In this document: positions 1 through 64,000 of the stretch, in pieces
How the letters are laid out: each line of letters begins with the position of its first letter
Position numbering within the stretch: the first letter of the stretch is position 1
Assembly (NCBI GenBank): GCA_963663805.2
Contig: CAXXMR010000027.1
Location: 19,971 to 83,970, forward strand
Length of the DNA: 64,000 nt
Direction of reading: 5' to 3'
Source of the DNA: Sedimentisphaerales bacterium
GTDB lineage: Bacteria; Planctomycetota; Phycisphaerae; Sedimentisphaerales; SM23-30
Made by a program: the position numbers and the translations under genes
The notes under the pieces: generated by a model
What the model was told of the DNA's origin: nothing
Database searches by the model: none
What the model saw: the letters and a program-made list of their open reading frames with translations, nothing else

Positions 1-1
1 C

Positions 2-439
2 GATGCTTTTTCAGAAGAGAAAACCCGCAAATCTGGCTCCATTTTCAATGCTAATCACCACTGGGAACCAAAAACCAAAGTCAATAGAGCCGTGCCAATT
101 AGCAAATCCCTGCGGTTTTATCTGAATCAATATCAGCTTAGGCCGTCTATAGGGGGGTGGTATTTCCCCAGTCCCAAAGGTGTCCACTATGACCCGGATA
201 ATTTCAGCCGGGATTTAAGAAGTGTAAATAAAAATGCAAGATTAAAATGGAGTTCTCTGGACTACAGGCATACTTTTGGCAGCCAGTTAGCCATGAAAGG
301 CGAAAGCCTGTATAAAATATCTAAGCTGATGGGTAATTCCCCGGAGATATGCCGCAAACATTATGCCGCCATTATCCCGGAAAGCCTGATGGACTGCGTG
401 GACTTCGGGCAGCCTTTACCGGTTGCAATCACTATGTGA
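2..439 (+). CDS. tyrosine recombinase (phage-type integrase), C-terminal part; 5-prime end lies outside the window
   Basis: The frame is open from the window edge. WEPKTKVNRAVPIS...LDYRHTFGSQLAMKGESLYKISKLMGNSPEICRKHYA is the catalytic C-terminal box (RHT...H/Y) of tyrosine recombinases. It is clearly paralogous to the C-terminus of the full integrase at 19829-20998. Confidence 0.85.
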   Translation, partial: DAFSEEKTRKSGSIFNANHHWEPKTKVNRAVPISKSLRFYLNQYQLRPSIGGWYFPSPKGVHYDPDNFSRDLRSVNKNARLKWSSLDYRHTFGSQLAMKGESLYKISKLMGNSPEICRKHYAAIIPESLMDCVDFGQPLPVAITM

Positions 440-450
440 AATAGGTAAAT

Positions 451-510
451 AGGCCAAATGTCCGGGCCACGGTCCACTAAAGAAGCTTTCGCTGTCCGGC
501 CATTTGGCCT
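451..510 (+). other. hairpin immediately downstream of the integrase stop (10-bp perfect stem, about 40-nt loop)
   Basis: AGGCCAAATG (451-460) pairs with CATTTGGCCT (501-510). The loop sequence recurs at 4569-4608 inside a different stem. Confidence 0.6.
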
Positions 511-567
511 TTGTAACTTAAAGTTATACCTCTTGTCATGTAATCATAGTCAGAGGTATGAAATGGC

Positions 568-3051
568 TTACGTTGTAATTTCTGTAACAAGTCCGATTTG
601 CTGAGCAATCGGTGTATATAAATCAACTTTAGTCGAAGGAGTACTGATTGTTATTATCAGTGAATACCTACATTTCTTCTCAGCAAAACCAAGATGTTTT
701 CGCTCTCTCCACCATCCGGTCACAGGAAAGACGGCAACTTGGCCGCATTCTGCTAATTCTACGGCAGAGGTAGTCCACCAATCACAGTGAACAGAGCCTT
801 TTGTTCTTAAGCGAGAACCGATAGACCAGCTAATTGGATCTGTTGTAGACGGACGTTCTTCTTTCTCATCCCATTCGTGACTACTGATTCTCTGCTTGAA
901 CACACTTTCTTTTTCAACCGGACCTTTAAGCGCAAAACGCAAGCCATGTGAAGCGTATCGGAATTTAGTCCCCCAACCTCGACCGGCTGGACTTGGCTCA
1001 ACAAAATACGAAAGAGTAATTTTTACAGTCACATCTTGATCACCTAAACCGTCCAATGCTTGTTTTGGCCACGGCAGTGAATGCAGAACAAAATGATTGG
1101 TTTTCGCATCTTTTCCATCCATCATGAAGGGCTGTATAGTGCCCTGATGGATAAGAGATACATTATTTTGAATGGTGTGTCTCGCTTTTTCTAAGTTCGG
1201 AACACCATACCCAAAACAACGAAGCCTTCGGTGTTTATCTACTTCTCGTTCGCCAGGAATTTGTTGCCTCATAGCATCTGTCCACTCTGCCGAATGAACC
1301 ATCAATGCCCGAATTGTTTCTGGCCAAAAACTTGGGTAGTCTGCCATTAGAATTGCCGCATAACGTGCAGCCTGAGCCGTTGCAGCACTTGTATCGCTTG
1401 TCCATGATAACAAGTGACCAGTTCGATCAAGGGTAGTTGTCAAAAGAGCAAGATCATCGCACCCATCAACTTGCCCGGAAGGTGAACTTACATAATTTCC
1501 ACCTTCCATCACAATATCAGGTTTGATTGGCCATATGTGATTATTCCACGAGCATGAAGTTCGGCTTGTTGGACACAAACCGCCCCTTGGCGCCAAAGCC
1601 TGATAACCATCGAACTCTCTTGATCGAATTTGAATCCTATCTGTAAAAGCTCCTACTGTCAGAGCATTCCAACTTTGAGCAGGGTCTTCAATGTTTTTTG
1701 CGAGATTGCTTTCTAAATACCTGTAGTTTGTGTCAGTTTGTGTATCTCTTATGTTTCCGGCAGAAATCACATATAGCCTTTGGTCGCCATCAGATTTTCC
1801 TGAAGAATGCTGGTCTACAGCCCCTGACCATGATGATGGCCTACCATGGTCGCGTCCTTCATCGCTCGAAGTAATCGGAAGACAGGCAACTCTACGTCGG
1901 TCCGGTTTTTGACTCTCTGCTTTTTCTAAACTTTTCTGAGTAACATAGCCCCAAGTGTCCTCACTATGAGGATGGTTTGTATGAAGCATCCGAACTGATT
2001 CTAAGTGGTGCGAAAGTTGTAATTGATGGTTATTGGCCAATAATTCAGGGAGCTTATCTCCATACAAAACAAGCCCCGCCATTTCAGTGCCGTGTGATTG
2101 AATGTGATCTACAACTGGCCATTGAGGGTCATATGTTTGTGCATCATCATCAGATATTAAAGGTCGTATTAGAGGATGCTCAGTATGTACTCCATAATCA
2201 AGCATGCATACAGAAGGGGCATTTGGACTAGGCAAGATCAAACGACTCGCTAAATCGTCAACATACATTTTTTGATCTCGAGGCGGCAGTTGAAGAAATT
2301 CCGTTGGAACTTCTTTTGCTTTTCGAAATTCTGCAATTCTGTCGAGAAGAGGTATAAATATCTGTGTCCAGTCTTGTGTTGAACCATGGGCTAGAAAAAC
2401 TAATCTTTCAGGAAAGCTTATTGTATGCTGACTTATTTGCAAATTTGAACCTGCCGTTAATGCAACAAATTCTGAAAAAACATCATCCGAAATTTCTGTG
2501 CTGGAAACTCGAATCCATACTTCCCACCATATACTTTCGTTATTTGTTCTCGGAAATAGATTATCATCATCAGTCCAAAAAGAACGTAATACAGGGTATC
2601 GAATGCGCGAAATGCCAGCCACAAGATCTTCGTTTTTAGGACGTTGCTTGCCTCGACTGTTGTTTTCAGTTTCGTATCGCTCAATCTTTCGAATGAAATT
2701 TTGCAGTTTTCCTTCAGGGACATGTATTGTGGCATGAATTTGATTGCCAATTGTTTTAACGGTTAATACTTCAATGGGTGGTTTAAGTTTAAAATCTTGA
2801 AGGCTTTCAATTTTTAGTCCATAATCCTGCTCTCCGACAATTTCTAAGCAAATATCATGAATGATATGTCCTGTTCGCTCTGCTTCTTGATTAGCTTGTC
2901 CAGTTGCTTGATCTATTTCTTTCAGCAATTTTCTTGCATGAACCCTCCTGTCTCTTGGTGGCACCTCAAATTGCCCTCCACCTATTTGTGTAGATGTGTA
3001 ATCATGTGGTTGGCCAGGATCATCTACGATAATATGTTTACGTTGTAGCAT
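568..3051 (-). CDS. ietS: S8 subtilase-family serine protease, 827 aa (IetS-like defence protease)
   Basis: The Asp/His/Ser triad motifs appear in subtilase order: MLDYGV, SHGTEMAG, SDTSAATAQAARYAA. A strong RBS (AGGGAGGAG) lies 20 bp after the upstream AAA+ gene. The pairing with an AAA+ ATPase matches the published IetAS architecture. Confidence 0.7.
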   Translation of the reverse strand: MLQRKHIIVDDPGQPHDYTSTQIGGGQFEVPPRDRRVHARKLLKEIDQATGQANQEAERTGHIIHDICLEIVGEQDYGLKIESLQDFKLKPPIEVLTVKTIGNQIHATIHVPEGKLQNFIRKIERYETENNSRGKQRPKNEDLVAGISRIRYPVLRSFWTDDDNLFPRTNNESIWWEVWIRVSSTEISDDVFSEFVALTAGSNLQISQHTISFPERLVFLAHGSTQDWTQIFIPLLDRIAEFRKAKEVPTEFLQLPPRDQKMYVDDLASRLILPSPNAPSVCMLDYGVHTEHPLIRPLISDDDAQTYDPQWPVVDHIQSHGTEMAGLVLYGDKLPELLANNHQLQLSHHLESVRMLHTNHPHSEDTWGYVTQKSLEKAESQKPDRRRVACLPITSSDEGRDHGRPSSWSGAVDQHSSGKSDGDQRLYVISAGNIRDTQTDTNYRYLESNLAKNIEDPAQSWNALTVGAFTDRIQIRSREFDGYQALAPRGGLCPTSRTSCSWNNHIWPIKPDIVMEGGNYVSSPSGQVDGCDDLALLTTTLDRTGHLLSWTSDTSAATAQAARYAAILMADYPSFWPETIRALMVHSAEWTDAMRQQIPGEREVDKHRRLRCFGYGVPNLEKARHTIQNNVSLIHQGTIQPFMMDGKDAKTNHFVLHSLPWPKQALDGLGDQDVTVKITLSYFVEPSPAGRGWGTKFRYASHGLRFALKGPVEKESVFKQRISSHEWDEKEERPSTTDPISWSIGSRLRTKGSVHCDWWTTSAVELAECGQVAVFPVTGWWRERKHLGFAEKKCRYSLIITISTPSTKVDLYTPIAQQIGLVTEITT

Positions 3052-3071
3052 TAGGCTCCTCCCTAAATATG

Positions 3072-4049
3072 TTATTCATATCGTTGACGTAGTACTATTG
3101 CCTGTTTTAATTCGTCGGTTCTTATTTTTTTCCTGTCATCAAGCACGGCTTGTTTAGCCGCATCTTCACAGGCTTTTACAATTTCTGCGTGGGGCATATT
3201 TTCTGCTGCTTGAATTATGGATTTCCAACCGATTCTCTCCAAAACAAAATTGCTAAGGCGGTTTTCAATTAAATTTCGAACCATAGAAGGCTGAGGTATA
3301 TTATACCTTAATGTATCGTCAAATCGCCTAAAAAGAGCATTATCTAAAAAAGTTTCAAGATTGCTTGCTGCAAGAATGATGCTATTTGAACGATCTTCTT
3401 CCAGAAACACCAGAAACGAATTCAAGACTCGTCTAATTTCGCCAACATCCTGTCCCATGCTGCGTTGGGCACCTATAGCATCGAATTCATCAAAGAAATA
3501 AACACCCCGCGTTTGCTTCATAGCTTCGAATATATGTCTTAACTTTACTGCTGTTTCACCCATATATTTTGTTATTAAGATATGAAACTGAACAGTTAAC
3601 AATGGCAAGCCAAGTTCACCGGCCAATGCTGCTGCTGTCATCGATTTTCCACAGCCAGAGGGACCTACCAACAAAATTTTACGTCGTGGGAATAGTCCAT
3701 GTGAAAACAAACGGTCGGATTGCCTGTACTCATAAATGACTCTTCCAAGTCTTTCTTCAAGGTCTGTATCTAATACCATATCTGAAAGTCTTGTTTTGGG
3801 GAAAGTTGCCGAGAAAAGCCCGCTAAGGGTACCGGTCGGTTGAACTATAGGAATAGAGCTTATATTTGATGATTTTTCTTTTTGGTTGTTTCTTGCATCT
3901 TCAATCAGTTTACGAAGGTCTTCGGCTAATTTTGATTTTCCGGATCTTGCAGCTTGGGCAGCAATTTGGGAAGCAACTGACAAGAACCTTTCAGGATTAT
4001 GTTCAGTATAGCTCTCTATCAATGCTTTCAGTTGCTGCGCTGTTGCCAT
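3072..4049 (-). CDS. ietA: AAA+ ATPase, 325 aa (IetA-like)
   Basis: Walker A is LLVGPSGCGKS and Walker B is VYFFDEFD. Sensor-1 is ILAASN and the RRFD arginine region is present. The gene sits directly upstream of, and is co-oriented with, the S8 protease gene. Confidence 0.75.
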   Translation of the reverse strand: MATAQQLKALIESYTEHNPERFLSVASQIAAQAARSGKSKLAEDLRKLIEDARNNQKEKSSNISSIPIVQPTGTLSGLFSATFPKTRLSDMVLDTDLEERLGRVIYEYRQSDRLFSHGLFPRRKILLVGPSGCGKSMTAAALAGELGLPLLTVQFHILITKYMGETAVKLRHIFEAMKQTRGVYFFDEFDAIGAQRSMGQDVGEIRRVLNSFLVFLEEDRSNSIILAASNLETFLDNALFRRFDDTLRYNIPQPSMVRNLIENRLSNFVLERIGWKSIIQAAENMPHAEIVKACEDAAKQAVLDDRKKIRTDELKQAIVLRQRYE

Positions 4050-4091
4050 TTAGTTTCCTTTGATATGACGAGAAAGTATTCTTATAACACC

Positions 4092-4295
4092 TTACATGTG
4101 TTTGGTAGCCATTGGGTTAGCAACTTTCAGCAAAAAATCCTGTAAGTCACTTTTTCTGAACATACGATATTCATTGGCTGGGTTATGAAAAACGGGGATT
4201 TTCCCATCACTTGCCCAAGATCTGATTGTGTTTGGAGAAACACCGAGTATTTTGGCAGCTTCACTTGTTAGCACATAGTTATTTAATTTTTCCAT
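4092..4295 (-). CDS. small MerR/excisionase-type helix-turn-helix protein
   Basis: LTSEAAKILGVSPNTIRSWASDGKIPVFHNPANEYRMFRKSDLQDFL is a MerR/Xis-like HTH. The start is taken at MEKLNNY; the ORF is open to 4364. It lies 42 bp upstream of the AAA+ gene on the same strand. Confidence 0.6.
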   Translation of the reverse strand: MEKLNNYVLTSEAAKILGVSPNTIRSWASDGKIPVFHNPANEYRMFRKSDLQDFLLKVANPMATKHM

Positions 4296-4388
4296 AAGGC
4301 GTCCAGAGAAAATCAATTGCATCGAAACACTAACAAAGTATAACAAACCCTGCAAATCATGCAACTGCTTTTTTTGGGGTACTTCTAC

Positions 4389-4405
4389 AAAAAAAAGGGG
4401 GGGGG
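4389..4405. repeat. A8 G9 homopolymer pair
   Basis: Read directly: aaaaaaaa ggggggggg. It lies between the HTH gene upstream region and the integrase remnant. Confidence 0.9.
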
Positions 4406-4409
4406 AATT

Positions 4410-4625
4410 ATGGGTCTCAAAGGTGGATTATAACCCAGATAATTTCAGCCGGGATTTAAGAAATGTAAATCGGAAAGCAAGATTAAAATGGGCCTGTCTG
4501 GATTACAGGCATACTTTCGGCAGCCTTCACCTGTGGCAGTTTCCCTGTAAAGATAAAACAACCACCCGTCCGGGCCACGTTCCGCTAAAGCGGCTTTCGC
4601 TGTCCGTCCGGGTGGTTGTAGCGTG
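4410..4625 (+). pseudogene. integrase remnant (internal fragment plus 3-prime flank) with a hairpin
   Basis: 4413-4513 aligns with 170-283 of the left integrase (YNPDNFSRDLRNVNRKARLKWACLDYRHTFGS). It then jumps at a shared GGCAGCC to the equivalent of 407-510, including the hairpin. The N-terminal three quarters of the gene are absent. Confidence 0.8.
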
Positions 4626-7473
4626 TTCAGAAAAAAACGGGCAACAACTTGTCTGGTTGCTACCCGTTCAGTTAATCACACCAACTCATATTTGCTATGA
4701 GGCTGTTTTACTTACAGAAGATAACTCGGATTTCCATTCTGTCAGGAGTTCATCGAGCCAGTCGTAAAGCATTTCTAAGGATTTCTTATACTGGTCTTCG
4801 GTAACCTCTTTCTGGAAGTCGGGGTTGGTTAGCCAATCGTTTTCTATGATTTCGATTATATCTTCGACCATTAACATAGTCTCGTAAGTGGTGTATTCCC
4901 GTTCGGGTTGATTCTTTTGCCATTTGGCCTGGCGGTTGGATTCGATTTGTTCGTCGGTCAGGATGGTTGCTTCGGGGATTGACGCGGTGCGCATCATGGC
5001 GACGGCGGTAGAGTCGGAATCATACCAACAGGCTTGCCAGAGCCAATAACCGAAAGTTTCGGCGTTGGTGGAATCTACGAAAATCATTAAATCATCGAGG
5101 TCGATATATTGGTTGTTGTCGAGGTCACAACGAGAATCCCAATTATCGTTGGGGGTGTTGGGGTCTCCGGTATAAGTGGGGTCGTAGTTGCTCCAGGCTT
5201 TCTCGAACAAGGCAAACTCCTTGAGGTTTACCACGCCATCGGCGTTATAGTCCAGAGTGCAACTTATGCCGGAATCGCAGGAATAATATTCATCGGCTCC
5301 CATATCTACATAAGTACCATTGATACGGTCTTCGTTGTCGATGTCGGTTTCGCCGGTTATTACGTTGGTATTATTGCCGGCGTCGATACAGAGCGAATTA
5401 CTGGAAAGGTGGAAGTTGCCAAGGGTTTCATCGGCATAGGCGAAGCAAGGGTCGTCAGCGATATTATAGTCATTGTTGGGAATAGTAACATTTTCTATAC
5501 AGCTATCAGTGGCAGTAATAGAAGCAGGAAGCTGGGTGCCACTGCTATTATTACCCCAGAGAATATTGTTGACTGTGTAAAGATATGGCAAACCAGCTTG
5601 ATTGGTATAAATACCCTGATTGTCATTATAGACAATGGTGTTATTGCGAATCATTGAAGATGATGAGCAGGAGCTAATAAAAATACCATATCCGGCATTA
5701 TGGTGTATCCAGCAATTTTCCAGCAAAAGCATTTCCGCATCAACATAAATACCGTACAGGTCATTATGTGCGATAATACAATGATCTACGGTCAGGGTAT
5801 TGTTGTTTCCGGTTTTGATACCATATCGACCGTTATCAGTAATACGGCAATTTCTGATAGTAACATCGCACGAAGCAGCGATACTGACAGCATCATAAGA
5901 AGCGTTAATCAAACTAAAACCATCAATAATGATATTCTGGGCATCAGCAGCGATACTTATGATATTACCAAATTGATTTGCTCCGCTTAGATAAGTGCGA
6001 TAATGAGCGGGGTGGCGTTCCGACAGCGTGGTTTCATTACCGAGAAAACCACCGTAAAGCGATACGCCGGAAGGAATGGCAAAAGTGCTGTTTAGATAGT
6101 CAGGGGTATAGGTACCGGAGGCAATCCAGATTTCATTGCCGCAACCATTGGCGGCACGACTAAGAGCGCTATGGAGAGAATTATAGGCATTGGCCCAACT
6201 GGTGCCGGTATTATATCCATCCGCAGAGTTATCAACGTAAATAACGTCGCCGCCAAAACAGCCAACCGGGGTTTCGAGGGATTCTCGACGATAGACCAGA
6301 TCGGTTTCGATTATACAGATATTAGCGATGGTGGTAAGCGGTTCGGTCGATTCATTGATGATAGTATTCAGGGTGATGGCAGAGCAGGGATCGGTATCTG
6401 CCAGTGTGCCAATATTCCATACCCAGGCGTAATATTCCTCAAGGAAGTTACTATATTGCGGTGTAGAAGAATCGTAATCGGTTTTGGTGCTGAGATAGTC
6501 AGTCAGTTTGGTGCTGTTGTGGTTATTACCGGCTGGACCATAAGTAAGGGTGTATTGCAAAACATCGTTGTAACCGGGGTAATTATTAGGGTCATTACGA
6601 TTAACATTGTCGGCCTTGTTGAGGTATATTTCCATATCCTCCGGGGCCGAGGCACAAATCATTTCGCGGGGCGTACTTGAGGAAGTTGTGTCGCCGGTTC
6701 CAAAATCACCGTTGTTATTAGTTCCCCAGGCGTAGATCATGCCGTGGCCGTCAATGGCGAGATGGTGAGTGTAGCCATCGTCAATGGCGTTGATATTTTC
6801 CAGATAGCCGGAGCGGCTGAATTGTTCACCATCCGAAACCAGTTGAGGGTTATTGCCGGACCACTGCCAGACAAAACCAAAACTGTCCAGAGCAAGGAAG
6901 TGACTGTTGCCCGCACCGATGGCAATAATATCTTCGAGATAGGTTGTCTCCATATCTCCACCGGGAACTTTTGTCGGTGCGGAACCGGGGGACCACTGGT
7001 AAACGTGTCCGTCCCCGTCGAGAGCCAGCGAATTGTTACAGGAGGCGATTTCGACAATGTTTTCCAGATAGCCCGACGGGGTTTCCATGTCGCCGTCAGT
7101 TACCCGATAGGCAAAAGGATTGCCGCTGCCCCATTCCCAGACGTTGCCGTTTTCGTCCAGTGCGAGGGAATGAGCAACTCCGGCGTCAACTTCGATGATG
7201 TCGTAACCGGTATCATAGCCAAGATATAATATGCCAAGGTTCGGGTCGTTGGCGGTTACGACTTTATGGGGGACATCCCGGTAATCAGGTGTACTGAAAG
7301 TACCAATACCCAACTGTCCACTATTGTTGTTGCCCCACGCATATACATAACTATCACTTGACGCCGCCAGCGAATGCGTGCCGCTGCGACCGGCAGAGAT
7401 ACAGGTTATGTCTTCAAGATGACCACTGACGCTGCCCTGTTGGCCATCGTGAACAAAAATAGGAGATAAAATG

Positions 7474-8999
7474 GACTCTGTAGCATCTTTACCGGCAACA
7501 TAGCATTCCAGTCCTTTCTTCATGAAGTGTTGTTGTAGTTCGTAAACGGCCTTGGGACTGCTCGTCACGCTGCATATCAATAGCCACCCGCTGGCTGATA
7601 TTGGTTTGAGTTCGCACTCGATAGACACTCTTCTGCATTTTTCGATGGCGGCGATAGCCCCGTTCAACCGCGTTGGACGTTGACGGCAGTTGTGAATCAT
7701 CAAGGAAGGTCAACGCCTTTTCGATATTGGGGGTGAACAATTTCTTAAGAGTCTGTCGCAAGGTTTTGAATCGCCCAATTCGCCGGCGTAACACAGCCAA
7801 CTTTTCCAATGCCGTTTCCGTTCGACAACGACGGTCAAAAAGACGATAAACCTGATCCATGATCGAGCGTAAATTTCTCAGGTTTGGCAAGCCTCTGGTT
7901 ATATGCAAAAACTTCTTCTTATCCTTCGAACTCAATGAATGTTGTACAAATAAATATCTGTGCTCAAACAGATCGGCAATTTTCTTTTCCTGTTTCTTCT
8001 TGCGTGATGCCGCTTTCTTCGCGGAAGAAGACGATGGACGGCCACGTTTCAGCTTGGGCAACTTTGCCTTGAGCTCTCGTCGTACTTTCGTAACAGCTTT
8101 GAGTATTTCTCTGTTGATCTCCTTGAGGACATGAAATTCGCACACCTGATGAGCAGCGTCAGGAAATATCAGCGCCAATGGCTCCGGATATAAAGGCGAG
8201 CCGTCGGTCGTAACACCCCGTAATGTCAGCGTTCTTTGTACCAGTTCGGTCCGAAACCGAAAGGAAAAGTTTGTTATATCTTCATGAGTGGGATTATGGT
8301 CAAGAACCTCGTAGATGAGCCGTTTGAAGGTGTGGTTATCCACTATGGATAAGACGCAGAATGGCCCATCATATAATTCGTCCGCTGCAATATAGCCGGA
8401 GAAATCAGCCAGAACACCATCAAGGTACTCAGTTGTAATTCGTTGCTCAGCTTTTTTTCCCCGTCGCCTCAACCCAGTTTTGAATTGTAGCCCAAGGGAC
8501 AAAAACTCTGTGGTCTCGCCACAAGTGCCATGATGCCGGGCGGTACGGCAGGCCGTCCTCCACAACCAAACGCACGGCCAGGTGAACAACCCGACGGGTA
8601 TAGTGACAGCCGGGGTCCGCAAGATCAGTGAGGTCGGCATTGAAGTATCGTTTGCATTTTGAACAACGATGCTGTGAATAGCTGACCCAAATCTCGATGG
8701 GACGGTTGGCAGCCAGGTCTCCGAGGTCATGCAGTTTTCGCCTGAAGACTTTGTCTCGATACGACGAGTGGCCGCAATGGGGGCAAGGACGCTTTTTGTA
8801 GGTGCGTGAACGCCGTTTGATTTTTGCTTTCGGTAAATCTTCAACACCAGTAATACCTTCGGTTATATCGGATACGTATTCGCCTGGCCCAGCCATAATC
8901 GTCTCTCCTGGAAAATTCCACTGGTCTGTTCTTCCAGGAGTTTTATCGGCTAATTTGCGAAAATCTCATTAAAAATGCCGGTATCTATGCTACAGTCTC
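7474..8999 (-). mobile_element. ISL3-family insertion sequence, complete copy (1526 bp)
   Basis: Imperfect terminal inverted repeats of about 23 bp: GACTCTGTAGCATCTTTACCGGC versus the reverse complement of GCCGGTATCTATGCTACAGTCTC. An 8-bp direct target duplication ATAAAATG lies at 7466-7473 and 9000-9007. Confidence 0.85.
7489..8896 (-). CDS. ISL3-type transposase in two frames that meet at an A7 run
   Basis: The N-terminal frame (8447-8896) has a zinc finger (CPHCGHSS…CSKCKRYF) and an HTH. The C-terminal frame has the DDE region (…AADELYDG…VCEFHVLKEINREILK). The frames switch at T7 on the plus strand, 8452-8458. An A6 run would give one continuous ORF. Confidence 0.75.
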
Positions 9000-9430
9000 A
9001 TAAAATGTTATTATTATAAGAACCATTGCCTATTTGACCGTAATTGTCTCCGCCCCATGCGTAAATATAACCATCTTCATCAAAAGCAAGTGAATGATAC
9101 CAGCCAGCATCTACGGCTATAATGTTTTCGAGAAAGCCTGAAGATGTATTCATTTCGCCATCATGAACAGAAACTAGGATCGTTGAACTACCGTCATTAC
9201 CATTTCCTAACTGTCCGAAACTATCGGAACCACAAGCCCAAACCGTTTTGTCTTCCATAAGGGTTAATGTGTGATACTCTCCACCTGAAATAGCGGAGGC
9301 TTTTAGGCATGTATCTTCAGCGCTGAGATTATATGAAATCCCAAATACAAAAAGTACTATTGACATTCTGAGTGTGCGCACCATCTCTGTATCTCCTTTC
9401 AAAGAGGTGAAATGTAAGTAAAAGGATTAA

Positions 9431-10078
9431 TTAATGTTTACGAAATCTGATTAAAATGTTTCCAGTGGTCAGTAACAATAAAGTTAGCGGTTCAGGAACC
9501 AATACGGCAGATGTTACAACGGCAGATATAGTCAATGATTGTTTTTCTGTGTCAACATATCTTGTGCCATCAATAGTAAGATGATTCCATGACCAATCTG
9601 TAAGATTTGGGGCACCAGTGAGTATGGCAGTGTTTTCGAGGGCAAGCATTGTATCATCATTTAATTGCCAACTAATAAAATTTATTGGCATGTCTGAGAC
9701 GGTAACATTGTTTTTGCTTACCGCATAAAATACATCTCCTCCGTATGGGCTGTCATTTGAGATTGAAACATCAAAATTGCAGTTTTGGGTATTTGTTTCA
9801 AATTTTAAATTGCCAGCTTCTAAGAAAATTCCACATGGTGCAAAGTCAAACTTGTATTCAGCAAAGTTAGTTTCCTGAATTGATGGAGTGACATTACTTT
9901 CATAGGCATACCATCCTGTTATTTCGTCGCCAACAGATGCATTTCCACCAAGGATTCCGGCCTGATCTATAATGTCTGTAATAGTAGCGGTGATAGCCAC
10001 TTTAATAATAGACGCTTGGATTGTTGGGGCTATCAAGGCCAAAGTCAAACCTACAAGAAAAACAATGCTCTTTTTCAT
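9431..10078 (-). CDS. secreted protein with a PEP-CTERM sorting signal
   Basis: N-terminal signal peptide MKKSIVFLVGLTLALIAPTIQA. C-terminal VPEPLTLLLLTTGNILIRFRKH has the PEP motif, a TM helix and a basic tail. Confidence 0.7.
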   Translation of the reverse strand: MKKSIVFLVGLTLALIAPTIQASIIKVAITATITDIIDQAGILGGNASVGDEITGWYAYESNVTPSIQETNFAEYKFDFAPCGIFLEAGNLKFETNTQNCNFDVSISNDSPYGGDVFYAVSKNNVTVSDMPINFISWQLNDDTMLALENTAILTGAPNLTDWSWNHLTIDGTRYVDTEKQSLTISAVVTSAVLVPEPLTLLLLTTGNILIRFRKH

Positions 10079-10832
10079 ATCAAATCCTCCGTAATAGTGT
10101 AATTGTTAAGTTTCCATCCTGATTATACGTGGTGTCCAGTCTATTTGACCAGGTGTTTTTTACTTTTTTGTGGCAGTGCATAAAATAAGGGCACCGCCAA
10201 ACGCCATGCTTCCCATTGGCCCGCTAGAGCCTGTGAAGAACACACGCCAGCGATGCCCAATGCCAAATGGCAAATGGGCACCTACCGGTCGCGATCCTTC
10301 ACGTTTTAAACTAGCGGTTCATGGGAAGACGCTCACTGGTAATAGTGATTCACCTATTCAAATATCAAAAACGGCGCATTTCGCCTAAATTAACGCTCCT
10401 AAAAAAATACAAACCACCTTCCCAAACTTACGACTTCCTGTACTTTATCAGATGTTTAATCCCATTGCAAGAGAAAAAACTTATTTTTTTGTTACAGCAG
10501 CCCCGACCAACTGCTGTAACTATAGGGACTTAGCGTCCTTTGTGCGCAAAGGGGGACGCCGCCTCAATTATGCCAACTCAAGGCCCGCAAAAGCCCGGTA
10601 AGGTCATAAAAGCGAACGGCGCCCTTGTATCAAAATACACGGGCACCGAGCCTTTCAGACTACCTTACCTTATCTAATTTTGCGGTTTAGAGTTGGCAGT
10701 TTGAAATCTCAGTGCAAGACGATTTCTGGTATTAAATTGTAATTATGCTCGTTTAAGCCAAATAAATCTCCTGAAAGAAAAATCGTATAGTAATGATTAT
10801 GACGATTGGGTTTTTATGATTCAAGTGTTTTT

Positions 10833-12023
10833 TTAGGAAATCCTATAACTTTTTACCCAAATTTGTACAGTGCCTTTTAGGTCAGACTGGGATTTAAGGA
10901 TGTTCAATATGCCGGAGTCGGTAAAAGAGCGGGTGGCTTTTTTGACGCTGCCCAGCAGATAAACGCCACCGGTTTTAATATATGCGGTGGTAGTGAAATC
11001 CTGCGAATTGGTGATAGGGGCCGAATTTTCGACATAACCGACCACTGACGAAATAGTGATACTAACACCCAGCTTACAGGTATCAATAGTTGATTCACGG
11101 ACGGAACAACTAAAATCCAGCCCGGTTTGAATATATTCAAAACCTGAGGTTGAGACGGTGCCATTATCTGAAACTACCTTTTTAGGGACCGGGACACGCT
11201 CACCAGAGGAAAACTGAGCATTGCCGCCATCCATCAGAACAAACATAGGCCGGGCAATCATGTTAATATTGGCTTTTTCTCGTTCTGCCTTTAGGATAGC
11301 ATTTAATATGCCGTTGGCGGCTGCGTATGAATTGCTTAGTTTGGTGCTTTCGGCCAGATTGAGGGCCAGTTCACTATCCAGCGTGAAATCAACCCCAAAA
11401 GTCTCTGAGAGTTCGTCCCGTAGGTCCACAATGTACATCTGGACCACCCAGCTATTAGATGGGGCCGAGTCTATACCGTCGAGCATTTCCGAGACACGCC
11501 GGAGAACTTCGACGGTATCACCAATTACCACCAAACCGTCATTATAAGCAACTGCCCGGCCATGCTGAGAGAGCAGCGACGTAATGGCCTGCTGGAGATC
11601 GTCGGCCCGCATACGCTTTACCACTCGAACCAGTACCCCTCTGTCCTCTGGCTGTAATGTACCCAGAAAATACAAATTGCCGGTTTTCGTGACCTGTACG
11701 CTCAACCGCCGGGCGACCACGCCGAGTATATCAGATACCGTCTGGTCCTGTACTTCGACGCTTACCGGCTTTTCGTCCAGATCACTTTCACATACCACAC
11801 TGACCCCGGATTCATTACTGAGCCAGCGCAGGAACATTTTTAAGGATATATCCTGACAGGACAGGGTTAGCAGCGTTTCTTTATTTCTGCTGTCAGATTC
11901 AGTCTCGGAGGTTTGCTGCAAGGCTTTATAATACTGCTGAAATTCTACTTTGGTTTCGAGTTTTGGTAGTTTGGAACAACCGCAAACCCAAACAGAAAAT
12001 ATAACGATCATCAATTTACGCAT
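10833..12023 (-). CDS. secretin (pIV-like) lipoprotein
   Basis: Lipobox VWVCGCS. The C-terminal secretin core reads MIARPMFVLMDGGNAQFSSGERVPVP…GFEYIQTGLDF…GGVYLLGS. Confidence 0.75.
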   Translation of the reverse strand: MRKLMIVIFSVWVCGCSKLPKLETKVEFQQYYKALQQTSETESDSRNKETLLTLSCQDISLKMFLRWLSNESGVSVVCESDLDEKPVSVEVQDQTVSDILGVVARRLSVQVTKTGNLYFLGTLQPEDRGVLVRVVKRMRADDLQQAITSLLSQHGRAVAYNDGLVVIGDTVEVLRRVSEMLDGIDSAPSNSWVVQMYIVDLRDELSETFGVDFTLDSELALNLAESTKLSNSYAAANGILNAILKAEREKANINMIARPMFVLMDGGNAQFSSGERVPVPKKVVSDNGTVSTSGFEYIQTGLDFSCSVRESTIDTCKLGVSITISSVVGYVENSAPITNSQDFTTTAYIKTGGVYLLGSVKKATRSFTDSGILNILKSQSDLKGTVQIWVKSYRIS

Positions 12024-12688
12024 AGTAATTTAACTCCTAACAATACAAAGAAGTGAGCCGGATAAAACCAGCGCCAAAGCCAATTGGGAATCTGTAATTT
12101 AAAATTCTTGGGGCAAAGATAGATAACCGGCAAGGCCAGTATAGCGAAAATCTGGACCGGATTATTTGTAATAGAGGAATACAGCAAAGTAAGGGCAATA
12201 TAAAATATTATCCCTTTTACTTTGTGAGTCTCTAAAAGTCTGAATACAAACAACAGTAACAGGCCGTATATGCTGTATTCAACCAAAGCGGTACATAATC
12301 CCAGAAATACCGCAATAGCTTTATGGCCGCTCTGCCAAAGCTGATAAACCAGAATGAAGATTGCAAAGGTAAATACAATATTGAATTTGCACGAGACAAA
12401 CAAAGCGAAACCATATTGAGCCAGTGCCGCTATAACTGCCAGACGCAGGAAGTACCGGAATTTATTGTCTGTCCAGTCTATCCCGGTTGCCATCAGGTAG
12501 GCATAAATGGGAAAAGCTATCCTGCCGACCATTCGCAAGGCTAATACTTGCGGAAAGAATATCATACCGATATGGTCTAAAACCATCGTAATAATGGCAA
12601 TGCACTTGAGATATTCCCGCCGATTGTCAATTAGTTTTCCATTCGTAGTATAGTTCCATCGGACAATATTATCATTCGTTTGCGCCAT
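12011..12688 (-). CDS. traX: TraX-family membrane acyltransferase
   Basis: Polytopic membrane protein with TraX signature blocks: LKCIAIITMVLDHIG, GRIAFPIYAY, NIVFTFAI and the C-terminal FYPAHFFVLLG. These compare with F-plasmid TraX LKLLALVLMVADH, GRGAFPLFA and FYACHLAVLG. Confidence 0.75.
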   Translation of the reverse strand: MAQTNDNIVRWNYTTNGKLIDNRREYLKCIAIITMVLDHIGMIFFPQVLALRMVGRIAFPIYAYLMATGIDWTDNKFRYFLRLAVIAALAQYGFALFVSCKFNIVFTFAIFILVYQLWQSGHKAIAVFLGLCTALVEYSIYGLLLLFVFRLLETHKVKGIIFYIALTLLYSSITNNPVQIFAILALPVIYLCPKNFKLQIPNWLWRWFYPAHFFVLLGVKLLCVN

Positions 12689-13881
12689 ATTATTTCCTCA
12701 ACTTTCTTGCCCTGATATATGCCGGAATCTATTATTTCCCCTATTTGCAAATCCAAACCATTTTTCAGTAAAACACTGTCCCTTGTCATAAGGGCTATGG
12801 CAGATTCGGAAATAAGTTTTTCCTGCAAGGTTTGTTTTTCCTGATTGGCCTTTTCTAGTTCCTGCTGAATTTGCAAAAGTTCATTGGCGGGAATAACCGG
12901 CTGGGCAGTATTAACAGCAGGAGCCGTTTTAACGTTTTCAACTTTCTTAATCGCTGTTTGTTTCTTGGCAAGATAGCTGAGCTTTTCCAGAAAAGTTCTG
13001 AATAATATTTTGCTGCCGCCGAACAACACTATCCAGCAGAACAAAGCGACAATTAACGCCCTTGAAGCCAGAGCGAGAGGGTGAGTCTTGATAAACCACC
13101 AGAAAACACCTATACGGCCATGCTTTTGAAATTCATGTTGGGCCGCCTTGCCAGCCTTACCGCCGGTATGCGGGGCGACAAAGGAGTCATAGAACTGGAA
13201 ATAATACGGGTCGAGCGTGAAAGTCTCCCGGTGTGATACTTTCCACTTGCCGTCAATGGAGCGTTTTTCAATCTGATGTATCTTTTTTTCATACACTCCG
13301 GTTAATGCTGCCTGTAATTCGTACCAGTGCGCCATCTGTATTTTGAAGAACGGGTCACGGTTGGTTTCGCCATTGACAAGGCTGATTAAAACTGAGGCTT
13401 CCCATTTAATTTCATCGGCCAGCTTATTAGGTGATTGGGTCAAAAATTCAACCGTTGCCCCTCTATGCCGGATTTCACCCAACCACTTGCCCCATTTTTG
13501 CCGTTGATGTTTGGGAGTGGATACGCCACAAAAATTATGTATTTCATCTATGGCGATATGAGCGTTATTTATATCAATATCCTGAAAATAACTCCACGGT
13601 CCCTCCGCTAAATCTGTTTGCCGACGATCATAGGTCAGCATCCATTTATCAAGCTCGGCTTTCGGGATAATATGTATTCTTTCCAGAATCTTTTCTTTTG
13701 GGATATTATGTTTTTTGCTGACCACTTCGGCCATCTTGTCAGCAAAGGCCGGATAGTTAGTGTAAATATGGCCGGTTTCTTTCGGCAGAAATTCATCGAC
13801 CATAAACCTTGAACATCGGCGATAGGTCTTGCCGGAACCCGCCGGGCCGGTTGTCAGATATACTGTACTTCTTTTTGCCAT
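12631..13881 (-). CDS. Zot / pI-like morphogenesis ATPase
   Basis: N-terminal Walker A LTTGPAGSGKT. A single central TM helix (LIVALFCWIVLFGGSKILF) is followed by a coiled C-terminal domain. This is the typical inovirus pI topology. Confidence 0.8.
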   Translation of the reverse strand: MAKRSTVYLTTGPAGSGKTYRRCSRFMVDEFLPKETGHIYTNYPAFADKMAEVVSKKHNIPKEKILERIHIIPKAELDKWMLTYDRRQTDLAEGPWSYFQDIDINNAHIAIDEIHNFCGVSTPKHQRQKWGKWLGEIRHRGATVEFLTQSPNKLADEIKWEASVLISLVNGETNRDPFFKIQMAHWYELQAALTGVYEKKIHQIEKRSIDGKWKVSHRETFTLDPYYFQFYDSFVAPHTGGKAGKAAQHEFQKHGRIGVFWWFIKTHPLALASRALIVALFCWIVLFGGSKILFRTFLEKLSYLAKKQTAIKKVENVKTAPAVNTAQPVIPANELLQIQQELEKANQEKQTLQEKLISESAIALMTRDSVLLKNGLDLQIGEIIDSGIYQGKKVEEIIWRKRMIILSDGTILRMEN

Positions 13882-13883
13882 TT

Positions 13884-14204
13884 TTACCCCACAGTTGGAA
13901 TTAATTTCAATACGAATTTCACGGTAACAAATACCGCAACAAAAGTGTAATACACTGCTAATAGGGTAACACCGTAATCAAGAGGAACCCATGAATTGGC
14001 AACCTCAATCCAGACTTTCATTGGCTCAAGATTGGCCTGCCAGTCAGCCGGGACCATTTCCAGCAGGAAACCCAGCCCGGTATCAACCAGAGTCTTTATG
14101 GAGTCACTAAGCCAGTTCCAGAAGGCTACTAGAGCATTTATAATGGCCGATTCCCACCAGCTAGGCTGTTCCTCGCTGGCAAGTATATAGAGAAAATTGA
14201 ACAT
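13884..14204 (-). CDS. small membrane protein, pVI-like by position
   Basis: 106 aa with a C-terminal hydrophobic helix (LLAVYYTFVAVFVTVKFVL). It lies between the adsorption-protein genes and the pI gene. Confidence 0.45.
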   Translation of the reverse strand: MFNFLYILASEEQPSWWESAIINALVAFWNWLSDSIKTLVDTGLGFLLEMVPADWQANLEPMKVWIEVANSWVPLDYGVTLLAVYYTFVAVFVTVKFVLKLIPTVG

Positions 14205-14216
14205 GATTATGCCTTT

Positions 14217-14639
14217 CTAATATTGCCGTAATACCAGCCAGATATTTCTGATGAGCCAATAGGTCATGAGCGCAATAAACAACATGCGTATCCATTTACG
14301 GAGCTGGTCAACTGCCGCCCCCATTGTTGTTGATGTATCAGGCACGAGATTAATTTTGTATTCCTGAACACCAGCACCGGGAAAGGGTATACGTAGGGTA
14401 ACGGTATAATCACGCTGGTTATCAGGCCGGAGGGATTCCCAGTTGCCCCGGATTTTATCGAAGCGCCCTAACATATCATCATAGTCTTGATCGCCGAAAT
14501 TAAAAGATGAGGGATTAGTGGTATAATTCCCCGGTTCGTACTGGTCGGGGTCTTGATAAGTATCATCATTATCGGGAGCGTCATTATTGGTATCACCTGT
14601 ACCATCGCCGCTATAACCGCCCGTTGAATAAACCATCAT
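14217..14639 (-). CDS. acidic protein with a C-terminal membrane anchor (possible C-terminal module of the adsorption protein)
   Basis: The N-terminus is rich in D, N and G. The C-terminal TM is IRMLFIALMTYWLIRNIWLVL. It overlaps the upstream ORF by 29 nt in the +1 frame. Confidence 0.45.
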   Translation of the reverse strand: MMVYSTGGYSGDGTGDTNNDAPDNDDTYQDPDQYEPGNYTTNPSSFNFGDQDYDDMLGRFDKIRGNWESLRPDNQRDYTVTLRIPFPGAGVQEYKINLVPDTSTTMGAAVDQLRKWIRMLFIALMTYWLIRNIWLVLRQY

Positions 14640-15714
14640 GGTAATCGTCCGGGTCAGTGGGGTCAGTTGCCGGCGGTGCTACCGGGTTGGGATTATCAAC
14701 CGTTGGCGTAGGTGTCGCCGGGTTGGTTTCGCTGTAGTTGCTTTCCCCGTCGCCGTCATAGTCCAGATTGTTCCAGTCCGGGTCATATAATTCTGAGGGG
14801 TAATCATCGGAATTTAGCCAGTTAGAGCCGCTATCCCATTCCAGACCATCGGTATAGCCATCGCCATCCGAATCATTCAGACGCCAGTTACCAACGCCGT
14901 TATCACTAACGGGATTAAACATATTTATTTCAGAATCGAAATCACCCGTTCCCGGTGCTTTTGATGTTGCATCATACGGGTCGAAACCGTGTGTTTCTTC
15001 CCAGCCATCGGAAAAACCATCACCATCAGAATCAATATTCCGTTTATTCTCCCAGTTATCAGCCCATGCTGTGGGGTCTTCCTGCCAGAGTTTATAATCG
15101 AAAGGGTCGTCGTTAGTGCCAGTGGCAGAAGTCCAGTTTGTACCTTCAAAATTTTCACCAAATATCTTTTTGCCAAGTTCATTCATATACTGGTCATGTA
15201 ATGGGCAGTCTTTATCAATCTGGTCCGGTATGCCGTCCAAATCTTCATCTATTAATGGATTGTTAATTTCATTGGCGTAATCATCCAGTAAATCCAAATC
15301 ATCCGGCGGGGAATAGGGGCCGCCATCAACAAACTGGCTGTAATCCGGGGCAGAACTGCAAGCACTGTAATAGCTTTCTGCATTACCGCCCCAGCTACCA
15401 TCTACATACCAGCGACCACCACCAGAACTATCCCACTGAAAACATTTGTAGCCTGAATATGAATGCCATGTACCGGAATAATAGTACATTGAACCTGTCC
15501 CGCAATACCTTCTGGTGCCATCTGATGAAGTATAAACCGTCGGCATTAGAAACGTATAGCCAGGTTGACTGCCGGTAAACATGCCTATCCCTTCCCCCGC
15601 GCAAATATCAACCGGGGAAGGTGTACTGTTATCAACGGCAAAGGTCGGCAAAGCCGTCAATAGTGATATTACCAGAGTTTTCTTGAGTCTTTTGCTAACA
15701 GGATTAAACGCCAT
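14611..15714 (-). CDS. secreted adsorption-protein candidate (pIII-like) with thrombospondin-type-3-like calcium-binding repeats
   Basis: Signal peptide MAFNPVSKRLKKTLVISLLTALPTFA. Repeated motifs DSDGDGFSDGWE, DSDGDGYTDGLE, DYDGDGESNYSE and DEDLDGIPDQID. It is the largest virion-type ORF and sits in the gIII position. Confidence 0.55.
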   Translation of the reverse strand: MAFNPVSKRLKKTLVISLLTALPTFAVDNSTPSPVDICAGEGIGMFTGSQPGYTFLMPTVYTSSDGTRRYCGTGSMYYYSGTWHSYSGYKCFQWDSSGGGRWYVDGSWGGNAESYYSACSSAPDYSQFVDGGPYSPPDDLDLLDDYANEINNPLIDEDLDGIPDQIDKDCPLHDQYMNELGKKIFGENFEGTNWTSATGTNDDPFDYKLWQEDPTAWADNWENKRNIDSDGDGFSDGWEETHGFDPYDATSKAPGTGDFDSEINMFNPVSDNGVGNWRLNDSDGDGYTDGLEWDSGSNWLNSDDYPSELYDPDWNNLDYDGDGESNYSETNPATPTPTVDNPNPVAPPATDPTDPDDYHDGLFNGRL

Positions 15715-15890
15715 GATACAGCACCCCAGATAATAGTTGCGGTTATACACAATACCTTTAACATGAATTTGGATTCATAAATGTCGTTCTGTATCGTCTG
15801 CCATTGATTAGGGTCAATAACCACCGTAGAGGCAAGGCAGCTTGAGGACAGAAAGAGCAATATCAATATGAATTTCATTTTATTCCCCAT
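15669..15890 (-). CDS. small membrane protein (minor coat candidate)
   Basis: Signal-like N-terminus MKFILILLFLSSSCLA plus a second hydrophobic helix. It lies within the coat gene block. Confidence 0.4.
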   Translation of the reverse strand: MGNKMKFILILLFLSSSCLASTVVIDPNQWQTIQNDIYESKFMLKVLCITATIIWGAVSWRLILLAKDSRKLW

Positions 15891-15899
15891 AAAAAAAGG

Positions 15900-16043
15900 C
15901 TAAGTGGAGCGTTTGCCCCACTTTAGCCCGACTCGGATAATGGTAAATGCAACAGAACCGCCGATAAGAATAAGCAGCCACGGCCCGATTAAACTTACTA
16001 CCGCAACCAGAAAACCACCTATATCATTAAGCTCAAATTCCAT
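15900..16043 (-). CDS. 47-aa Pf3-type coat-like protein (below the ORF-track size cut-off)
   Basis: My own translation is MEFELNDIGGFLVAVVSLIGPWLLILIGGSVAFTIIRVGLKWGKRST. It has an acidic N-terminus, one TM helix and a basic tail. Confidence 0.45.
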   Translation of the reverse strand: MEFELNDIGGFLVAVVSLIGPWLLILIGGSVAFTIIRVGLKWGKRST

Positions 16044-16071
16044 TGCAAATACCTATTATCCTTTAACAAGA

Positions 16072-16299
16072 TTAACCAATCTTGTTGCCCCATCGCAGGG
16101 CACGTCTTACCACCAGAAAAGCGAAGTAACCACCCACAGCAACCGCAGCAACAGCGCCGAGGGCAGTAATACCGGCGGTGATATAACCGCCTACATCAAT
16201 TCCGGTATCGGGGATGGTGACTCCACTGGCAAAAACACGGGAAGCACCGGCACCGACCAAGACAGCGCCCCCAAGGGCTAAATTCCTGACCTTTTTCAT
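16072..16299 (-). CDS. major coat protein candidate (g8p-like)
   Basis: MKKVRNLALGGAVLVGAGASRVFA | SGVTIPDTGIDVGGYITAGITALGAVAAVAVGGYFAFLVVRRALRWGNKIG. It has a signal peptide with an AxA-type cleavage site, an acidic mature N-terminus, a Gly/Ala-rich TM and a basic C-terminus. Confidence 0.7.
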   Translation of the reverse strand: MKKVRNLALGGAVLVGAGASRVFASGVTIPDTGIDVGGYITAGITALGAVAAVAVGGYFAFLVVRRALRWGNKIG

Positions 16300-16503
16300 A
16301 ACAAAATCCTTTCGCAACACAAAACACAATAAAATATAAAACAATTCAGTTTGGCCAAAACTGTTACACGCAAAAATTAGATATTCTCACCATGCCAGAA
16401 GTTGAAAATCTTTAATCCATTACAGGCAACGACTACAAAATGAAGGGCGGCATGAAATATAAAACCACATGACCAGCCGTAAATGACATAATTCCAGGGG
16501 CTG

Positions 16504-17466
16504 CTAAATTCCATATTGTTCACCGCTTTCGTCAAAATAACTCTCATAGTTACTTACCGGGCAGGTTCGGTAGCGTTCCTCATCGAGTGTTTCTTCGAGA
16601 ATTGCCCGCACCCAGTCAGGCATAAAATCAGGTTTTCTCTTATTTATCAAGTGAAGTGCGGCGGCGTCCGCCGCCGCCAACCCTGCAAAGCAGCACAAAT
16701 GGTCACGGTCAACATCAAGATGCATCCAGCCTTTCTCCGAACCAATGACATTAACATTATTTTCCATGCAGGCTTTTAATAAAAAACCGATATGAACATT
16801 AACGGTGAAAAAACTTGGGTCAGTAACACCTTCCCGGCATAAGGTTTTATTTCGATATTCCTCCAGACGAACAGCAATAGGGATATAACAGCCAGATTTT
16901 CCCCAAGGGTCGGGGATTTTCTTGTCGTACTTTTCCTTTTCGTTTTCTTCCTCCCAGAAGCCGGGACTGACGGCAACAATTTTTACCGTCTTGGGTTTTT
17001 CCGCCAGAATCCACGCCGGGACTTTTCCATCTTTGGCTACGTATTTAGTTACGTAACCGGCAATAGAGTCTTTCCAGCGGTTGACCCAGACGAATCCATG
17101 CCCCCAGAGTGCCTGTAGATCACTCTGAGGGATGAACCCGGAATAATCAATGATAAGATGAAAATGAACCCAGCCGCCTTCCTGAAATTCTAATTTCCGC
17201 ATCCATTTACCGGTTAGCGATTCTCCTAGATACCGGGATAGACGCCTGATGAATAACGGGACGTGCTGTTGTTCTTTCATCTGGTAATAAAGTTCCCTTG
17301 GCGATTCGTAATCGTCATGTCTGTAAGTTAAAGTAATGAACAACCCACGACGGCCACCCATACGGTTTTTAATTCTTTCCGCGAGGTTAAACGAAAGAAA
17401 CGGGACGCTTAGAGGGTCAAACCAACTTTTCAGACTGGGAACTTTTACCGCTATCATGATTATCAA
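16504..17466 (-). CDS. rolling-circle replication initiator (HUH superfamily, two-tyrosine type)
   Basis: HUH motif WVHFHLIIDY. Catalytic motif GYVTKYVAKDGK (Y-x-x-K-Y, as in phiX174 gpA-type Reps). Confidence 0.75.
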   Translation of the reverse strand: MIIMIAVKVPSLKSWFDPLSVPFLSFNLAERIKNRMGGRRGLFITLTYRHDDYESPRELYYQMKEQQHVPLFIRRLSRYLGESLTGKWMRKLEFQEGGWVHFHLIIDYSGFIPQSDLQALWGHGFVWVNRWKDSIAGYVTKYVAKDGKVPAWILAEKPKTVKIVAVSPGFWEEENEKEKYDKKIPDPWGKSGCYIPIAVRLEEYRNKTLCREGVTDPSFFTVNVHIGFLLKACMENNVNVIGSEKGWMHLDVDRDHLCCFAGLAAADAAALHLINKRKPDFMPDWVRAILEETLDEERYRTCPVSNYESYFDESGEQYGI

Positions 17467-17477
17467 TTCCTTGGAAA

Positions 17478-17744
17478 TTATTCTTTTTCGTCCACGGGTT
17501 TAATGCCCGCAAGGTCAAACTGGGGGACATTGTTAAAGAAACTAAAAGTACCAAAACAGCGGACGTTTTGACCTATAACAACTTCCTGATAAAGACTTAT
17601 ATCTTCTGTCCGAAGATTGAAATTCTTACCGAGAGTTGCTACGGAAATGATATATTGACGCCATTTTGAGTCGGCCTTCTTGGGCATAATGACTCTGGTG
17701 TCTTGAACGATACCGCAAATTTCAAATCGGTCCAACAATTTCAT
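17478..17744 (-). CDS. small ssDNA-binding protein candidate (gV-like by size and position)
   Basis: 88 aa, next to the Rep gene. No recognisable motif; the call rests on position only. Confidence 0.35.
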   Translation of the reverse strand: MKLLDRFEICGIVQDTRVIMPKKADSKWRQYIISVATLGKNFNLRTEDISLYQEVVIGQNVRCFGTFSFFNNVPQFDLAGIKPVDEKE

Positions 17745-17794
17745 AAAACTGGCTCCTAAAAAAGTAGTAAAAAAATAAAAACCTTTTTTTGCTC

Positions 17795-17916
17795 AGGCTC
17801 CCCTACAAATCCGGCAGCAGCGCTGCTCACCGTCCCTTTCTTTTTCGCCCTCCAACCGCTTGCGCGAGGGCGAAAAAGCGGAGACGGCAGCAGCTTAAAT
17901 TTTCGTTGGGGAGCCT
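17795..17916 (-). promoter_or_regulatory. long rod-like hairpin in the prophage intergenic region (candidate packaging signal or origin)
   Basis: Outer stem AGGCTCCCC (17795-17803) pairs with GGGGAGCCT (17908-17916). Middle stem CTGCT-CA-CCGTC pairs with GACGG-C-AGCAG. Inner perfect 12-bp stem TTTTTCGCCCTC (17841-17852) pairs with GAGGGCGAAAAA (17866-17877). A 12-nt palindrome AGCAGCGCTGCT lies at 17816-17827. Confidence 0.55.
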
Positions 17917-18044
17917 CTATTTACTTTTCAATGTGAGGCTTTCTAAATTACTAACGGCCTCTATAATTGGCCGATAGTTGCATTTTTTTTGAAAGTTTTT
18001 CGAGGAAATGTGGAATTTGAGATTGGAAACGCAGAAAAAAAGTT

Positions 18045-18365
18045 TTATTTTTCTTCTGAAAGTTGTATCGACCGTTGCATTTTGGCGCGGGATTTAAGAT
18101 ATTGCGAAACGCTTTCCCAGCGGTATAAAGTGACCTTGTTGACACCCACTTTGCGGGATAACTCATCAACAGTAATATCGGGACAACTCAGAATATACGC
18201 CATCGCCAGAGTTTTTTTGTCAACATGAACCAGACGATTATCTGAAAAATATTGAACCTGCTTTTTGCCTTGGGAATCGCCGCACAAGCTATCTATTTCA
18301 CCATCAACAATTTTCAGCGAGTCAATAAGGGATTGTTTCAATTGAATTAAATCAGGTAATTTCAT
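18045..18365 (-). CDS. HTH DNA-binding protein (prophage regulator candidate)
   Basis: C-terminal HTH ITVDELSRKVGVNKVTLYRWESV. It is a paralogue of 18844-19158. Confidence 0.55.
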   Translation of the reverse strand: MKLPDLIQLKQSLIDSLKIVDGEIDSLCGDSQGKKQVQYFSDNRLVHVDKKTLAMAYILSCPDITVDELSRKVGVNKVTLYRWESVSQYLKSRAKMQRSIQLSEEK

Positions 18366-18429
18366 GATATGCCAAGGAGTACAAAAAATGGCTCTCCTAG
18401 CGGAACTTACAAGGCTAGGAGAGCAAAGA

Positions 18430-18651
18430 TTATTTATGCAAATTTTTCATTCGGTTTTTCTCAAATAGGCACACCTCCTTTCGTAAATATCTGATAGTAC
18501 TGCCTTTCTTTTTGCCTAAACACAGAACCACAAACCCTTCCTCGCAAGCAATGGACATCACGGTATTTCGGGAAACTTGCCAGCGGTGGGCTAATTCTTT
18601 AGGTGAGACGTAAACAGAATCGTTTGAAACATTTGTTGTGCTGTTTTTCAT
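18430..18651 (-). CDS. AlpA/excisionase-type HTH protein
   Basis: VSPKELAHRWQVSRNTVMSIACEEGF…IRYLRKEVCLFE resembles Xis/AlpA (HTH_17-type) proteins. Confidence 0.5.
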   Translation of the reverse strand: MKNSTTNVSNDSVYVSPKELAHRWQVSRNTVMSIACEEGFVVLCLGKKKGSTIRYLRKEVCLFEKNRMKNLHK

Positions 18652-18716
18652 GCTAAAATCCTTCGGTAATTCTATTAACGCTTCCAGTAGTGGCCGACCG
18701 TCGCATGAAAAACGTT

Positions 18717-18747
18717 AAAAAAAAGCCTGAAAATGGATTTTCAGGCT
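18717..18747 (-). terminator. rho-independent terminator after 18844-19158
   Basis: 10-bp stem AGCCTGAAAA / TTTTCAGGCT with a 4-nt loop. On the minus strand it is followed by a U8 run (plus-strand A-run 18717-18724). Confidence 0.65.
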
Positions 18748-18843
18748 AAAAACGAGGGAAAATATTTTTATTTTGTCTAAAAACGTCGCATTGTTCGTCG
18801 CATGGATAGCGAAAATAACCACTTGAGGCCGATGGGGAATGAT

Positions 18844-19158
18844 TTAGCGGCTATATCTGTCACGCTTGTAATCTTTTCTTGCCCTCAAAATCCTTCCAAC
18901 TTCCGACCAGCGGTATAACGTCGATTTGTGTACCCCGACCATTTTTGCTAATTCTTCGGAAGGTATCCCCGGTAGTCTTAAAAGTATCGCCATTGCGACA
19001 TCCTGCGGGTCTAAATCTATGGTTTTCCCACCGGTTCGATAGGTAATACCGTTACTCTCAACGCCTCCCGATATGCCCTCCGACCCGTTATTCCCAACCA
19101 GCTCTAGAAGTTCATTGAGAAGATTTATTGCCAATTGTCTTTGTTTGGCATTCATCAA
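18844..19158 (-). CDS. HTH DNA-binding protein (prophage regulator candidate)
   Basis: HTH IPSEELAKMVGVHKSTLYRWSEV. It is a paralogue of 18045-18365. Confidence 0.55.
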   Translation of the reverse strand: MMNAKQRQLAINLLNELLELVGNNGSEGISGGVESNGITYRTGGKTIDLDPQDVAMAILLRLPGIPSEELAKMVGVHKSTLYRWSEVGRILRARKDYKRDRYSR

Positions 19159-19653
19159 TCTATCTCAATACTGGAAGATTATTTTATTTCATGGCTTATA
19201 TCATTGAATATAAAAGCGCGCGGATACCTCGGTCTAAATTTTAAAAGCAAAGTCAGGGTTATGGAAAATAGACTTAAGCCGATAAAGGCGGATTATCCCG
19301 ATGGTTTATATTGGGGTATCATTTGACAGGTTCCTTCCATGCTGCTGCAATTCTGTGTGTAGCCGCTTTCAATAAAGGCGGGATGTCCAAAATATACAAT
19401 ATAGATTTTCGTGACGCAAATTATCGCCCCTTAAATATATGTTTTTATTCAGGTGGACATTACGCAATCGGCAGGCAGGAAAAAAACACGACCTCCGGGG
19501 TTGAAAAAGACTGTCAGGCAAAAAAGAGGCCCAAAGTGGGAACACTTTTGGGTACACTCAACTTGACAACATGGGACATATATTATATAATGACATTCGG
19601 TAAACTATTGTGTTTACTGTAAGTTATGAATTTGCAATGGGGTCATTAACTCC

Positions 19654-19695
19654 CTCATAACCCGGAGGTCGTTGGTTCGAATCCAGCCCCCGCTA
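19654..19695 (+). tRNA. 3-prime fragment of a CAU-anticodon tRNA (Met/Ile2 type), from the anticodon loop to the discriminator; not a complete gene; att-site candidate
   Basis: The parts in order are anticodon loop CTCATAA, stem 3-prime strand CCCGG, variable loop AGGTC, T arm GTTGG-TTCGAAT-CCAGC, acceptor strand CCCCGCT and discriminator A. The spacing is exactly canonical. Upstream there is no D arm, no partner for the anticodon stem and no AGCGGGG acceptor strand. Confidence 0.65.
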
Positions 19696-19710
19696 ATCCT
19701 TGTTATAAAG

Positions 19711-19739
19711 GGACTTGCAGCAATGTAAGTCCTTTTTTT
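19711..19739 (+). terminator. rho-independent terminator after the tRNA fragment
   Basis: GGACTT-GCAGCAATGT-AAGTCC followed by T7. Confidence 0.6.
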
Positions 19740-19828
19740 GTGCGCCAAAATCAGGGTATTGTACCCTAAAGTGTACCCTGTGAGGCCGGAGGACTTGCCA
19801 AATATGGAAAACTTTTTTGGAGAAAGTC

Positions 19829-20998
19829 ATGGCAAGTTTTTTAAAGAAACGAGGTAAAGTTTATTATGCTCAGTATTATATCGGAACCAAGCAAAAACGG
19901 GTGAGTCTGGAAACTATGTCTTACCAAGTAGCAAAAGAAAAAATTCGGGATATTGAATCGGCTTTGTCGATGGGGTCGGATTCTCCGCTACCTTCCAAAA
20001 CTCCCCTAGAAAAAATTCTACAGAAATATGTCGTGCATATCCGCACGGTCAAGACTGCTAAGAGTGCCCAGACTGATGTTTACTATTTACGTCAGATGTT
20101 CGGGCCTATCTGTACTGGGTTGCAGGTGACTATCCGGAAGGTATCTGCTAAAGCCCTCAAAAGGCCGCCCAAGCCGGGGCAGGACCGGAGATTTAAAGCA
20201 TCGGTGATCGAGGTAGGATATTTTGAGCAAATCACCACAGAGGCAATATCTAGCTTTATATCGGCAAAAGTGCGTAGCACGGGGATAGCACCCAAGACAG
20301 CTAATCGATATCGGGAGATAATGTGCAGGCTGTTTAACTGGGCCATGGCTGAGGGTGGAGTGAAAATGCCTAACGATAAGAACCCAGCCGCTAAGGTGGG
20401 AAGGTACAAAGAATCTGCCCCTAAAATACGGTTTTTAACCTTACCGCAGATTGATGAGCAGCTAAATGCCCTTAGCGATTGCCCGCAAATTAAGATAATG
20501 GTGGCAATGTACATCTACGCAGGGTTAAGGCGGGAAGAATTGCTATGGCTCAGGCAAGAGGATATAAACCTAAAGGCAGGATATAACGGCATGATTCGGA
20601 TACAGGCCAAGACCGTTAATGACGAAAGCTGTGAGCCAAAAACAAAGGTAAATCGTGCAGTGCCAATAAGTTCTAGCTTGCGAAGTGTTTTAGAATATTA
20701 TCGTGTCCGTCCTTCGTTTGGAGATTGGTATTTTCCCAGCCCACAGGGGCACAGATACGACCCGGATAACTTCTCAAGCGACCTTAGAGCAGCTAATCAT
20801 AAAGTGGGCTTAAAATGGACCTGTCTGGATTTTCGGCATACTTTTGGAAGTCAGCTTGCAATGAAAGGGGAAAGTTTGTATAAGATATCTACTTTATTGG
20901 GTAATTCGCCGGAAATTTGTAAAAGGCATTACGCAGCTTTGTTGCCTGAAAGTTTGTTTAATACCGTTGATTTCGCAAGTAAAACCAGTGTTAACTAA
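19829..20998 (+). CDS. tyrosine recombinase / phage integrase, full length
   Basis: ATG at 19829 is preceded by GGAG. The N-terminal SAM-like domain and the C-terminal catalytic box LDFRHTFGSQLAMKGESLYKISTLLGNSPEICKRHYA are present. It lies 130 bp downstream of the tRNA fragment on the same strand. Confidence 0.85.
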   Translation: MASFLKKRGKVYYAQYYIGTKQKRVSLETMSYQVAKEKIRDIESALSMGSDSPLPSKTPLEKILQKYVVHIRTVKTAKSAQTDVYYLRQMFGPICTGLQVTIRKVSAKALKRPPKPGQDRRFKASVIEVGYFEQITTEAISSFISAKVRSTGIAPKTANRYREIMCRLFNWAMAEGGVKMPNDKNPAAKVGRYKESAPKIRFLTLPQIDEQLNALSDCPQIKIMVAMYIYAGLRREELLWLRQEDINLKAGYNGMIRIQAKTVNDESCEPKTKVNRAVPISSSLRSVLEYYRVRPSFGDWYFPSPQGHRYDPDNFSSDLRAANHKVGLKWTCLDFRHTFGSQLAMKGESLYKISTLLGNSPEICKRHYAALLPESLFNTVDFASKTSVN

Positions 20999-21273
20999 TT
21001 ATGGTTTTTCGAGGCGTTTTACCGCCTTGAAAACCTAGTTGTACTGAACGCGTGGGTTGGTTGGGTGTTTCGAAGCGTTTTTTGGGTTGGTGTTTTGGGC
21101 GTTTTTTATGTTTCTGCGGGTATCGGCATCATGCTTTTTGCGAGCTTTGGTCTCTTCGGCGCATACCGGTGACGTAGTCCCGAACTTTGTGGTTCATTCC
21201 GGGCGATTTTGTTCGCTGGGTCATTGTTCGATGCTAATCACCACATGCAAAGGGGGAAGCATTTGTAGAAAAT

Positions 21274-21768
21274 ATGCTAAAGGCCTCGGTTGATGAGACT
21301 ACGGGGGTTGGCTTGGATGTTCATATGCTTCAGCCGGGTTTGGGTTGGGTTCCCTGGTGGCAAAGTACGGTTTATCCTGATGCTTATCAGTGGTTCCAGC
21401 AGACATATCAGGTTACTCCGGATGGTTATGGGCAATATATGCTCGCTGGTGGTGATATGTTGCCGGTATTTATTTCCGAGTGCAGAGCAAATGGGCTTAT
21501 ACCATTCATCTCGTATAGACTTAATGACGCTCACGGCAAAGAATATATTGATGCTGATCCAGGCACTGTTCCTCCTTGGACCGGCCATGCTCTTAGCCGA
21601 TTTTACAAGGATCATCCGGAATATCGAATCGGGCCAAGTATGGATAATTGGTATCAAAGAGTTCATGACTGGTCAATAGATGCTGTTCGCCAACATAAAT
21701 ATGATTTTATTGAAGAAATATGTCAAAATTATGACATTGACGGCCTTGAACTTGATTTTATGCGTAAC
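21274..21768 (+). pseudogene. fragment of a TIM-barrel glycoside-hydrolase-like gene, 3-prime truncated by IS21
   Basis: …WSIDAVRQHKYDFIEEICQNYDIDGLELDFMRN is typical of GHL10-like hydrolases. The reading frame runs straight into the IS21 terminal repeat at 21769. Confidence 0.45.
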
Positions 21769-21865
21769 TGTCAATGGGCGCTTGAAAACCGGCCAGGTTG
21801 GGGCGCTGCAAAACCGGCCACTTTGATTATGGGTTTATAAATGTTGGTGGGGGTTTTTGCAAGGG

Positions 21866-22630
21866 TTAATCTTCTTTTTTTGGATTTTCGGGGTCGGATT
21901 GCTTTTTCTTGTTTTTCAGACGATAGCTTCTGCCGGTGATTTGGACTATTTCGGAATGATGCAGGAAGCGGTCCAGGATGGCGGTGGCTGAGGGCACATC
22001 GCCCAGAAGTTTGCCCCAATCTTCCAGCGGGCGGTTACTGGTCATGATTGTCGAACGGACTTCATATCTTTGCATGATCACTTCAAAAAGATACTCGCCG
22101 CTGTTTCGGGGCAATTGTTTCATGCCCATGTCATCGATTATCAGCAGGTCGGGTTTCAGATACTTCGCCAAAACTTTGTCTATCTGTCCCAAAGCTTCAT
22201 CCTGCATAAAATCGCGTACCAGATCGAAGATCGAACGATAGCGAACCGTATGGCCGTTCTTAATTGCCTGATAACCCAAAGCCTGGGCCAAATGACTTTT
22301 GCCGGTGCCGGGTGGTCCCAGGAATAATATATCGTTGCCCTGACGGATAAATTTGCAACAGGCAAAATCGTAGATCTGTTTTCGTTTAATGGTATTGTTG
22401 AACTGCCAGTCGAAATCTTCCAGGGTTTTTAATTCTCGAAACCCGGCCTGCTTAATTCTTCTCTGCATGAGTCTTTCATCTCTAATGAGAAGTTCATCCT
22501 GCAAAATCAGTTCTAAAAACTGATCGTATGAAAGCTGATTACCTACCGCTTCCTGGATACGAATTTCCAGCGAAGATGCCAGGCCGGACAATCGTAATTT
22601 CCTTAACGATGTTAACAATGATTCCTGCAT
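21866..22630 (-). CDS. istB: IS21 helper ATPase IstB
   Basis: Walker A LGPPGTGKSHLA and Walker B LLIIDDMG. Typical size of about 254 aa when started at MQESLLTSLRKL. Confidence 0.85.
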   Translation of the reverse strand: MQESLLTSLRKLRLSGLASSLEIRIQEAVGNQLSYDQFLELILQDELLIRDERLMQRRIKQAGFRELKTLEDFDWQFNNTIKRKQIYDFACCKFIRQGNDILFLGPPGTGKSHLAQALGYQAIKNGHTVRYRSIFDLVRDFMQDEALGQIDKVLAKYLKPDLLIIDDMGMKQLPRNSGEYLFEVIMQRYEVRSTIMTSNRPLEDWGKLLGDVPSATAILDRFLHHSEIVQITGRSYRLKNKKKQSDPENPKKED

Positions 22631-22755
22631 GTTTGTGCTCCTTGATTTGAAGGTTAGTAAAACAAATATTCCGTTTTCCCTTCTCGCCCAAAGGTGGAGG
22701 TTAAATGGCGGGGTTTGGGGCCGGCCCCAAGTAAAAATAGTTGCCGCAGGCATCC

Positions 22756-24366
22756 TTAATATTCATGATCTCCAAATGTTGTCAAAGTGACAAATTCCTG
22801 ATAATCGCTCATATCACGAATAATCGGATGTTCATCGATAAAGTTCATCATCTGCTGGTCCGGGATATCCTGATCTAATATTTTTTGAATAGTTTGCAAC
22901 CGCCAGGCTCCGTGATTGAGGGCTTTACGACAGGCATCATCTATTTGCTTAGGCGAATACGTGCCGCTCAGGCTCAATAGACCTAATATAGCTCTTTGGC
23001 CGGTTACGCCCCGGATTTCAAATAACTGCTTGGCCCAACGATGACTATGCTTACCGAGCAAAGCTGTTCTTTGGATCAGCCATTGGGCACCTTTTTCAAT
23101 TTGGCTTTGTTTATGGGGATGGATATGCTGCTGGTTAGTCTGAAATCTGCCCGGTTCAACTTTGCTGTGCAGAGCGATCTGTTCCATTTTATGGTTGAAT
23201 ACCCGAACCAGACGGCTGTCCCAACGCACCCATACTTGATGACCCACAAATTCCGGCGGAACCGAATAGTATGATTTATCAACTTCGACATGGCCATCGC
23301 GATGAACACTGCGTTTGCCTTCGTTAAAGGACGGGAAATAACTTTCCGGCAAAGATTTCAAGGCCGGCTTTTCGATTTCCAGAAAAACCTTCTCGACCTG
23401 CTGACGGGTAGTACCGTGAATACGTTTGTCTGCAATGCTCTTTTCCCAATGCAGAAGATGGGCGTTCTGCTGATTAAGGCAATCAAAATCTCGGCCTTTA
23501 AGAGCATTGGACTTAACATAATTTATACCATTCTCGACTTTGCCTTTGTGACGAGGCATATATGGTTTAGTGGGCAGGATGGCGGTACCGTAATGAACAT
23601 AAAAAGATTGAACCTTGGGTACGACCTCCGGATCATACCAGTCTGCCCGCGTTACCGCCGCCTTGAGATTGTCAATTACAATGGTTTGCGGCACCCCGCC
23701 GAAATACCAGAAGGCCTTTTCCAGACAACGCAAAAAACTATCGGTACTCTGATGGAATACCGTTTCACTGTAGGCTTTGCGGGAACAACTCAGGACGATC
23801 CGGAAGACGTAACTTCTTTTGCGTTTGCCGTTGGGCAGAGGAATATATCGGGCAGTACCGAAATCAATCTGAGCTTCCAGACCTGGCGAACATTCCAGAC
23901 GCCGAAAAGGCAGAGGATTGGTGTGCCGCAGCTTGCCAACGTAACGCCGTACACTGTAGTAGCTGCCGGTGAAATTATGGTCCGCTGCCAGATCCTGGTA
24001 AATTCGCTGAGCAGAGAGTTCCTGCTGAACCATCGGGACGATCAATTCGTGGTATTGGACACATTGACTGGTAGAACCGGGCGGAATCGAGATAGAATCG
24101 ACCTCAGAGCCGGGGGACGCCTTGGCCGGTTTTGAATCCCCCAGGGGCGCCCCGTACGGAGCAGATGCCGCCTGCCTGTCGACTGGCTTAGTCGATTCGC
24201 CTTCGGAAGGCCCGTCATCGTTGCCTGGCACCTCACGAAGCCGCCAATACCGGGCCACCGTCTCCCTGTGAATGCCTAACTCCCGTTCAATACGACGGTT
24301 AGACCAGCCACGATCCTTGAGTTGTAATACCGTTTGTACCTGTGCCATCGTCAAATAGTTCGCCAT
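22756..24366 (-). CDS. istA: IS21 transposase IstA
   Basis: N-terminal HTH MANYLTMAQVQTVLQLKDRGWSNRRIERELGIHRETVARYWR, followed by the DDE integrase core. It sits immediately upstream of istB. Confidence 0.85.
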   Translation of the reverse strand: MANYLTMAQVQTVLQLKDRGWSNRRIERELGIHRETVARYWRLREVPGNDDGPSEGESTKPVDRQAASAPYGAPLGDSKPAKASPGSEVDSISIPPGSTSQCVQYHELIVPMVQQELSAQRIYQDLAADHNFTGSYYSVRRYVGKLRHTNPLPFRRLECSPGLEAQIDFGTARYIPLPNGKRKRSYVFRIVLSCSRKAYSETVFHQSTDSFLRCLEKAFWYFGGVPQTIVIDNLKAAVTRADWYDPEVVPKVQSFYVHYGTAILPTKPYMPRHKGKVENGINYVKSNALKGRDFDCLNQQNAHLLHWEKSIADKRIHGTTRQQVEKVFLEIEKPALKSLPESYFPSFNEGKRSVHRDGHVEVDKSYYSVPPEFVGHQVWVRWDSRLVRVFNHKMEQIALHSKVEPGRFQTNQQHIHPHKQSQIEKGAQWLIQRTALLGKHSHRWAKQLFEIRGVTGQRAILGLLSLSGTYSPKQIDDACRKALNHGAWRLQTIQKILDQDIPDQQMMNFIDEHPIIRDMSDYQEFVTLTTFGDHEY

Positions 24367-24484
24367 TTTGTGCCTCTGATAACCTGAGTTTTTACCCAGA
24401 TTAACAAAGACAAACATTTCAACTATTCAATTTTGGCCGGTTTTCAAGCGCCCCTCATTGGCCGGTTTTGAGCGCCCCTTGACA

Positions 24485-25536
24485 CCCGGCATCATGGCAC
24501 TTGTGGCGAGACCACAGAGTTTTTGTCCCTTGGGCTACAATTCAAAACTGGGTTGAGGCGACGGGGAAAAAAAGCTGAGCAACGAATTACAACTGAGTAC
24601 CTTGATGGTGTTCTGGCTGATTTCTCCGGCTATATTGCAGCGGACGAATTATATGATGGGCCATTCTGCGTCTTATCCATAGTGGATAACCACACCTTCA
24701 AACGGCTCATCTACGAGGTTCTTGACCATAATCCCACTCATGAAGATATAACAAACTTTTCCTTTCGGTTTCGGACCGAACTGGTACAAAGAACGCTGAC
24801 ATTACGGGGTGTTACGACCGACGGCTCGCCTTTATATCCGGAGCCATTGGCGCTGATATTTCCTGACGCTGCTCATCAGGTGTGCGAATTTCATGTCCTC
24901 AAGGAGATCAACAGAGAAATACTCAAAGCTGTTACGAAAGTACGACGAGAGCTCAAGGCAAAGTTGCCCAAGCTGAAACGTGGCCGTCCATCGTCTTCTT
25001 CCGCGAAGAAAGCGGCATCACGCAAGAAGAAACAGGAAAAGAAAATTGCCGATCTGTTTGAGCACAGATATTTATTTGTACAACATTCATTGAGTTCGAA
25101 GGATAAGAAGAAGTTTTTGCATATAACCAGAGGCTTGCCAAACCTGAGAAATTTACGCTCGATCATGGATCAGGTTTATCGTCTTTTTGACCGTCGTTGT
25201 CGAACGGAAACGGCATTGGAAAAGTTGGCTGTGTTACGCCGGCGAATTGGGCGATTCAAAACCTTGCGACAGACTCTTAAGAAATTGTTCACCCCCAATA
25301 TCGAAAAGGCGTTGACCTTCCTTGATGATTCACAACTGCCGTCAACGTCCAACGCGGTTGAACGGGGCTATCGCCGCCATCGAAAAATGCAGAAGAGTGT
25401 CTATCGAGTGCGAACTCAAACCAATATCAGCCAGCGGGTGGCTATTGATATGCAGCGTGACGAGCAGTCCCAAGGCCGTTTACGAACTACAACAACACTT
25501 CATGAAGAAAGGACTGGAATGCTATGTTGCCGGTAA
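24485..25536 (+). pseudogene. ISL3 transposase fragment (C-terminal DDE part)
   Basis: The protein is identical to the C-terminal 337 aa of the copy-1 transposase. The A7 run is retained at 24567-24573. Confidence 0.85.
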
Positions 25537-25551
25537 AGATGCTACAGAGTC
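24485..25551 (+). mobile_element. second ISL3-family copy, 5-prime truncated by IS21
   Basis: The translated ORFs (24523-25536; 7489-8847 tail) are identical to copy 1 and the stretches compared at both ends match the reverse complement of 7474-8540. It starts abruptly at the IS21 end and ends with the same terminal repeat …GATGCTACAGAGTC. Confidence 0.85.
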
Positions 25552-25571
25552 ATAATTTTTTCAAATTATCT

Positions 25572-27162
25572 GTAACACTTTAGCCAAGTGAAGCAGAGAA
25601 CTCCGCGAGTTTTGGCAATTTGCCGGTTTTGATGTATGTTCGCAGGGCTTTTTTGATGGTAGCAACCGGGTTTAGGCCGCGTTGTTTCAGGGTAAAAAAC
25701 ACGCTCATCAGCACCGATTGCGTTCGGGCTCCACGGTCGCTGCGGTTGTTATAGCTGTTCTTTCGCATGATCACCGCGCCGCGAATGCTGCGTTCGCCAA
25801 AATTATTATCGAACGGCACCTCGCGATTGCTCAGAAAAGTGAACAGCTCATCATGATGGCGTTTCAAACGCTTAATCAACCGCTGAGCTTCCTTGTTCGA
25901 CCACTCATGCGCGATAATAAGATCCAAGCGTTTTTCGATTCGTTGGCAGCGCCGCTGGTAAACCGTCGCATCCAGTTCATCGATGCGTTTACGCAGGCGT
26001 ATCGCGTCGCGAATTAATCGTTTGAGTTTTTTGGAGAACCTCGGCCAATCGCCGCTGTGGTCTTTGGCTTTCCAGACTCGCTCCAAATCACGCAGTAAGT
26101 GAACCAGGCACTTTTGTTTGGCGCATGACAATACATTGTAAGCATACCAGAAGTCACTTACGAACACGCCGTTGAAACATTCTTTGATAAATTCCAAAAC
26201 CACCGGCCCGGCCCGCGACTGCTCGACCGTAAAAATCGTGGCTTGATGGCTGGTAAAGCACCATAACCAATGCGTTTTACCGTTTACCCGCCAGCCGGTC
26301 TCATCGCCGTGCAGGACACCGGCTTTTTGAATGTCCTCGATTATTTCTTCGTACCAGGCCAGGAGTATATCCGCTAAACGATGCCACATCTGGACTAATC
26401 CGCCCGGCGACATCTTAAACCGGAGATGAAAATTAAACACCTCCAGGATCTGCGCTATCGTATTGCCCAACGCAAAGTGGAGCCAGGCACACAAAACCAC
26501 AATACCATTGCCAATAGATGATTTTGGCAGAGCATCGGTTACGATCGGCTCAACCGCCTTGCGACAGTTCGGACACCAGTCGCGATGAATAACATGCTTT
26601 ACCGTCTCAACGCGAACATCTTCCGGGATGTCTTCGATGATTCGTTCACGTGTGCCGGAACATTTTTTCAGTTCGCCGCCGCAGTCCGGACAACATGAAG
26701 CGCGATGTTCTTCGGTACGGTCTATTTGGGTCGGCAGATTGCGGCGAGTACCTTGATGCCCTTTTTTACGGCCAAACTTTTTGCCGCGTTTTTTATCTGT
26801 TTTGTTCGGCTTGACAAAAACCGGCTTCTGACCTGAGGGACACGAAGGATCAGCCGGACTGCCGGCAACTAACGTACCTTGTGTTTTTTCCGCTGCCAGT
26901 TTCGACAGTCTCAGCAAAACAAAAACCACCGCCTCTCTGCCTTGCTCGTAAATAAGCTCAGCCTGCTCCGCAGTCAATTCCTGCTCTAAGGCCAGGTCGG
27001 CGATAGCCTGTTCAGCATTCGGCTTCATCATGCTGAAACTATAAACCATTACACGCAATAGCGCAAATTACCCATCTTAACATTTTAAAGTTTTTTTTGT
27101 CTTTTTTTTGCACAAGCCAACCCAAAAGCTATAGAATTTGCTTCACTTGGCTAAAATGTTAC
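25572..27162 (-). mobile_element. IS66-family element, single-ORF type
   Basis: Terminal repeats are GTAACACTTTAGCCAAGTGAAGC and the reverse complement of GCTTCACTTGGCTAAAATGTTAC (22 of 23 match; the GTAA start is typical of IS66). An 8-bp target duplication AATTATCT lies at 25564-25571 and 27163-27170. Confidence 0.85.
25580..27031 (-). CDS. IS66-family transposase
   Basis: Zinc-finger pairs CPDCGGEL…CPNCRKAV. DDE region LHGDETGWRVNGKTHWLWCF. Start taken at MMKPNAEQ. Confidence 0.8.
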   Translation of the reverse strand: MMKPNAEQAIADLALEQELTAEQAELIYEQGREAVVFVLLRLSKLAAEKTQGTLVAGSPADPSCPSGQKPVFVKPNKTDKKRGKKFGRKKGHQGTRRNLPTQIDRTEEHRASCCPDCGGELKKCSGTRERIIEDIPEDVRVETVKHVIHRDWCPNCRKAVEPIVTDALPKSSIGNGIVVLCAWLHFALGNTIAQILEVFNFHLRFKMSPGGLVQMWHRLADILLAWYEEIIEDIQKAGVLHGDETGWRVNGKTHWLWCFTSHQATIFTVEQSRAGPVVLEFIKECFNGVFVSDFWYAYNVLSCAKQKCLVHLLRDLERVWKAKDHSGDWPRFSKKLKRLIRDAIRLRKRIDELDATVYQRRCQRIEKRLDLIIAHEWSNKEAQRLIKRLKRHHDELFTFLSNREVPFDNNFGERSIRGAVIMRKNSYNNRSDRGARTQSVLMSVFFTLKQRGLNPVATIKKALRTYIKTGKLPKLAEFSASLG

Positions 27163-27354
27163 AATTATCTCAGAATTTTCCGACAGTTTTTGACCTTTTG
27201 GGTAATGTATCAATAGGAGGCTGATGTTTTTTCTCCCGGGAGTTCGCATGATGAATTTAACCTGACATGATTTTTACCAAAAAGCAATTTTTCCGCGCGA
27301 CAAAATCGGCGTTATCACGGATATAACAGGTGAAGGGAATAAAGGTTTTAAGTA

Positions 27355-27555
27355 ATGACAGAAACATCAATCCAACAGAACATCGCAGATAACGCTTCCG
27401 GTCCGCGTAAGGCCAGCAGCGATTCGGGCAGTGTAGAACAGCATGCCCTGCCGGATCAGATCGCGGCGGATAAATTCCTGGAATCGAAAAAGGCTGTGGC
27501 AAAAAAAGGACTGGGTTTGAAGTTTAACAAGCTCTCGCCGGGAGGCACCATCTAA
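27355..27555 (+). CDS. small phage protein upstream of the portal remnant (head-tail joining gpW-like by position only)
   Basis: 66 aa, ending …KKGLGLKFNKLSPGGTI. Its stop lies 5 nt before the portal-like ORF. Confidence 0.3.
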   Translation: MTETSIQQNIADNASGPRKASSDSGSVEQHALPDQIAADKFLESKKAVAKKGLGLKFNKLSPGGTI

Positions 27556-27560
27556 TCTTT

Positions 27561-27770
27561 ATGAAATGGTTTAAGCGTAAAAATAAGATTCAGACTCCCC
27601 GGAGTATTCCGGTTCGGTTGCGGGCCCGTTATGACGCCGCGCAGACCACCGCCGAGAGGGCATCGGCCTGGGCCCAGTGCCGGGCATTCTCGGCGGATGC
27701 GGCCGCGAACTCGGAAGTCCGCGGTAAACTCCGCCAAGAGAGATTGTTGGCGAATGCCAAGCTTTTCTGA
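27561..27770 (+). pseudogene. N-terminal fragment of a phage portal protein (lambda / Phage_portal_2-like)
   Basis: RARYDAAQTTAERASAWAQCRAFSADAAANSEVRGKLRQ matches my recollection of the conserved N-terminal block of lambda-family portals. The ORF stops after 69 aa and the next gene is unrelated. Confidence 0.45.
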
Positions 27771-27793
27771 AAATCGAATGGTACGGGGAGTGG

Positions 27794-28864
27794 TTATTTT
27801 GGCTGGTTAGATTTGCGGAACTGTTCGTATAGTTGACCGTTGAGCAATGGCTCAACCGGCAGGGTCTGGAAGTAGATATTGCCTATGCCGCCATCGTGGG
27901 AGGAGTAGTAGCTTACATAGAGAGTCTCGTTTTCCATTACCAGCCCGGTGTAACTGCAATCTTTGCCCGCTTCAAAGCGATATAGCCTTTTCGTTTTGCC
28001 TTCCGGGGTCATTGAGAACAGGGCGCAGCCGAGTTGGGACTCCTGATAATCGCGGCTGCCAACGAGATAATTGCCGTCAGGCATGATAAGGAAACAGGGA
28101 CCACCCAACCGCAAATCGGTATTGATCCATTGCCAGTCGGTATAGGGCGGCAGGGCTTTGCCCAGGTGCGATAGGCCGAAATCCTTGTGTTTTTCCTCAC
28201 GAACGAGCAGGATCATTTCGTCGCCGTCGAACTGAATAGCGGTTTCGTTGGCGAAACCTTCGGTTTTGAGCAGTGTTAGTTGTTCCCAGATAATACCGTC
28301 GGTACTTTTAAAAAGAATCAGTTTATTTATACCTCTCTGGTAGCTGACCGAATAGGCGACCCCTTTGTGCCAGACTACCCGCCAGAGCCAGTCCATATAA
28401 CTGACATCTTTACCGGTGAGCAGGCAAGGCAGGGCCTGGGTCCAGTTTTCGCCATCTTTACTGAAAGCAACGTGAGGCTGTCGGCGATAGATATTTCCGT
28501 CGTGGTTCCAGGTGCAGCCCATGTTGACCATCAGTCTGCCGTCAGGCATAATGCTGAGTTTGGGGTCACGCAGGTCTTTGCCGCATTCCTTGATAAGGGC
28601 GACAGACTGCCAGGTTTTGCCTTTGTTGGTTGATTTCATAATGCGAGCCTGGCCGTAGAAAGGGTCTTTCGAGCGGGTTGTATGGCCGTTGCCTTCACGA
28701 AAAGCGACATAGAGATTGCCGTTATAGTTAATCAAATCGGTAAAAGCAGCGTAGTTCTGGTCCCAGATTTTTTGCGGGCCATCATCTTTGGTTGTGTTAT
28801 CGGCGGCGAAGGCAAGCGAGCAGGTGAGCATGGCCGCGATTATTATGGTTGAAGACTTTTTCAT
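27794..28864 (-). CDS. secreted BNR/Asp-box sialidase-fold protein (exo-alpha-sialidase-like)
   Basis: Signal peptide present. Asp-boxes STNKGKTW, SKDGENW and STDGIIW. Conserved FREGNGH and DLRDPKL blocks are shared with 33384-34856 and 34868-35977. Confidence 0.6.
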   Translation of the reverse strand: MKKSSTIIIAAMLTCSLAFAADNTTKDDGPQKIWDQNYAAFTDLINYNGNLYVAFREGNGHTTRSKDPFYGQARIMKSTNKGKTWQSVALIKECGKDLRDPKLSIMPDGRLMVNMGCTWNHDGNIYRRQPHVAFSKDGENWTQALPCLLTGKDVSYMDWLWRVVWHKGVAYSVSYQRGINKLILFKSTDGIIWEQLTLLKTEGFANETAIQFDGDEMILLVREEKHKDFGLSHLGKALPPYTDWQWINTDLRLGGPCFLIMPDGNYLVGSRDYQESQLGCALFSMTPEGKTKRLYRFEAGKDCSYTGLVMENETLYVSYYSSHDGGIGNIYFQTLPVEPLLNGQLYEQFRKSNQPK

Positions 28865-31323
28865 TTTTGGGTCTCCTTGTTGGTATTAGTAATGGTACTT
28901 ATCAATGTTGCGGTTACAACTCCGACGATAAAGGCGACGGGCATAAGCCAGAAAACGCCAATGCCCAGAATATTGTAAAACCCGATTGATACCGCTACAG
29001 CGACACTGGTTAATCCGCCGGCCAGGGTACCGGTGACGGTTGCTTTTTTGACGAACAGGGCCATGAAGAATAATACGAACAGAGGGGCGACGAACAGATT
29101 GACGACTTTAATGACCACTTCGATTACGTTACCCTGTACATTGCCTACGAGGAAGCTACAGGCCATGGAAAGGGCACCGATGGTGAATGAAATGAGCTGT
29201 ACTTTGGATAGTGACGCTTCTTTTCTGGTTTTGCCGAAGCGTTTGATGATGTCTTCGGCGACAACTGATGCTGATGAGCTCAGCCCCGACGAAAGGCTGG
29301 ACATAGCCGCGGCGAGCAGTCCCGCGGTTACCAGCCCGGTCAGTCCGATGGGCAAGCCGACAACGATAAAGCGTGGAAACAGGGTGTCGGCGTTATCATA
29401 TGTATTGGTGCCGGCCGCGAGCAGATAAGGGTGGGCCTGAAAATAAGCCAGTACCGCGATGCCGACGAACATTAGCAGGATTTGCACGATGATAGTGGTT
29501 ACTGCCGAAACGGCGAAGGTTTTTCGGGCGGCCTTTACGTCTTTGGTGGCCAGGTAGCGTTGGATAGCCATCTGGTCGGAACCGGCGGTAAAAACATGCC
29601 AGGAAAAAATATAAATTATCATATTCAATACGGTTCTGCCGCCCAGATTGATTGACCAGTCGAGTTGAGGCCAGTTTTCGGGCCAGGTTTGGGGCATCCA
29701 AGCGGAAACTGAACCGAAAGAGATGGTTATTAGTACAAGCGTTAGTAACGCTCCGCCCAGCAGAATGATGGTTTGAATAACATCGGTGATGACCACCGCC
29801 TTGAGACCGCCGATCGAGGTATAAAGTATCGTCAATCCGCCCATGGCAGCGCAGATGAGAGGGATGTAGGAGCGGTCCACACCGAAAATGCCGATGATGG
29901 CGGTATCGACCGTGATGAATATGATTGTCGCCATCCAGAGGAAACGCAGGGACAGGAAGAAAAACGTTGCCAGCATACGGACGGGAGTGCCGAGTTTTAT
30001 TTCGAGCAGTTCATAAGCACTGGTGACATTACTCTTCATAAATTTGGGAATGAGGAACCAGCCTACAATAAAATAGATCGCAGGAAACGCCGCTAGTCCA
30101 ATGAACAAGACCGGCCCATTTTTGATTGCCTCGCCGGGATAAGCCAGATAACTCAGGGCGCTGAGCATGGTGGCAAAGAATGAGAGGCCTACCATGAAAG
30201 GGTTCATGGCCCGCCCGCCGAGCAGAAAATCTTCGGAATTTTTATTTCGGACGGAACACAGCCAGCCCACAACCAGCATAATCAGACAATACCCCGCCAG
30301 GACCACCCAGTCGAGCCATCTGAAACCGTAATGACCTTTACGAAGCTGACAGAGTTGGGCCCAGGCGGCGGTCAGCCGAACATCAGCGTTGGTGGGATTG
30401 TCTATTTCGCCCTGTTCAGTGATAAGTGGAAATTTGTCGTCCCGGAGCTTTCGGATAACATCGGTTTCACAAACACTATCCATCAGGGCCAAGGCGATAC
30501 ATACTGTCCGCCTAATATTTTTATCGGGAACAGTCGCCATCTCCAGCAATTCATCATAGAACTGCCAGTAACGCAAATCGTCAGCCAGAGGACAACAGAC
30601 CAGAGCAGCAGCCAGAAGGTTCGCTCTGACCTTTTGGTCCATATCCGTAGTAAAAATAACTTCGGCAAGCTCTGACCATTGAGCAGTGCCGAATTTTATT
30701 TTATGGAAACTCACAGCATAGGACGCAATATTCATACGGGTCGGATTTCGAGTTAGAATTTCACGCAGAAGCATTTTGGTGGTATATGTTTTATCCTGAA
30801 TCGCAAGCAGCCACGCGGTAAAGGCACTTTGGGTAATGTCATCACTATTATAAAGGCTTTGGGCGCGGGTTAACTGCCGGTCATTGAGCCGGATTTTAAG
30901 TTTCGCCAGTGTTTCGGTCGCATGGAGAACATCCGGTCCATCTTTATCCATAAATGCTTCGAGGATTTTGTCGATATAAATCTGACGCTGGTCGGGACGT
31001 TGATAGCATTGGGCCAGAGTACGCCAAATGCCGATGCGGTATTGCGGTTCGGTTCCGGCGGTTTCCTGCTGGTCAACAAAGATTTGCCGGATCGATTCCA
31101 GATCCTGCGGATAACCCAGAGCCAGCAGATATTCCGCCGCGTGGACCTTAACCCAGCCCTGCTGCGTTTGCAGGCTGTGACGTAAGATATTAAGGGCCTG
31201 TTCGCGAGGTTCGGCGTCAGCGGAATTATTTTTGTCGCTGGTATTATCGCAGCCGGACAGGGCGATGAGGGTGCAAATCAGAGCGAATATTGTTTTGACA
31301 GCTTTTGGGGTATTTTTTTTCAT
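28861..31323 (-). CDS. fusion protein: lipoprotein-anchored HEAT/ARM-like repeat domain plus sodium:solute symporter (SSS/SLC5) permease
   Basis: Lipobox LIALSGCDN. About 330 aa of helical repeats follow (VKVHAAEYLLALG, VRANLLAAALV, IRRTVCIALALM, VRLTAAWAQL). A polytopic SSS core of about 490 aa follows (FLLGGRAMNPFMVGLSFFATMLSALSYLAYPGEA…). Confidence 0.65.
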   Translation of the reverse strand: MKKNTPKAVKTIFALICTLIALSGCDNTSDKNNSADAEPREQALNILRHSLQTQQGWVKVHAAEYLLALGYPQDLESIRQIFVDQQETAGTEPQYRIGIWRTLAQCYQRPDQRQIYIDKILEAFMDKDGPDVLHATETLAKLKIRLNDRQLTRAQSLYNSDDITQSAFTAWLLAIQDKTYTTKMLLREILTRNPTRMNIASYAVSFHKIKFGTAQWSELAEVIFTTDMDQKVRANLLAAALVCCPLADDLRYWQFYDELLEMATVPDKNIRRTVCIALALMDSVCETDVIRKLRDDKFPLITEQGEIDNPTNADVRLTAAWAQLCQLRKGHYGFRWLDWVVLAGYCLIMLVVGWLCSVRNKNSEDFLLGGRAMNPFMVGLSFFATMLSALSYLAYPGEAIKNGPVLFIGLAAFPAIYFIVGWFLIPKFMKSNVTSAYELLEIKLGTPVRMLATFFFLSLRFLWMATIIFITVDTAIIGIFGVDRSYIPLICAAMGGLTILYTSIGGLKAVVITDVIQTIILLGGALLTLVLITISFGSVSAWMPQTWPENWPQLDWSINLGGRTVLNMIIYIFSWHVFTAGSDQMAIQRYLATKDVKAARKTFAVSAVTTIIVQILLMFVGIAVLAYFQAHPYLLAAGTNTYDNADTLFPRFIVVGLPIGLTGLVTAGLLAAAMSSLSSGLSSSASVVAEDIIKRFGKTRKEASLSKVQLISFTIGALSMACSFLVGNVQGNVIEVVIKVVNLFVAPLFVLFFMALFVKKATVTGTLAGGLTSVAVAVSIGFYNILGIGVFWLMPVAFIVGVVTATLISTITNTNKETQK

Positions 31324-31329
31324 ATCTCT

Positions 31330-33354
31330 CTACGGGCAGAATGTCGAGGGTTCCAAATTACAAATCAGCCAGTTCTCCGCCATTAGTTTCAGGTCGATAA
31401 TGTCAACGCCACAATTGTTGTCGATATCGCCGGGGTAATTGTGGTCACAACCAGTCTCGAAGCTCCAGATCGGTCCAGTATAAACATTGTTCATAAGCAC
31501 AATATCGACGCGCCAATAATAAACGGTAAGCTCGTCAAGTGCAATTTCTAATGAATTGCTGTCTTGAAGAATGCTGACCGGTGTTTCCGGCAGGGCAGGT
31601 GTGGTTCCTATGTATATGTTATACTGATATTGCCCGGCGGGGTAGGCATTCCAGCTAAGTTCGGCATTTGTGGGGACGATTTCGTCGTTATGGGCAGGTG
31701 AATGACTTGTAAAATATAACAGATTGCTATTTGAGGCAAGGTCGCCGCGTCCGCCGTTTATGTCGGTGGCCGATGTGACATCTTCCATGCTGGTATAACT
31801 ATTGGTTGCAAGCGAGTAGATGCCGAAGGTGTCGTTGCCGTCGAAGGTTCTGAAAACGCATATTCGGTCGTCATTCTGATTTGAAAAAGCACAGCCGACC
31901 AGTCCGTTACTGGTATCACCGGTCGGCGTGGCAATATAAGTCAACTGGCCGGTCGAGGTGTCCAGTGACCAGATTTTGTTCGAGTTGCCGATAAGGTAAG
32001 CGTTGTTTTGAGAATCAAAGGTCAGGTCGATGATGTTGTTGGCCTGGGAATAGTAGTTAGTGCCGCTTAGATTATAAGTTGCGATAATCGAACCGTTGGA
32101 ATCGTTTATTTTTAGAAGTTGACCGGCCTGATTGTCAACCAGCCAGAGATTGTCCTGTTTGTCAAAGGCGGCTGCGGCTGCGAAGTAACTTTGTTCTGTT
32201 CCCAACGGCACAACTTCCACTCCGTCGGGACCGGCCAGGGTGGTGTTGTCTATCAGAACCATTTGGCTGGCAACAATACCGCTGTTGTCAGTTAAAGCGA
32301 AGGCAAGGGCCCTTCCCTGTGAGTTGATCGCCAGGGCGTCCAGGCAAACATATTCTGACTCCAAAGTTACCATACCGTGACTGGTGATATGGTTGTTGAT
32401 CAGGTTGATTTCAAAAAAAGCCGTAGGGGCAGTCGAGTACAAGGGCGCGTCATTAGTTGCGGCGGTTTGTATTCCGTATACCATGTCATACTGAATAAGT
32501 GTATCGCCGCGAAACACTGCCATATCACCCCGGCCGCCTTCATTGCCGGTTACTTCCCGTACGGTGCCATAATATGTATAAGAACCTATAGTCTGGCCCG
32601 CTACCGAAAAGGAATAAATCGTGTCGTCACCGCCCCAGGTGCGAAAAGCGTATATTTCATCATCGTCGCTGGGATTAACGGCAGCGCCGCACAAGCCGCT
32701 GGGCAGGGCTGGGCCGGTAATAGCCGTCATTTGGCCGTTTGTCACATCGAGTGTCCAGACCAGGTTGCTGTTACCAACCACATAAGCGATATTCTGACTG
32801 TCGAAGCTGAGGTCCAGCACACTGTTGACCGCACTAGCGTTATATCCACCGCCTGTCAGCGTCACGGACGAGATAATTTCACCGTTGAGGTCGTTAATCT
32901 GATGAAGGAGACCGGAAATATTATCGATAACCCATAAAATGTTGCTGTTGTCGTAAGCCGCTGCGGTAGCGAAATAGTCCTGCTGGTCGCCCAGGGAACA
33001 GGCGGTAATGTCGGTTTGAGACGACGATTCGGTATCAATTAAAATCAAGGTACTCTGGGCAGTGTCATTGGCGGGATCGGAAATAATAAACGCAACCATT
33101 TTGCCGAACGAATTAATCGCCAAGCCATCGGCTCTGATATAAACACCATCGACCTTTATGTTGCCATAACCAACAAGCTCCTGTGTGGCGGGGTTGATTT
33201 CAAAGAGCGAAGTCGGAGCGTCGCAATAAACAGGAGCGTTGGCGTTATTAGTTTTGGATTGAATGCAAAATATGCTTCCTGCCTGAGTCTGGGCAATTAA
33301 AATGATGTGCATACATAATATATAAGTCCAGATAAATCGCTTATACATTGCCAT
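31330..33354 (-). CDS. secreted protein with an internally duplicated beta-propeller-like domain, an FN3-like module and a dockerin-like C-terminal tail
   Basis: Two homologous halves (APVYCDAPTSLFEINPATQ… and APLYSTAPTAFFEINLINN…). The YYWRVD module and the tail GDIDNNCGVDIIDLKLMAENWLICN are present. Confidence 0.55.
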   Translation of the reverse strand: MAMYKRFIWTYILCMHIILIAQTQAGSIFCIQSKTNNANAPVYCDAPTSLFEINPATQELVGYGNIKVDGVYIRADGLAINSFGKMVAFIISDPANDTAQSTLILIDTESSSQTDITACSLGDQQDYFATAAAYDNSNILWVIDNISGLLHQINDLNGEIISSVTLTGGGYNASAVNSVLDLSFDSQNIAYVVGNSNLVWTLDVTNGQMTAITGPALPSGLCGAAVNPSDDDEIYAFRTWGGDDTIYSFSVAGQTIGSYTYYGTVREVTGNEGGRGDMAVFRGDTLIQYDMVYGIQTAATNDAPLYSTAPTAFFEINLINNHITSHGMVTLESEYVCLDALAINSQGRALAFALTDNSGIVASQMVLIDNTTLAGPDGVEVVPLGTEQSYFAAAAAFDKQDNLWLVDNQAGQLLKINDSNGSIIATYNLSGTNYYSQANNIIDLTFDSQNNAYLIGNSNKIWSLDTSTGQLTYIATPTGDTSNGLVGCAFSNQNDDRICVFRTFDGNDTFGIYSLATNSYTSMEDVTSATDINGGRGDLASNSNLLYFTSHSPAHNDEIVPTNAELSWNAYPAGQYQYNIYIGTTPALPETPVSILQDSNSLEIALDELTVYYWRVDIVLMNNVYTGPIWSFETGCDHNYPGDIDNNCGVDIIDLKLMAENWLICNLEPSTFCP

Positions 33355-33383
33355 AAGCCTTTCTGTTGCGTTTTAGAGGCATT

Positions 33384-34856
33384 TTATTTTTCCCAGTCCA
33401 TGAGCAAAAGAGCGAAATCATTCAGGTCAACAATGCAGTCATCATTCAGGTCTCCTTGCGGGTGTGATTGGCAGATTGGCTCACCGGAAACGAAACTCCA
33501 GACATCCCCGGCATTCAACAAAGTACCGCTGTCGTCGCGGGTATCGACTCGCCAGTAGTACTCTGTGTTTATATCCAATATTCCCAGTCCGGCATAAGAA
33601 AGTTCGGTAACATTGTCCTGGAAAATCAGACTTGCCGAGTTAGTCCCAAAATACACATCATAAGAAACTGCTTCTCCAAAACATTGCCAGCTCAATTCGG
33701 TTTCAAGCGGCACTTCTGCTTGCTCGTCATAAGGTTGGGGATTATAAGGCTGATTCGGTTGGCCGAAATTGCCGTTTACTATGGCAAAGTAAATATTGGG
33801 CGAACCTCCTTCATGGCCGGAATAATAACTAATGTACAAAGTATTACCGTCCAGATAGAGTCCGGCATAACTGTTGTCACCGCCGCTGGGCAGTTCCAGA
33901 AGGTCTTCCCAAAGACCGTCTTTGGTGATTTCGAATAGTCCGGTCATTTTACTGCCGGTCGAAGTACTCTGATATTGACGGCCCGCGGCGAGCAGGCGAC
34001 CGTTGGGCAAGATAATGAAATTTGGTCCGCCGATTTCGCGGTGAAGTGAATTTTCATCGAGCAGAGCGTTCCAGCTCCAGGTCGTATAACCGCCGGCCAG
34101 ATCGGACCAGCCGATATACGCTTGATTCGCATATGATCGTACGAGGCAAATCATCTCGTCATTATTGGCAAATCTCAAAGTCATCTCGGAGCTTCTTGCC
34201 GGCAGGGGCATTTTGACGACGGCGTTGAACTGAATGCCGTCCGTCGAGTTGAAAAGCCAGTGGTCCTGATTGGGATGGGCGGAAATCGAGCGATACGAGG
34301 CAGTGTAAGCCATGCTGTTATTCCAGGTCAGTCGCCAGGGCCATTCCGATTCGTATTGCTGATAAACACCGTCCGGGCCTGCAAATGTTTCTATCATGGG
34401 GCCAAACTCGCTATTAACCGAATCCCAGAATGATATCCAGGTCTTGCGTCTTTCCAGATATGTCCCTTCATAGTCGGCCCCGGTAAACCAGACCATCAAC
34501 TGGCCATTGTCGTCCATGGCGAGTTTTGAGTCCCGCAGGTCAAAGTCGTCCATCCGAAAATCTGCGACTCTGGTCCAGGCGATTCCGTCATTAGATTTGA
34601 TTACCGCGATTCGACCATCACGTCCACCTACATGTGCGTTACTCTCGCGAAAGGTTACAAAGAAACTGTCGCCAACGAAAGCCAGGTCCGTAAAAGCACA
34701 ATAGCTGTCAATTACGCCGGGCTCACGTTGGCCCTGCGTCCATATTTTGCGTACCGCCTCAAGCTGCAAATTGAGGTCGGAGGCAAAGGAGATGGAACTG
34801 AAAAGAAAGAGAAGTCCGGTGATATTTCTAATAAATCTGCTGTGTTTCATTGCCAA
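33384..34856 (-). CDS. secreted BNR/Asp-box sialidase-fold protein with an FN3-like module and a dockerin-like tail
   Basis: Asp-boxes KSNDGIAW and NSTDGIQF. FRESNAH and DLRDSKL blocks are present. The C-terminal YYWRVD module and the tail GDLNDDCIVDLNDFALLLMDW are present. Confidence 0.6.
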   Translation of the reverse strand: MAMKHSRFIRNITGLLFLFSSISFASDLNLQLEAVRKIWTQGQREPGVIDSYCAFTDLAFVGDSFFVTFRESNAHVGGRDGRIAVIKSNDGIAWTRVADFRMDDFDLRDSKLAMDDNGQLMVWFTGADYEGTYLERRKTWISFWDSVNSEFGPMIETFAGPDGVYQQYESEWPWRLTWNNSMAYTASYRSISAHPNQDHWLFNSTDGIQFNAVVKMPLPARSSEMTLRFANNDEMICLVRSYANQAYIGWSDLAGGYTTWSWNALLDENSLHREIGGPNFIILPNGRLLAAGRQYQSTSTGSKMTGLFEITKDGLWEDLLELPSGGDNSYAGLYLDGNTLYISYYSGHEGGSPNIYFAIVNGNFGQPNQPYNPQPYDEQAEVPLETELSWQCFGEAVSYDVYFGTNSASLIFQDNVTELSYAGLGILDINTEYYWRVDTRDDSGTLLNAGDVWSFVSGEPICQSHPQGDLNDDCIVDLNDFALLLMDWEK

Positions 34857-34867
34857 TCCTTTTGCTT

Positions 34868-35977
34868 TTAATTGGCCGCTGAGGAGTTATTGAAGTTGCC
34901 ATTGATGACCGCGAAATAAATGTGAGGTCCTTTTTGGTGCTTGGAATAATAGCTCATATACAATTTATTTCCGTCGATATGCAGGCCGGGATAACCATTA
35001 TCGCCGCCGCTGGGCAGTTCGATGGTATCGGTCCACAAACCATCCCGGGTAATCTCAAAAATTCCGGTCATGGGTCTGCCGCTGGAAGTTTTTTCATATT
35101 GACGACCAGAAGCGATCATTCTGCCGTTATCAAGAATCAGAAAGTTTGGCCCGCCAATACGCCGATGTGTACCGTCCTTGTCTTTTAGAGGTTTCCAGGT
35201 CCAGTTGGTATAATTTTCCGCACGGGTTGCCCAGCCGATATAGGCGAGGTCTTTGTCACGGCTGCGGCCAAAGCATACAATATTGTCATTTTCAGAAAAA
35301 CGTAACGCCATTTCACACATCAAAATCGGTGCTTCCAGTTTGACTACCGGTTTATACTTTATCCCGTCAGCGGACGAGAACAGCCAGTTGTCCCTGTTGT
35401 TACTTGATGACACCCATCGATACGAAGCCGTGAAAGCTTTTCCATTATGCCAGGTCAGAGCCCAGGGCCATTCGGAATTGAACTCCTGATAATTACTGCC
35501 GGTATCGGGAATTGTTTCTGTGACAGGACCAAATGCCGACTTGCTGTCATCCCAGAATGCGATCCAGGTTTTTCTGCCCTGCAAATATTTGTCCTTGTAA
35601 TCAGCACCGGTGAACCACACTGCCATTTTTCCCTGAGCATCTATCGCGAATTTGGAGTCCCGCAAATCATAAATATCATTGCGAAAATCCGCTACTCTCT
35701 GCCAGTTTTCCCGGTCCTTGGAGCGAATTACCGCGATCCTGCCGTTTCTGCCGTAAACGTGCCTGTCACTCTCGCGAAACGTAACATAATAATACCCGTT
35801 CAGGAAAACCAGGTCAGTGAAAGCACTGTAGCTGTCAACTACACCCGGTTGTCGTTCGCTTTGCGCCCATATTTGCCGGACAGATTCGATTTGAAGACTC
35901 AGTTCATCGCCTTGGACAGAGTTGAGGATGGAGATTGTTACTAAAAACGCGGTGATGTATAACTTCCTGTGGTTCAC
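34868..35977 (-). CDS. secreted BNR/Asp-box sialidase-fold protein (paralogue, no tail)
   Basis: It aligns along its length with 33384-34856 (FRESDRH, DLRDSKF, SSADGIKY). The start is taken at GTG (VNHRKLYITAFLV…), just before the signal peptide. Confidence 0.55.
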   Translation of the reverse strand: MNHRKLYITAFLVTISILNSVQGDELSLQIESVRQIWAQSERQPGVVDSYSAFTDLVFLNGYYYVTFRESDRHVYGRNGRIAVIRSKDRENWQRVADFRNDIYDLRDSKFAIDAQGKMAVWFTGADYKDKYLQGRKTWIAFWDDSKSAFGPVTETIPDTGSNYQEFNSEWPWALTWHNGKAFTASYRWVSSSNNRDNWLFSSADGIKYKPVVKLEAPILMCEMALRFSENDNIVCFGRSRDKDLAYIGWATRAENYTNWTWKPLKDKDGTHRRIGGPNFLILDNGRMIASGRQYEKTSSGRPMTGIFEITRDGLWTDTIELPSGGDNGYPGLHIDGNKLYMSYYSKHQKGPHIYFAVINGNFNNSSAAN

Positions 35978-36080
35978 TTCTGGGCCTTTCTGCGATCTTT
36001 GTTTAAGGTGAAAGCAGGTCTGAAGACAACATCTCATCCCCAAACCTGCTTTGTTGGGTTCTAAACGAAAATGGTTTTAC

Positions 36081-38264
36081 TTACTTGCAGGTTGGTACCA
36101 CGTTGCAAAGCATCCATTCTTCAGTAAACTTGGCAAAGTCATTGAGATTGACTATGCAGTCGCCATCGAAGTCAAAAGTCGGGTCCTCAGCACAAATCTC
36201 CACACCGGAAATCAGGTCGGTGTACAGGTGGGCAACCGCCACATTGTCCAGAGGATAGCTGAATATTCTGATTTCATCTATGTAACCGACCAGACTCGCC
36301 TCGCCGGTAATTCTTCCGCCAAAGACCAGGGGAACTTCCGGCAGGGCTACAACCGCACCAGTGTTGACTCTTTCGGTTATATATTCACCATCAGCGAACA
36401 GTTTCATTGTGCCGACCCCGTCGTAGGTGATAGTGAGCAGATGCCAGGCATCATCCGCAAACACGCTGGTAGCGTTAATGGAACCGCCCAGGTTCGGAAT
36501 TCCGCCCCCGGCATTGCCGTTGGCATAGATGTGCATGTAGAAGCCGCCGTTATAGCCCGGTTCGTTATTTCTCATGGGGTTGACGGTTTCGGTCTGAGCG
36601 GCATCAAGTTTGATCCAGCAGCTAGCGGTCATGCCCAAAGGATAGAAGTCTATCCATTCGGCACCGGGAATTTCAACAATCAGCCCATCGCCGGTAAACT
36701 CAAAGGCTTTGCCCGATACCCCGCCAGCAACATATCTTGAGCTTGGGTCCGGCGTAGGATTGTTTTCGTTCGGGTCAATGAACGAGCCATGATGGATGCC
36801 AAGTTGGTCATTGAGGTTGTCTTCAAACTTCCAGTGGGCCATCAGACGTTTAGTCCACAACTGGGCGATATTTGACAAAACCAAACCCGCACCATTGGAG
36901 GCTTCGCAATAGTAATATCCCTCGTCAGTCTGCTGAACGCCGGAAATCAGCAATGTTGCGTCAGTGCCTACCTGGGTGTCATCGCCCGGAGTGTTATTAG
37001 CGGCATCGAGCGAGCGATACCATTTGTAACTTTCGATATTCAGGCCGACAATAGAAAATTCCGCCGGGTCACCAATCGCTGAAATCGTGGATTGAGGGTC
37101 TGCTGAAATATAGGGCACCTGCGGTATCGTGGTGAAATTCCACACACTGCCCGTTTTTGTTGAACCACCAACTATCGCGTCAACACGCCAATAATAAGTG
37201 GTGTCATTGATAAGGTCTGCGGGGAATTCGTAGCTCAGGCCGGTGATGCCGCTTACTACTGTTGTACCCACCGCGCCGAAGTCGTTATCGTCGGCACGGT
37301 AGTTAAGTGTATAACTGCTGGGGGTGCCCAAATCGGGGGCTTCCCAGCTTAAGTCCGTGTCAATGGCGATCAGAATAGAACCATTACCCGGCGTGGGGTT
37401 TTTTGCCAGCTCGGTATAGCCCAGAGAGGCCAGGTCGCCGCGACCGCCTTCGTTGTTGGTAATCGTGCGAATTGAACCTAAATTTACTTCCGTTCCGATT
37501 ACGTCACCGGCAACCGAGAATTTTTTGACTGTGTCGTCGCCACCAAAAGTGCGGAATGCGTACATCATGGTATCATCATCCGGGTCGAGGGCACAGCCGC
37601 ACAAACCACTGGAAAGACTCGCACCGGTAAGTCTGGTCATTACTCCGGTGTTGACATTAGCTTTCCAAACATAATTTGTATTGCCGACAATATAGCAGAT
37701 ATTTGTACTGCTGAATGCCAGGTCGAGAACCGCGTTGGTCTGGGGGGCATAACCGCCGCCGCTCAGAGTGACAGTTGTTATGATTGACCCGTCGTTGTCG
37801 TTTATCTGGTACAATTTGCCGGAAATATTATCTATAGCCCACAGTTGACCGGAGGTGCTATAGGCTGCCGCGCAGGCGAAATAATTCTGCTCAGCGCCCT
37901 TGGGGCTCGCTGCTACCTCTGTCCCTCCCAGACTGCTCATGTCAAACTCAATCAGTTGGCTTGTCGCGGTGCTGTCAACAGGGTCGCTGATGACAAAACC
38001 CACAAGTTTGCCCGGCTGACAAGCCAGCCCCTCAACACGCACGTCCAGCCCCTGCACCAAAACATTGCCGTGGCTGGTAACAGTATCGGTTGCAGTGTCA
38101 ATTTCAAAAAGCGTGGTAGGCGGGTCACAGTAAACCGGGATATTGCCATTATTGGTGGCTATTTGCGTACCGTAAATAGTACCCGCGTAAACGTGATTCG
38201 CTCCGGACGAAAAAATCAAACACATCCCGCAAAGCAGTAATGACAGAATTTTTTTCATACTCAT
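36081..38264 (-). CDS. secreted multidomain protein: propeller-like domain, FN3-like, Ig-like, LamG/concanavalin-like lectin domain, dockerin-like tail
   Basis: The N-terminal domain is homologous to both halves of 31330-33354. YYWRVD is present. The Ig-like block is YKWYRS…EGYYYCEASN. The LamG block is AHWKFEDNLNDQLG…WHLLTITYDG…GYIDEIRIFSYPL. The tail is DFDGDCIVNLNDFAKFTEEWMLCN. Confidence 0.6.
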   Translation of the reverse strand: MSMKKILSLLLCGMCLIFSSGANHVYAGTIYGTQIATNNGNIPVYCDPPTTLFEIDTATDTVTSHGNVLVQGLDVRVEGLACQPGKLVGFVISDPVDSTATSQLIEFDMSSLGGTEVAASPKGAEQNYFACAAAYSTSGQLWAIDNISGKLYQINDNDGSIITTVTLSGGGYAPQTNAVLDLAFSSTNICYIVGNTNYVWKANVNTGVMTRLTGASLSSGLCGCALDPDDDTMMYAFRTFGGDDTVKKFSVAGDVIGTEVNLGSIRTITNNEGGRGDLASLGYTELAKNPTPGNGSILIAIDTDLSWEAPDLGTPSSYTLNYRADDNDFGAVGTTVVSGITGLSYEFPADLINDTTYYWRVDAIVGGSTKTGSVWNFTTIPQVPYISADPQSTISAIGDPAEFSIVGLNIESYKWYRSLDAANNTPGDDTQVGTDATLLISGVQQTDEGYYYCEASNGAGLVLSNIAQLWTKRLMAHWKFEDNLNDQLGIHHGSFIDPNENNPTPDPSSRYVAGGVSGKAFEFTGDGLIVEIPGAEWIDFYPLGMTASCWIKLDAAQTETVNPMRNNEPGYNGGFYMHIYANGNAGGGIPNLGGSINATSVFADDAWHLLTITYDGVGTMKLFADGEYITERVNTGAVVALPEVPLVFGGRITGEASLVGYIDEIRIFSYPLDNVAVAHLYTDLISGVEICAEDPTFDFDGDCIVNLNDFAKFTEEWMLCNVVPTCK

Positions 38265-38337
38265 CGTAATGTCCTCCAGTAAAAGTAGTAAAATATTATT
38301 CAATACCTGATTCTTGCTAAACGATCGCTAGGTTTAG

Positions 38338-39300
38338 TTATGCATTGACTTTTGTCGGCCGGGACTGCGGAATTTCAACCTTGAGATAAGGCCTAGAGCC
38401 CAGCCATCCAAAAAAACCTAGTTTGGCCATATCTTTTTCCAGTGCCAGTATTTGGGTGTTCGTCAAAGCCACCAGCGGCAAGCGAGTCGGGCCACAATCC
38501 ATGCCTACCAGTTTCATCGCCGCCTTGAATGCAGCCAGACCACCGTGATCATACAATAACCGACATATGCTCACCGCTTTCAATTGCCATTGGCGAGCGG
38601 TTTCCAGGTCACCCTGCTGAAAAGAGTTTATTACACGCTGATAAATCGGGGCCGCGAAATTGTACGAAGTCCCCACCGCTGAAGTGCCGCCCACGCTCAT
38701 AGATGCCAATAGCATTTCGTCCGAACCGAACAAAATATTGTAACGACCATCCTGAAAGTTTACGCACCTCTGAAAGTCGTGAAGATTATGAGCACTGAAT
38801 TTCATGCCAGCCAGATTGGGGAACTGCTTTTCGCCCAGACGCAGCATTTCCACCGTATCAAAATCTATTCGCGTTGTACGCGGGATGTGATAGTAGTAAA
38901 ACGGTAATTCCGGGGCAGCATCACAAATATGTTTGAGCGTGGCAACCAGAGCTTCAATCGAAACGCACCCGTAATAAATCGGTGGTACCGCTGCCATGGC
39001 ATCAGCACCTGCCTTAAACGCGTGTTTGGCTAAGACTTTCGCTTCTTCAATAGATTCATGACCTACCGATACGATTACCGGTACTCGCTTGTTCGCGGCC
39101 TTGATATATTCTTCCGCAACTGCCATACGTTCCTGACAGCTCAGCAACGCTCCTTCACCCGTTCCACCTCCAACATAAAACCCCTTTATATCCTGCTGTA
39201 TCAGGGACTCTGCTATATCGGAGATTCGACCCAGGTCTACCCTGCCGTCTTCCCGAAAGGGTGTAAAAACTGCGGCGATGAGTCCACTACATTTAACCAT
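38338..39300 (-). CDS. nanA: N-acetylneuraminate lyase-like aldolase (DapA/NanA family)
   Basis: GFYVGGGTGEGALLS compares with E. coli NanA YVGGSTGEAF. The Schiff-base lysine context is GMKFS. GTSYNFAAPIY compares with NanA GSTYNIMG. The locus context is sialidase-like proteins plus an SSS transporter. Confidence 0.65.
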   Translation of the reverse strand: MVKCSGLIAAVFTPFREDGRVDLGRISDIAESLIQQDIKGFYVGGGTGEGALLSCQERMAVAEEYIKAANKRVPVIVSVGHESIEEAKVLAKHAFKAGADAMAAVPPIYYGCVSIEALVATLKHICDAAPELPFYYYHIPRTTRIDFDTVEMLRLGEKQFPNLAGMKFSAHNLHDFQRCVNFQDGRYNILFGSDEMLLASMSVGGTSAVGTSYNFAAPIYQRVINSFQQGDLETARQWQLKAVSICRLLYDHGGLAAFKAAMKLVGMDCGPTRLPLVALTNTQILALEKDMAKLGFFGWLGSRPYLKVEIPQSRPTKVNA

Positions 39301-39434
39301 TATTGTTCTCCAAAATGTCGGCCTATACTACACATGCGACATGAAATCACATAAAAATCAAAACTCAAGATACTTTTGAGGGATTGCTTAACTCGCGTTC
39401 CCTTTAAAACTTCGCCAATTGAAAACATACGAAC

Positions 39435-40208
39435 TTACTTCAGGGTGAATCGATAATCTGAATTTTTCAGATGGTCGGGAGCTTCCTTCAGCTCCAGTTC
39501 AGCCACATGCCCGTCAACAAAAAGGATGTTAGTTTCGTAACTCTTCTCGTCGTGCATCTGGGTATAGGCAAGATACTGAGTGCCGGTCGTAAAATATTCC
39601 GAATAAGCGATAGTACGATCACCTAGCATCACCATATTGCCTGCCTGTCTGATACTCGCGGACTTTTGATTGTAGAGGGTTTCGACTATGCGATGACCAG
39701 CCCCGCCCCATGCTTCACCCTTGGAACTGGTGGCAAGTCCCTCAATTGGATCCAGATAAACTGCGTTGTAAACGTAACTCGAACCATAAATGTCATAGAA
39801 AGGACGGTTGTCATATTCCGACGGAACACCGGAGCCTTTGCGATAACCTTTATCCATTGGGCAGTAACAAACCTTGGTATCAATATAGGGAGTTAATTTT
39901 CTTTCATTGCCCGGAATTGGCTGATAATCACCGTTATGGTCACCAACAATATTAACACGATTGTTATGATAAAGAGTCGCCAGGGTCGGCTTGTCTTTTT
40001 CCATATACATAGGCAGCATGTCGTCATTGTCTTCCGTATATACATTAATACCCAGCCCGATTTGATGAATCTGGGTTCCGCAAACAACTTTCTTGGCTGA
40101 CTCACGAGCTTGCCCCAATGCCGGCAAAAGAATCGAAACCAGCAAAGCTATGATGGCAACTACAACCAATAGTTCGACGAGGGTAAAAGCTTTGGGGCGA
40201 TGATTCAT
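39435..40208 (-). CDS. type II secretion pseudopilin-like protein (prepilin N-terminal methylation site, DUF1559/H-X9-DG type)
   Basis: [26 protein letters not shown] is a prepilin cleavage/methylation motif. C-terminal FVDGHV is present. Confidence 0.75.
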
Positions 40209-40294
40209 GGCATTTTTCCTTTTTCTCAGGCTATAGACTTTTGTCATCCGATTTCACTGGCTTTATTATCGCAAATTAGCACCTGTGGTTAAAT

Positions 40295-40333
40295 CTCATT
40301 TTGCGTTCAATATTTCTCATTCTACGAACATTA
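40295..40333 (+). promoter_or_regulatory. conserved roughly 40-bp motif, copy 1 (upstream of the XylR/AraC-type regulator)
   Basis: CTCATTTTGCGTTCAATATTTCTCATTCTACGAACATTA is nearly repeated at 42706-42744 and partly, in reverse complement, at 54081-54122. Confidence 0.5.
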
Positions 40334-40464
40334 CTTTTTCTTGCAAAAAAAGGAGATCTGTATCAAAAAATGAGAGAAAATGGCATTTTAAGCCGCTAAG
40401 ACCGAATTATCGGACAAGGAATTATGCTTGCATTTCTTTGTGTCAGTTGTTTAAAATATTTTTT

Positions 40465-41688
40465 ATGAGCAAAATCCCGAAAGTTATCCTGCGGATTTCA
40501 TCAGACCTGGAATATGGTAGGGGATTCCTGCGCGGTGTGGCCAAGTACTCCCGAACACACGGACCATGGCATTTCTACAAACATATTGATGTTATGCTTT
40601 ATCGCGATGACCCCCACAAGGCCCGCAGGCCCCTGACCAGACTAGCCAGCCTGCAAGCTGATGGGCTCATGACCCGTGACCCAATCAAAGATAAAAAACC
40701 CATCGAAGCCGGCATCCCCACCATTTTCGCTATTCATACCAAGGAACAGTTACCCTATTACCCCTACGTTATTATGGACCATTTAGCCATCGGTCGAATG
40801 GCCGCTGAATATCTCATCCGTCAGGGGTTTCGTGAATTCGCCTTCTATGGCCACAGTGATATGTTCTGGTCACGTCAGCGTGGGGATGGCTTCACCAGCA
40901 AGCTCCAGGAAGAAGGTTTTCAGGTTAATCTTTATCAGCCGCCCAAAGGCAAGGTTCTCGTCTCTTGGGAGGAAACTCAGGACCATCTGGAAAAATGGCT
41001 GTTGAGCCTCAGCAAACCGGTTGGCCTGCTTGCCTGCAATGATGTTCAGGCTCAGGATATAATCGAGGCTTGCAAAAACAGTGACTTACATGTCCCCGAT
41101 GATGTAGCCATTATTGGTGTCGATAATGATGAATTGCTGTGTGAACTTACCGAACCGCCCCTGACCAGCGTCGCGGTAAATTTCGCTAAGGCTGGCTACG
41201 AAGCTGCCGAACTGCTCGACCGGCTTATGAAAGGTGAGAAAATGGCCGGCCAACGCATAGTAATCAGACCTTCGCGTGTCGTGGCCCGGCAGTCAACCAA
41301 TATCCTGGCCGTTGAGGATATCGAAGTTCGCAAGGCAATACGTTTTATTCAGAAAAGTGCTAAGCGGCCCATTGCTGTCGATGATGTTGTTGATGCGACT
41401 TTTCTGTCCCGGCGTGTTCTGGAAAAACGCTTCCGAAAATTATTGAACCATAGCATTATGGACGAAATTAAAAAAACTAGAATAGACCAGATCGCCATGC
41501 TCTTGACCGAAACCAGCATGTCTTTGCAAGATATTACCACGGCCCTGAATTTTTCCGGCCTGAATAATATGTCAAGATTTTTTCATAGAGAAAAAGGGGC
41601 TAGTCTTTCTGAATATCGCAAACGTACTCTGGCCGGTTGGACAGGTGCATCCTTGGCCCAAAAAAACGGGACGGACGATATGAAATAA
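40465..41688 (+). CDS. XylR-like regulator: periplasmic-binding-protein-fold sensor plus AraC-type HTH
   Basis: The N-terminus MSKIPKVILRISSDLEYGRGFLRGVAKYSR and the LacI/PBP-like body (VGLLACNDVQAQDIIEAC, IIGVDNDEL) are present. The C-terminal AraC HTH is SRRVLEKRFRKLLNHSIMDEIKKTRI…FSGLNNMSRFFHREKGASLSEYR. Confidence 0.75.
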   Translation: MSKIPKVILRISSDLEYGRGFLRGVAKYSRTHGPWHFYKHIDVMLYRDDPHKARRPLTRLASLQADGLMTRDPIKDKKPIEAGIPTIFAIHTKEQLPYYPYVIMDHLAIGRMAAEYLIRQGFREFAFYGHSDMFWSRQRGDGFTSKLQEEGFQVNLYQPPKGKVLVSWEETQDHLEKWLLSLSKPVGLLACNDVQAQDIIEACKNSDLHVPDDVAIIGVDNDELLCELTEPPLTSVAVNFAKAGYEAAELLDRLMKGEKMAGQRIVIRPSRVVARQSTNILAVEDIEVRKAIRFIQKSAKRPIAVDDVVDATFLSRRVLEKRFRKLLNHSIMDEIKKTRIDQIAMLLTETSMSLQDITTALNFSGLNNMSRFFHREKGASLSEYRKRTLAGWTGASLAQKNGTDDMK

Positions 41689-41725
41689 CGACCATCCCGC
41701 ATATTTGATAGTACTATAAACCCAA

Positions 41726-42544
41726 TCAACTATTCTTGCGTATTCTGATAGCCATGCCCGCTCCAGCCGTCAACAATAGTACGGTCAAGGGCTCCGGAAT
41801 TGCTGTGGTGGAGGTATAGATACCGGTAATCTGCTGTTCGCTGAGCGTATTGTTGAAAATCGCGAAATCATCAAGGGCACCGGTGAAATATCTCATGCCG
41901 CTGGTATGGTAACGCCGGCCCAGCGATACGCGAGCACCCGGCTGCCACGAAGTTGATGCCGTGGTACTGGTAGCAACACCGTCAACGTAGATTATGGGTA
42001 TCGCGTCTCCGGTCTCGGAATCTTCTGCTACCGCGACAGCTATGTGATGCCAGCCGTCGTCCAGATTAGCGACGCTGGATTCCACCTGACTCAAAACATC
42101 ATTTTCGCCCCGGCAATAAACCCGAACATTGCTGCTGCCAAAACCAATGCTGAACTCAACGTCATTATAGGCGTAGGCAAACAATACACTTGCCTGAGCC
42201 CAATTGCCGGTTTTGACCCACGTCGAAACCGTAAAGCTGTCACTTGTTCCGCCCGGAAGATTTTCAGGAGTCGCACTCATCCTGGAGGTATAAACCTCAG
42301 CCACATTGCCGCCGCGAAAATCCAGGGCAGTACCGTATTTACCTGCGACGGAATAGTCATCAAAACTAAAAGCCGGAGTCCCGTTAAACATCGTGGCATC
42401 ATAAGCCGGGTCAGCCACGCCCGCGGTGTCGTGAGCTACCGTCCCGGTACTCTCGTCAAAATCATAGTGCAATACCAACGCGGCATTTGATACGCTGGCC
42501 CATAAAGCTACAAGCAAAATCAACATTTTTTTAGTCAATAACAT
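41726..42544 (-). CDS. secreted LamG-domain protein with PEP-CTERM anchor
   Basis: LHYDFDESTGTVAHDTAG, FTVSTWVK, DDGWHHIAVAV, IYVDG and GALDDFAIFNN are present. C-terminal IPEPLTVLLLTAGAGMAIRIRK is present. Confidence 0.7.
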   Translation of the reverse strand: MLLTKKMLILLVALWASVSNAALVLHYDFDESTGTVAHDTAGVADPAYDATMFNGTPAFSFDDYSVAGKYGTALDFRGGNVAEVYTSRMSATPENLPGGTSDSFTVSTWVKTGNWAQASVLFAYAYNDVEFSIGFGSSNVRVYCRGENDVLSQVESSVANLDDGWHHIAVAVAEDSETGDAIPIIYVDGVATSTTASTSWQPGARVSLGRRYHTSGMRYFTGALDDFAIFNNTLSEQQITGIYTSTTAIPEPLTVLLLTAGAGMAIRIRKNS

Positions 42545-42705
42545 TTTGACCTCCTCAATATTACTGAGATGTACTTTTGCGAACTCACACAGTCCACAGT
42601 TTAATATTCATCAATTTACGCACACCAACAGGAAACACCTGTTTTGGAACAGTATCATCTCTCATGACACGTTTCATTGAACCATCTTTGTGTTTTGAAA
42701 AAAAG

Positions 42706-42744
42706 CTCATTTTGCGGTTAATATTTCTCACTATGCGAACATTA
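42706..42744 (+). promoter_or_regulatory. conserved roughly 40-bp motif, copy 2
   Basis: CTCATTTTGCGGTTAATATTTCTCACTATGCGAACATTA. Confidence 0.5.
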
Positions 42745-43966
42745 GTTGCCAAACAATCGAAGAATAAAGTGAGGGCCATATCGCGAAATTCTCCGGGTCC
42801 ACCTGGTCGCAACTTGGCAGCGGGTTCAATAATACGGTGTACGCCCTGGAATCCTGGGACGGCAAATTATACGCCGGGGGTTATTTCACGGCCAATGCTA
42901 CAGATGAAAAAACATTGGCTCACCTGGCTGTTTATGACCCGGCGGAAGATGACTGGGCAACTCTTGGCGGCGGCCTGAATATCAAATACAGTGTACCGGT
43001 CCACGCCCTCAAGGGCCGCGCAGAAGGGCTATATATTGGCGGCGATTTCGATTATATTGGGGGAGCACTGACTGCCAATTATCTGGCGGGCTATAATGAA
43101 GACGGCTGGTCGGAGATGTTGGCTTGTGAGGAAGGGATAACCATTACCGCTGGCCCATCTGAGACTGCTCTAACCAATGACGGGGTCTATGCCATCGGCA
43201 ACTGGCGTGCATCTTATCCAACAGTTTATTATCGCCTGGCCTGCTGGGATGGTGAAATCTGGAGTGCCATCGAGTCGGACTATACGCAGTTTAGAGGTAT
43301 TGCCTCAGATGGCAGCAGTATGTTTGTAGGGACATATAGCGATATCACAGGTGAGTATCATGTCGCAGAATACAACGGGGCAAACTGGCAGGAGCTGGGC
43401 GGGATATTCAATCGAAATCCTCAGGCCCTAGCCGTAGCAAGTGATGGAACGGTATTTGCAGCTGCGAGCGGATCAATCGAAATTGACGGCGAAACAGGTT
43501 ATAACTGTATCGCCCAGTGGTATGACAACCAATGGCTAAAACTCGGTTCCGGCCTGACAGGTAATTCTCCCCTGGCAAACGCTCTGGCCATTGATGATGA
43601 TGACAATCTCTATGTCGGCGGGCGGTTCACCCAAGCCGGGGTGGTAGATGCTCTAAATGTCTGCCTGCGGGAAGAAGATGGCATTTTAAGTAATCTGGGC
43701 GCAGGGCTTGATGGCACAGTTAAAGTATTATTAGTGGATGAATCCACTATTATCGCCGGAGGTGATTTCAGCGGTCATGTAGCGGCTTACATTAATGAAG
43801 AATGGACTTATTTAGGTGCCGGGCTGGATGGTACGGTGCGGGCCTTGGCTGTTTGGGATGATAAGATTTACGCCGGGGGTAAATTTGAAACTTCCGGCGA
43901 AACAATCGTTAATAACATCGCGGTGTTTTCCGGCGGTAACTGGCAGGCTCTGGGGGCAGGTCTTAC

Positions 43967-45968
43967 CCCCAATTTCTCACTTAAGGGGTAAAAAGTGGAT
44001 TTTTGGCTCCTTCAGGGCTGTTGGTCTGTCGCCAACAGTGGTGTTATTTTTTGAGCTGACCGCTGTATATTTTCGGTGGCTTTTGCGGCGGCATTTCCAT
44101 CTTCAAATGGTATAGCAGCAATTTCTGATCGCCATCGGGCTCGGTATATCTCTGCATCAGCAGAGTCCTGCCGTCCTGGGTTTCAAAGGACACATCGAGC
44201 ATCTGGATTCGTGACATTGTTTCCAAAACGGCCTGGCTGGTTATCCCGCAGGCACTGGCCCGCAGTCTGTGTCTCAAGGTCACTTGCAGACAATAGCTCA
44301 TAAACGCTACAAACACGTGAGCATCGACCCGGTCTTCTTTATGGTGATAGACCGGCCGAACACCCAGATCGCTTTTGAGCTCCCGGAACGCTTGTTCTAC
44401 ATTACATTGCAGCATATACTCCTGCCAAAGCTCTATGCCATTCTTTCCGGTTTGATTGGTACGCAAAAAGTATGTGCCGTCACGATAAATCATTTCTCGG
44501 TATTTGTTCCTATCGAATTTATAATCAAACTCACCTTCCTCAATTCTTTCCTTTGGTTTTGGAATTGTAAGAGTAACGCATTTATACGAACTGCCAGCAT
44601 GATGTTTGAGTTTGCCCAGCCTTTGCATAAAACGGGCGTAATCACGATATTTCTTCAGCTTCTCCAGACCTTCCAGATAGTCACGCAGCTTGCGCTTACG
44701 CATAGCCCGTTCTTTAGCCATCCGCTCTTTGCTGCGGGCTAGAACATAACATTCACCATCTTTTTCGATATGCTTTATGCGAACACTGTCATTTACATCA
44801 TGCCAGTTTTTCACCGAGAGTTCTTTTGAGAATTCATCCAGTAATTTACGAGGAGTACCAACAAGGTAACCAATGTCATTATCACGCATGTGCTCAAGTA
44901 CCGCTTCTGTGGGGATACCCCGGTCCATCAGCCAAACCCTGCCGACTTGGCCGTATTTTGACTCTATCTTGTTCAATAACGGCTTTAGCGTGGTTTTCTC
45001 CGAGGTATTACCCGCCCAGATTTCATAATTAATCGGAAAGCCATCGGGCGTAACTACCAAAGCTATCAGAATCTGCCGACAATCACTTCTGCGATCTTTG
45101 CTATGACCAAATTTGGCTTTAGGATTCTGTTTGCATAATCCCTCAAAATACGTACTGGTGATATCGTAAAGCAAAATATCGTATTCCAGATTGAACATCA
45201 TCTGCCAGGTATCTTTCAGATAAGAGCAAAGCTCCTCTTTGTAGGGCAATATCCTGTCCAGGCAGCGGTAAAGCCGGTTCTTTTCGGCAACCTCAAAATC
45301 ACAGTCCAGCAATACATCCATTGCGGTTTGAGTAAACCAGTGCTGATGAACATAAAACTCCGCGCCGGGTTTGATAAGACGATTTACCGTCAATAATTTA
45401 ACGACTTTGGAATACTCCACCGAAGATCTTTCGGTGTCTATACGAGCGGACCAGAATTTATCCAGCCCAAGAGTATCCCATATCTCACAGCCCAGCCAAC
45501 AGTCACCAAATGTTCGGGGGTTTTCCAGCCGCATCTTTGATAATTTCACGGCAATGGTATCGACATCATGGTGGGCATGATTATCCTGGTCATAAGCAAA
45601 CAATGATTTGCGGACAGGCTGGTTATCCTCGTTGATTATCTCAATAGACTTTTCCCAGGACTTCTTTTGCGAATCGGAAATCTCCCCGAGATACAGAACC
45701 ATCTTCTCCACATAACGACCGCGCGAGACTTTACGCTTCTCAGCTATGCTGTAGTAGGTGTTGTACTTGCCGTTCTTCTTTCGCTTGTGCTTCTTCAGGT
45801 ACATGCACATATTATCGCGGCTGAAAAACACCTGGCAATAGGGCAGGTCTGTACCAGAGCCAATATCGAACTAAAATCGCCGCTTACAACTCAAAATCAC
45901 AGAAAATATTTTTATTTTTGACGGTTTTGACCGCTAAGTGAGAAATTGGGGTTAAGTGAGAAATTTGG
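43967..45968 (-). mobile_element. IS1634 (IS4-related) family insertion sequence; termini approximate
   Basis: The left end CCCCAATTTCTCACTTA is inverted at the right as TAAGTGAGAAATTGGGG (45935-45951). This is followed by a second copy, TTAAGTGAGAAATTTGGG (45952-45969). A single large transposase gene lies inside. Confidence 0.7.
44044..45804 (-). CDS. IS1634-family DDE transposase
   Basis: The N-terminus MYLKKHKRKKNGKYNTYYSIAEKRKVSRGRYVEKMVLYLGEI is characteristic of IS1634 transposases. About 585 aa. Confidence 0.75.
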   Translation of the reverse strand: MYLKKHKRKKNGKYNTYYSIAEKRKVSRGRYVEKMVLYLGEISDSQKKSWEKSIEIINEDNQPVRKSLFAYDQDNHAHHDVDTIAVKLSKMRLENPRTFGDCWLGCEIWDTLGLDKFWSARIDTERSSVEYSKVVKLLTVNRLIKPGAEFYVHQHWFTQTAMDVLLDCDFEVAEKNRLYRCLDRILPYKEELCSYLKDTWQMMFNLEYDILLYDITSTYFEGLCKQNPKAKFGHSKDRRSDCRQILIALVVTPDGFPINYEIWAGNTSEKTTLKPLLNKIESKYGQVGRVWLMDRGIPTEAVLEHMRDNDIGYLVGTPRKLLDEFSKELSVKNWHDVNDSVRIKHIEKDGECYVLARSKERMAKERAMRKRKLRDYLEGLEKLKKYRDYARFMQRLGKLKHHAGSSYKCVTLTIPKPKERIEEGEFDYKFDRNKYREMIYRDGTYFLRTNQTGKNGIELWQEYMLQCNVEQAFRELKSDLGVRPVYHHKEDRVDAHVFVAFMSYCLQVTLRHRLRASACGITSQAVLETMSRIQMLDVSFETQDGRTLLMQRYTEPDGDQKLLLYHLKMEMPPQKPPKIYSGQLKK

Positions 45969-46168
45969 GTTAGGGCTGTTATTGAGTTGGTCGCGGCCTA
46001 CAGTATGGTTGATGAGTTGGTGAAAATCTGCACTTCAGATTCACAGCCGCGGTTAGATTTTTAGAGCCCAGACTGTGGGAAGGCGTACGTAATTTCCTAT
46101 TTCTCAGGTTGTTACAATCTGTCCCGTCAGAGCTTGACCTGGAAAGCTAAAAAATTTCTTCAAAATAC

Positions 46169-46197
46169 TTGCAATCTGGTAGGACTACTTATATATT
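46169..46197 (+). promoter_or_regulatory. sigma-70-like promoter candidate for the PEP carboxykinase gene
   Basis: TTGCAA, a 17-nt spacer, then TATATT. It lies about 115 nt upstream of the ATG at 46311. Confidence 0.4.
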
Positions 46198-46310
46198 AAC
46201 GAGGCTGCGCATTATGCGGAGGGTCGAAACCCCCTCCCCGAAAGTGCGTAATCGTGGCAAGCCGACGTAACGGACGAATTAAAGGTAGTACTAGAAAAAA
46301 GGAAAAAGTT

Positions 46311-48257
46311 ATGCGACTTGAGATGAAAAAAGGAATCGATATTCTCTCAGCAATTGGCGGCATTGAAAACATAGACCAGGCCAAGGCCCTGTTCAAAAAT
46401 AAATGTGATACGACGAATCTCACGAAAATCGAAACGATAAAAAATGAAGAAGCTCTGCTGAAAATCGCTAATGCTATCGCGATGTTCCAGCCGGATTCTG
46501 TTTGGATCAATTCCGGTAGCGAAGCGGATTTACAAAAGGCACGCGAAGGTGCTCTGGAAAACAATGAAGAGTTCAAGCTGGCCCTGTCCAATCATACCTG
46601 CCACTATGATTTGCCGGAAGACCAGGGACGTTTGATAAGTCAGACAATGTATATTTGCAATGAAGATGAAGACATTTCATCGATGGCCAAAAAAGAGCTT
46701 CGCTCGGACTCACATAAGTATCTTCAGGAAAACATGGTGGGCCTGATGAAGGGCAAGACCATGCTGGTTTCGCTGTGGAATCGAGGCCCCATTGGCGCTA
46801 AAGCTGCCATTCCAGCGATTATGATTACCGATTCTTATTATGTGGTCCATTCGGGCAATATTCTGTATCCGAATGTCTTCAATGATTTCGACAAGGAGGT
46901 CGCTCGGGCCGGTGTGTTCTTTACCAACTGCCACAGTTTCGGCAGATTCAACAGTGAGGACATCCCTAAGGCTCGTATTTATATGGATCGCAGCTGGCAG
47001 ACGACCTACTCGCTGCACTGCACCTATGCCGGCAATACGCTGCTGCTGAAGAAAGGCAACCATCGTTTCGCGGTCGATTTGTGTACTTATTATCGTGAGG
47101 AAGAACAGCTTTCCGAGCACATGTTCATTACCGGCATGACCGGACCCGGTGGTCGCAAGACCTTCATCGCTGGTGCCGCTCCCAGCGGTTGCGGCAAGAC
47201 CACGACAGCTATGGTTGGTACTGATTTTATCGGTGACGACCTGGCCCAGATCTGGATAGAGAATGACGGCACGGTGCGGGCGGTTAATCCGGAGATTGGT
47301 ATCTTTGGTATCGTCGCTGACGTGAACCGCGAAGGTGACCCGTATCTGATGGACTGTCTGCGGGGTGATAAACCTGCCGAGGTTATTTTCTCCAATGTGC
47401 TGGTAGATGACAGCAATACGCCCCGCTGGACCGGCGACGGCGATAAGCTGCCCACCAGCGGTAAAAATTATGAAGGCGAATGGACGCCGGACAAAGGAAC
47501 GCCTATGTCCAACCCCAACGCTCGCTGTACGCTTAGCTGCATGAACATTGAAAATTACAATCCGGAAATCGGCAAAAGCCCCGCCGGAGCTCCCGTCAAG
47601 GTTATTACCTATTCGGGCCGTGACAGCGACACCATGCCCCCGGTATGGGTTGCCAAAAATGCTGATGAAGGCGTGGTAATTGGTGCTTCGATTCAGTCAG
47701 CTGCTACCGCCACCGAGATCGGTGCTTCCGGTATCCGTCGCCAGCCCTGGGCGAATGCCCCGTTTGTACCCGGTTCACTTACGGATTATATGCAGGCGCA
47801 GTTTAAGTTCTTCAATAGTTCGAAGATTAAAGACAAGCCGGTTATGGCAGGCCTTAATTACTTCCTGACCAACGCTTCACGCGGCGGTGCTAAGGACGAT
47901 GTCAGCCTTATCGGCGAAAAACGCGATGTCAAAGCCTGGCTCAGCTGGCTCGAACGTTATGCCCACGGCGACGTAAAGGGCATCAATACGCCCATCGGCT
48001 TCATCCCCAAATATGAAGACCTCAAGGCCATCTTCAAGGAAACTATCGGCAAGGACTATACCAAGGCTATTTACGACAAACAGTTCGCTTTGTATGTTGA
48101 TAATATCGTAGCCCGTCTGGACCTGCAGAAAGAGGCCTACAGCAAGGAAAGCGACGTACCCGCAAAACTGTTCGAGATTTACGATACTCAGAAAGCAGAG
48201 CTTCTGGCCCTGAAAGATAAGTTCGGCAGTGTGGTTTCCGTAGAGCAGTTAAGCTAA
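46311..48257 (+). CDS. pckG: phosphoenolpyruvate carboxykinase, GTP-type (divergent)
   Basis: The P-loop region GPGGRKTFIAGAAPSGCGKTTTAM compares with the canonical GTP-PEPCK FPSACGKTN. The N-terminal PDSVWINSGSEAD block is present. Length is about 650 aa. The start is taken at MRLEMKKG, preceded by AGGAAAAAG. Confidence 0.65.
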   Translation: MRLEMKKGIDILSAIGGIENIDQAKALFKNKCDTTNLTKIETIKNEEALLKIANAIAMFQPDSVWINSGSEADLQKAREGALENNEEFKLALSNHTCHYDLPEDQGRLISQTMYICNEDEDISSMAKKELRSDSHKYLQENMVGLMKGKTMLVSLWNRGPIGAKAAIPAIMITDSYYVVHSGNILYPNVFNDFDKEVARAGVFFTNCHSFGRFNSEDIPKARIYMDRSWQTTYSLHCTYAGNTLLLKKGNHRFAVDLCTYYREEEQLSEHMFITGMTGPGGRKTFIAGAAPSGCGKTTTAMVGTDFIGDDLAQIWIENDGTVRAVNPEIGIFGIVADVNREGDPYLMDCLRGDKPAEVIFSNVLVDDSNTPRWTGDGDKLPTSGKNYEGEWTPDKGTPMSNPNARCTLSCMNIENYNPEIGKSPAGAPVKVITYSGRDSDTMPPVWVAKNADEGVVIGASIQSAATATEIGASGIRRQPWANAPFVPGSLTDYMQAQFKFFNSSKIKDKPVMAGLNYFLTNASRGGAKDDVSLIGEKRDVKAWLSWLERYAHGDVKGINTPIGFIPKYEDLKAIFKETIGKDYTKAIYDKQFALYVDNIVARLDLQKEAYSKESDVPAKLFEIYDTQKAELLALKDKFGSVVSVEQLS

Positions 48258-48361
48258 ACTACCCTGTTTGGCAAAAAATTGCCGTAACAGTTCACATAAT
48301 CGTACCGATGCAGCTAATTTGAAATGCAGCGAACACTTGCAAATTGCCTAAATTAACAAAA

Positions 48362-48387
48362 AGGCCAACTTCGGTTGGCCTTTTTTT
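48362..48387 (+). terminator. rho-independent terminator
   Basis: AGGCCAAC-TTCG-GTTGGCCT followed by T7. Confidence 0.75.
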
Positions 48388-48457
48388 GTTTCCATTTTAA
48401 TGTGGAAATTGGTATAATTAATGTTCTGATAACAAGAAAATCGAAAAGAGGCAGAAA

Positions 48458-49867
48458 ATGAGCAGAGTCACAATTTTTTTAACGATGTGTTTGATTTCAA
48501 CATCAAGTCTTTACGCAACTACATATAATTCTGCCTGGAATAATACCAACGGTGGATATTGGGATGACAACAATAATTGGCTCCCTCAAATCGTGCCCGA
48601 CAATGATGACCCGGATATTTTTATCGTTACCATTAACAATTCCGGTAATCCCGAAATAAAAATAACGATGGAAGAGAGCCGTACAATCAGCCAGCTTCAA
48701 TGTTGGGGAAATGTCTTCCTGTGGAGTGATTTGTTCAATTACCCGCGTTTGGAGATAGTGGGTGGTTTACAAAACTACGGTGGACTTGATATTGAACAAC
48801 TTGAGGTAGCGGCGGGGGGGATAAGCAATAGTGCCGTATTGTATATTGAGGCTGTCCGGCTTTATGGTTATATTTCCAATAGTTCGGCCGCGACATTAGA
48901 CATTGAGGATTCCGATATCGAAGGAGACATAATTAACTACGGGATTATCGAGAGCTTTGATACTGAACTTGAAGGTGAAATAACAAATAATGCCGGGGCC
49001 CGCATCAGTGTCCGTGATAAATTTATTGTCGAAACCAATGATTCTGGTCTGGGCGGCAATATTAACAATCAGGGCATTCTGATGGCATTGCCGAGCAGTC
49101 ATTTCTGGGCGGAAGATACTTTTGCTAACAGCGGTTTCATTAAACTCTGGGGCGGCCTGCGGGGTGAAAATGAATTCATCAACAATACTGGCGGAACCAT
49201 CAATGGTTATGGCGGAATTGCTGGCGGAACCTTAACCAATGCGGGAACAATTATCGCCAACGGCGGCGGTCTGGAGCTTTTCGCGACCGCTTCTGCGGTG
49301 GTTAATGACGGAACTATTATATGCAAACCGGGTGCGATGATTTATCTGACCGCTCTGGGAACCCCGGGTGACCCGCAAAATAACGGCTATCTCGAAATCA
49401 ACGCCCAAGCCACATTAACCGCGGATATGTCCCTGCATAACAACACCGGAGCGGAAATATATTTAGCCGGCGGTACCCTGGCAGCCCCCACGATTCATCA
49501 GGCGAACGGAGCGTTACTGACCGGCCAGGGAAATATCACCGGAAACATTATTATTGCCGATAACGGCTCAATAGAGTTCACTGGCCCGTCGAACGTATTT
49601 GGCGACGTAGGAATTGGCACAGACGCTGCTCTCGAAGTCCGCGACGGCACAACAATCGTCACCGGCGATATAATCAATAACGGCACCATCCACATGATTG
49701 GCGGACGTTTGATATGTCAGGGAACGTTCACCAATAACGGAACGATAACCTGGGAAGCCGGTCCCAACAGCAATCCGGTCGATATGAATCTGGATGGGCA
49801 GGTTGACCTGATAGATTTCGCCGGTTTCGCTGATAACTGGCTCTGGCAGGCAGACTGGCGTAACTAA
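48458..49867 (+). CDS. secreted beta-helix-like repeat protein with a dockerin-like tail
   Basis: Signal peptide present. The N-terminal WNNTNGGYWDDNNNW motif is shared with 55433-57961. Gly/Asn/Ile-rich repeats are present. The tail is DMNLDGQVDLIDFAGFADNWLW. Confidence 0.5.
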   Translation: MSRVTIFLTMCLISTSSLYATTYNSAWNNTNGGYWDDNNNWLPQIVPDNDDPDIFIVTINNSGNPEIKITMEESRTISQLQCWGNVFLWSDLFNYPRLEIVGGLQNYGGLDIEQLEVAAGGISNSAVLYIEAVRLYGYISNSSAATLDIEDSDIEGDIINYGIIESFDTELEGEITNNAGARISVRDKFIVETNDSGLGGNINNQGILMALPSSHFWAEDTFANSGFIKLWGGLRGENEFINNTGGTINGYGGIAGGTLTNAGTIIANGGGLELFATASAVVNDGTIICKPGAMIYLTALGTPGDPQNNGYLEINAQATLTADMSLHNNTGAEIYLAGGTLAAPTIHQANGALLTGQGNITGNIIIADNGSIEFTGPSNVFGDVGIGTDAALEVRDGTTIVTGDIINNGTIHMIGGRLICQGTFTNNGTITWEAGPNSNPVDMNLDGQVDLIDFAGFADNWLWQADWRN

Positions 49868-50454
49868 AGAGCAACGATGTTATCCATGGGAACGTCCTGC
49901 ATGCTACCCGCCCGAAGGTGATTAGTTAGATTTCGGGTAACGGTATCCGTTGCATAATAACTGCACGGTAACCGATCGGGGGACTCACCGGATTATCCGG
50001 CAAAGACTGATTATTAGGCGGCCAATATCCATTTCAGCTTCACTTTACCCATTATAATAAAACTTAAAGACAAAACAAATAAAAAAGACGACTTTATTCT
50101 AGAATAAATATTCATAGCGCCGGATGTCTCTATCATCCAAGATAATTCAACTACCAGGAATGACACCTGGGGTTGCCAGATGTGCGCGAAATGACAACTT
50201 TTTTTCAAGTTTTGCTATAGTTGCTCTCCTGCTTGTTTGCATATAATCGAGAGGTAATGGTAGAAATTGGGCAGTAGTCTCTCACAAATGAATTACGCAA
50301 AATGGCAACAATATTCCCGGAACCGTGTGTACATAGTTAAAAATTAGTTGCCGTTTAAAATCCGCATAATCCGCGGTTAAATATTTTTGTTGTCGTTGTT
50401 TAGGATTTAGAATTTAGTGCTTGGAATTTCCAGTTTATCTGACTTAGGATAAAG

Positions 50455-51699
50455 ATGAAAAAATTAGATTTGTTAATCGTAGGTGCCGGCCAGCGGGGGC
50501 AGGCTTATGCCCAGTATGCTCTGGAAAATCCTGACCGGGCGGCTATCCGGGCGGTGGCTGAACCACGCGAGTTTCACCGACAGCAGATGGCGAGGCGGTA
50601 CGGTATCTTGCCGGACAAACTTTTTGGGGACTGGAAAGAACCCGCTTCGCAAAAAAAAATGGCTGATGTGGTGGTCATTGCGACTCAGGATAAAATGCAC
50701 ACTGAACCAGCGCTTGCCTTTGCGAATATGGGATACGATGTGCTGCTGGAAAAACCGATGGCACCCACCGAGGACGAGTGTCGCAGGATTGTCGATAGTG
50801 CCCAGCGAAACGATATTATGTTTGCGGTTGCTCATGTCCTGCGCTATACCAATTACACCCGCAAGCTGAAAGAGATTGTTGATTCCGGGCGTATCGGTGA
50901 GGTGATAAGCATTCAGCATCTTGAACCGGTGGGCTACTGGCATCAGGCCCATTCTTATGTGCGGGGTAGCTGGCGCAACGAAGCGGAATCAACCTTTATG
51001 CTGATGGCTAAATCCTGCCACGACCTGGACTGGATACGTTATTTCGCCGGCGCCTCATGTACGAAAATTTCTTCATTTGGCAATCTGAAGCATTTCAAGG
51101 TCGAAAACAAGCCCGCCGGTGCCGCGAAACGTTGTCTGGATTGTGCGGTTGAATCAGCCTGTCCTTATTCTGCTCAGAAGATTTACCTGGGAATGTATCA
51201 TGCCGGTCAGCACAATTGGCCGGTCTCTTATATTACCACGGATATTTCTGAAGAGGGCATTTTGGCGGCATTGCGTGATGGTCCTTATGGCCGTTGTGTT
51301 TATGATTGCGATAATGATGTCGTGGACCATCAGGTAGTGAATATGGAATTCGCCAACGGGGTAACAGCGTCTTTTACAATGACGGCCTTTACAAAGATGA
51401 CGCATCGCCAGACCATGTTTTTTGGTACCTATGGCCAGCTTAAAGGGGATGGCGAACGAATAGAAATTTACGATTTCCTTACTGACCAGACTGAAATTAT
51501 AGAAGTCAACAGTAAAGCCGCGGACCTTACCGGAGGCCACGGTGGAGGCGATATGGGCCTGATGCACAGTTTCGTAGATGCCGTATCAAGCCGCGACAAA
51601 AGCAAAATCCTCTCCGGCCCGGCAGAGACGCTGGAGACGCATTTGATGGTCTTCGCCGCCGAAAAATCCCGACGTGAGGGGACGGTAGTTACTCTGTAA
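50455..51699 (+). CDS. Gfo/Idh/MocA-family NAD(P)-dependent oxidoreductase
   Basis: N-terminal Rossmann motif LLIVGAGQRGQAY followed by LLEKPMA. Length 414 aa. Confidence 0.7.
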   Translation: MKKLDLLIVGAGQRGQAYAQYALENPDRAAIRAVAEPREFHRQQMARRYGILPDKLFGDWKEPASQKKMADVVVIATQDKMHTEPALAFANMGYDVLLEKPMAPTEDECRRIVDSAQRNDIMFAVAHVLRYTNYTRKLKEIVDSGRIGEVISIQHLEPVGYWHQAHSYVRGSWRNEAESTFMLMAKSCHDLDWIRYFAGASCTKISSFGNLKHFKVENKPAGAAKRCLDCAVESACPYSAQKIYLGMYHAGQHNWPVSYITTDISEEGILAALRDGPYGRCVYDCDNDVVDHQVVNMEFANGVTASFTMTAFTKMTHRQTMFFGTYGQLKGDGERIEIYDFLTDQTEIIEVNSKAADLTGGHGGGDMGLMHSFVDAVSSRDKSKILSGPAETLETHLMVFAAEKSRREGTVVTL

Positions 51700-51716
51700 T
51701 TTCGGATATTTAAATC

Positions 51717-52868
51717 ATGATTTCTCGCAAAGAACGATTACTGAAAACATTGAGGGGGGAGTCTGTAGACCGGGTGCCAGTTTGTTTTTATGAGTTGAAC
51801 GGACTGGATGAAGATTTTTCCGACACAGATACATTCAATATCTACAATCATCCGTCGTGGCGGCGGCTTATTGAGTTGGCTGCCGATGAGACAGACCGCA
51901 TTGTGATGAGACAGATGTCTTTTCGGGGGGCGGAAACCGATTATCTGGCGGATTTGAGAGAGTTGGTCAATCGCGAAATTTATTATGACAAGCAGGGCAG
52001 TCGTCACATTGTCACGACGATTAAGGCCGGGGGACGCCAGTTGAGGAGGCATCAGAGAGTTGACACGGGAGTGCGGACGACCTGGACTCTGGAGCATTTT
52101 CTCAAAAACGAAGAGGATACCCGGGCTTTTCTGGCTCTGCCGGAGAAAGATTTCGCCGGTATTGCAGATGTGAGCAGCATTGAAGCAGCCGAGGCACGGC
52201 TGGGTGATTCGGGGATGGTGATGATTGATATTCCTGATGCCTTGTGTCTGGCGGCCGAGTTGTTTGATATGAGCACCTTTACAATAATAGCACTTACAGA
52301 AAGCAATTTATTTTCAGCTTTGCTGCATCGTTTCCAGAGATTTCTATTACCGCGGGTACAGGTCTTTGGCCAGGGTTGCCCGGGGCGGTTGTGGAGGATA
52401 TATGGTCCTGAGTATGCCTGCCGGCCTTATCTGCCGCCAGCGTTGTTTGCGGAATACGTGTTGAAATATGACCGGGAGCTAGTAGAAGCGATTCATAGCG
52501 GAGGGGGCTGGGCTCGTATTCATGCTCATGGAATGGTTCGCGATATTCTCGACGGGGTGGTTGAGGCAGGCTTTGACGCTATCGACCCTCTGGAGCCAGC
52601 ACCTCAGGGAGATGTCCAGCTGAGTTATGTGCGGCAGCGTTACGGTAAAAATTTGGTACTGTTTGGCAATCTTGAGCTGAGCGATTTAACAAATCTGTCA
52701 CCGAAAGCTTTTGCTGTCAAGATACGCCGAGCGTTGGAGGAAGGTACCAGTCGCGAAGGAAGAGGTTTTGTGCTTATGCCTTCAGCTTGCCCTTATGGGC
52801 GAGAGATAAGTGATAATGTGTTTGAGAATTATCGTCTAATGACGGAAATGGCCCGTGATTTTGGCTAA
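51717..52868 (+). CDS. uroporphyrinogen-decarboxylase (URO-D) family protein
   Basis: The N-terminus SRKERLLKTLRGESVDRVPV is typical of URO-D/MtaA-like proteins. It follows the oxidoreductase gene after 17 nt. Confidence 0.5.
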   Translation: MISRKERLLKTLRGESVDRVPVCFYELNGLDEDFSDTDTFNIYNHPSWRRLIELAADETDRIVMRQMSFRGAETDYLADLRELVNREIYYDKQGSRHIVTTIKAGGRQLRRHQRVDTGVRTTWTLEHFLKNEEDTRAFLALPEKDFAGIADVSSIEAAEARLGDSGMVMIDIPDALCLAAELFDMSTFTIIALTESNLFSALLHRFQRFLLPRVQVFGQGCPGRLWRIYGPEYACRPYLPPALFAEYVLKYDRELVEAIHSGGGWARIHAHGMVRDILDGVVEAGFDAIDPLEPAPQGDVQLSYVRQRYGKNLVLFGNLELSDLTNLSPKAFAVKIRRALEEGTSREGRGFVLMPSACPYGREISDNVFENYRLMTEMARDFG

Positions 52869-54046
52869 TCGTTCCGGTTGTCTTTCCGGAACGACATGGG
52901 GGAAGTATTGGTGATATTTTTGAAATATCGGCTGAAGCTGTCCACTCCAGAGAAGTTGAGGTATTGGGCGATTTCGGTGATATTCATATCTGAGTCGAGC
53001 AACAGTTCCTGAGCCAGAGAGATTCGGGTATTTTGTATTTCGCTGAGGATTGTGCGTCCGAGTTTATCGCTGAATTTTCCCTGGAGGCACCTTCGGGAGG
53101 TAGTGACCGCCTCGACGACATCTGAGACCTGAATAGGTTTGCGACGGTTTTCTCGGATAAACTGCAATGCTTTGACTACCTCGTCATCCTCAATTGCCAT
53201 GATGTCAGTTGATGTTCTGGTAACAACCTGGATAGGACTGATGGTTATTACCTGACCGGTCATTTTTTCTCCCTTGATGAGATTGTGCAGGAGCTGGGCA
53301 GCTTTGAATCCGGCTTTGTGGGCATTGAGGTGTATGCTGGAAAGGGGGATTTCGCAAGTATTGCAGAGCAGGTCATCATTATCGACTCCGAGGATAGCGA
53401 GGTGTTCAGGAATGTGGATCTGGGCTATTTTGGCGGCTTCCATAATATTTATGGCTCTGGCGTCGGAACAAGCCAGCAGGGCCGTAGGTTTTTTCAAACT
53501 TTTGAGCCAACGAGCGATATTTTCTATTTCATATTTGACGCCCTTGCGGCGTAGGTTGTTTCGGGTTGGATGAACATAGGACTGTACCTGAAAATCGGCT
53601 TTTTTTACGGCTTGGCGAAAACCATCTTCCCGCAAATTGGAAAAAAGCTCATTTTTGAAACCACAATAGGCGAAATTTTGGTATCCCCGGTCGAGAAAAT
53701 GCCGGGCGGCCATCTGTCCTATTCCCGTATGGTCAAGTGACAGTCTGGGCAGGTGGCCGGCCAGGTGGAGTTCTGTTTTGGCGACAATGGTAGGGACGCC
53801 TTTTGCGGTCAGAAATTCAGTTTTTTTGGGGTTGCGGGTTATAATACCGTCTGCGTCGATCCTCTCCAGTCTTTTATAGAATTCACGCCTGAGATTGGCG
53901 CCAGGGCCATAGGCGGGATTGTGAAAATCACGAAAAATGGTCCAGGGGCCGTGGAGGCGGACATATTCTGAAAAACCCCAGATTAAAGAGCGGCAATATG
54001 AGCTGGAGTCCTCGATGACCATGATTATCTTAGGTATCTGCGACAT
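52865..54046 (-). CDS. XylR-like regulator (PBP-fold sensor plus AraC HTH), paralogue of 40465-41688
   Basis: MSQIPKIIMVIEDSSSYCRSLIWGFSEYVR… LLACSDARAINIMEAA, ILGVDNDDLL. The AraC HTH is SRRCLQGKFSDKLGRTILSEIQNTRI…FSGVDSFSRYFKNITNTSPMSFR. Confidence 0.75.
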   Translation of the reverse strand: MSQIPKIIMVIEDSSSYCRSLIWGFSEYVRLHGPWTIFRDFHNPAYGPGANLRREFYKRLERIDADGIITRNPKKTEFLTAKGVPTIVAKTELHLAGHLPRLSLDHTGIGQMAARHFLDRGYQNFAYCGFKNELFSNLREDGFRQAVKKADFQVQSYVHPTRNNLRRKGVKYEIENIARWLKSLKKPTALLACSDARAINIMEAAKIAQIHIPEHLAILGVDNDDLLCNTCEIPLSSIHLNAHKAGFKAAQLLHNLIKGEKMTGQVITISPIQVVTRTSTDIMAIEDDEVVKALQFIRENRRKPIQVSDVVEAVTTSRRCLQGKFSDKLGRTILSEIQNTRISLAQELLLDSDMNITEIAQYLNFSGVDSFSRYFKNITNTSPMSFRKDNRND

Positions 54047-54080
54047 AAGCACCTTTCTGATACTGAAAAACTGATTGTAA

Positions 54081-54122
54081 GCTATAATTGAGAATAAATC
54101 AAGTTTTCTTGCGCAAAATGCC
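54081..54122 (-). promoter_or_regulatory. partial third copy of the regulator-associated motif
   Basis: The minus strand reads CATTTTGCGCAAGAAAACTTGATTTATTCTCAATTATAGC. It shares CATTTTGCG and the TTCTCA-TT block with copies 1 and 2. Confidence 0.35.
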
Positions 54123-54223
54123 AAAGTCTTAGCACAAAGAGGGATGATATATTTTGTCGATACATGTTAGGATATAATCTGTTGAGTACCAACGTTATAG
54201 GGATGTAAAGCAGAGGTGACAAA

Positions 54224-55429
54224 ATGGTAAAGATTCTTAGAGCCTTACTACCTTTTTTATTCAGTATGAGTTGCCTGGCCGCAGATGAGATTGTGGTCTG
54301 TGAGTATGCTCCGATAAAATTCAAACCTGGCATGTTTGATGTCAGTCAGGGGGATACTCTGGGATTGAAGGAGGCCGATGGTAGTGAGACGATAACGGTT
54401 TTTCGACCGGAGCGGGAAACCGATATGCGTTTCAATAATCATCCGCAGTTGATAGTTTTCAAAGAAAAACTTTACGCAACCTGGGTCGGCCATCCGGTTC
54501 ACGAGGTAAGTGATAAGGCGTATGTTTTTTATAGTTGCAGTGTTGATGGACACAAGTGGACTGAGCCGGTTCGAGTTGGACCGGAATTACGGGCCAGTGG
54601 CGGTTGGTTAAGTGATGGTAATCATCTTTCATGTTTGCTGATAAAGGCTGACAAGGAACTTAAAGGTGAACATAAGGTTGAGTCGCCAGATACGGAATAT
54701 TGCCTGAGTCGGGATGGTTTGATCTGGTCAGAGGCCCAGGTTTTGATAGATAACGCGATGCCCAGCGAAAGCGCCCGCCGAACTTCTACGGGCCGATATA
54801 TAATGACTTGTCATGGCTTGGGTAAGGGTGACTACTCAGATGTACGGGTGACTCGAGTGATGTACACAGATGACCCCGCAGGTCTTACCGGTTGGCAGGA
54901 AGGCCAATTGCCGCGTTTGCTTCCTGTGAATATCTCCGATAGTAAAAAAGTCGCTCGGGCGGTTGAATCGAGTTGGTATGAAAGGCGTGATGGTTCACTG
55001 GTAATGTTGTTTCGCAGTCTGGATTTTAATGCCAAAACACGTCCGTGGCGGGTTCTGGCGGCAGAAAGTTTTGATAACGGTACGACCTGGAGCAAGCCGG
55101 TCCTGACAGATATGGTTGACTCTGATTCGATGCAGTGTGCAGGTTCTTTGCCGGACGGAACAGTATATATGATAAATAATCCAGTTGAAGGACGCCGGCG
55201 GGTTCCGCTGGCAATTACGGTCAGTGATGACGGAAAATACTTTGACCGCTCGTATCTGGTGCGGGGGACACCACAGGAAAGACGCTACGAGGGTATAAGC
55301 AAAACCCTGGGATACAGCTATCCGGGGCGAGCCGTCTGGAAAGATTATATCTGGATATCATACGCGACCAATAAAGAAGATATCGAAATTACCCGCATTC
55401 CTCTGAAGTCTTTGAAGAAAGTGCAGTAG
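54224..55429 (+). CDS. secreted BNR/Asp-box sialidase-fold protein (second family)
   Basis: Signal peptide present. Asp-boxes SVDGHKW, SRDGLIW, SFDNGTTW and SDDGKYF. The conserved DSDSMQCAGSLPDG block is present. Confidence 0.6.
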   Translation: MVKILRALLPFLFSMSCLAADEIVVCEYAPIKFKPGMFDVSQGDTLGLKEADGSETITVFRPERETDMRFNNHPQLIVFKEKLYATWVGHPVHEVSDKAYVFYSCSVDGHKWTEPVRVGPELRASGGWLSDGNHLSCLLIKADKELKGEHKVESPDTEYCLSRDGLIWSEAQVLIDNAMPSESARRTSTGRYIMTCHGLGKGDYSDVRVTRVMYTDDPAGLTGWQEGQLPRLLPVNISDSKKVARAVESSWYERRDGSLVMLFRSLDFNAKTRPWRVLAAESFDNGTTWSKPVLTDMVDSDSMQCAGSLPDGTVYMINNPVEGRRRVPLAITVSDDGKYFDRSYLVRGTPQERRYEGISKTLGYSYPGRAVWKDYIWISYATNKEDIEITRIPLKSLKKVQ

Positions 55430-55432
55430 CAG

Positions 55433-57961
55433 ATGAAGTATACTTTAATGGTCGGTATCACGTTTTTGTTATTTTTACCCGGTAGGGCCCACGGCTGGCA
55501 TGATTGGGATAATGGTGGGCCGGGCCATTACTGGAATACGCCGGGCAACTGGCAGGATGATGTGCTGCCTGGTAGCGATGATAATCCCCGTATTGATATG
55601 GACGGCTCGATGGGAGCTATAATCAACTCAAGTATGACTAGCCTGCCGGTTTATGCGACAGTTGCTATAGGTTGTGAAGGCTCCGGCAGGGTATCGATTA
55701 GCGGCGGGATTTTGCATTCCGCGAATTTAATTATGGGCGGAGATATTGGTTCATCGGCGATATGTGAATTGTTCGCGGGCGTGGTCGCGGTAGATAATGA
55801 TTTTACTCTGGCTGACAATGGTACCGCATTTTTTGATATGACCGGCGGGAGTTTGTCCGGCAATAATGTTTACATTGGCAGTGGTGTTGGCTCGGAAGGG
55901 ACATTCAAAGTCAATTATGATGCCGTGGTTACTTTTAGCAATTCTGCCGTTTTAGGTGTCTCTGGCAGCGGCATTTTGGAAATTAGCAATGGCCAGATGG
56001 TCATTGGGCAGAGTCTAATCCTGGCCCAGAATTCCGGTTCCGTGGGCAGGGTTGAACTCCGAGGCGGAACTTTACGGGCGGCAAATCTGATATGGGGCGA
56101 CGGTGAGGGCACAATCGATATAAGCGGAGGGACGTTGATTCTGGATGGTCAAATAAGCGAACTGCCCGATACAGTTATCGCTTACGGGGGCAATGAACAA
56201 TGGTATTTGGCCTTGGATTACGATTCAGTTGAGGATGTGACGCGAATCAGTGTTGCAATGGTACCGCCGATTTTCGTCTGGGAGGATATTTTTGACTATA
56301 ACCAGGGCGATTCTCTGGGGCTTATGCCGGCATATCAAACGGAAACTGTCACAGTTTTTCAGCCGGTTGCAGATGAAGATATGAAGTTTAACAATCATCC
56401 TCAACTGGCGGTTTTTCAAGGGCGGCTTTATATTACCTGGACCGGGCATCCTCAAGATGAGCTATCTGATGAATCGTGGGTATTCTACAGTATCAGTTCG
56501 GATGGTATTAGTTGGTCTGAACCACAGATATTAGGCCCGGATATTCGAGCCAGTAGCGGTTGGCATAGCGACAATGTGCAATTAGTCAATTATATGGCCA
56601 GGCTACTCAATACTCAGGCTTATGTATCTCTGGATGGAAAAAACTGGACTGATTACGGTTTCATATTGAATAATGCCGCACCCAGTGAAAGCGACCGTGC
56701 CCTGCCCGAAGGACGTCTGATTATGCCCTGTCACGGCTACGGCAGTGGTTTATTTGAGGATGTGAAAGTCACCCGTATTATGTATACGGACACTCCGAAC
56801 GGTCTTAGCGGCTGGCAGGAAGCGATTTTACCCCAATTGCCGGAAATAAATATTTCCGATAACAAGAAAGTCGCCCGTGCGGTTGAGCCGAGTTGGTTTA
56901 TACGTCCGAACGGTGAGTTGGTGATGGTTTTTCGCGACCTCAATTTTAACGCGGCCTTGCGTAACTGGAAACTGCTGGCCTCTGTAAGTTCAGACCGTGG
57001 CCAAAACTGGACGCTCCCGGTCTTAACAAATATGCCCGATTCCGACTCGATGCAGTGCGCGGGCAATCTTCCCGACGGCTGGTCTTATCTGGTGAATAAT
57101 CCTATCGCTACCCGCAGGCGGGTACCTTTGGCAATTACTATAAGCAGGGACGGCAAAACGTTTGATAGTTCTTATCTGCTGCGCGGTACACCGCCGGCAA
57201 TCGTGTTTGAAGGGGGTGATAAAACTCTGGGCTATTCGTATCCCGGAAGCGTTATCTGGGGTGATTACCTTTATATTGCCTATGCGACTAACAAGGAAAA
57301 TATTGATGTGACGCGCGTGCCCTGGCGGAGTTTGGTTTCACAATATACGATAATAGAAAACTTTGATGGTTATCCAACTCGCGCCGAACTGACGGAATAC
57401 TGGCAGGGACAGGGAAATGCTGATTTGCAAATAAGCAAATTTCCTGAGCCGGGCCATGCTTTTAATTCTTTGAACCTTGGATATGAAAATAATCTGGCCC
57501 CCTATTACAGTTCGGCGTGTAAGATTTTTGCTGAGCCTCAGAATTTGAGTTCAGATGGAATTCACGCGCTGGATATTTCGTTGAAAGGTGACGCGGCGAA
57601 CCCGCCGGCAGTAATTTATGTTGAGCTTAGTGACGGGGATAATGTTGCCCAGTTGGTTTTACGCAATGAATATGGGGCGATAGATTATGACGCGGTACGT
57701 GCTGACGATTGGTTTACCTGGCATATTGACTTACAAAATTTTTCGAGGGTAAATCTGGAACATGTTGTGACTCTGGCGGTCGGTTGTGGTTATGCCGGTT
57801 ATAGCGGTGGGGGAAATTTGTATATTGATGATGTCAGGCTTTATCCGGGCAGATGCTTTGGCGGTTACCCGGACAATGACCTTAACGGTGATTGTATTGT
57901 TGATATGGAAGATTTTATGCTTTTTGTGGCAAATTGGGCAAAAACCGGGTTTTTCCCCTAA
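55433..57961 (+). CDS. secreted multidomain protein: beta-helix-like N-domain, BNR sialidase-fold domain (paralogue of 54224-55429), CBM-like domain, dockerin-like tail
   Basis: The central region aligns with the previous gene (FNNHPQLAVFQGRLYITWTGHP, SSDGISW, DSDSMQCAGNLPDG). The tail is DLNGDCIVDMEDFMLFVANW. Confidence 0.6.
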   Translation: MKYTLMVGITFLLFLPGRAHGWHDWDNGGPGHYWNTPGNWQDDVLPGSDDNPRIDMDGSMGAIINSSMTSLPVYATVAIGCEGSGRVSISGGILHSANLIMGGDIGSSAICELFAGVVAVDNDFTLADNGTAFFDMTGGSLSGNNVYIGSGVGSEGTFKVNYDAVVTFSNSAVLGVSGSGILEISNGQMVIGQSLILAQNSGSVGRVELRGGTLRAANLIWGDGEGTIDISGGTLILDGQISELPDTVIAYGGNEQWYLALDYDSVEDVTRISVAMVPPIFVWEDIFDYNQGDSLGLMPAYQTETVTVFQPVADEDMKFNNHPQLAVFQGRLYITWTGHPQDELSDESWVFYSISSDGISWSEPQILGPDIRASSGWHSDNVQLVNYMARLLNTQAYVSLDGKNWTDYGFILNNAAPSESDRALPEGRLIMPCHGYGSGLFEDVKVTRIMYTDTPNGLSGWQEAILPQLPEINISDNKKVARAVEPSWFIRPNGELVMVFRDLNFNAALRNWKLLASVSSDRGQNWTLPVLTNMPDSDSMQCAGNLPDGWSYLVNNPIATRRRVPLAITISRDGKTFDSSYLLRGTPPAIVFEGGDKTLGYSYPGSVIWGDYLYIAYATNKENIDVTRVPWRSLVSQYTIIENFDGYPTRAELTEYWQGQGNADLQISKFPEPGHAFNSLNLGYENNLAPYYSSACKIFAEPQNLSSDGIHALDISLKGDAANPPAVIYVELSDGDNVAQLVLRNEYGAIDYDAVRADDWFTWHIDLQNFSRVNLEHVVTLAVGCGYAGYSGGGNLYIDDVRLYPGRCFGGYPDNDLNGDCIVDMEDFMLFVANWAKTGFFP

Positions 57962-58101
57962 AAAAGTACTGTCGGCTTGCATGAAAACACAAACTATTTG
58001 CGCATATTGGCATAGTGTCTCGGTCGATAAATGGTAATAATAAGCGTAGTTGAGTCTGGTGTTGGTAAAGAATCTGGAGCAAAAAAGATCAGGAGGTTTT
58101 A

Positions 58102-59784
58102 ATGATGAAAAACAAAATCGCGTATGTATCACTTTTAGTTATGTTTGTAGCCTTGGTTTCGGTATCGCCAGCAGCAGTAACGGCACCGACCGGAGGCGGA
58201 AAACTTGCTTTGGGATTTGACGGAACTGATGTGGTTCTGGGCAGCGGGACAAAAGTTACGACCTGGACCGATCAGGTTTCAGATTATGACGCCGCGGCGG
58301 TGTTGTTCGCCCAGCAGCCCACGCTGGTGGATTTAGATACCGGCAACGGTGTACACCCGGTGGTGGATTTTGATGGGTCAATGAATTACATGGAAACTGC
58401 GGCTTTCAGCTCGGTTTTCAATCAAGCCAACGTGATTTTTATGGTGGCAGCCTGGGATGTCCTGCCGGTCAGTCTTTATATGTTCGACAGTATCGACGGC
58501 GCTAACCGTAACGCATTATACAGTCGTTCGGACAGTTCTTTCGGCATGTTCGCAGGCTCACAGATTATCAACGGTAATGTTCAGGCGGTGACCAATACTT
58601 TCCAGGTTTATACAGCAGTCTTCAATGGGGCCAACAGTCTGTTGCGTATCGACGGTGCCTCTGTTCTGGGCGGTAATACGGGAACCCTGGGGCTTTCTGG
58701 TCTGACAATCGGTGCTGACCGTAACGGTAATCAGGTATTCAATGGCAAAATCGCGGAGGTTCTGGTTTATGACGGAGGCTTGAATACCGAACAGATTTTA
58801 GCTATTGAAACATATCTTAGAGAAAAATATATCGTCACTCCCGACCCCGATATCGCCACCAACCCCAATCCGGCTAATTCCGAATCTGGTATCCCTCTGG
58901 ATGTTGTATTGAGCTGGACTGCTAGTCCTTCCGCTCAGCCGGTTGACGGTCAGGATGTATATTTTGGCGAAGTCAAACAGGATGTTATTGATGCTGACCG
59001 TGCCAATCCTTTAGGGGTGTATCAGGGTGCCCAGGACGGCAATACATTTGACCCGACCGGCCCGTTGGAACTGGGTAAGACTTATTACTGGCGGGTGGAC
59101 CAGGTAAATGGCACGACAATCTGGGCCGGCGAAGTCTGGGGCTTTACGGTTGCTTCTTATGTTCTGGTCGATAATTTTGAGGATTATGCTGATACCACAG
59201 CTCTATTGGGTGAATGGTCGGAAAACGGCCAGGCGTGGCTGGCTTTGGCAACCGATTCGGCGCTAGTGCTAGGCGAAAAATCTATGGAACTGCACTACGG
59301 CAATTCGAGCAGTCCCTATTATTCCGCGGCGACTCGAAATTTCGACCCGGCTCAGGACTGGACTATCTCCGAAGTTGAGGCGATGGATGTCTGGTTCAAA
59401 GGGCAAAACGCTAATTCCGCCGCTCCCGTTTATGTGGAAATTTCTGACGGAGTAAATACGGCCCGTCAATATCTGCTGGGGGATGATGAAATGACAGACC
59501 CAAATGCCACAAGAGATGAAGCCTGGTACCACTGGCGAATCGATCTTGATAGGTTTACAAATGTGAGTTTGACAGCGGTTACCGAATTAACTTTCGGAGT
59601 TGGTGACGGAATTAACCCCGCTCAGGCCACTACGGGTGACATTTATATCGAAGATTTCCGGCTTTATCCTACCCGTTGTCTGATGGGTAATCCAGACTAT
59701 GATTTCAATGGCGACTGCACTGTCGGTCTGGAAGATTTCGCTATCTTTGCGACGGGATGGCTCGAAACCGGTTTGTGGCCTTAA
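58102..59784 (+). CDS. secreted LamG-like, FN3-like and CBM-like protein with a dockerin-like tail
   Basis: GKIAEVLVYDGGLNTEQILAIETYLREKY is a LamG_3-type end. The YYWRVD module is present. The C-terminal domain is homologous to that of 55433-57961 (IYIEDFRLYP). The tail is DFNGDCTVGLEDFAIFATGW. Confidence 0.6.
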   Translation: MMKNKIAYVSLLVMFVALVSVSPAAVTAPTGGGKLALGFDGTDVVLGSGTKVTTWTDQVSDYDAAAVLFAQQPTLVDLDTGNGVHPVVDFDGSMNYMETAAFSSVFNQANVIFMVAAWDVLPVSLYMFDSIDGANRNALYSRSDSSFGMFAGSQIINGNVQAVTNTFQVYTAVFNGANSLLRIDGASVLGGNTGTLGLSGLTIGADRNGNQVFNGKIAEVLVYDGGLNTEQILAIETYLREKYIVTPDPDIATNPNPANSESGIPLDVVLSWTASPSAQPVDGQDVYFGEVKQDVIDADRANPLGVYQGAQDGNTFDPTGPLELGKTYYWRVDQVNGTTIWAGEVWGFTVASYVLVDNFEDYADTTALLGEWSENGQAWLALATDSALVLGEKSMELHYGNSSSPYYSAATRNFDPAQDWTISEVEAMDVWFKGQNANSAAPVYVEISDGVNTARQYLLGDDEMTDPNATRDEAWYHWRIDLDRFTNVSLTAVTELTFGVGDGINPAQATTGDIYIEDFRLYPTRCLMGNPDYDFNGDCTVGLEDFAIFATGWLETGLWP

Positions 59785-59838
59785 AATAAATTGTGTGTAG
59801 TAAATGGTGTTCTTTTTGATTCTGTTAAGGAGGAAAGT

Positions 59839-60642
59839 ATGTGTAAGTTAAGAATGACAGTTTTGGTTTTCGCTGGTTCATTAATGTTGATTGTTCCATT
59901 AACCGCGGCGATTACCGCACCAGACGCTGGCGGAAAACTGGTTATCGGTTATGACGGCACCGATGTAACCGTCAGTGCCGGGACGACACTGGTGGAATCG
60001 TGGAATGACCAGGTCGCTTTACGCAGTGTTGATAACGCGGTATCAGCCGGAGACCGTCGACCGGAGCTTGTCCAGATGGATACCGGTAATGGGCTGCATA
60101 ATGTTATTGATTTCTCCGGTACCAATTACCTCAAAACCGCTGATTTTGCCGAAGGCGATATGGCTCAGACCAACACCATCTTTGTAGTCGCTCAGTGGGA
60201 TTCACTCAGCTCGGATTATTTGTTTGACGGTATCAGTTCTTCGGAACGTCATGCCCTCTATACTCGTTCGGATAATTCCTACGGTATGTTCGCTGGTGCT
60301 CAAATCATTAACGGTAATGTGCCAGCAGTGACGGGGCAATTCCAGGTTTTTGCCGCCAGCTTTAACGGCAGCAGCGGATGGTTTCGCGTTGATGGAACCA
60401 CAATTTTAAGCGGAAATATTGGTAGTCATGTGCTGGGGGGACTGTCAATTGGCTCAAATTATGGAGCCAGCGGAATGATGGACGGAAAAGTCGCAGAAGT
60501 GCTCGTTTATGACGGCGGACTAAATACTGCTCAATTGCTCAGTGTTGAAGAATATCTTGCTAATAAATATCTGGTGCCCGAACCGACAACCATGATTCTT
60601 TTGGCTATAGGCGGCCTGGGTATTTTAAGACGTAAAAGATAG
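59839..60642 (+). CDS. secreted LamG-like protein with PEP-CTERM anchor (paralogue of the N-domain of 58102-59784)
   Basis: RBS AGGAGG. GKVAEVLVYDGGLNTAQLLSVEEYLANKY is followed directly by VPEPTTMILLAIGGLGILRRKR. Confidence 0.7.
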   Translation: MCKLRMTVLVFAGSLMLIVPLTAAITAPDAGGKLVIGYDGTDVTVSAGTTLVESWNDQVALRSVDNAVSAGDRRPELVQMDTGNGLHNVIDFSGTNYLKTADFAEGDMAQTNTIFVVAQWDSLSSDYLFDGISSSERHALYTRSDNSYGMFAGAQIINGNVPAVTGQFQVFAASFNGSSGWFRVDGTTILSGNIGSHVLGGLSIGSNYGASGMMDGKVAEVLVYDGGLNTAQLLSVEEYLANKYLVPEPTTMILLAIGGLGILRRKR

Positions 60643-60712
60643 TAATTACTGCGCCTTCGGGGTTTTGATGGTAAAGCCCCGAAGGTGCTAATAATGAATT
60701 AGGAATAAACTT

Positions 60713-61495
60713 ATGGCCTACAAACGTGGTTTTACGCTGGTTGAACTTTTAGTGGTAATAGCTATTATAGCTCTGCTTGTTTCAATTCTTTTGCCGGCTA
60801 TTGGCTCAGCGCGAGAACAAGCCTATACAGTTCTCTGTCTGTCGAATCTGCGGCAGTGGGGGCTGGTGGTTTCCATGTTTACTGGTGACAATAACGATTT
60901 TTTCAATGAAACTCGTCTGGGCCATGCCAAGGAAACCTGGATATGGACTATGCGGGATTACTACATGGACCAGGATGATATTCGATTCTGCCCCAAGGCC
61001 CAGATGCCATTGACACAGGGAGGCCCTATCGAAAAACTTGCCTGGGGGCCCTATGATATCGACAACAACTCTGCCACGCCAGGAGATAGCGGTAGTTATG
61101 GCCTTAATGCCTGGAGCTATGATTTGCCCCAGGATCAATCAAATGCCTGGTATCCAGCCGAAAATTACTGGCGAACAATTAATGTCGCTAATACCGAAAA
61201 TATACCACTATTTGCCGACTGCTGGTGGCGGGAAGGGAATCCTCGTATGGGTAGCCCTGCCCCTACCAAACAATGGCAGATGGAGGTTGCCCAGAATTAT
61301 ACCTTGGGTTTTGGGTATGAATGGGAAATGGCCCGTTTTTGTTTGGACCGCCATCGTGGAACGACATGTATGGTTTTTTATGACCTTACCGCGCGACAGA
61401 TAGACCTCAAAAGACTTTGGGAACTTAAATGGCATCGAAATTATGATACAACGGTAGCCCCTTCGGGCGGATGGCCCCAATGGATGGATAACTGA
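60713..61495 (+). CDS. type II secretion pseudopilin-like protein (prepilin N-methylation site, DUF1559 type)
   Basis: [26 protein letters not shown]. Confidence 0.75.
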
Positions 61496-61629
61496 TATCC
61501 TTCTTTCACGCCCAGCATCAAAATCATTCCGATTCACTCTCAAATCGTTTTTTTATGAAATGTGTACTATATCACCTTCCTTGAACGATTATTCTCGAAA
61601 AAGTACTATATAGTATAGTTTGTAGTCTC

Positions 61630-61696
61630 AAAAAATCGAAAAAAACGTCTTTTTTTCTCCAAAAACTCAAAAAAAGCCCCCAAAAAAGTCAAAAAA
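61630..61696. other. run of phased A/T tracts (probable intrinsically bent DNA)
   Basis: A6, A7, T7, A5, A7, A6 and A6 tracts begin at 61630, 61639, 61650, 61661, 61669, 61682 and 61691. Spacing is 8-13 bp. Confidence 0.5.
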
Positions 61697-61995
61697 TCCT
61701 TAACCAGACACCATAATCCAAACTTATACCGAAAAACTACCAGAAGTGCGCAAAAAAAAGCACCCGGAAAAGACTTTCGTGCCTGACTCCCTCTCCCAGC
61801 CTCTCTCTCTCTAGAACCGGGCAGCACGCTTAGCATCTCTCTCCCAAGTGCTGTAGTAAATATAGCCCAGGCCTTACTGCTTGTCAAATGAATTTTTACG
61901 TTTTGGACAATTATCTGGACCTTAACGCTCCCCAGCTTTATCATATTTATGCACCAGGATGGACCTGCGTGTAACATTAAACTGGAACCATAGTT

Positions 61996-62496
61996 ATGAC
62001 GCCCAATAAATTTGTCAGAGCCGTTTTTCCCGGCTCTTTTGACCCGATAACCAACGGCCATATTGACGTTATTCAGCGGGGACGCAAAATTTTTGATGAA
62101 TTAATTATCGCTGTCGGCGACCATCCCACCAAAAATCCGTTGTTCACCGGCACCGAGCGAGTCGAGATGATTGGCGAGCTTATCACCGACTGGCCCGATG
62201 TATCTGTCGAAAGATTTACCTGCCTAACTGTTGACTACGTAAAGAGTAAGAACGCCGACGTTATCCTCCGCGGCCTGCGAAATCTCACCGATGTTCAATA
62301 TGAATTCGAGCTGGCCCTGACCAACCGGGCCGTCGCCGGCATCGAAACCGTATTCATTATGACCGGCGAAAAGCACGGATTCACCACCTCAACTCTCATC
62401 AGAGAGATCGGCAGGTACGGCGGAGATGTCTCAACTTTAATTCCCACACCGGTTTACGAGCGGCTCACCAAAAAACTCCAGGCCGGGAACAAATAA
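61996..62496 (+). CDS. coaD: phosphopantetheine adenylyltransferase
   Basis: AVFPGSFDPITNGHIDVI (T/HxGH motif), ILRGLRN and ISSTLIRE-like TTSTLIREI are present. Length 166 aa. Confidence 0.9.
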   Translation: MTPNKFVRAVFPGSFDPITNGHIDVIQRGRKIFDELIIAVGDHPTKNPLFTGTERVEMIGELITDWPDVSVERFTCLTVDYVKSKNADVILRGLRNLTDVQYEFELALTNRAVAGIETVFIMTGEKHGFTTSTLIREIGRYGGDVSTLIPTPVYERLTKKLQAGNK

Positions 62497-62498
62497 AA

Positions 62499-62870
62499 AT
62501 GTTCTCCGTTACCGTAGAAACCAGTTTCCGGGCATCACACAGCTTGACCATGCCCGACGGCATAGAAGAGCCAACACACGAACATAATTGGAAAGTCCAG
62601 GCCACCGTCCAGACCGAAAAACTCGACCGGCACATGCTCGTTATGGACTTCCACCTGCTGGAAAACCTTCTAAATAAAGCAGTTACACCATTAACAAAAG
62701 TCGGCTCCATCAATAACGACCCCAGTTTCATAAACCACAACCCCTCAGCAGAAGCTATCGCCGATTATATCCGCCGCCAAATTCAGAACACCCTACCCGA
62801 AAATGTTGAGCTGACCCAGGTAACCGTCTGGGAAACCACCACTTGCAGCGCTTCATGGCACAAGAGCTAA
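62499..62870 (+). CDS. queD: 6-carboxy-5,6,7,8-tetrahydropterin synthase (PTPS family)
   Basis: FRASHSL…HEHNWKV…VMDFHLL is the PTPS/QueD signature. Length 123 aa. Confidence 0.75.
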   Translation: MFSVTVETSFRASHSLTMPDGIEEPTHEHNWKVQATVQTEKLDRHMLVMDFHLLENLLNKAVTPLTKVGSINNDPSFINHNPSAEAIADYIRRQIQNTLPENVELTQVTVWETTTCSASWHKS

Positions 62871-63027
62871 TCCCCATTTTACTGCTTTTTTTATACCAGC
62901 CTTTATTCGGCAAGTAACCACAAGCTATTGACGATATACGATTATGAGCCTATGATATTGTTAGGAAAGCGTTTTACATTTGCCGGAAAATGAAACACAA
63001 CCTGAATTTTAACAGGGATTTATATAA

Positions 63028-63513
63028 ATGCGGTGCCAGCTTTGTGATAACCCAGCCACGGTCCACCTTACCGAAATAATCAATGGCGAAAAGACCGAGC
63101 GGCACCTGTGCCAGCAGTGTGCCGAGATCGAAGGCATCGCTATTAAATCCCCGGAAATCCCTATCACCGAACTACTTAACGACCTTGTGGCTGCCAAGGA
63201 ACGCACTGAGGAGTTGGTTGACCTTAAATGTCCCAGTTGCGGGCTGAGCTGGATAGAATTCAGAAAAAGGGGACTGCTCGGCTGCCCTGACGATTACGAA
63301 GCCTTCGCTGAACCGCTGGGCCAGTTAATCTGCCAGACTCAGAATGGCGCAACTTCCCACCGGGGCAGGATACCGCGAAAATCAGCCTCTGACAGCTCTA
63401 ATCAGGTTAATATCATCAACTTACGCCGACAGCTGCAGCAGGCCATCGAAACCGAAGACTACGAAACTGCCGCCCATATCCGCGACGAACTGCGCAAAGC
63501 CGCGACGGAATAA
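63028..63513 (+). CDS. mcsA: McsA-like protein (zinc-finger pairs plus UvrB/UvrC motif)
   Basis: CQLCDNPA…CQQCAE and CPSCGLSW…GCPDDY are present. The C-terminal UVR motif is LQQAIETEDYETAAHIRDEL. It lies directly upstream of an mcsB-like gene. Confidence 0.65.
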   Translation: MRCQLCDNPATVHLTEIINGEKTERHLCQQCAEIEGIAIKSPEIPITELLNDLVAAKERTEELVDLKCPSCGLSWIEFRKRGLLGCPDDYEAFAEPLGQLICQTQNGATSHRGRIPRKSASDSSNQVNIINLRRQLQQAIETEDYETAAHIRDELRKAATE

Positions 63514-63550
63514 AACCACATGGAAATTTCCGACCTCAGCCAAAGTTTAG

Positions 63551-64000
63551 GTGCCCTGGCTTACTGATACCGGTCCAATGAACGATGTTGTACTGTCATC
63601 AAGGATCCGGTTGGCTCGTAATATTCGCGGTTTTCTCTTCTTCGCTCAATCTGACCCGGAGGAGCAAGCGGAACTGCTTTCGTTTGTTTATGAGAAACTT
63701 CGCAAAACCGAGCTGGCTCAAAGCCTTTTCTTTTTCAACATGGACGACCTGTCGCCGATGGAAAGGCAAATGCTACTGGAACGTCATTTGATTTCCAGAC
63801 AACTGGCGCGTGGTGACGGTGTTCGCGGGGTGGCGCTTGCGCCGGATGAGTCGCTGGCATTGATGATAAACGAAGAGGACCATCTCCCGCATCCAAAGCC
63901 TGAGCAGCGGTTTACAGTTACATGAGGCCTATGAGCGTATTAACCGGGTCGATGATATTCTGGAAGAAGCGTTGGAATATGCTTTCTTCCAGTAAATACG
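63551..64000 (+). CDS. mcsB: protein-arginine kinase McsB-like (ATP:guanido phosphotransferase), apparent frameshift; continues past the window
   Basis: VVLSSRIRLARNIRGF and MINEEDHL are present. After a one-base shift at the CCC run 63886-63888 it reads RIQSLSSGLQLHEAYERINRVDDILEEALEYAF. This parallels B. subtilis McsB NEEDHIRIQCL…VDYAF. Confidence 0.65.

Follow-up and report, generated by a model that had tools for sequence, protein, structure and literature searches.

Analysis of a 64,000-nucleotide stretch of planctomycete DNA (hereafter the window) identifies the cassette within positions 568-4295 as an intact IetAS pair, belonging to an established family rather than representing a new type of system, and we consider it probable that the locus is a functional-looking IetAS member that forms a two-gene toxin-antitoxin-like abortive-infection module. 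A sequence-only reading had proposed an operon of HTH, ATPase and S8 protease genes here, and the open reading frame listing bears this out: three minus-strand frames run in the same direction, namely 568..3051 (827 aa, IetS), 3072..4049 (325 aa, IetA) and 4092..4364, the last of which was taken from the ATG at 4295 (67 aa) because its orthologues in two related loci (L087 and L114) begin MEKLN.... The intergenic gaps are exactly 42 nt (HTH/IetA) and 20 nt (IetA/IetS), all three genes end on TAA, and G+C is 0.412 in the cassette vs 0.481 in the chromosomal part of the window. The features of the locus, with the evidence for each, are as follows.

1-439, plus strand: 3' part of a tyrosine-recombinase (integrase) gene, left flanking repeat (RHTFGS...HY catalytic box in the translation)
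526-559, minus strand: possible terminator, a stem-loop ATACCTCT...AGAGGTAT lying 9 nt past the IetS stop (read from the sequence; weak)
571-1179, minus strand: IetS C-terminal beta-rich domain, residues 625-827 (PDLC02198 coverage, pTiC58 alignment, modelled beta strands)
1204-2220, minus strand: IetS subtilase (Peptidase_S8) catalytic domain (Pfam, catalytic residues, fold search)
2236-3051, minus strand: IetS N-terminal module, residues 1-272 (Pfam PF27160 in homologues, pTiC58 alignment, AlphaFold)
3072-4049, minus strand: IetA, a 325-aa classical-clade AAA+ ATPase (PADLOC, pTiC58 homology, motifs)
4092-4295, minus strand: leader gene for a 67-aa HTH_17/MerR-type DNA-binding protein, probable operon regulator (Pfam, PADLOC, orthologues)
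4325-4368, minus strand: putative promoter/operator block 5' of the HTH gene (conserved in related loci L087, L088, L121 and L122)
4416-4609, plus strand: integrase pseudogene fragment, 5'-truncated and internally deleted, plus a downstream hairpin region, right flanking repeat (repeat identity)

At 526-559 the stem-loop has no T tract, and a terminator scan made no call there.

To characterize the ATPase, we read its motifs and found all the marks of the classical AAA+ clade: Walker A (GPSGCGKS, residues 129-136), pore loop 1 (KYMG, 161-164), Walker B (VYFFDE, 183-188) and the second region of homology (...LDNALFRRFD) with intact arginine fingers. The same motif reading upholds the earlier claim that these ATPase motifs and the subtilase triad of the neighboring protein are intact. 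Profile evidence agrees, with Pfam AAA matching residues 125-247 (1.3e-25, 90.8 bits vs a 21.2-bit cut-off) and the PADLOC IetA model PDLC02196 aligning residues 2-322 with model positions 2-322 of 374 at 2.9e-70, followed by three more IetA models at 1e-33 to 1e-63; these and all other PADLOC values come from scanning the models alone, without the PADLOC program's own thresholds. The nearest solved structures are AAA unfoldases of the p97/Cdc48/NSF type (~1e-40). By homology, IetA would be the antitoxin or regulator partner of the pair.

The protease shows the subtilase hallmarks, an Asp/His/Ser triad plus an oxyanion-hole Asn, with D285, H320, N433 and S555 present in family order and invariant across 85 homologues. 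Pfam places Peptidase_S8 at residues 278-616 (1.6e-52, 179 bits vs a 21.8-bit cut-off), so that ~277 N-terminal and ~211 C-terminal residues lie outside it, and the PADLOC IetS model PDLC02198 aligns residues 265-819 with model positions 240-779 of 795 (8.9e-31), with six further IetS models also matching. An AlphaFold model of the protein (pLDDT 85) matches subtilases in a fold search at E values down to 1e-17. Profile and structure prediction of the flanks, which the sequence-only reading had suggested, supports the flank lengths it gave but not its view that they hold no recognizable motif: as judged from homologues and the pTiC58 alignment, they are the family's own N- and C-terminal regions. 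The N-terminal region corresponds to Pfam PF27160 (Y4kK_N) by precomputed annotation in homologues, nine of ten sampled members of this N-domain family continue into an S8 domain, and AlphaFold (pLDDT 84-85) models it as two ferredoxin-like lobes (each beta-alpha-beta-beta-alpha-beta) preceded by a long helix (35-60). The C-terminal region, modelled as a beta-rich domain, carries the invariant motif PVTGWW.ER.H, and the subtilases that rank highest in structural comparison with the full-length model bear a beta-sandwich or P domain at their C-terminus (Tk-SP, furin, kexin), a domain-level correspondence that was inferred from alignment lengths. Reading the first 40 residues by eye, we saw no hydrophobic signal-like segment, and IetS is a cytoplasmic subtilase.

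Turning to the assignment itself, alignment with the pTiC58 pair (reference locus NC_003065.3, 97873-101373; the DNA used is identical to that record) runs end to end, with 52% identity over 323 aa for IetA (E 1e-109) and 39% identity over 814 aa for IetS (539 bits), covering all three protease regions. Together with the PADLOC matches, this supports the IetAS identity that had been proposed, and the pair does score as IetA/IetS, on which that proposal had been made to depend. The NCBIfam equivalog cut-offs are missed by a wide margin (IteA_antiphage 198 vs 510 bits; IteS_antiphage 61 vs 900 bits), which makes the pair a distant subfamily of those anti-phage systems that have been tested by experiment. 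Among related loci with upstream room, the ATPase gene always lies immediately upstream of the protease gene on the same strand, and the pairing is invariant in more than 100 loci across many phyla. Conserved housekeeping contexts, the setting that would have spoken against a defence role, are not what surrounds the relatives: 180 flanking proteins of 45 loci fall into 170 clusters, such that neighbors are almost never common to two loci, relatives occur on 453 plasmid records (316 of them conjugative), and some related copies lie within integrative elements (e.g., L005). Family members are present in at least 581 species-level genomes, and clustering of the N-domain at 50% identity gives ~2,050 clusters.

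The cassette was said to lie between integrase-derived repeats, and it does. Direct repeats surround it (188-284 vs 4429-4525 at 87% identity; 443-501 vs 4551-4609 at 78%), and the left integrase part, 68% identical to the integrase at 19817-20998, reads as an open frame from window position 2 onward and probably belongs to a gene that extends past the left edge; the right fragment bears a 133-bp internal deletion between two GGCAGCC heptamers. The IS elements and prophage reported nearby are real as well, with the mobile content of the window comprising one integrase family in three copies, four kinds of IS (five elements) and an inovirus-like prophage. A search for a second defence system (Pfam and PADLOC, most open reading frames of at least 150 aa up to ~52 kb) found none, and the other large frames up to ~52 kb are IS elements, the inovirus-like prophage and ordinary metabolic genes. 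Thus, of the earlier description of this setting, the richness in mobile elements stands while the label “defence island” overstates it. Signs of decay were also seen among the neighbors: one integrase is truncated, an IS splits an RCC1 gene, and a transposase carries a frameshift.

Such neighbors, and the HTH pseudogene found in the related locus L088, would suit a reading in which the cassette is itself a decaying, non-functional remnant in a mobile-element graveyard, but we hold this to be very improbable, as all three frames are uninterrupted and have the full length typical of the family, every residue invariant among the 85 homologues is kept in the window copy, and the ribosome-binding sites are judged good (e.g., GGGAGGAG ahead of IetS).

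The HTH gene is where this locus departs from most relatives. Pfam matches (HTH_17, 7.3e-12; MerR, 1.3e-8) and the 42-nt gap agree with the MerR/excisionase-type HTH gene noted earlier upstream of the ATPase. Its top PADLOC match is mad1 (4.9e-8); it falls under the NCBIfam MAD1 cut-off (23.1 vs 80 bits), with no MADS genes adjoining. Just 3 of 107 related loci carry it upstream of IetA, directly 5' in L087 (81% identity) and L114 (67%) and decayed in L088; being missing from the other 104 and decayed in one, it is dispensable, a rare lineage-specific add-on that is accessory and not a core component. Its nearest relatives outside IetAS loci (59-77% identity) are the first genes of DISARM-type (DrmD/DrmMI) operons, with gaps of 2-13 nt to the next gene. 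The block at 4325-4368 contains a -35-like TTGCAT (4364-4359), a 16-nt spacer with TTTGCAGGGTTTG and a -10-like TATACT (4342-4337), and is kept 5' of the HTH gene in L087 and L088 and also 5' of HTH homologues heading DISARM-type operons in L121 and L122. From this conservation we infer that the block acts as a promoter; a generic scan for sigma-70 promoters gave no call there. Position and association, the basis on which a regulatory role is assigned here, suggest that the HTH protein most plausibly acts as a portable regulator of defence operons. The earlier idea of an extra regulator therefore holds as to regulation, given the DISARM-type relatives and the promoter block, but not as to a defining third component.

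Under an unlikely alternative, the HTH protein would be a recombination directionality factor of the excisionase/AlpA type, a relic of a decayed integrative element with no part in regulating IetAS. Many excisionases belong to Pfam HTH_17, the protein falls just short of the cut-off of the NCBIfam excisionase-family domain (TIGR01764; 28.6 vs 28.8 bits), the integrase fragment at 4416-4525 adjoins it ~120 bp away, and most IetAS loci lack it. Against this, in L087 and L114 the gene directly precedes IetA in the same orientation, without an adjacent integrase (the called neighbors in L087 are DDE transposases), its relatives open DISARM-type operons at those short gaps without a paired integrase, the promoter block moves together with it, and its best PADLOC match is a defence-system HTH.

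For the mechanism, we build on the relatives, in which the protease is toxic without its ATPase, as in a toxin-antitoxin system, and phage defence requires protease activity (PMC13069673; PMC8562856); in one of them, abortive infection is set off by a single phage protein, YosG of SPbeta (bioRxiv 10.1101/2022.08.27.505566). By this analogy, an IetA hexamer with the substrate-threading pore loop would spend ATP keeping IetS inactive, probably by working on the two-lobed ferredoxin-like (propeptide/ACT-like) N-module. A phage product, or loss of IetA activity, would then release IetS, which would cut cellular or phage proteins so that infection is aborted. The HTH gene with its own conserved promoter block may form a portable leader cassette that regulates, and probably autoregulates, operon transcription. 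The propeptide-like view of the N-module draws on weak fold matches to tandem ACT/ferredoxin-like domains (E ~1e-3, TM 0.2-0.37). Going further is tentative, and we rather doubt that the following holds as a whole: that the HTH gene and its ~45-nt block are a self-contained cassette moving between mechanistically unrelated defence operons (IetAS, DISARM-type), and that the IetS N-module is a retained propeptide-like intramolecular inhibitor held or reset by the IetA unfoldase. If true, the HTH unit would be a new family of shared defence-operon regulators with a role comparable to BrxR or CapW, and the inhibitor would offer the first concrete testable model of an AAA+ “antitoxin” restraining a protease “toxin”.

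The threading-type pore loop, a likeness of IetA to the Cdc48, PAN and FtsH ATPase modules, and strict gene coupling across a 20-nt gap could instead suggest a two-component ATP-dependent protease in which an unfoldase passes substrate to a peptidase, in the manner of the proteasome or FtsH. Subtilases, however, are open endopeptidases that form no chambered assemblies in need of an unfoldase. The genetics of relatives likewise has the ATPase neutralizing rather than enabling the protease (PMC13069673; PMC8562856), and the defence is abortive rather than direct phage clearing (bioRxiv 10.1101/2022.08.27.505566). We thus judge this arrangement improbable, and equally so its corollary that phage or host proteins are degraded directly and that toxicity without IetA is a side effect of an unregulated peptidase.

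More open to debate, though still doubtful, is that the pair serves mainly as an addiction (post-segregational killing) module stabilizing its integrative element or island and not as an anti-phage system, a role with which defence is compatible. Passages in PMC13069673 and PMC8562856 have the founding member defined via plasmid stability and incompatibility, and this fits the abundance of relatives on plasmids, the integrase copies and IS elements surrounding the cassette, and a pair nearer to that of Agrobacterium than to the NCBIfam anti-phage equivalogs. Weighing against it, homologous systems give abortive-infection phage protection (PMC13069673; bioRxiv 10.1101/2022.08.27.505566), the HTH leader is common to DISARM-type defence operons, and the element around the cassette is decayed, leaving little to stabilize.

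IetAS is a validated defence and toxin-antitoxin system, a definition that this locus leaves unchanged. The locus adds that the family, with its three protease regions intact, reaches into Planctomycetota and many other phyla, that the S8-tied N-module looks like a tandem ferredoxin/propeptide-like regulator, and that a small HTH-plus-promoter unit is common to IetAS and DISARM-type operons, and it supplies concrete constructs and mutants for studying IetAS mechanism or defence-operon regulation.

Comparing the locus with known systems, the closest reference is the IetAS of the Agrobacterium Ti plasmid pTiC58, reportedly described by Yamamoto et al. in 2009. Both have the ATPase gene first and the protease gene second (328 + 836 aa there vs 325 + 827 aa here), whereas the window copy is chromosomal and lies between integrase remnants in a planctomycete, and pTiC58 has no HTH_17 gene upstream but a DUF6088 gene 250 nt upstream instead. 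The anti-phage IetAS said to come from Gao et al. in 2020 and the B. cereus m1293 system attributed to Stokar-Avihail et al. share the PADLOC families and architecture of the window pair, for which an abortive-infection mode with a phage-protein trigger would be expected by homology, although the window pair, far under the equivalog cut-offs, is a distant subfamily. The full IetS model is structurally closest to the pro-subtilases Pro-Tk-SP (3afg), furin/kexin and EpiP (E 1e-17 to 1e-11), which share its order of N-terminal alpha/beta module, S8 core and C-terminal beta domain, but sequence identity is just 12-15%, the IetS N-module is much larger (two lobes plus the long helix), and IetS has no hydrophobic signal-like N-terminus (as read by eye) and is paired with an AAA+ ATPase. 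As with MADS and DISARM-type leaders, the window HTH matches PADLOC mad1 and its relatives head DrmD/DrmMI operons and share the promoter block, but the operon that it heads here is a protease/ATPase system rather than a methylation-based one. In ietHAS (NAR 2026, PMC13069673), the addition to IetAS is a large SNF2 helicase, which defence requires and which shows antitoxin-like behavior; both loci have three genes with an extra upstream gene joined to the IetAS core, but the added gene here encodes a DNA-binding protein of 67 aa, which few relatives have and which is dispensable among them. Finally, in the Mycoplasma TA132/133 pair, from a different phylum, an S8 protease gene follows an ATPase gene whose product neutralizes the toxic protease, and the pair has flanking direct repeats and signs of horizontal transfer (PMC8562856); by description it resembles the window pair in both gene order and flanking direct repeats.

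Evaluating the ORF listing, Pfam matches and motifs together, we found a three-gene cassette on the minus strand (568-4295), which bears out in full, in coordinates, gaps and intact motifs alike, the arrangement that a sequence-only reading had described:

4092-4295, minus strand, HTH gene (67 aa), with an ATG start at 4295
3072-4049, minus strand, IetA, AAA+ ATPase gene (325 aa)
568-3051, minus strand, IetS, subtilisin-like (S8) protease gene (827 aa)

All three genes end in TAA and are separated by 42 nt (HTH-IetA) and 20 nt (IetA-IetS), and the G+C content of the cassette is 41.2% against 48.1% for the window's ordinary chromosomal part. The HTH ORF can be extended to a TTG at 4364, and the ATG at 4295 agrees with the MEKLN... 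start of the orthologues. Pfam places HTH_17/MerR in the HTH protein, AAA at residues 125-247 of IetA, and Peptidase_S8 at residues 278-616 of IetS (1.6e-52). IetA possesses Walker A (GPSGCGKS), Walker B (VYFFDE) and an arginine-finger region (LDNALFRRFD), as well as a KYMG pore loop that the first account had left out, while in IetS D285, H320, N433 and S555 do not vary across one alignment of 22 homologues and another of 85. A rival and very unlikely reading takes the cassette as a decayed remnant.

The proposal that the pair is IetAS-like proved essentially right, given the best PADLOC profile matches and the alignment to the founding IetAS pair of the Agrobacterium Ti plasmid pTiC58. The ATPase best matches IetA (2.9e-70, nearly end to end) and the protease IetS (8.9e-31, protein residues 265-819). 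The Ti-plasmid locus matched by the window protease has 100% DNA identity to pTiC58 (NC_003065.3, 97873-101373), and the window ATPase aligns to its pTiC58 counterpart with 52% identity over 323 residues, the protease with 39% over 814 residues, such that the N-terminal region, S8 core and C-terminal region are all aligned. Scores against the NCBIfam equivalog models, there called IteA and IteS, were far under the cut-offs (198/510 bits and 61/900 bits), so that the pair belongs to the IetAS family in the broad sense and stands closer to its Agrobacterium type. By these comparisons, the window pair is a further member of the already known IetAS family and not an equivalog of the subfamily that NCBI anchors to anti-phage experiments.

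Because the pTiC58 alignment spans all three IetS regions, the ~270 N-terminal and ~200 C-terminal residues represent the family's own domains. The first account had correctly set these flanks outside the S8 core, but its description of them as lacking any recognisable motif did not survive that alignment, nor the precomputed Pfam match of PF27160 "Y4kK_N" on the N-terminal part of IetS homologues. By sequence search, neither IetS nor IetA has a relative of solved structure. Built on 85 homologues, a confident AlphaFold model of IetS (pLDDT 85, pTM 0.72) best matched Pro-Tk-SP, furin/kexin, EpiP and unprocessed pro-subtilisin E in the PDB (E 1e-17 to 1e-11), subtilases in which a propeptide at the N terminus, a beta-sandwich or P domain at the C terminus, or both, are retained, with domain orientations differing between model and matches (TM 0.25-0.33 on the query). 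Modelled alone, the N-terminal 275 residues (pLDDT 84) fold into a long helix plus two beta-alpha-beta-beta-alpha-beta lobes, for which a fold search returned weak matches (E about 1e-3, TM 0.2-0.37), all of them tandem ferredoxin-like, e.g., tandem ACT domains. The subtilisin propeptide shares this basic fold, and any specific relationship between it and the N-terminal module would be conjectural. An exhaustive profile search with the module reached 2,052 representative clusters. In a sample of ten members of odd length, S8 follows the module in nine and no other architecture occurs, the tenth being a 377-aa protein without a Pfam match and possibly a fragment; at least in this sample, the module appears to belong to the protease. 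The same count leaves unsupported the idea of a swappable sensor combined with other effectors.

Relatives of the protease comprise more than 2,556 proteins at E <= 1e-5 among scored candidates, and no fewer than 581 species-representative genomes, spread over many phyla, carry one. The closest are labelled Sedimentisphaerales or Phycisphaerae, plus some Pirellulales, which makes a planctomycete metagenome-assembled genome the probable origin of the window. In the 119 loci retrieved, every protease gene with sequence available on its 5' side is immediately preceded by an IetA gene. The loci hardly ever share flanking genes (two genes per side at 45 loci gave 180 proteins in 170 clusters), so that the relatives do not sit in a conserved housekeeping context, the finding that had been named in advance as speaking against a defence cassette. 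Example contexts include an HNH / Mg-chelatase-like neighbourhood (faint EVE match) and, at one locus, an insertion between rnpA/yidD and maf. Two loci from Planctomycetaceae MAGs (L005 and L016, 4384-12875) hold IetAS within an integrative element, in which the gene of a 469-aa integrase, co-oriented with IetA, precedes it by 140 nt and DUF1580, a Prim-Pol/D5-type primase-helicase, a ParB-methylase and HNH lie downstream; the arrangement resembles a satellite or an integrative mobilisable element with IetAS as cargo. A plasmid collection held a relative in 453 records (213 Klebsiella, 53 Agrobacterium; 316 conjugative), and a phage collection in only two, both short. In the Klebsiella records, mostly near-identical copies, full-length protease relatives (~35% identity) adjoin an ATPase gene that several records annotate as 'ATP-dependent zinc metalloprotease FtsH'.

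The HTH gene had been regarded as an extra regulator, and both the gene and its regulatory reading are supported, but it is not a constant component of IetAS: of the 107 loci in which 300 nt or more precede IetA, only three (L087, L114 and L088) carry a homologue directly upstream on the same strand, and a conserved third component was rejected on that count. The L087 copy is an intact 67-aa protein with 81% identity to the window HTH, and the L114 copy is likewise intact (67%). At L088, whose protease is the closest relative of the window protease (80% identity), the copy at about 300-485 is broken by a TAG in frame at codon 6 and by a 1-nt insertion, with the promoter block kept; it is thus a pseudogene there, so that an intact IetAS pair can outlive its regulator, although a metagenome assembly error is possible. 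A further locus, L035, has a homologue ~750 bp off on the other strand. A word-indexed search of a 5.8-billion-protein collection returned only eight HTH relatives. Of these, two lie on long contigs, and each heads a DISARM-type operon, with these gene orders:

L121: HTH, then PDC-S02/Mrr-like nuclease, then DrmD, then DrmMI
L122: HTH, then DrmD, then a gene listed as unknown, then type III methyltransferase

Upstream of the HTH gene, a ~45-nt block is kept in IetAS loci as well as upstream of these DISARM-type copies; its pattern, with its place in the window, is:

4325-4368, conserved block: TTGnnn, a 16-nt spacer with TTTGnAGGnTTTG, and TATACT

MerR-type proteins bind the conserved spacer between -35 and -10 elements, and by analogy we infer that the HTH may bind the -35/-10 spacer of this block. 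Excisionase is kept as a minor rival because the excisionase domain model scores the HTH just under its cut-off and a truncated integrase adjoins the gene; against it, the HTH shares its promoter block with DISARM-type first genes and matches mad1, the PADLOC model for the HTH of MADS defence systems. This conserved block, the DISARM-type relatives and the mad1 match support, in preference to excisionase, a portable leader/regulator cassette made up of the HTH and its promoter block. Exactly between that block and the start of integrase homology lies a homopolymer junction (4389-4405; plus strand A8 then G9, minus strand C9T8), which recombination or assembly may have left as a scar. Elsewhere, three distant loci (L033, 4714-4992; L072, 4702-4983; L081, 272-562) possess a ~93-aa gene 7-19 nt upstream of IetA with the motif ...RPGRPSDPNW...RKLSMN...ERRVSPMQVAA..., the only other recurring gene in a survey of all small same-strand ORFs upstream of IetA. 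It is a second accessory leader gene of IetAS operons, unrelated to the HTH.

The cassette does lie between integrase-derived repeats, as had been claimed. The left repeat (1-439, plus strand) corresponds to the 3' portion of a tyrosine-recombinase gene; with its frame already open at window position 2, this gene probably runs on beyond the window. The right repeat (4416-4609, plus strand; integrase fragment 4416-4525) is a 5'-truncated copy with 87% identity that has lost 133 bp internally, between two GGCAGCC heptamers. A third copy (19817-20998, plus strand) is of the same family and orientation, with 68% protein identity to the left copy. Since the flanking repeats are 78-87% identical and one has a microhomology deletion, fresh att duplications were rejected; the repeats are decayed paralogues of an integrase family with a third copy, in a tandem-integration hot spot, rather than an att duplication from a single recent insertion. 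The three copies suggest repeated tandem integration of related elements at the site. A few bases 3' of each integrase end stands a hairpin:

451-508, plus strand, hairpin after the left copy
4558-4618, plus strand, hairpin after the right copy

The inner 38 nt form a conserved core (TCCGGGCCACGnTCCnCTAAAGnnGCTTTCGCTGTCCG), while the outer stems are wholly different yet both pair (GGCCAAAUG/CAUUUGGCC versus ACAACCACCCG/CGGGUGGUUGU), with folding z-scores of -3.4 and -4.6. The hairpin had no Rfam match, nor any further copy in the window, the 119 loci or viral contigs; it may act as a terminator, as an att-related site or as a small RNA that goes with the integrase family.

The nearby prophage and IS elements of the sequence-only reading were also recovered:

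about 10800-21000, inovirus-like (filamentous) prophage, adjoining the third integrase
10833-12023, secretin, prophage gene
12011-12688, TraX, prophage gene
12631-13881, Zot-like, prophage gene
14611-15750, TSP3-repeat protein, prophage region
16504-17466, G2P-type Rep, prophage gene
21866-24417, IS21 istA/istB
24523-25536, ISL3
25580-27058, IS66
44044-45831, further DDE_Tnp_1 transposase

Several small ORFs also lie in the prophage region, and the integrase at 19817-20998 is on the strand opposite to the prophage genes. IS21, ISL3 and IS66 form a run of three different IS elements side by side (21866-27058). A large gene with a secreted RCC1-repeat / right-handed beta-helix product (4695-9402, minus strand) is apparently split by an ISL3-type insertion at about 7400-8970, leaving its signal-peptide-bearing N-terminal part at 8998-9402; the transposase of this element seemingly occupies two overlapping ORFs (7489-8847 and 8447-8896). 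The label "defence island" overstates the setting, as Pfam and PADLOC scans, which up to ~52 kb took in most ORFs of 150 aa or more, revealed no second defence system. The 64-kb window yielded no tRNA genes. The setting is accurately described as a mobile-element-rich region.

As of April 2026 the IetAS mechanism was still described as unknown (PMC13069673). The passages on pTiC58 in PMC13069673 and PMC8562856 report that the protease is toxic without the ATPase, which neutralises the toxicity, and in mycoplasmas, too, an ATPase neutralises a protease that is toxic alone (PMC8562856). Construction of an ietA mutant in E. coli proved impossible (PMC13069673). A less likely rival reading confines the role of IetAS to addiction. 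Defence requires protease activity (PMC13069673), and in IetAS relatives it is abortive, with toxicity triggered by expressing one phage protein, SPbeta YosG (bioRxiv 10.1101/2022.08.27.505566). IetA itself is closest to p97/Cdc48/NSF-type AAA unfoldases, and another, unlikely rival takes IetA and IetS together as a true unfoldase-peptidase machine. In the restraint mechanism that we propose, hexameric IetA with its pore loop would use ATP to hold cytoplasmic IetS inactive, plausibly via the N-terminal ferredoxin-like module, until a phage product or loss of IetA function frees IetS, whose proteolysis would then abort the infection, with the HTH setting expression of the operon. Compared with IetAS as already known, the additions are modest: an HTH leader in common with DISARM-type operons, and a domain picture of IetS.

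Follow-up and report, generated by a model that had tools for sequence, protein, structure and literature searches.

A temperate filamentous prophage module with its own secretin next to an initiator tRNA half-site in a Sedimentisphaerales planctomycete

The minus strand at positions 10833-19158 of the analyzed window (the whole 64,000-nt stretch of contig CAXXMR010000027.1) carries an inovirus-type, M13-like filamentous prophage module with its own secretin. Its gene order is canonical for inoviruses, and profile searches gave significant matches for the pIV secretin, the pI/Zot ATPase, and the HUH Rep; thus the identity assigned in the original prediction is confirmed, and all the features listed there are present where they had been placed. 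The host belongs to the Sedimentisphaerales (Phycisphaerae, Planctomycetota), in agreement with the PVC-superphylum host proposed before, and the closest relatives of the block are in metagenome-assembled genomes (MAGs) of this order. The phage is temperate and Tubulavirales-like, in an uncultured planctomycete; its virus group has already been catalogued, and the present element is a new addition to it. Taking the observations together, we regard as the probable state of affairs a temperate filamentous phage module that has its right att site at 19654-19696, adjoins the integrase of a neighboring element, has its own integrase as a remnant or outside the window, and is represented here by a copy with a frameshifted g3. 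The element extends at least to the end of the att core at 19696, and the initially suggested length of about 8.3 kb is therefore too short.

Genes of the filamentous phage module

The regulatory module (18045-19158, minus strand, as are all the genes in this section) encodes three small HTH proteins, namely HTH104 (18844-19158), the excisionase-like Xis/AlpA-type HTH73 with an HTH_17 domain (18430-18651), and HTH106 (18045-18365), as predicted; a terminator lies past HTH104 at 18747-18724. Homologs of HTH73 accompany a tRNA-fMet-targeting integrase family in many unrelated islands. The following 300-nt intergenic region (17745-18044), a candidate origin or packaging signal, contains a long hairpin (17795-17917) and is indeed highly structured: its DNA fold has an energy of -54 kcal/mol (z-score -4.5), none of 100 shuffled sequences was equally stable, and its nucleotide sequence is conserved with relatives L002 and L005.

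The small gV-sized protein of the original prediction exists as an 88-aa ORF (17478-17744), which is 56-72% conserved in relatives; its putative role as the equivalent of the ssDNA-binding protein gV is assigned from position. It had no match in Pfam, PHROG, or PDB searches, and its single-sequence AF2 model reached a pLDDT of 42, too low to be of use. Downstream, the rolling-circle Rep (16504-17466) matches PF23343 (E = 2e-16) and phrog replication-initiation families, and has the HFH motif and, as expected, a Y-x-x-K-Y active site (YVTKY); Microviridae Reps are weak tblastn matches. The life cycle of this element is predicted here by homology to the Ff-type phages. The Rep would nick at the structured intergenic origin to start rolling-circle synthesis of ssDNA, which would then be coated by the gV-position protein.

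A conserved small membrane protein of 45 aa (16377-16514) precedes the major coat preprotein (16072-16299; 75 aa, about 51 aa when mature), recognized by a signal peptide ending in FA|SG, an acidic N-terminus, a hydrophobic core, and the basic tail RRALRWGNK; it is 79-81% identical in L002, L005, and L007, and 68% in L003. The other tiny membrane proteins foreseen for this region are a coat-like protein of 47 aa (15900-16043), at the 3' end of whose gene lies a terminator-like hairpin (15923-15902), and a minor coat candidate of 69-73 aa with a signal peptide and TM helix (15669-15890), conserved in relatives. The coat and small membrane proteins would wait for assembly in the inner membrane. 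Further along, the predicted pVI-like protein was found as a 106-aa membrane protein (13884-14204), 75-87% identical in relatives; it had no family match in Pfam and PHROG profile searches, and its assignment comes from position and hydrophobicity.

The pI/Zot morphogenesis ATPase (12631-13881; PF05707, E = 2e-11; phrog_197, 3e-14) has Walker A (GPAGSGKT) and Walker B (IAIDEIH) motifs and the single TM helix noted before, near residue 275. The module is closed by the pIV-type outer-membrane secretin (10833-12023; PF00263, 3e-11; phrog_1012 "protein IV of M13", 6e-28), a lipoprotein as proposed, with the lipobox VCG|C here and SG|C in relatives when the N-termini are aligned. The ATPase and the phage's own secretin would extrude the filament without lysis. 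Between these two genes, with ends overlapping both, we observed a gene for a TraX/TrbP-like polytopic membrane acyltransferase (12011-12688; PF05857, E = 3e-28, above the gathering score), overlooked in the original prediction. Its matches to the NCBIfam models TrbP (5e-14) and TraX_Ftype (7e-11) are below their cut-offs, and the gene is retained in L001, L002, L003, L005, L007, and L074. The TraX protein of the F plasmid acetylates pilin, and by analogy the present protein probably acylates a virion protein. Every gene of the module is under purifying selection, with dN/dS of 0.03-0.17 at saturated dS (0.08-0.11 for the TraX-like gene, 0.04-0.08 for the secretin).

The gene for the large adsorption and minor coat protein g3 (14217-15750; PF18884) is split. 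The predicted secreted protein is present as a 379-aa N-terminal part with TSP3 repeats (14611-15750), whereas the membrane anchor is on a separate 140-aa C-terminal part (14217-14639), and a 1-nt frameshift, one extra T in the plus-strand AAA at 14630-14632, lies between them; this frameshift had also passed unnoticed. In all relatives g3 is a single ORF of 468-498 aa, and the proteins of L002, L003, L005, and L007 align across both frames. Therefore the present copy probably either is defective or needs helpers, and its earlier description as apparently complete does not hold. Since the frameshift is a single base within a 3-nt run, it may be an error of sequencing or assembly, and a fully functional prophage is a serious, if less favored, possibility: the remaining genes are all intact and similar in length to those of relatives, and g3 is likewise split in L004, a second assembly of the relative represented by L003. 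However, three nucleotides are a short run for a homopolymer error, and real decay is visible nearby: one integrase is reduced to a remnant, three IS families are present, and a gene is interrupted by an IS.

The att site and the extent of the unit

On the plus strand, alignment to L002, comparison of arms, motif searches, and a promoter scan delineated the P arm of an att site (19159-19653), with a tandem pair of 8-mers GTGGGAACACTTTTGGGTACAC at 19536-19557 as candidate integrase arm sites and a perfect TTGACA-17-TATAAT promoter (19563-19591) pointing to the att core. The core, either attR or an inter-element junction, is the 3' half of an initiator tRNA-fMet (19654-19696), covering the anticodon loop through the discriminator base and identical at 42 of 42 positions to the corresponding half of the intact tRNA-fMet in L063, and a tRNA terminator hairpin follows at 19710-19739. 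No intact tRNA was found within the window; canonical attL/attR pairs were seen in L038, L039, L054, and L075. Just downstream is the tyrosine integrase int#1 (P0148; 19817-20998, plus strand; PF00589, 9e-13; phrog_1, 4e-41). Both the half-tRNA and this integrase lie beyond the right edge of the block, 19158, and were missed by the original prediction. The integrase belongs to the tRNA-fMet-targeting family mentioned above (1612 proteins at E <= 1e-60, mostly on islands without inovirus genes); an intact tRNA-Met(CAT) is directly upstream of its homologs in 15 of 34 metagenome loci, where the attR half-sites begin exactly at CTCATAACCC.

By analogy to the relative's locus L075, int#1 probably belongs to the next element of a tandem array rather than to the inovirus. 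In the genome of this relative (L075 and L068), the order is host genes, intact tRNA-fMet, integrase P0112, Rhs cargo, a MTase/HATPase trio, inovirus, half-tRNA, and integrase P0107; here the inovirus forms the attR-proximal portion of a unit of about 24 kb. A 21-nt arm repeat TGTGCACCATTTTGTGCACCA beside P0112 recurs exactly in the P arm of that inovirus, whereas the P0107 repeat differs; the same tandem motif on both arms was observed in the canonical island L039. The general layout would then be a tRNA or half-tRNA, integrase, hairpin, variable cargo, the module from pIV to the regulators, and a half-tRNA. Lysogeny would proceed via this integrase family at the 3' half of the initiator tRNA-fMet, and integrated units would be stacked in tandem arrays at a crowded tRNA hotspot.

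Since neither the left att site nor the cognate integrase of the inovirus unit was found within the window, the extent of the unit is argued by analogy to this one relative, and the element probably once continued beyond the secretin with an integrase and cargo. The inovirus integrase may be the 5'-truncated remnant at 4414-4525 (plus strand), or lie outside the window; together with the conserved post-integrase hairpin at 4559-4618, the remnant (4414-4618) is a candidate for the decayed left end. The possible cargo (4695-10078, minus strand) comprises two genes, one for an RCC1/beta-helix surface protein, with ISL3 interrupting it at about 7474-8975, and one for a PEP-CTERM protein (9431-10078); similar cassettes come after the integrase in L068 and L069. 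Counting against such a unit, L005 has neither integrase nor half-tRNA, and no integrase is seen on L003, which of the stand-alone contigs is the closest (8.3 kb, its completeness not demonstrable).

It is rather unlikely that the element is instead a self-contained prophage with int#1 as one of its own genes, spanning about 10.2 kb from 10833 to about 21040; the adjacency of regulators, half-tRNA, and integrase would then form an intact attP, and entry would have been by another route or site. L002 and L007 share this adjacency with the window; between these two relatives, nucleotide homology is unbroken over the junction, ending shortly after the integrase on one side and at the secretin stop on the other; and the P-arm 8-mers of the window resemble, in inverted orientation, the arm repeats of int#1 (17/20), which counts against assigning this integrase to a neighbor. 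But integration through attP cannot leave attP intact, and a search for alternative flanking repeats found none. Moreover, the exact arm match in the L002 genome is to the distal P0112, which sits at the intact tRNA, and not to the adjacent P0107. Finally, pairwise tblastn gives only 63% identity between int#1 and the integrase of L002, in contrast to 72-87% for the structural, assembly, and Rep proteins; the HTH regulators alone are lower (37-41%).

Still more doubtful is an inovirus that has no integrase and, like a satellite, uses those of resident tRNA-fMet islands at half-tRNA sites. No integrase is present on the circular relatives L070/L071 or on the L003 contig, and the large size of the family with its mostly inovirus-free islands would suit such borrowing. 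However, this predicts a half or intact tRNA beside the secretin end, absent from the window, L001, L002, L005, and L007 (the genomes examined all lack a half-tRNA in the interval from cargo to secretin), and the exact repeat match in L075 indicates that P0112 is a cognate integrase.

The element is mobile DNA rather than a fixed secretion locus, because its relatives are in several Sedimentisphaerales contexts and a distant one is a circular genome of 8,331 bp, obtained in two circularly permuted versions with overlapping ends. Neither of the outcomes that would have refuted the original prediction was observed: the profile matches of pI, pIV, and Rep are significant, and the block is not tied to one syntenic locus. 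The search yielded 104 pI homologs; pI identity in the relatives is 66-83%, OY763926.1 has two copies of the block, and some copies are on short stand-alone contigs. Members of the close clade (66-100% pI identity) came exclusively from recent long-read MAGs of Sedimentisphaerales and from a small number of metagenome contigs; IMG/VR contained no close relative, only contigs of 6-10 kb with 30-39% identical pI. A non-viral origin, as a chromosomal locus for secretion or a pilus or as a domesticated remnant that became fixed in the lineage, is most improbable: secretion systems do have secretins and Zot-like ATPase domains, and there is weak similarity to GspD and PilQ, but phage pIV is the best secretin match, the Rep, coat preprotein, and ori-like hairpin are in inovirus order, and the contexts vary, with two copies in one genome and a free circular relative.

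Relation to known filamentous phages and islands

The module resembles the Ff phages (M13/fd/f1, Inoviridae) in the order of replication genes, coat proteins, g3, g6, g1, and g4, in its own pIV secretin and pI ATPase with a single TM helix, in the signal peptide of the coat preprotein, and in the structured intergenic region and the terminator-like hairpin downstream of the coat genes. It differs in the gV-position gene preceding Rep, TraX between pI and pIV, a lipoprotein secretin, temperate lifestyle with a tRNA att site, and the planctomycete host. Neither pI nor pIV had detectable tblastn similarity to any of 50,697 GenBank phage records. The Pf4/Pf1-type inoviruses of Pseudomonas are likewise temperate, with a tyrosine integrase, a tRNA gene as attB, and a small excisionase-type HTH protein; however, Pf phages target tRNA-Gly and are not known to have a secretin of their own, whereas here the target is the initiator tRNA-fMet, the secretin is phage-encoded, and the unit appears to include large cargo and to be part of tandem arrays.

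In canonical tRNA-integrating islands, likewise, the integrase closely follows an intact tRNA, the att identity block extends from anticodon loop to 3' end, both arms have tandem arm-type repeats, and defense cargo is found in tandem arrays; the difference is that one island arm is here a complete filamentous-phage module. A TraX/TrbP-like gene directly after pI/Zot is also found in the Xanthomonas inoviruses Xf109, Xf409, and Cf1c (Xylivirus), annotated as "conjugal transfer protein TrbP" in NC_043028, the similarity to the present protein being weak (34% over about 40% of the protein, E = 3e-4). These phages lack a secretin gene and rely on host XerCD for integration at dif (PMC4076744).

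A metagenomic catalog of 2019 lists inovirus-like sequences from nearly every bacterial phylum (Roux et al., PMC6813254), and the present element has what detection in that catalogue and IMG/VR relies on, a pI-like gene with inovirus genome features. The statement that filamentous phages of such hosts have essentially no experimental characterization holds largely for Planctomycetota. However, in 2024, filamentous phages induced from the cultured Lentisphaerae strains WC36 and zth2 were reported (PMC11361711). By their description, these chronic filamentous phages, assigned to Inoviridae, resemble the element in having PVC-superphylum hosts, whereas their genomes are reported to be extrachromosomal (PMC11361711).

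The inovirus gene module

The minus-strand block at 10833-19158 consists of 14 genes in 8.3 kb, with tightly packed ORFs, and the secretin, Zot/pI and Rep proteins named in the original prediction were all confirmed by profile searches. The secretin pIV (10833-12023, minus strand, 396 aa) matches PF00263 (3e-11), and its best PHROG is phrog_1012, 'protein IV of M13' (6e-28), in a profile match spanning residues 52-372; its scores against the NCBIfam GspD and PilQ equivalogs are far under the cut-offs, and a lipobox is found at the N-terminus in the window and in all relatives compared. The assembly ATPase pI/Zot (12631-13881, minus strand, 416 aa) matches phrog_197 (3e-14) and exceeds the gathering score of PF05707 (2e-11); its sequence shows a single TM helix and both Walker motifs, A and B, with the P-loop N-terminal. 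Rep (16504-17466, minus strand, 320 aa) is a REP_ORF2-G2P rolling-circle (HUH) initiator (PF23343, 2e-16) with HFH and YVTKY motifs.

The coat preprotein, the structured intergenic region, and the excisionase-like HTH were likewise borne out in sequence, fold and profile checks. The major coat preprotein (16072-16299, minus strand, 75 aa) has a signal peptide ending in RVFA, followed by SG, an acidic N-terminus, a glycine/alanine-rich hydrophobic core, and the tail RRALRWGNKIG, and the coat proteins of the relatives are built alike. The 300-nt gap upstream of the gene in the gV position folds as ssDNA with -54 kcal/mol versus a shuffle mean of -38 (z-score -4.5), and the three proteins upstream are small HTH proteins, one of them of the HTH_17 excisionase/AlpA type. 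As to the gV-sized and pVI-like proteins, the predicted ORFs exist (88 and 106 aa), and they are candidates for these roles by position and size; no family or PDB match was obtained for either. For the gV-position protein this included a PDB profile search, and its single-sequence AlphaFold model (pLDDT 42) was unusable. The sequence-testable features of inovirus-like elements (Tubulavirales sensu Roux et al. 2019), namely pI, coat, Rep, and genome layout, are present.

A further gene, unnoticed in the first reading, lies between those of pI and pIV and overlaps both with its ends. It encodes a polytopic membrane protein of 225 aa from the TraX family (PF05857, 3e-28), the match covering 2-216 of the 217 profile positions. 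Its scores with the NCBIfam TrbP/TraX models are 42-52 bits, under cut-offs of 149-206, and by its sequence it is classed as a member of the family, not as an orthologue of F TraX or RP4 TrbP. Among the loci compared, TraX is limited to the close clade and, additionally, L074, a metagenome contig whose pI is 40% identical to that of the window. In the phage collection, tblastn gave weak matches (34%, E = 3e-4) to the Xanthomonas inoviruses Xf109 and Xf409, in which Zot is immediately followed by a gene with the annotation 'conjugal transfer protein TrbP'; thus the pairing of pI and TraX recurs in cultivated inoviruses. F TraX acetylates the N-terminus of pilin, and the NCBIfam name is 'pilin acetylase'. 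By analogy, we infer that the phage TraX may acylate a virion protein.

The prophage had been described as apparently complete, and this was not demonstrated, because its adsorption gene g3 is split. The g3 proteins of four relatives (468-498 aa) align in one frame to a 379-aa ORF up to nt 14632, and from nt 14630 the following frame takes the alignment on into a 140-aa ORF with a C-terminal membrane anchor. The split is due to one additional T in GGTTTATT versus GG(A/T)TATTC in the relatives, which is either a genuine inactivating mutation or an assembly error; the verdict on completeness is the same with both causes.

Relatives and mobility of the module

The window pI has 104 homologues at E <= 1e-3. 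The closest (66-83% identical) are found in the complete Sedimentisphaerales MAG chromosomes OY763926.1 and OY759675.1, in a third, 5.9-Mb genome, and on metagenome contigs of 5-8 kb. In these close relatives the genes from the gV position through pIV, TraX included, are collinear with 65-75% nucleotide identity, and the genes flanking the module are different in every relative compared. Thus the module is mobile DNA of the Planctomycete, as opposed to a fixed locus. The original prediction had considered the same block in a fixed syntenic position everywhere as its refutation; the varying contexts, together with two module copies in OY763926.1 (at a distance of 18.6 kb, one with a 5' deletion), speak against a fixed locus. 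The dN/dS ratios, calculated with a pairwise aligner, are 0.03-0.17 across all module genes, indicating purifying selection, although they are rough, dS being saturated.

More distant pI proteins (29-42% identical) come mainly from Phycisphaerae, Planctomycetaceae, Pirellulales, Victivallales, and Lentisphaerae MAGs, with one labelled Lachnospiraceae and one unclassified, and pIV follows pI immediately, save on contigs ending at the pI gene. One of these relatives (L070/L071; pI 35% identical) is a circular genome of 8,331 bp, as seen from two circular permutations in independent assemblies with terminal overlaps of 141 nt and 55 nt. A terminal overlap was looked for and not found in L003, the closest stand-alone contig. 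The GenBank phage records contain no tblastn-detectable similarity to the window pI or pIV, and the relatives in IMG/VR are only 30-39% identical to the window pI. In addition, a contig binned as 'Candidatus Zixiibacteriota' (JAGLON010000104.1, 1,284 bp) carries a pI fragment 87% identical to that of the window and probably represents a piece of phage or Sedimentisphaerales DNA that was binned wrongly.

Attachment in the initiator tRNA and ownership of the integrase

No intact tRNA or known RNA was detected in the window by ARAGORN or Rfam. At 19654-19696, however, the sequence CTCATAACCCGGAGGTCGTTGGTTCGAATCCAGCCCCCGCTAA was recognised by eye as the 3' half of an initiator tRNA-fMet, from the anticodon loop on, and an exact comparison followed: 19654-19695 agrees in 42/42 positions with the corresponding half of an intact tRNA-fMet on the metagenome contig L063. 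Downstream of the half-tRNA are a terminator hairpin and the tyrosine integrase int#1 (19817-20998, plus strand; PF00589, 9e-13; phrog_1, 4e-41), which has 1612 homologous proteins at E <= 1e-60. In 15 of 34 metagenome loci, an intact tRNA-Met(CAT) is followed after 100-240 bp by a homologue of int#1, and in L038, L039, and L054 a second copy of the half-tRNA, beginning CTCATAACCC, closes the island. Canonical attL/attR pairs were identified in these three loci and in L075 from the 5.9-Mb genome; two further loci, L035 and L061, have two half-sites each, which points to tandem arrays. Since an intact tRNA and exact half copies flank the islands, the int#1 family consists of canonical tRNA integrases with the core extending from the anticodon loop to the 3' end.

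Further observations concern attachment and integration. A perfect sigma-70 consensus, TTGACA-17-TATAAT, is found at 19563-19591 (plus strand) in the P arm (19159-19653, between the regulators and the half-tRNA), facing the half-tRNA, the terminator, and the integrase; L002 of the 5.9-Mb genome (TATACT) and L007 of OY763926.1 (TATATT) keep this promoter, and it might drive a half-tRNA transcript or, by read-through after circularisation, the integrase. A tRNA-like fold 5' of the half-tRNA was rejected, as the partial acceptor pairing in the window is unconserved in L002 and L007. The region 3128-10009 of L035 is a 6.9-kb unit between two tRNA-fMet half-sites with an integrase, an Xis-like HTH, and a distant Rep homologue (30%), with no pI or pIV, and may be an integrative rolling-circle element using the common att system. 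In L074 (Logan SRR25649121, 8,475 bp), the order is Rep...g3-pVI-pI-TraX-pIV; an Xis-like gene and an integrase of another family (Phage_int_SAM_5, 29% identical to int#1) come next on that strand, and a partial tRNA ends the contig. Within the phage clade, the integration module has evidently been exchanged.

The 64-kb window has a single copy of the core; in L075 and L068 of the 5.9-Mb genome, an intact tRNA and a half-site are both present. The window, L002, and L007 share the order regulators - half-tRNA - integrase, which resembles an intact attP. However, an attP that has been used for integration cannot stay intact in that element, and for this reason the junction needs an explanation. 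A search for repeats flanking the block gave chance-level matches alone in the window, L002, L005, and L007, and a sensitive search for a decayed half-tRNA adjoining the secretin was negative.

An explanation is provided by the array in the 5.9-Mb genome, which begins with host genes, an intact tRNA-fMet, the integrase P0112, a 192-aa gene, an Rhs gene, and a trio of MTase, HATPase, and 399-aa genes. It continues with the inovirus from pIV to the regulators, a half-tRNA, the integrase P0107, a PEP-CTERM/beta-helix cassette, and a second trio (78% identical). The tandem repeat TGTGCACCATTTTGTGCACCA, located between the tRNA and P0112, has a 21/21 copy in the inovirus P arm beside the regulators, whereas P0107 is preceded by another repeat, CTATACCCTAAACTATACCCT. 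In L039, a simple island, one element bears an identical tandem motif on both arms. Therefore the inovirus is the attR-proximal part of a unit of about 24 kb in this relative; the unit has its integrase at the tRNA, and the integrase past the half-tRNA belongs to the next unit. A half-tRNA between cargo and secretin was found in none of the genomes examined.

Two further observations concern the relatives' arrays. The array of the 5.9-Mb genome has three copies of a repeat of about 90 bp, with about 87% identity (L002 2311-2402 and 18324-18411; L068 16100-16186). The 92-bp repeat in L002 was considered as an att pair and dismissed when the third copy showed that an inserted PEP-CTERM/beta-helix cassette is bracketed; the two copies around this 4.8-kb cassette suggest a second-level cassette insertion site inside the integrative units. 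In the OY763926.1 array, the 5'-deleted inovirus copy is joined to an integrase 3' end, and between the two inovirus copies are a Bil-type ubiquitin-like system (BubE/ThiF/E2/Multi_ubiq), a sigma factor with an M78 peptidase, and DarT-Macro (DarTG). Judged against the formyltransferase-HAD flank, which stands ahead of the intact tRNA-fMet in L069, this array seems to be inverted.

The window itself begins with a partial integrase of the same family (1-427), running off the window start and 86% identical at its C-terminus to the L002 integrase, and a 5'-truncated integrase remnant is found at 4414-4525. Hairpins follow both (452-509 and 4559-4618; core CCGGGCCACGGTCC...GCTTTCGCTGTCCGG), with an outer stem that co-varies between the copies; an equivalent hairpin stands behind the integrase in L002, L007, L001, and L069, and its possible roles are termination or a part in recombination. 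Placed between the first integrase with its hairpin and the remnant is an IetAS defence pair (568-4049, minus strand), an AAA ATPase (PADLOC IetA, 3e-70; NCBIfam IteA, 2e-58) with an S8 peptidase (IetS, 9e-31); judging by this position, the pair appears to be carried as cargo by a different unit of this tRNA-fMet array. Next are an RCC1/beta-helix gene with an ISL3 insertion (7474-8975), a PEP-CTERM gene, and 750 bp from that gene to the secretin stop (10079-10832) with several GC-rich hairpins and with no convincing ORF, Rfam match, or similarity to the loci compared. The inovirus module, the half-tRNA, and int#1 are followed by a truncated gene, IS21 (21866-24417), a partial ISL3 (24485-25551), and IS66 (25580-27058). 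PEP-CTERM and RCC1/beta-helix cassettes are found behind this integrase type in L068 and L069, the latter having the integrase at an intact tRNA-fMet beside housekeeping genes.

The simplest reading, which we consider rather probable, is that the window is a decayed tandem array, in which the 5' end of the inovirus unit's integrase and the left att site were deleted. Our confidence goes no further because the P-arm 8-mers GTGGGAACACTTTTGGGTACAC (19536-19557) resemble the arm repeats of int#1 (17/20) in inverted orientation, the integrase P0118, with a P0112-like N-terminus, is encoded on the same contig outside the window, and L005 is without both integrase and half-site. The partial ISL3 (1,067 bp, cut by IS21 with istA/istB) is 100% identical and inverted relative to the ISL3 in the RCC1 gene; the ISL3 transposase frame is itself split, and the inverted pair brackets the whole prophage region; an ISL3-mediated inversion as the source of the odd junction was rejected, since the halves of the RCC1 gene are collinear across the IS. 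Elsewhere in the window, 33819-34747 and 34943-35874 belong to neighbouring genes (490 and 391 aa, no Pfam match, 65% nucleotide identity), which are tandem paralogues in the host part.

Cargo, significance, and similarity to known phages

Cargo candidates adjoining the module in various genomes include the MTase/HATPase trio with an Rhs toxin, type I restriction-modification, Bil and DarTG, and PEP-CTERM/beta-helix cassettes. It is conceivable, if rather unlikely in our estimate, that the inovirus module is the replication and egress engine of tRNA-fMet elements of about 15-24 kb, which would ferry variable cargo between Phycisphaerae cells in filamentous virions with a coat acylated by TraX, as conjugative pilin is, and would be stacked as 'defence island' arrays at the initiator tRNA. 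If so, filamentous phages would be vehicles of defence and surface-protein cassettes in Planctomycetota.

To our knowledge, there are almost no characterised phages of Planctomycetota, bacteria with an unusual envelope. The element described here represents a temperate lineage of filamentous phages from this phylum (Sedimentisphaerales) that is well delimited and has been analysed by comparison. The lipoprotein secretin, the conserved TraX-like enzyme, and the tRNA-fMet att system are concrete starting points for experimental work and for annotating prophages of the PVC group. In addition, the tandem arrays warn that a neighbouring integrase may belong elsewhere, and arm-type repeats can assign its ownership.

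Inovirus-like sequences have been recorded across nearly all bacterial phyla (PMC6813254), and filamentous phages were induced from the PVC Lentisphaerae (PMC11361711). Less ordinary are a phage-encoded lipoprotein secretin in a Planctomycete, the att site in the initiator tRNA with its tandem arrays, and the possible transport of large cargo. By sequence comparison, the element is assigned to an inovirus-type phage lineage of which the GenBank phage records and IMG/VR contigs searched contain no close member. Like an Ff-type inovirus, it carries its own secretin; integrase- and tRNA-based lysogeny is in common with the Pf type, and the pairing of pI with TraX is in common with the Xanthomonas inoviruses.

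Follow-up and report, generated by a model that had tools for sequence, protein, structure and literature searches.

An inovirus prophage in the window, by which we mean the whole stretch of 64,000 nucleotides analyzed here, carries a gene of the TraX family between gene I and gene IV of its assembly operon. The prophage has close relatives in genomes of the Sedimentisphaerales (Planctomycetota). The traX gene is an integrated and conserved part of the operon, is subject to selection, and its presence is linked to the predicted type of coat protein N-terminus. We place about as much confidence as doubt in the reading that, by analogy to F TraX, its product is a functional inner-membrane acyltransferase of this family, a fixed accessory of the pI-TraX-pIV module that would N-acetylate the major coat protein. 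Filamentous phages serve as textbook examples and as platforms for display, with capsids that are assumed to be unmodified beyond leader cleavage, and TraX-family genes in many inovirus assembly operons have been annotated for decades as 'transfer protein' or 'TrbP'. The module comprises the following features:

12011..12688, minus strand: traX-like gene with ATG start, encoding a polytopic membrane protein of 225 residues (TraX family, putative acetyl- or acyltransferase)
12631..13881, minus strand: gene I, a pI/Zot-type assembly ATPase of 416 residues (Pfam Zot, E 2.4e-11)
10833..12023, minus strand: gene IV, a phage secretin of 396 residues (Pfam Secretin, E 3.4e-11; partial NCBIfam GspD/PilQ matches)
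12631..12688, minus strand: overlap of the 3' end of the pI gene with the 5' end of traX, 58 nt (from ORF coordinates)
12011..12023, minus strand: overlap of the 3' end of traX with the start of the secretin gene, 13 nt (from ORF coordinates)
12695..12699, minus strand: Shine-Dalgarno-like GAGGA before traX, with the GAGG core at 12699-12696, 7 nt upstream of the ATG
12034..12038, minus strand: Shine-Dalgarno sequence AGGAG of the secretin gene, inside the 3' end of traX and preceding the secretin ATG at 12023

The initial annotation had recognized TraX by three sequence blocks, and the translation indeed contains YLKCIAIITMVLDHIGMIFF, VGRIAFPIYAYLMA and WFYPAHFFVLLGVK. The family assignment drawn from them is borne out by the Pfam profile TraX (PF05857), which matches at an E-value of 3e-28, far above chance; the score is 99.7 bits where 25 would suffice for gathering, and the alignment spans profile positions 2-216 of 217 and hence its full length. 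PHROG 5529 ('transfer protein') is matched as well (E 6.6e-20, positions 5-209 of 213), and no second Pfam family was found in the protein at E <= 10. In an alignment of the window protein with the TraX proteins of loci L112 and L029, phage Xf109 TraX, IncP TrbP and F TraX, the latter represented by traX of an IncF plasmid, residues D38, H39, G55, R56, P60, R82, N103, Y138, Y209 and H212 are invariant, and most of them are also invariant or nearly so among 60 TraX homologues. As the scores for the more specific NCBIfam models remain below their cut-offs, with 42.6 bits versus 149.35 for TIGR02755 (type-F pilin acetylase), 27.4 versus 419 for the PRK13706 equivalog and 52.5 versus 206 for the TrbP subfamily NF010454, substrate specificity is not transferable from F-type TraX or TrbP.

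The AlphaFold model (pLDDT 90.2, pTM 0.86) contains ten helices, about nine of them of membrane-spanning length, and thus predicts a polytopic integral membrane protein whose N-terminus, from counting charges, would lie inside. Foldseek searches with this model returned nothing significant from the PDB (best E 1.6, TM 0.2) or from BFVD (best E 1.6-1.8 and TM <= 0.3 over both databases). A profile search of the PDB with the TraX sequence gave no match either. A structural match to the acyltransferase-3 or HGSNAT fold was considered, but found no support in the Foldseek, PDB profile or Pfam searches; these nulls carry little weight, as no TraX-like viral protein at all was returned from BFVD.

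The two overlaps reported initially, 58 nt with pI and 13 nt with the secretin gene, were both reproduced from the ORF coordinates. The former encodes an N-terminal extension of 18 residues before the TraX domain; the HMM alignment sets in with residue 19, which lies 3 nt ahead of the pI stop codon, and the pI/traX overlap is also kept in related prophages. Among the TraX proteins only the clade of the window has such an extension, of 18-23 residues, predicted to form a beta-hairpin. Since no ATG, GTG or TTG occurs between M1 and M35, and initiation at M35 would sacrifice half of the first transmembrane helix, the ATG at 12688 is the only sensible start. Scans of the region for promoters and terminators did not exceed the level of a shuffled background and hence speak neither for nor against a promoter within the operon.

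The order Zot-TraX-secretin, overlaps included, recurs in 10 related loci that represent about eight distinct prophages, some of them found at more than one locus (L003, L004, L005, L007/L008, L009-L012, L112 and L124), and it persists down to identities of 44% for pI and 34% for TraX. The traX reading frame is intact in all of these, TraX diverges in parallel with pI and pIV, and dN/dS values of 0.08-0.22 for traX compare to 0.03-0.25 for core genes (seven comparisons, with dS saturated). The gene is thus under purifying selection like the core genes. This supports a long-standing, stable member of the operon that was not recently inserted, in line with the initial proposal of a genuine operon part. 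In a survey for traX between pI and pIV, of the kind suggested at the same time, the gene is retained there in the 10 loci, and five relatives with pI identities of 31-42% proceed directly from pI to the secretin gene. For this phage type traX is accessory and dispensable. The pI protein of the window has 104 homologues, many of them from Planctomycetota; a single-protein IMG/VR scan with pI retrieved no relative, a metagenome scan only one fragment of 32 residues, and an alignment-based IMG/VR scan only 5 loci. In the pI tree, the division into phages with and without TraX corresponds to a single branch with 80% bootstrap support. Note that this tree was used unrooted, as the pI of Xf109 was uninformative as a root due to its long branch.

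The neighbors of traX are the inovirus genes for pI, pIV, pVI-like, pIII-like, coat and Rep proteins, with no conjugative tra operon, and neither TraA nor TraQ was found near the gene. The remaining parts of the prophage considered here are:

13884..14204, minus strand: pVI-like membrane protein of 106 residues, conserved in position and size in all relatives
14217..15750, minus strand: pIII-like adsorption protein, split by a frameshift into ORFs of 379 and 140 residues
15900..16043, minus strand: small coat-like hydrophobic protein of 47 residues with no signal peptide, conserved in relatives
15902..15923, minus strand: terminator-like hairpin (9-bp stem and T run), after the genes for the coat and 47-residue proteins and upstream of the pIII-pVI-pI-traX-pIV block
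16072..16299, minus strand: candidate major coat protein precursor, 75 residues from MKKV, with homologous coats in relatives with and without TraX
16504..17466, minus strand: rolling-circle replication initiator, gII-like (Pfam REP_ORF2-G2P, E 2.1e-16)
19817..20998, plus strand: tyrosine integrase, located where the prophage has its regulatory end, with Phage_integrase at the same position in L004 and L009

The two pIII halves align to a single gene of 499 residues in the relative L003, with 76% and 80% identity. Pfam and PHROG searches gave no match for the pVI-like protein or the candidate coat protein, and the hairpin is only suggestive, as such sites overall are no more numerous than background. 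The GC content of traX is 0.40 versus 0.45 for the prophage. Downstream of the secretin gene these prophages contain a zone of variable cargo that includes defense systems.

The coat protein had been annotated with cleavage between VFA and S, and the ORF at 16072..16299 does read MKKVRNLALGGAVLVGAGASRVFA|SGVTIPD at this site. Cleavage sites here and in the relatives were predicted from the -3/-1 rule and from conservation among relatives only. By this procedure the mature coats of phages with TraX would begin with SGVTIPD (three cases), SGATIPD, SGASIPD, GVTIPD, TSLPD and SSSLPD, those of phages without TraX with EGDPVTLVD, QTGGFSLPD, EVTLPT, QVTIPD and QSGPTIPD. The first residue is thus predicted to be S, G or T in 8 of 8 coats with TraX and in 0 of 5 without (Fisher p = 7.8e-4, uncorrected). 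This relation, S/G/T with TraX and E/Q in the about four to five TraX-less relatives with a readable coat, is described here for the first time and applies to this phage family. As the TraX split is a single branch of the pI tree, it may reflect one historical event rather than 13 independent cases. At the level of predicted N-termini the association supports, or at least hints at, N-acetylation of the coat, and with the switch between S/G/T and E/Q the idea yields a concrete prediction.

Outside the family, coats of proteobacterial phages with TraX are predicted to begin with SG, SD, TE or TG, followed by runs rich in Gly and Ser, and these starts resemble the N-terminus of F-pilin, Ac-AGSSG. 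The comparison is anecdotal, as the rule-based finder missed most coat genes and misplaced several of the cleavage sites. The E/Q rule does not extend to TraX-less inoviruses in general: for the PSH1 coat the predicted first residue is G or F, and the coat of Pf1 begins with GVIDTS. Our literature searches yielded no report of a naturally N-acetylated filamentous-phage coat, nor any study of what TraX does in inoviruses.

The initial statement that no such acyltransferase was known in filamentous phages does not hold, as TraX- or TrbP-like genes are annotated directly after zot in several of them, namely Cf1c (p5), XacF1 (ORF9), Xf109 (ORF8), Xf409, XaF13 (ORF-8) and SMA6 (ORF192), with hosts from the genera Xanthomonas and Stenotrophomonas; PSH1 has no TraX. 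These genes correspond to PHROG 5529 and to iPF_00069, an inovirus protein family of 148 members that is annotated as TraX (Roux et al. 2019; PMC6813254 supplement). What is added here is the host phylum and the gene order, while the kind of element was already known. In 58 of the 79 TraX loci from IMG/VR, where Zot assignments were verified with Pfam, the Zot stop codon lies 0-93 nt ahead of the TraX domain, and in most of these 58 the domain begins 0-8 nt past the pI stop. The IMG/VR loci with traX adjacent to pI fall into 18 sequence clusters, to which the six named phages are added, and one IMG/VR group has the order Zot-secretin-TraX with a 4-nt overlap. A tree of TraX proteins separates a proteobacterial phage and plasmid type from the type of the window and the Firmicutes in 90 of 100 bootstraps, and the two phage groups were recovered as an exclusive union in only 1 of 100. 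As the phage TraX proteins do not form one clade, their linkage to pI arose more than once.

Like the window protein, the TraX proteins of Xanthomonas and Stenotrophomonas phages match the full length of the Pfam profile, and their genes lie immediately downstream of zot/pI, are coupled to it and are accessory. Their identity to the window TraX is about 26-28% overall, or 35% over 95 residues, and they group with IncP TrbP, whereas the window TraX groups with chromosomal TraX of the Firmicutes type. Their hosts are Pseudomonadota rather than Planctomycetota, and the phages lack a secretin, so that TraX ends their operon instead of being wedged between pI and pIV. IncP (RP4-type) TrbP, also a TraX-family membrane protein within an operon for filament (pilus) biogenesis, shows 22-24% identity and is dispensable. 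F TraX shares PF05857, the invariant polar residues, the polytopic architecture and the role of a non-essential accessory of filament assembly, but its identity to the window TraX is 25-26%, and its substrate starts with Ala-Gly rather than the Ser-Gly of the proposed substrate here. Outside the prophage clade the closest proteins are stand-alone TraX of Firmicutes (Serpentinicella, Paenibacillus), which are 35-39% identical along some 85-90% of their length and whose genes, unlike the one in the window, have no phage, pilus or conjugation context.

The case for the coat as substrate proceeds from the F system, where TraX adds an acetyl group to the Ala newly exposed at the start of F-pilin on the periplasmic face, at an N-terminus made by leader peptidase on a small, membrane-inserted filament subunit, and where it is non-essential (PMC7555446). 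By this analogy an inovirus coat would be the same kind of object and a topologically fitting substrate for TraX. That the phage protein is an active enzyme, which acetyl donor it uses, that the coat is its target and that there is a biological benefit are all inferred. In the proposed mechanism the distal part of the operon would be weakly expressed and traX would be translated there through coupling to gene I; the ribosome-binding site of gene IV lies within the 3' end of traX. The enzyme would then acetylate the alpha-amino group at SGVTIPD, the start predicted for the mature coat, within the inner membrane and just ahead of extrusion driven by pI and pIV, resulting in a virion surface with blocked, uncharged coat N-termini. 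TraX-less relatives appear to reach the same state through an N-terminal Glu or Gln that compensates the charge or forms pyroglutamate. Any benefit of TraX would be subtle, as the gene is dispensable in relatives and F TraX is non-essential. Note that a position after gene I alone is no proof of a role in morphogenesis, as this slot is used elsewhere by unrelated cargo; in another inovirus, ctxAB follows zot.

If TraX does acetylate the coat, the biogenesis of conjugative pili and of inoviruses would be linked directly at the level of mechanism, a recurrent accessory gene would be explained, and display scaffolds with blocked N-termini could be obtained by a natural route. Only tentatively, and with more doubt than confidence, do we extend this to the proposal that TraX is the first known covalent modifier of a filamentous-phage capsid, functionally equivalent to the Glu or Gln at the coat N-terminus of TraX-less relatives, and that its subfamilies were recruited independently. 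On this view selection would have favored virions whose coat N-termini are blocked or neutral at the surface, and to this end inoviruses of unrelated hosts, namely of the Pseudomonadota, the Planctomycetota and a low-GC lineage, would have recruited differing TraX subfamilies into the pI/pIV module independently.

Alternatively, TraX might be directed at the host and acylate a component of its envelope, be it a pilus subunit or some other receptor, or else a glycan or lipid of the cell surface, in a lysogenic conversion that leads to superinfection exclusion or to altered motility or adhesion. The authors of the XacF1 study pointed out that ORF9 is homologous to TraX and speculatively connected this with changes in type IV pili and a loss of motility (PMC4076744). 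Moreover, the presence or absence of traX among relatives is what conversion genes also show, and the variable cargo of these prophages, defense systems included, follows their assembly genes. The closest non-phage relatives stand alone on chromosomes without pilus or phage context, so that the TraX family has substrates beyond conjugative pilin. A functional analogue would be Oac of Shigella phage Sf6, an integral-membrane O-acetyltransferase of the acyltransferase-3 type that modifies the host O-antigen. Like the window TraX, enzymes of this type are polytopic membrane acyltransferases carried by temperate phages, presumed to pass acetyl from a donor in the cytoplasm to an acceptor in the periplasm, but we detected no relation in sequence or fold, and they are not located in morphogenesis operons. 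We nevertheless regard a host target as unlikely: traX lies in the conserved core, overlapping pI and pIV, rather than in the cargo zone past the secretin, TraX co-diverges with the core genes, the switch in the coat N-terminus would be left unexplained, and PADLOC assigns the protein to no defense system. Type IV pilins in particular would be poor targets for N-acetylation, as both the formation of their N-termini and the N-methylation that follows take place on the cytoplasmic side.

It is rather improbable that TraX acts on the phage itself with another target, such as the pIII-like, pVI-like or 47-residue protein, the secretin or pI, or with another chemistry, such as a longer acyl chain or modification of a side chain. 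The gene is tightly coupled to those for pI and pIV and not to that for the coat, the predicted beta-hairpin extension could dock a partner, and with a score so far under the F-type equivalog threshold the specificity may differ. Still, nothing found here points to any of these targets, experiments have identified a single TraX substrate, the N-terminus of a leader-cleaved filament subunit, and the comparative signal obtained here concerns the major coat N-terminus.

A non-catalytic function, in which TraX would be a membrane part of the assembly site or the virion, is very improbable. In its favor, Roux et al. (2019) place iPF_00069 under 'Virion structure - Structural (predicted)' (PMC6813254), and traX adjoins pI in many lineages, but a polytopic protein of 225 residues with about nine predicted helices resembles none of the structural proteins known from inoviruses, and related phages assemble without it. 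The intramembrane residues of charged or polar character that it has in common with the F enzyme are invariant, which likewise argues for catalysis. That traX might be a passenger without current function, a decaying insertion or an annotation artefact, is hardly credible even though its GC content is below that of the prophage and the frameshift in pIII may mark this prophage as defective; with its dN/dS values, a frame intact in about eight prophages that with dS > 1 are not recent copies of one element, all family-invariant residues kept and both overlaps conserved, this reading is effectively refuted by the selection analysis.

The traX reading frame lies in a minus-strand block whose content is a typical inovirus gene set, with the following features taken from the ORF list and from Pfam matches:

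10833..12023 (-), secretin (pIV), 396 aa, 3' neighbour of traX (Pfam)
12011..12688 (-), TraX ORF, ATG start, 225 aa
12631..13881 (-), pI/Zot-type assembly ATPase, 416 aa, 5' neighbour of traX (Pfam)
between the pIII-like and pI genes (-), pVI-like protein (ORF list)
14217-15750 (-), pIII-like protein with bacterial TSP3 repeats (ORF list and Pfam)
in the minus-strand block (-), hydrophobic protein, 47 aa (ORF list)
16072..16299 (-), coat precursor, 75 aa (ORF list)
16504..17466 (-), RCR Rep (ORF list and Pfam)
19817..20998 (+), integrase, regulatory end of the prophage

The window contains a single inovirus element of this type and a single TraX. The initial annotation had proposed a TraX-family acyltransferase interlocked with both neighbouring genes; its position was confirmed on the minus strand, the translation holds the three sequence blocks then quoted, and the overlaps of 58 nt with the pI gene and 13 nt with the secretin gene match the coordinates. 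Read from the DNA, a GAGG motif is found 7 nt 5' of the traX ATG and the AGGAG ahead of the secretin ATG sits in the final traX codons; alternative start codons, looked for in M1-M35 of the traX ORF, are not present. Note that a strong hairpin with a T-run (15902-15923, minus strand) is located immediately 3' of the coat and 47-aa genes. It resembles the terminator after gene VIII of the Ff phages, and by this analogy would hold expression of pIII, pVI, pI, TraX and pIV low. The pIII-like gene is broken by a frameshift near 14630 into ORFs of 379 and 140 aa, where relatives have a single gene of 464-499 aa, reflecting either a defective prophage copy or an assembly indel.

Assignment to the TraX family was substantiated by Pfam, whose model matched the ORF over its full length (E 3e-28, 99.7 bits, gathering score 25), and by a match to PHROG 5529, 'transfer protein' (E 6.6e-20). 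As scores against the specific NCBIfam models remained far under their cut-offs (52.5 vs 206 for TrbP, 42.6 vs 149 for F-type TraX), the protein belongs to the family but is orthologous to neither of the plasmid enzymes. When it is aligned to F-plasmid TraX, IncP TrbP, Xf109 ORF8 and two further phage proteins, residues D38, H39, G55, R56, P60, R82, L83, N103, Y138, Y209 and H212 are invariant. The AlphaFold model, based on a 60-sequence alignment, predicts with confidence an all-helical membrane protein with about nine membrane helices (pLDDT 90.2, pTM 0.86); the stretch that overlaps pI codes for a short hairpin at its N-terminus. A Foldseek search with this model retrieved no similar solved or predicted viral structure and a TraX profile found no match among PDB sequences, nulls to which we give little weight.

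The nearest TraX homologues (53-78% identity) are encoded on MAG chromosomes, complete or large, of Sedimentisphaerales (Phycisphaerae, Planctomycetota) and on contigs of marine metagenomes, and all share the gene order Rep, coat, 47 aa, pIII, pVI, Zot, TraX, secretin, with overlaps of 58 or 34 nt for Zot/TraX and 13 nt for TraX/secretin. Because this order is constant up to the secretin while the genes beyond it vary by element (type I R-M; methylase, HATPase_c_3 and Z1/DUF4420/AIPR; beta-helix proteins), TraX belongs to the conserved core and not to the cargo zone. In pairwise comparisons the amino acid identity of TraX was 78/74/66/72/53/34% against 86/83/78/85/67/44% for pI, and TraX diverges in step with both pI and pIV. 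Its dN/dS of 0.08-0.22, obtained at saturated dS, falls into the same range as for Rep, coat, pI and pIV. The gene is functional and long established in this planctomycete phage lineage, and the retained order and overlaps, the co-divergence and the dN/dS values bear out the earlier claim of a genuine operon member. Paired prophage copies occur in single Sedimentisphaerales chromosomes, their TraX being 74-78% identical to that of the window. Related inoviruses have here integrated in tandem or as neighbours: two diverged copies (L003 and L004) about 20 kb apart on one 5.9-Mb contig, and two adjacent copies (L010 and L011) on OY763926.1.

A search with pI yielded about 100 homologues, many from Planctomycetota, and gene neighbourhoods were examined for nine of them. 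Two loci whose pI is 44% identical (L112, L124) carry a TraX gene of 206 aa between Zot and the secretin, with overlapping reading frames, and in six others (L113, L114, L121, L122, L125 and L126) the secretin directly follows pI without TraX. One branch (80% bootstrap) of an unrooted pI tree separates phages with and without the gene, and a single gain or a single loss accounts for the distribution. Within the planctomycete phage family traX is an accessory gene, and in the inovirus lineage of the window it is a conserved, though accessory, member of the assembly operon. Closely related prophages devoid of the gene had been named as potential counter-evidence in the initial annotation; close relatives all carry it, and it is more distant members of the same family that do not. 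One of the latter, L126, has a GNAT gene (4829-5368, minus strand; Acetyltransf_3, RimJ/RimL-like, cytoplasmic) immediately 3' of the secretin on the opposite strand, probably unrelated cargo although also of N-acetyltransferase type.

No precedent for such an enzyme in filamentous phages had been known to the initial annotation, but TraX-family genes coupled to zot are already annotated in Xf109, Xf409, Cf1c, XacF1, XaF13 and SMA6. With the window protein as query, tblastn of phage genomes found homologues in the Xanthomonas phages Xf109 and Xf409, both strong Pfam TraX matches, and with the Xf109 protein also in XaF13, Cf1c, XacF1, fSU1 and Stenotrophomonas SMA6, under labels such as 'TrbP', 'transfer protein' or 'conjugal transfer protein'. 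According to the gene tables of Xf109, Xf409, Cf1c and SMA6, no more than about 45 nt separate the TraX start from the stop of zot (1-nt overlap in Cf1c, 1-nt gap in Xf109 and Xf409, 44 nt in SMA6 as annotated), and in XacF1 ORF9 starts at the final base of ORF8 (Ahmad et al. 2014, PMC4076744). The same authors recorded the homology of ORF9 to TraX and speculated on pilus modification, and a 'TrbP conjugational protein' appears among the genes of XaF13 in the paper announcing that genome. Family iPF_00069 (148 members, annotated TraX) is filed as 'Structural (predicted)' in the supplement of Roux et al. 2019 (PMC6813254), whose main text nowhere mentions it.

An IMG/VR scan with a TraX alignment gave 79 loci. 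In 58, forming 18 clusters at 80% identity, Zot (verified by Pfam on a sample) ends 0-93 nt, mostly 0-8 nt, before the TraX domain. Four more (L042, L060, L076, L101) have TraX about 1.3 kb past Zot, and the one inspected, L042 (3562-6651), from a high-GC IMG/VR inovirus group, is arranged as Zot, secretin, TraX, the last two genes overlapping by 4 nt, a third wiring into the assembly module. Stenotrophomonas phage PSH1 lacks TraX and has regulatory genes directly after zot, so that the gene is optional in such phages as it is in the planctomycete family. The coupling of a TraX-family gene to gene I is thus already known from cultivated phages and large-scale catalogues, and the window protein is a further member of this gene type; what is new is the host phylum, Planctomycetota, and the placement of TraX between pI and pIV.

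From their sequences, the phage TraX genes are unlikely to go back to one common origin. The window clade has its greatest similarity to TraX-family genes that stand alone on Firmicutes chromosomes (35-39% identity), with only 22-28% to proteobacterial phage, IncP and F proteins, and the proteobacterial phage proteins are nearest to IncP-plasmid TrbP (about 45%). In neighbour-joining trees the latter phage clade received 100/100 bootstraps, its separation together with the plasmid enzymes from the window/Firmicutes type 90/100, and an exclusive clade of both phage groups without cellular sequences 1/100. The window lineage probably represents an independent recruitment, and a low-GC IMG/VR inovirus (L029) has yet another, Serpentinicella-like TraX after zot; as these are distance trees of short, divergent membrane proteins, the number of recruitment events is uncertain. 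That TraX was recruited repeatedly into the pI/pIV module speaks for a functional link with assembly, or at the least with this expression slot. Between Xf109 and Cf1c/XacF1, TraX is 61% and pI only 32.5% identical, which suggests that TraX moved between Xanthomonas phage lineages.

N-acetylation of F-pilin at the alanine bared by leader-peptidase cleavage requires F TraX, a polytopic protein of the inner membrane that is dispensable for pilus biogenesis (PMC7555446). The analogy drawn earlier between F-pilin and the coat is sound, as both lose a leader, are stored in the inner membrane with the N-terminus thus exposed facing the periplasm, and then polymerise into an extruded filament. Within the planctomycete phage family, whose coats are homologous, and with rule-based cleavage sites, predicted mature coats of TraX-positive phages begin with SGVTIPD (window, L003, L004), SGATIPD (L005), SGASIPD (L009), GVTIPD (L007), TSLPD (L112) and SSSLPD (L124), those of TraX-negative relatives with EGDPVTLVD (L113), QTGGFSLPD (L114), EVTLPT (L121), QVTIPD (L122) and QSGPTIPD (L125); L126 was left aside because a contig end cuts its coat gene. 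The first residue is small and uncharged in 8/8 of the former and Glu or Gln in 5/5 of the latter (uncorrected Fisher p = 7.8e-4), a split that may reflect a single evolutionary transition, and the remaining N-terminal segment is variable in both groups. Pyroglutamate can form by cyclisation of an N-terminal Glu or Gln, and a Glu in this place offsets the charge of the amino terminus. If TraX acetylated the N-terminal Ser, Gly or Thr, the result would be the same blocked, neutral end as in the Glu/Gln coats, and the observed pattern would be expected. Note that TraX-negative inoviruses beyond this family do not follow the Glu/Gln rule. Proteobacterial TraX-positive coats that could be identified start with Ser or Thr followed by Gly/Ser-rich runs (SGGGGVD, SGSSSPG, SGGSPG, SDSGGG, TEGGG), an anecdotal likeness to the Ac-AGSSG terminus of F-pilin. 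By this analogy and pattern, coat N-acetylation is the best-supported hypothesis for TraX function, albeit a tentative one to which we give an even chance or somewhat less.

It is possible that TraX is instead directed at the host, modifying a receptor or pilus or mediating superinfection exclusion, as the XacF1 authors suggested (PMC4076744); this fits the accessory nature of the gene, but neither its position in the conserved core nor the coat N-termini. TraX might also act on a different phage substrate or have a non-catalytic role. The selection analysis rules out that the gene is a passenger devoid of function.

Upstream of the main coat gene, L010 (4853-5149; equivalent in L009, 3871-4149) has a second, diverged coat-like gene, whose product runs from a signal peptide through ATLPDTGCD and a TM segment to a longer tail. 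Directly 3' of gene IV, L003, L004, L005 and L009 carry differing defence-type cargo, either type I R-M or a methylase with HATPase_c_3, in one case accompanied by Z1, DUF4420 and AIPR, and these planctomycete inoviruses apparently act as carriers of defence islands. In the window, two transposase-like ORFs that overlap each other (452 and 149 aa; 7489-8896, minus strand) are flanked on one side by a fragment with RCC1 repeats (8998-9402) and on the other by an RCC1/beta-helix protein of 1002 aa (4695-7703), where the relative L006 has an unbroken 214-aa and 1025-aa beta-helix pair, which suggests an IS insertion into the cargo 3' of the secretin. Beyond this cargo side, PADLOC detected an IetA/IetS anti-phage defence pair (568-4049, minus strand; IetA 3072-4049, E 2.9e-70; IetS 568-3051, E 8.9e-31) adjoining a small HTH gene (4092-4364). 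As judged by eye, the translated ORF at 4423-4767 (plus strand) is similar to the C-terminal portion of the 19817-20998 integrase (DNFS.DLR..N.K..LKW.CLD.RHTFGS). This ORF has the look of a degraded integrase gene, possibly left at the edge of an older element.
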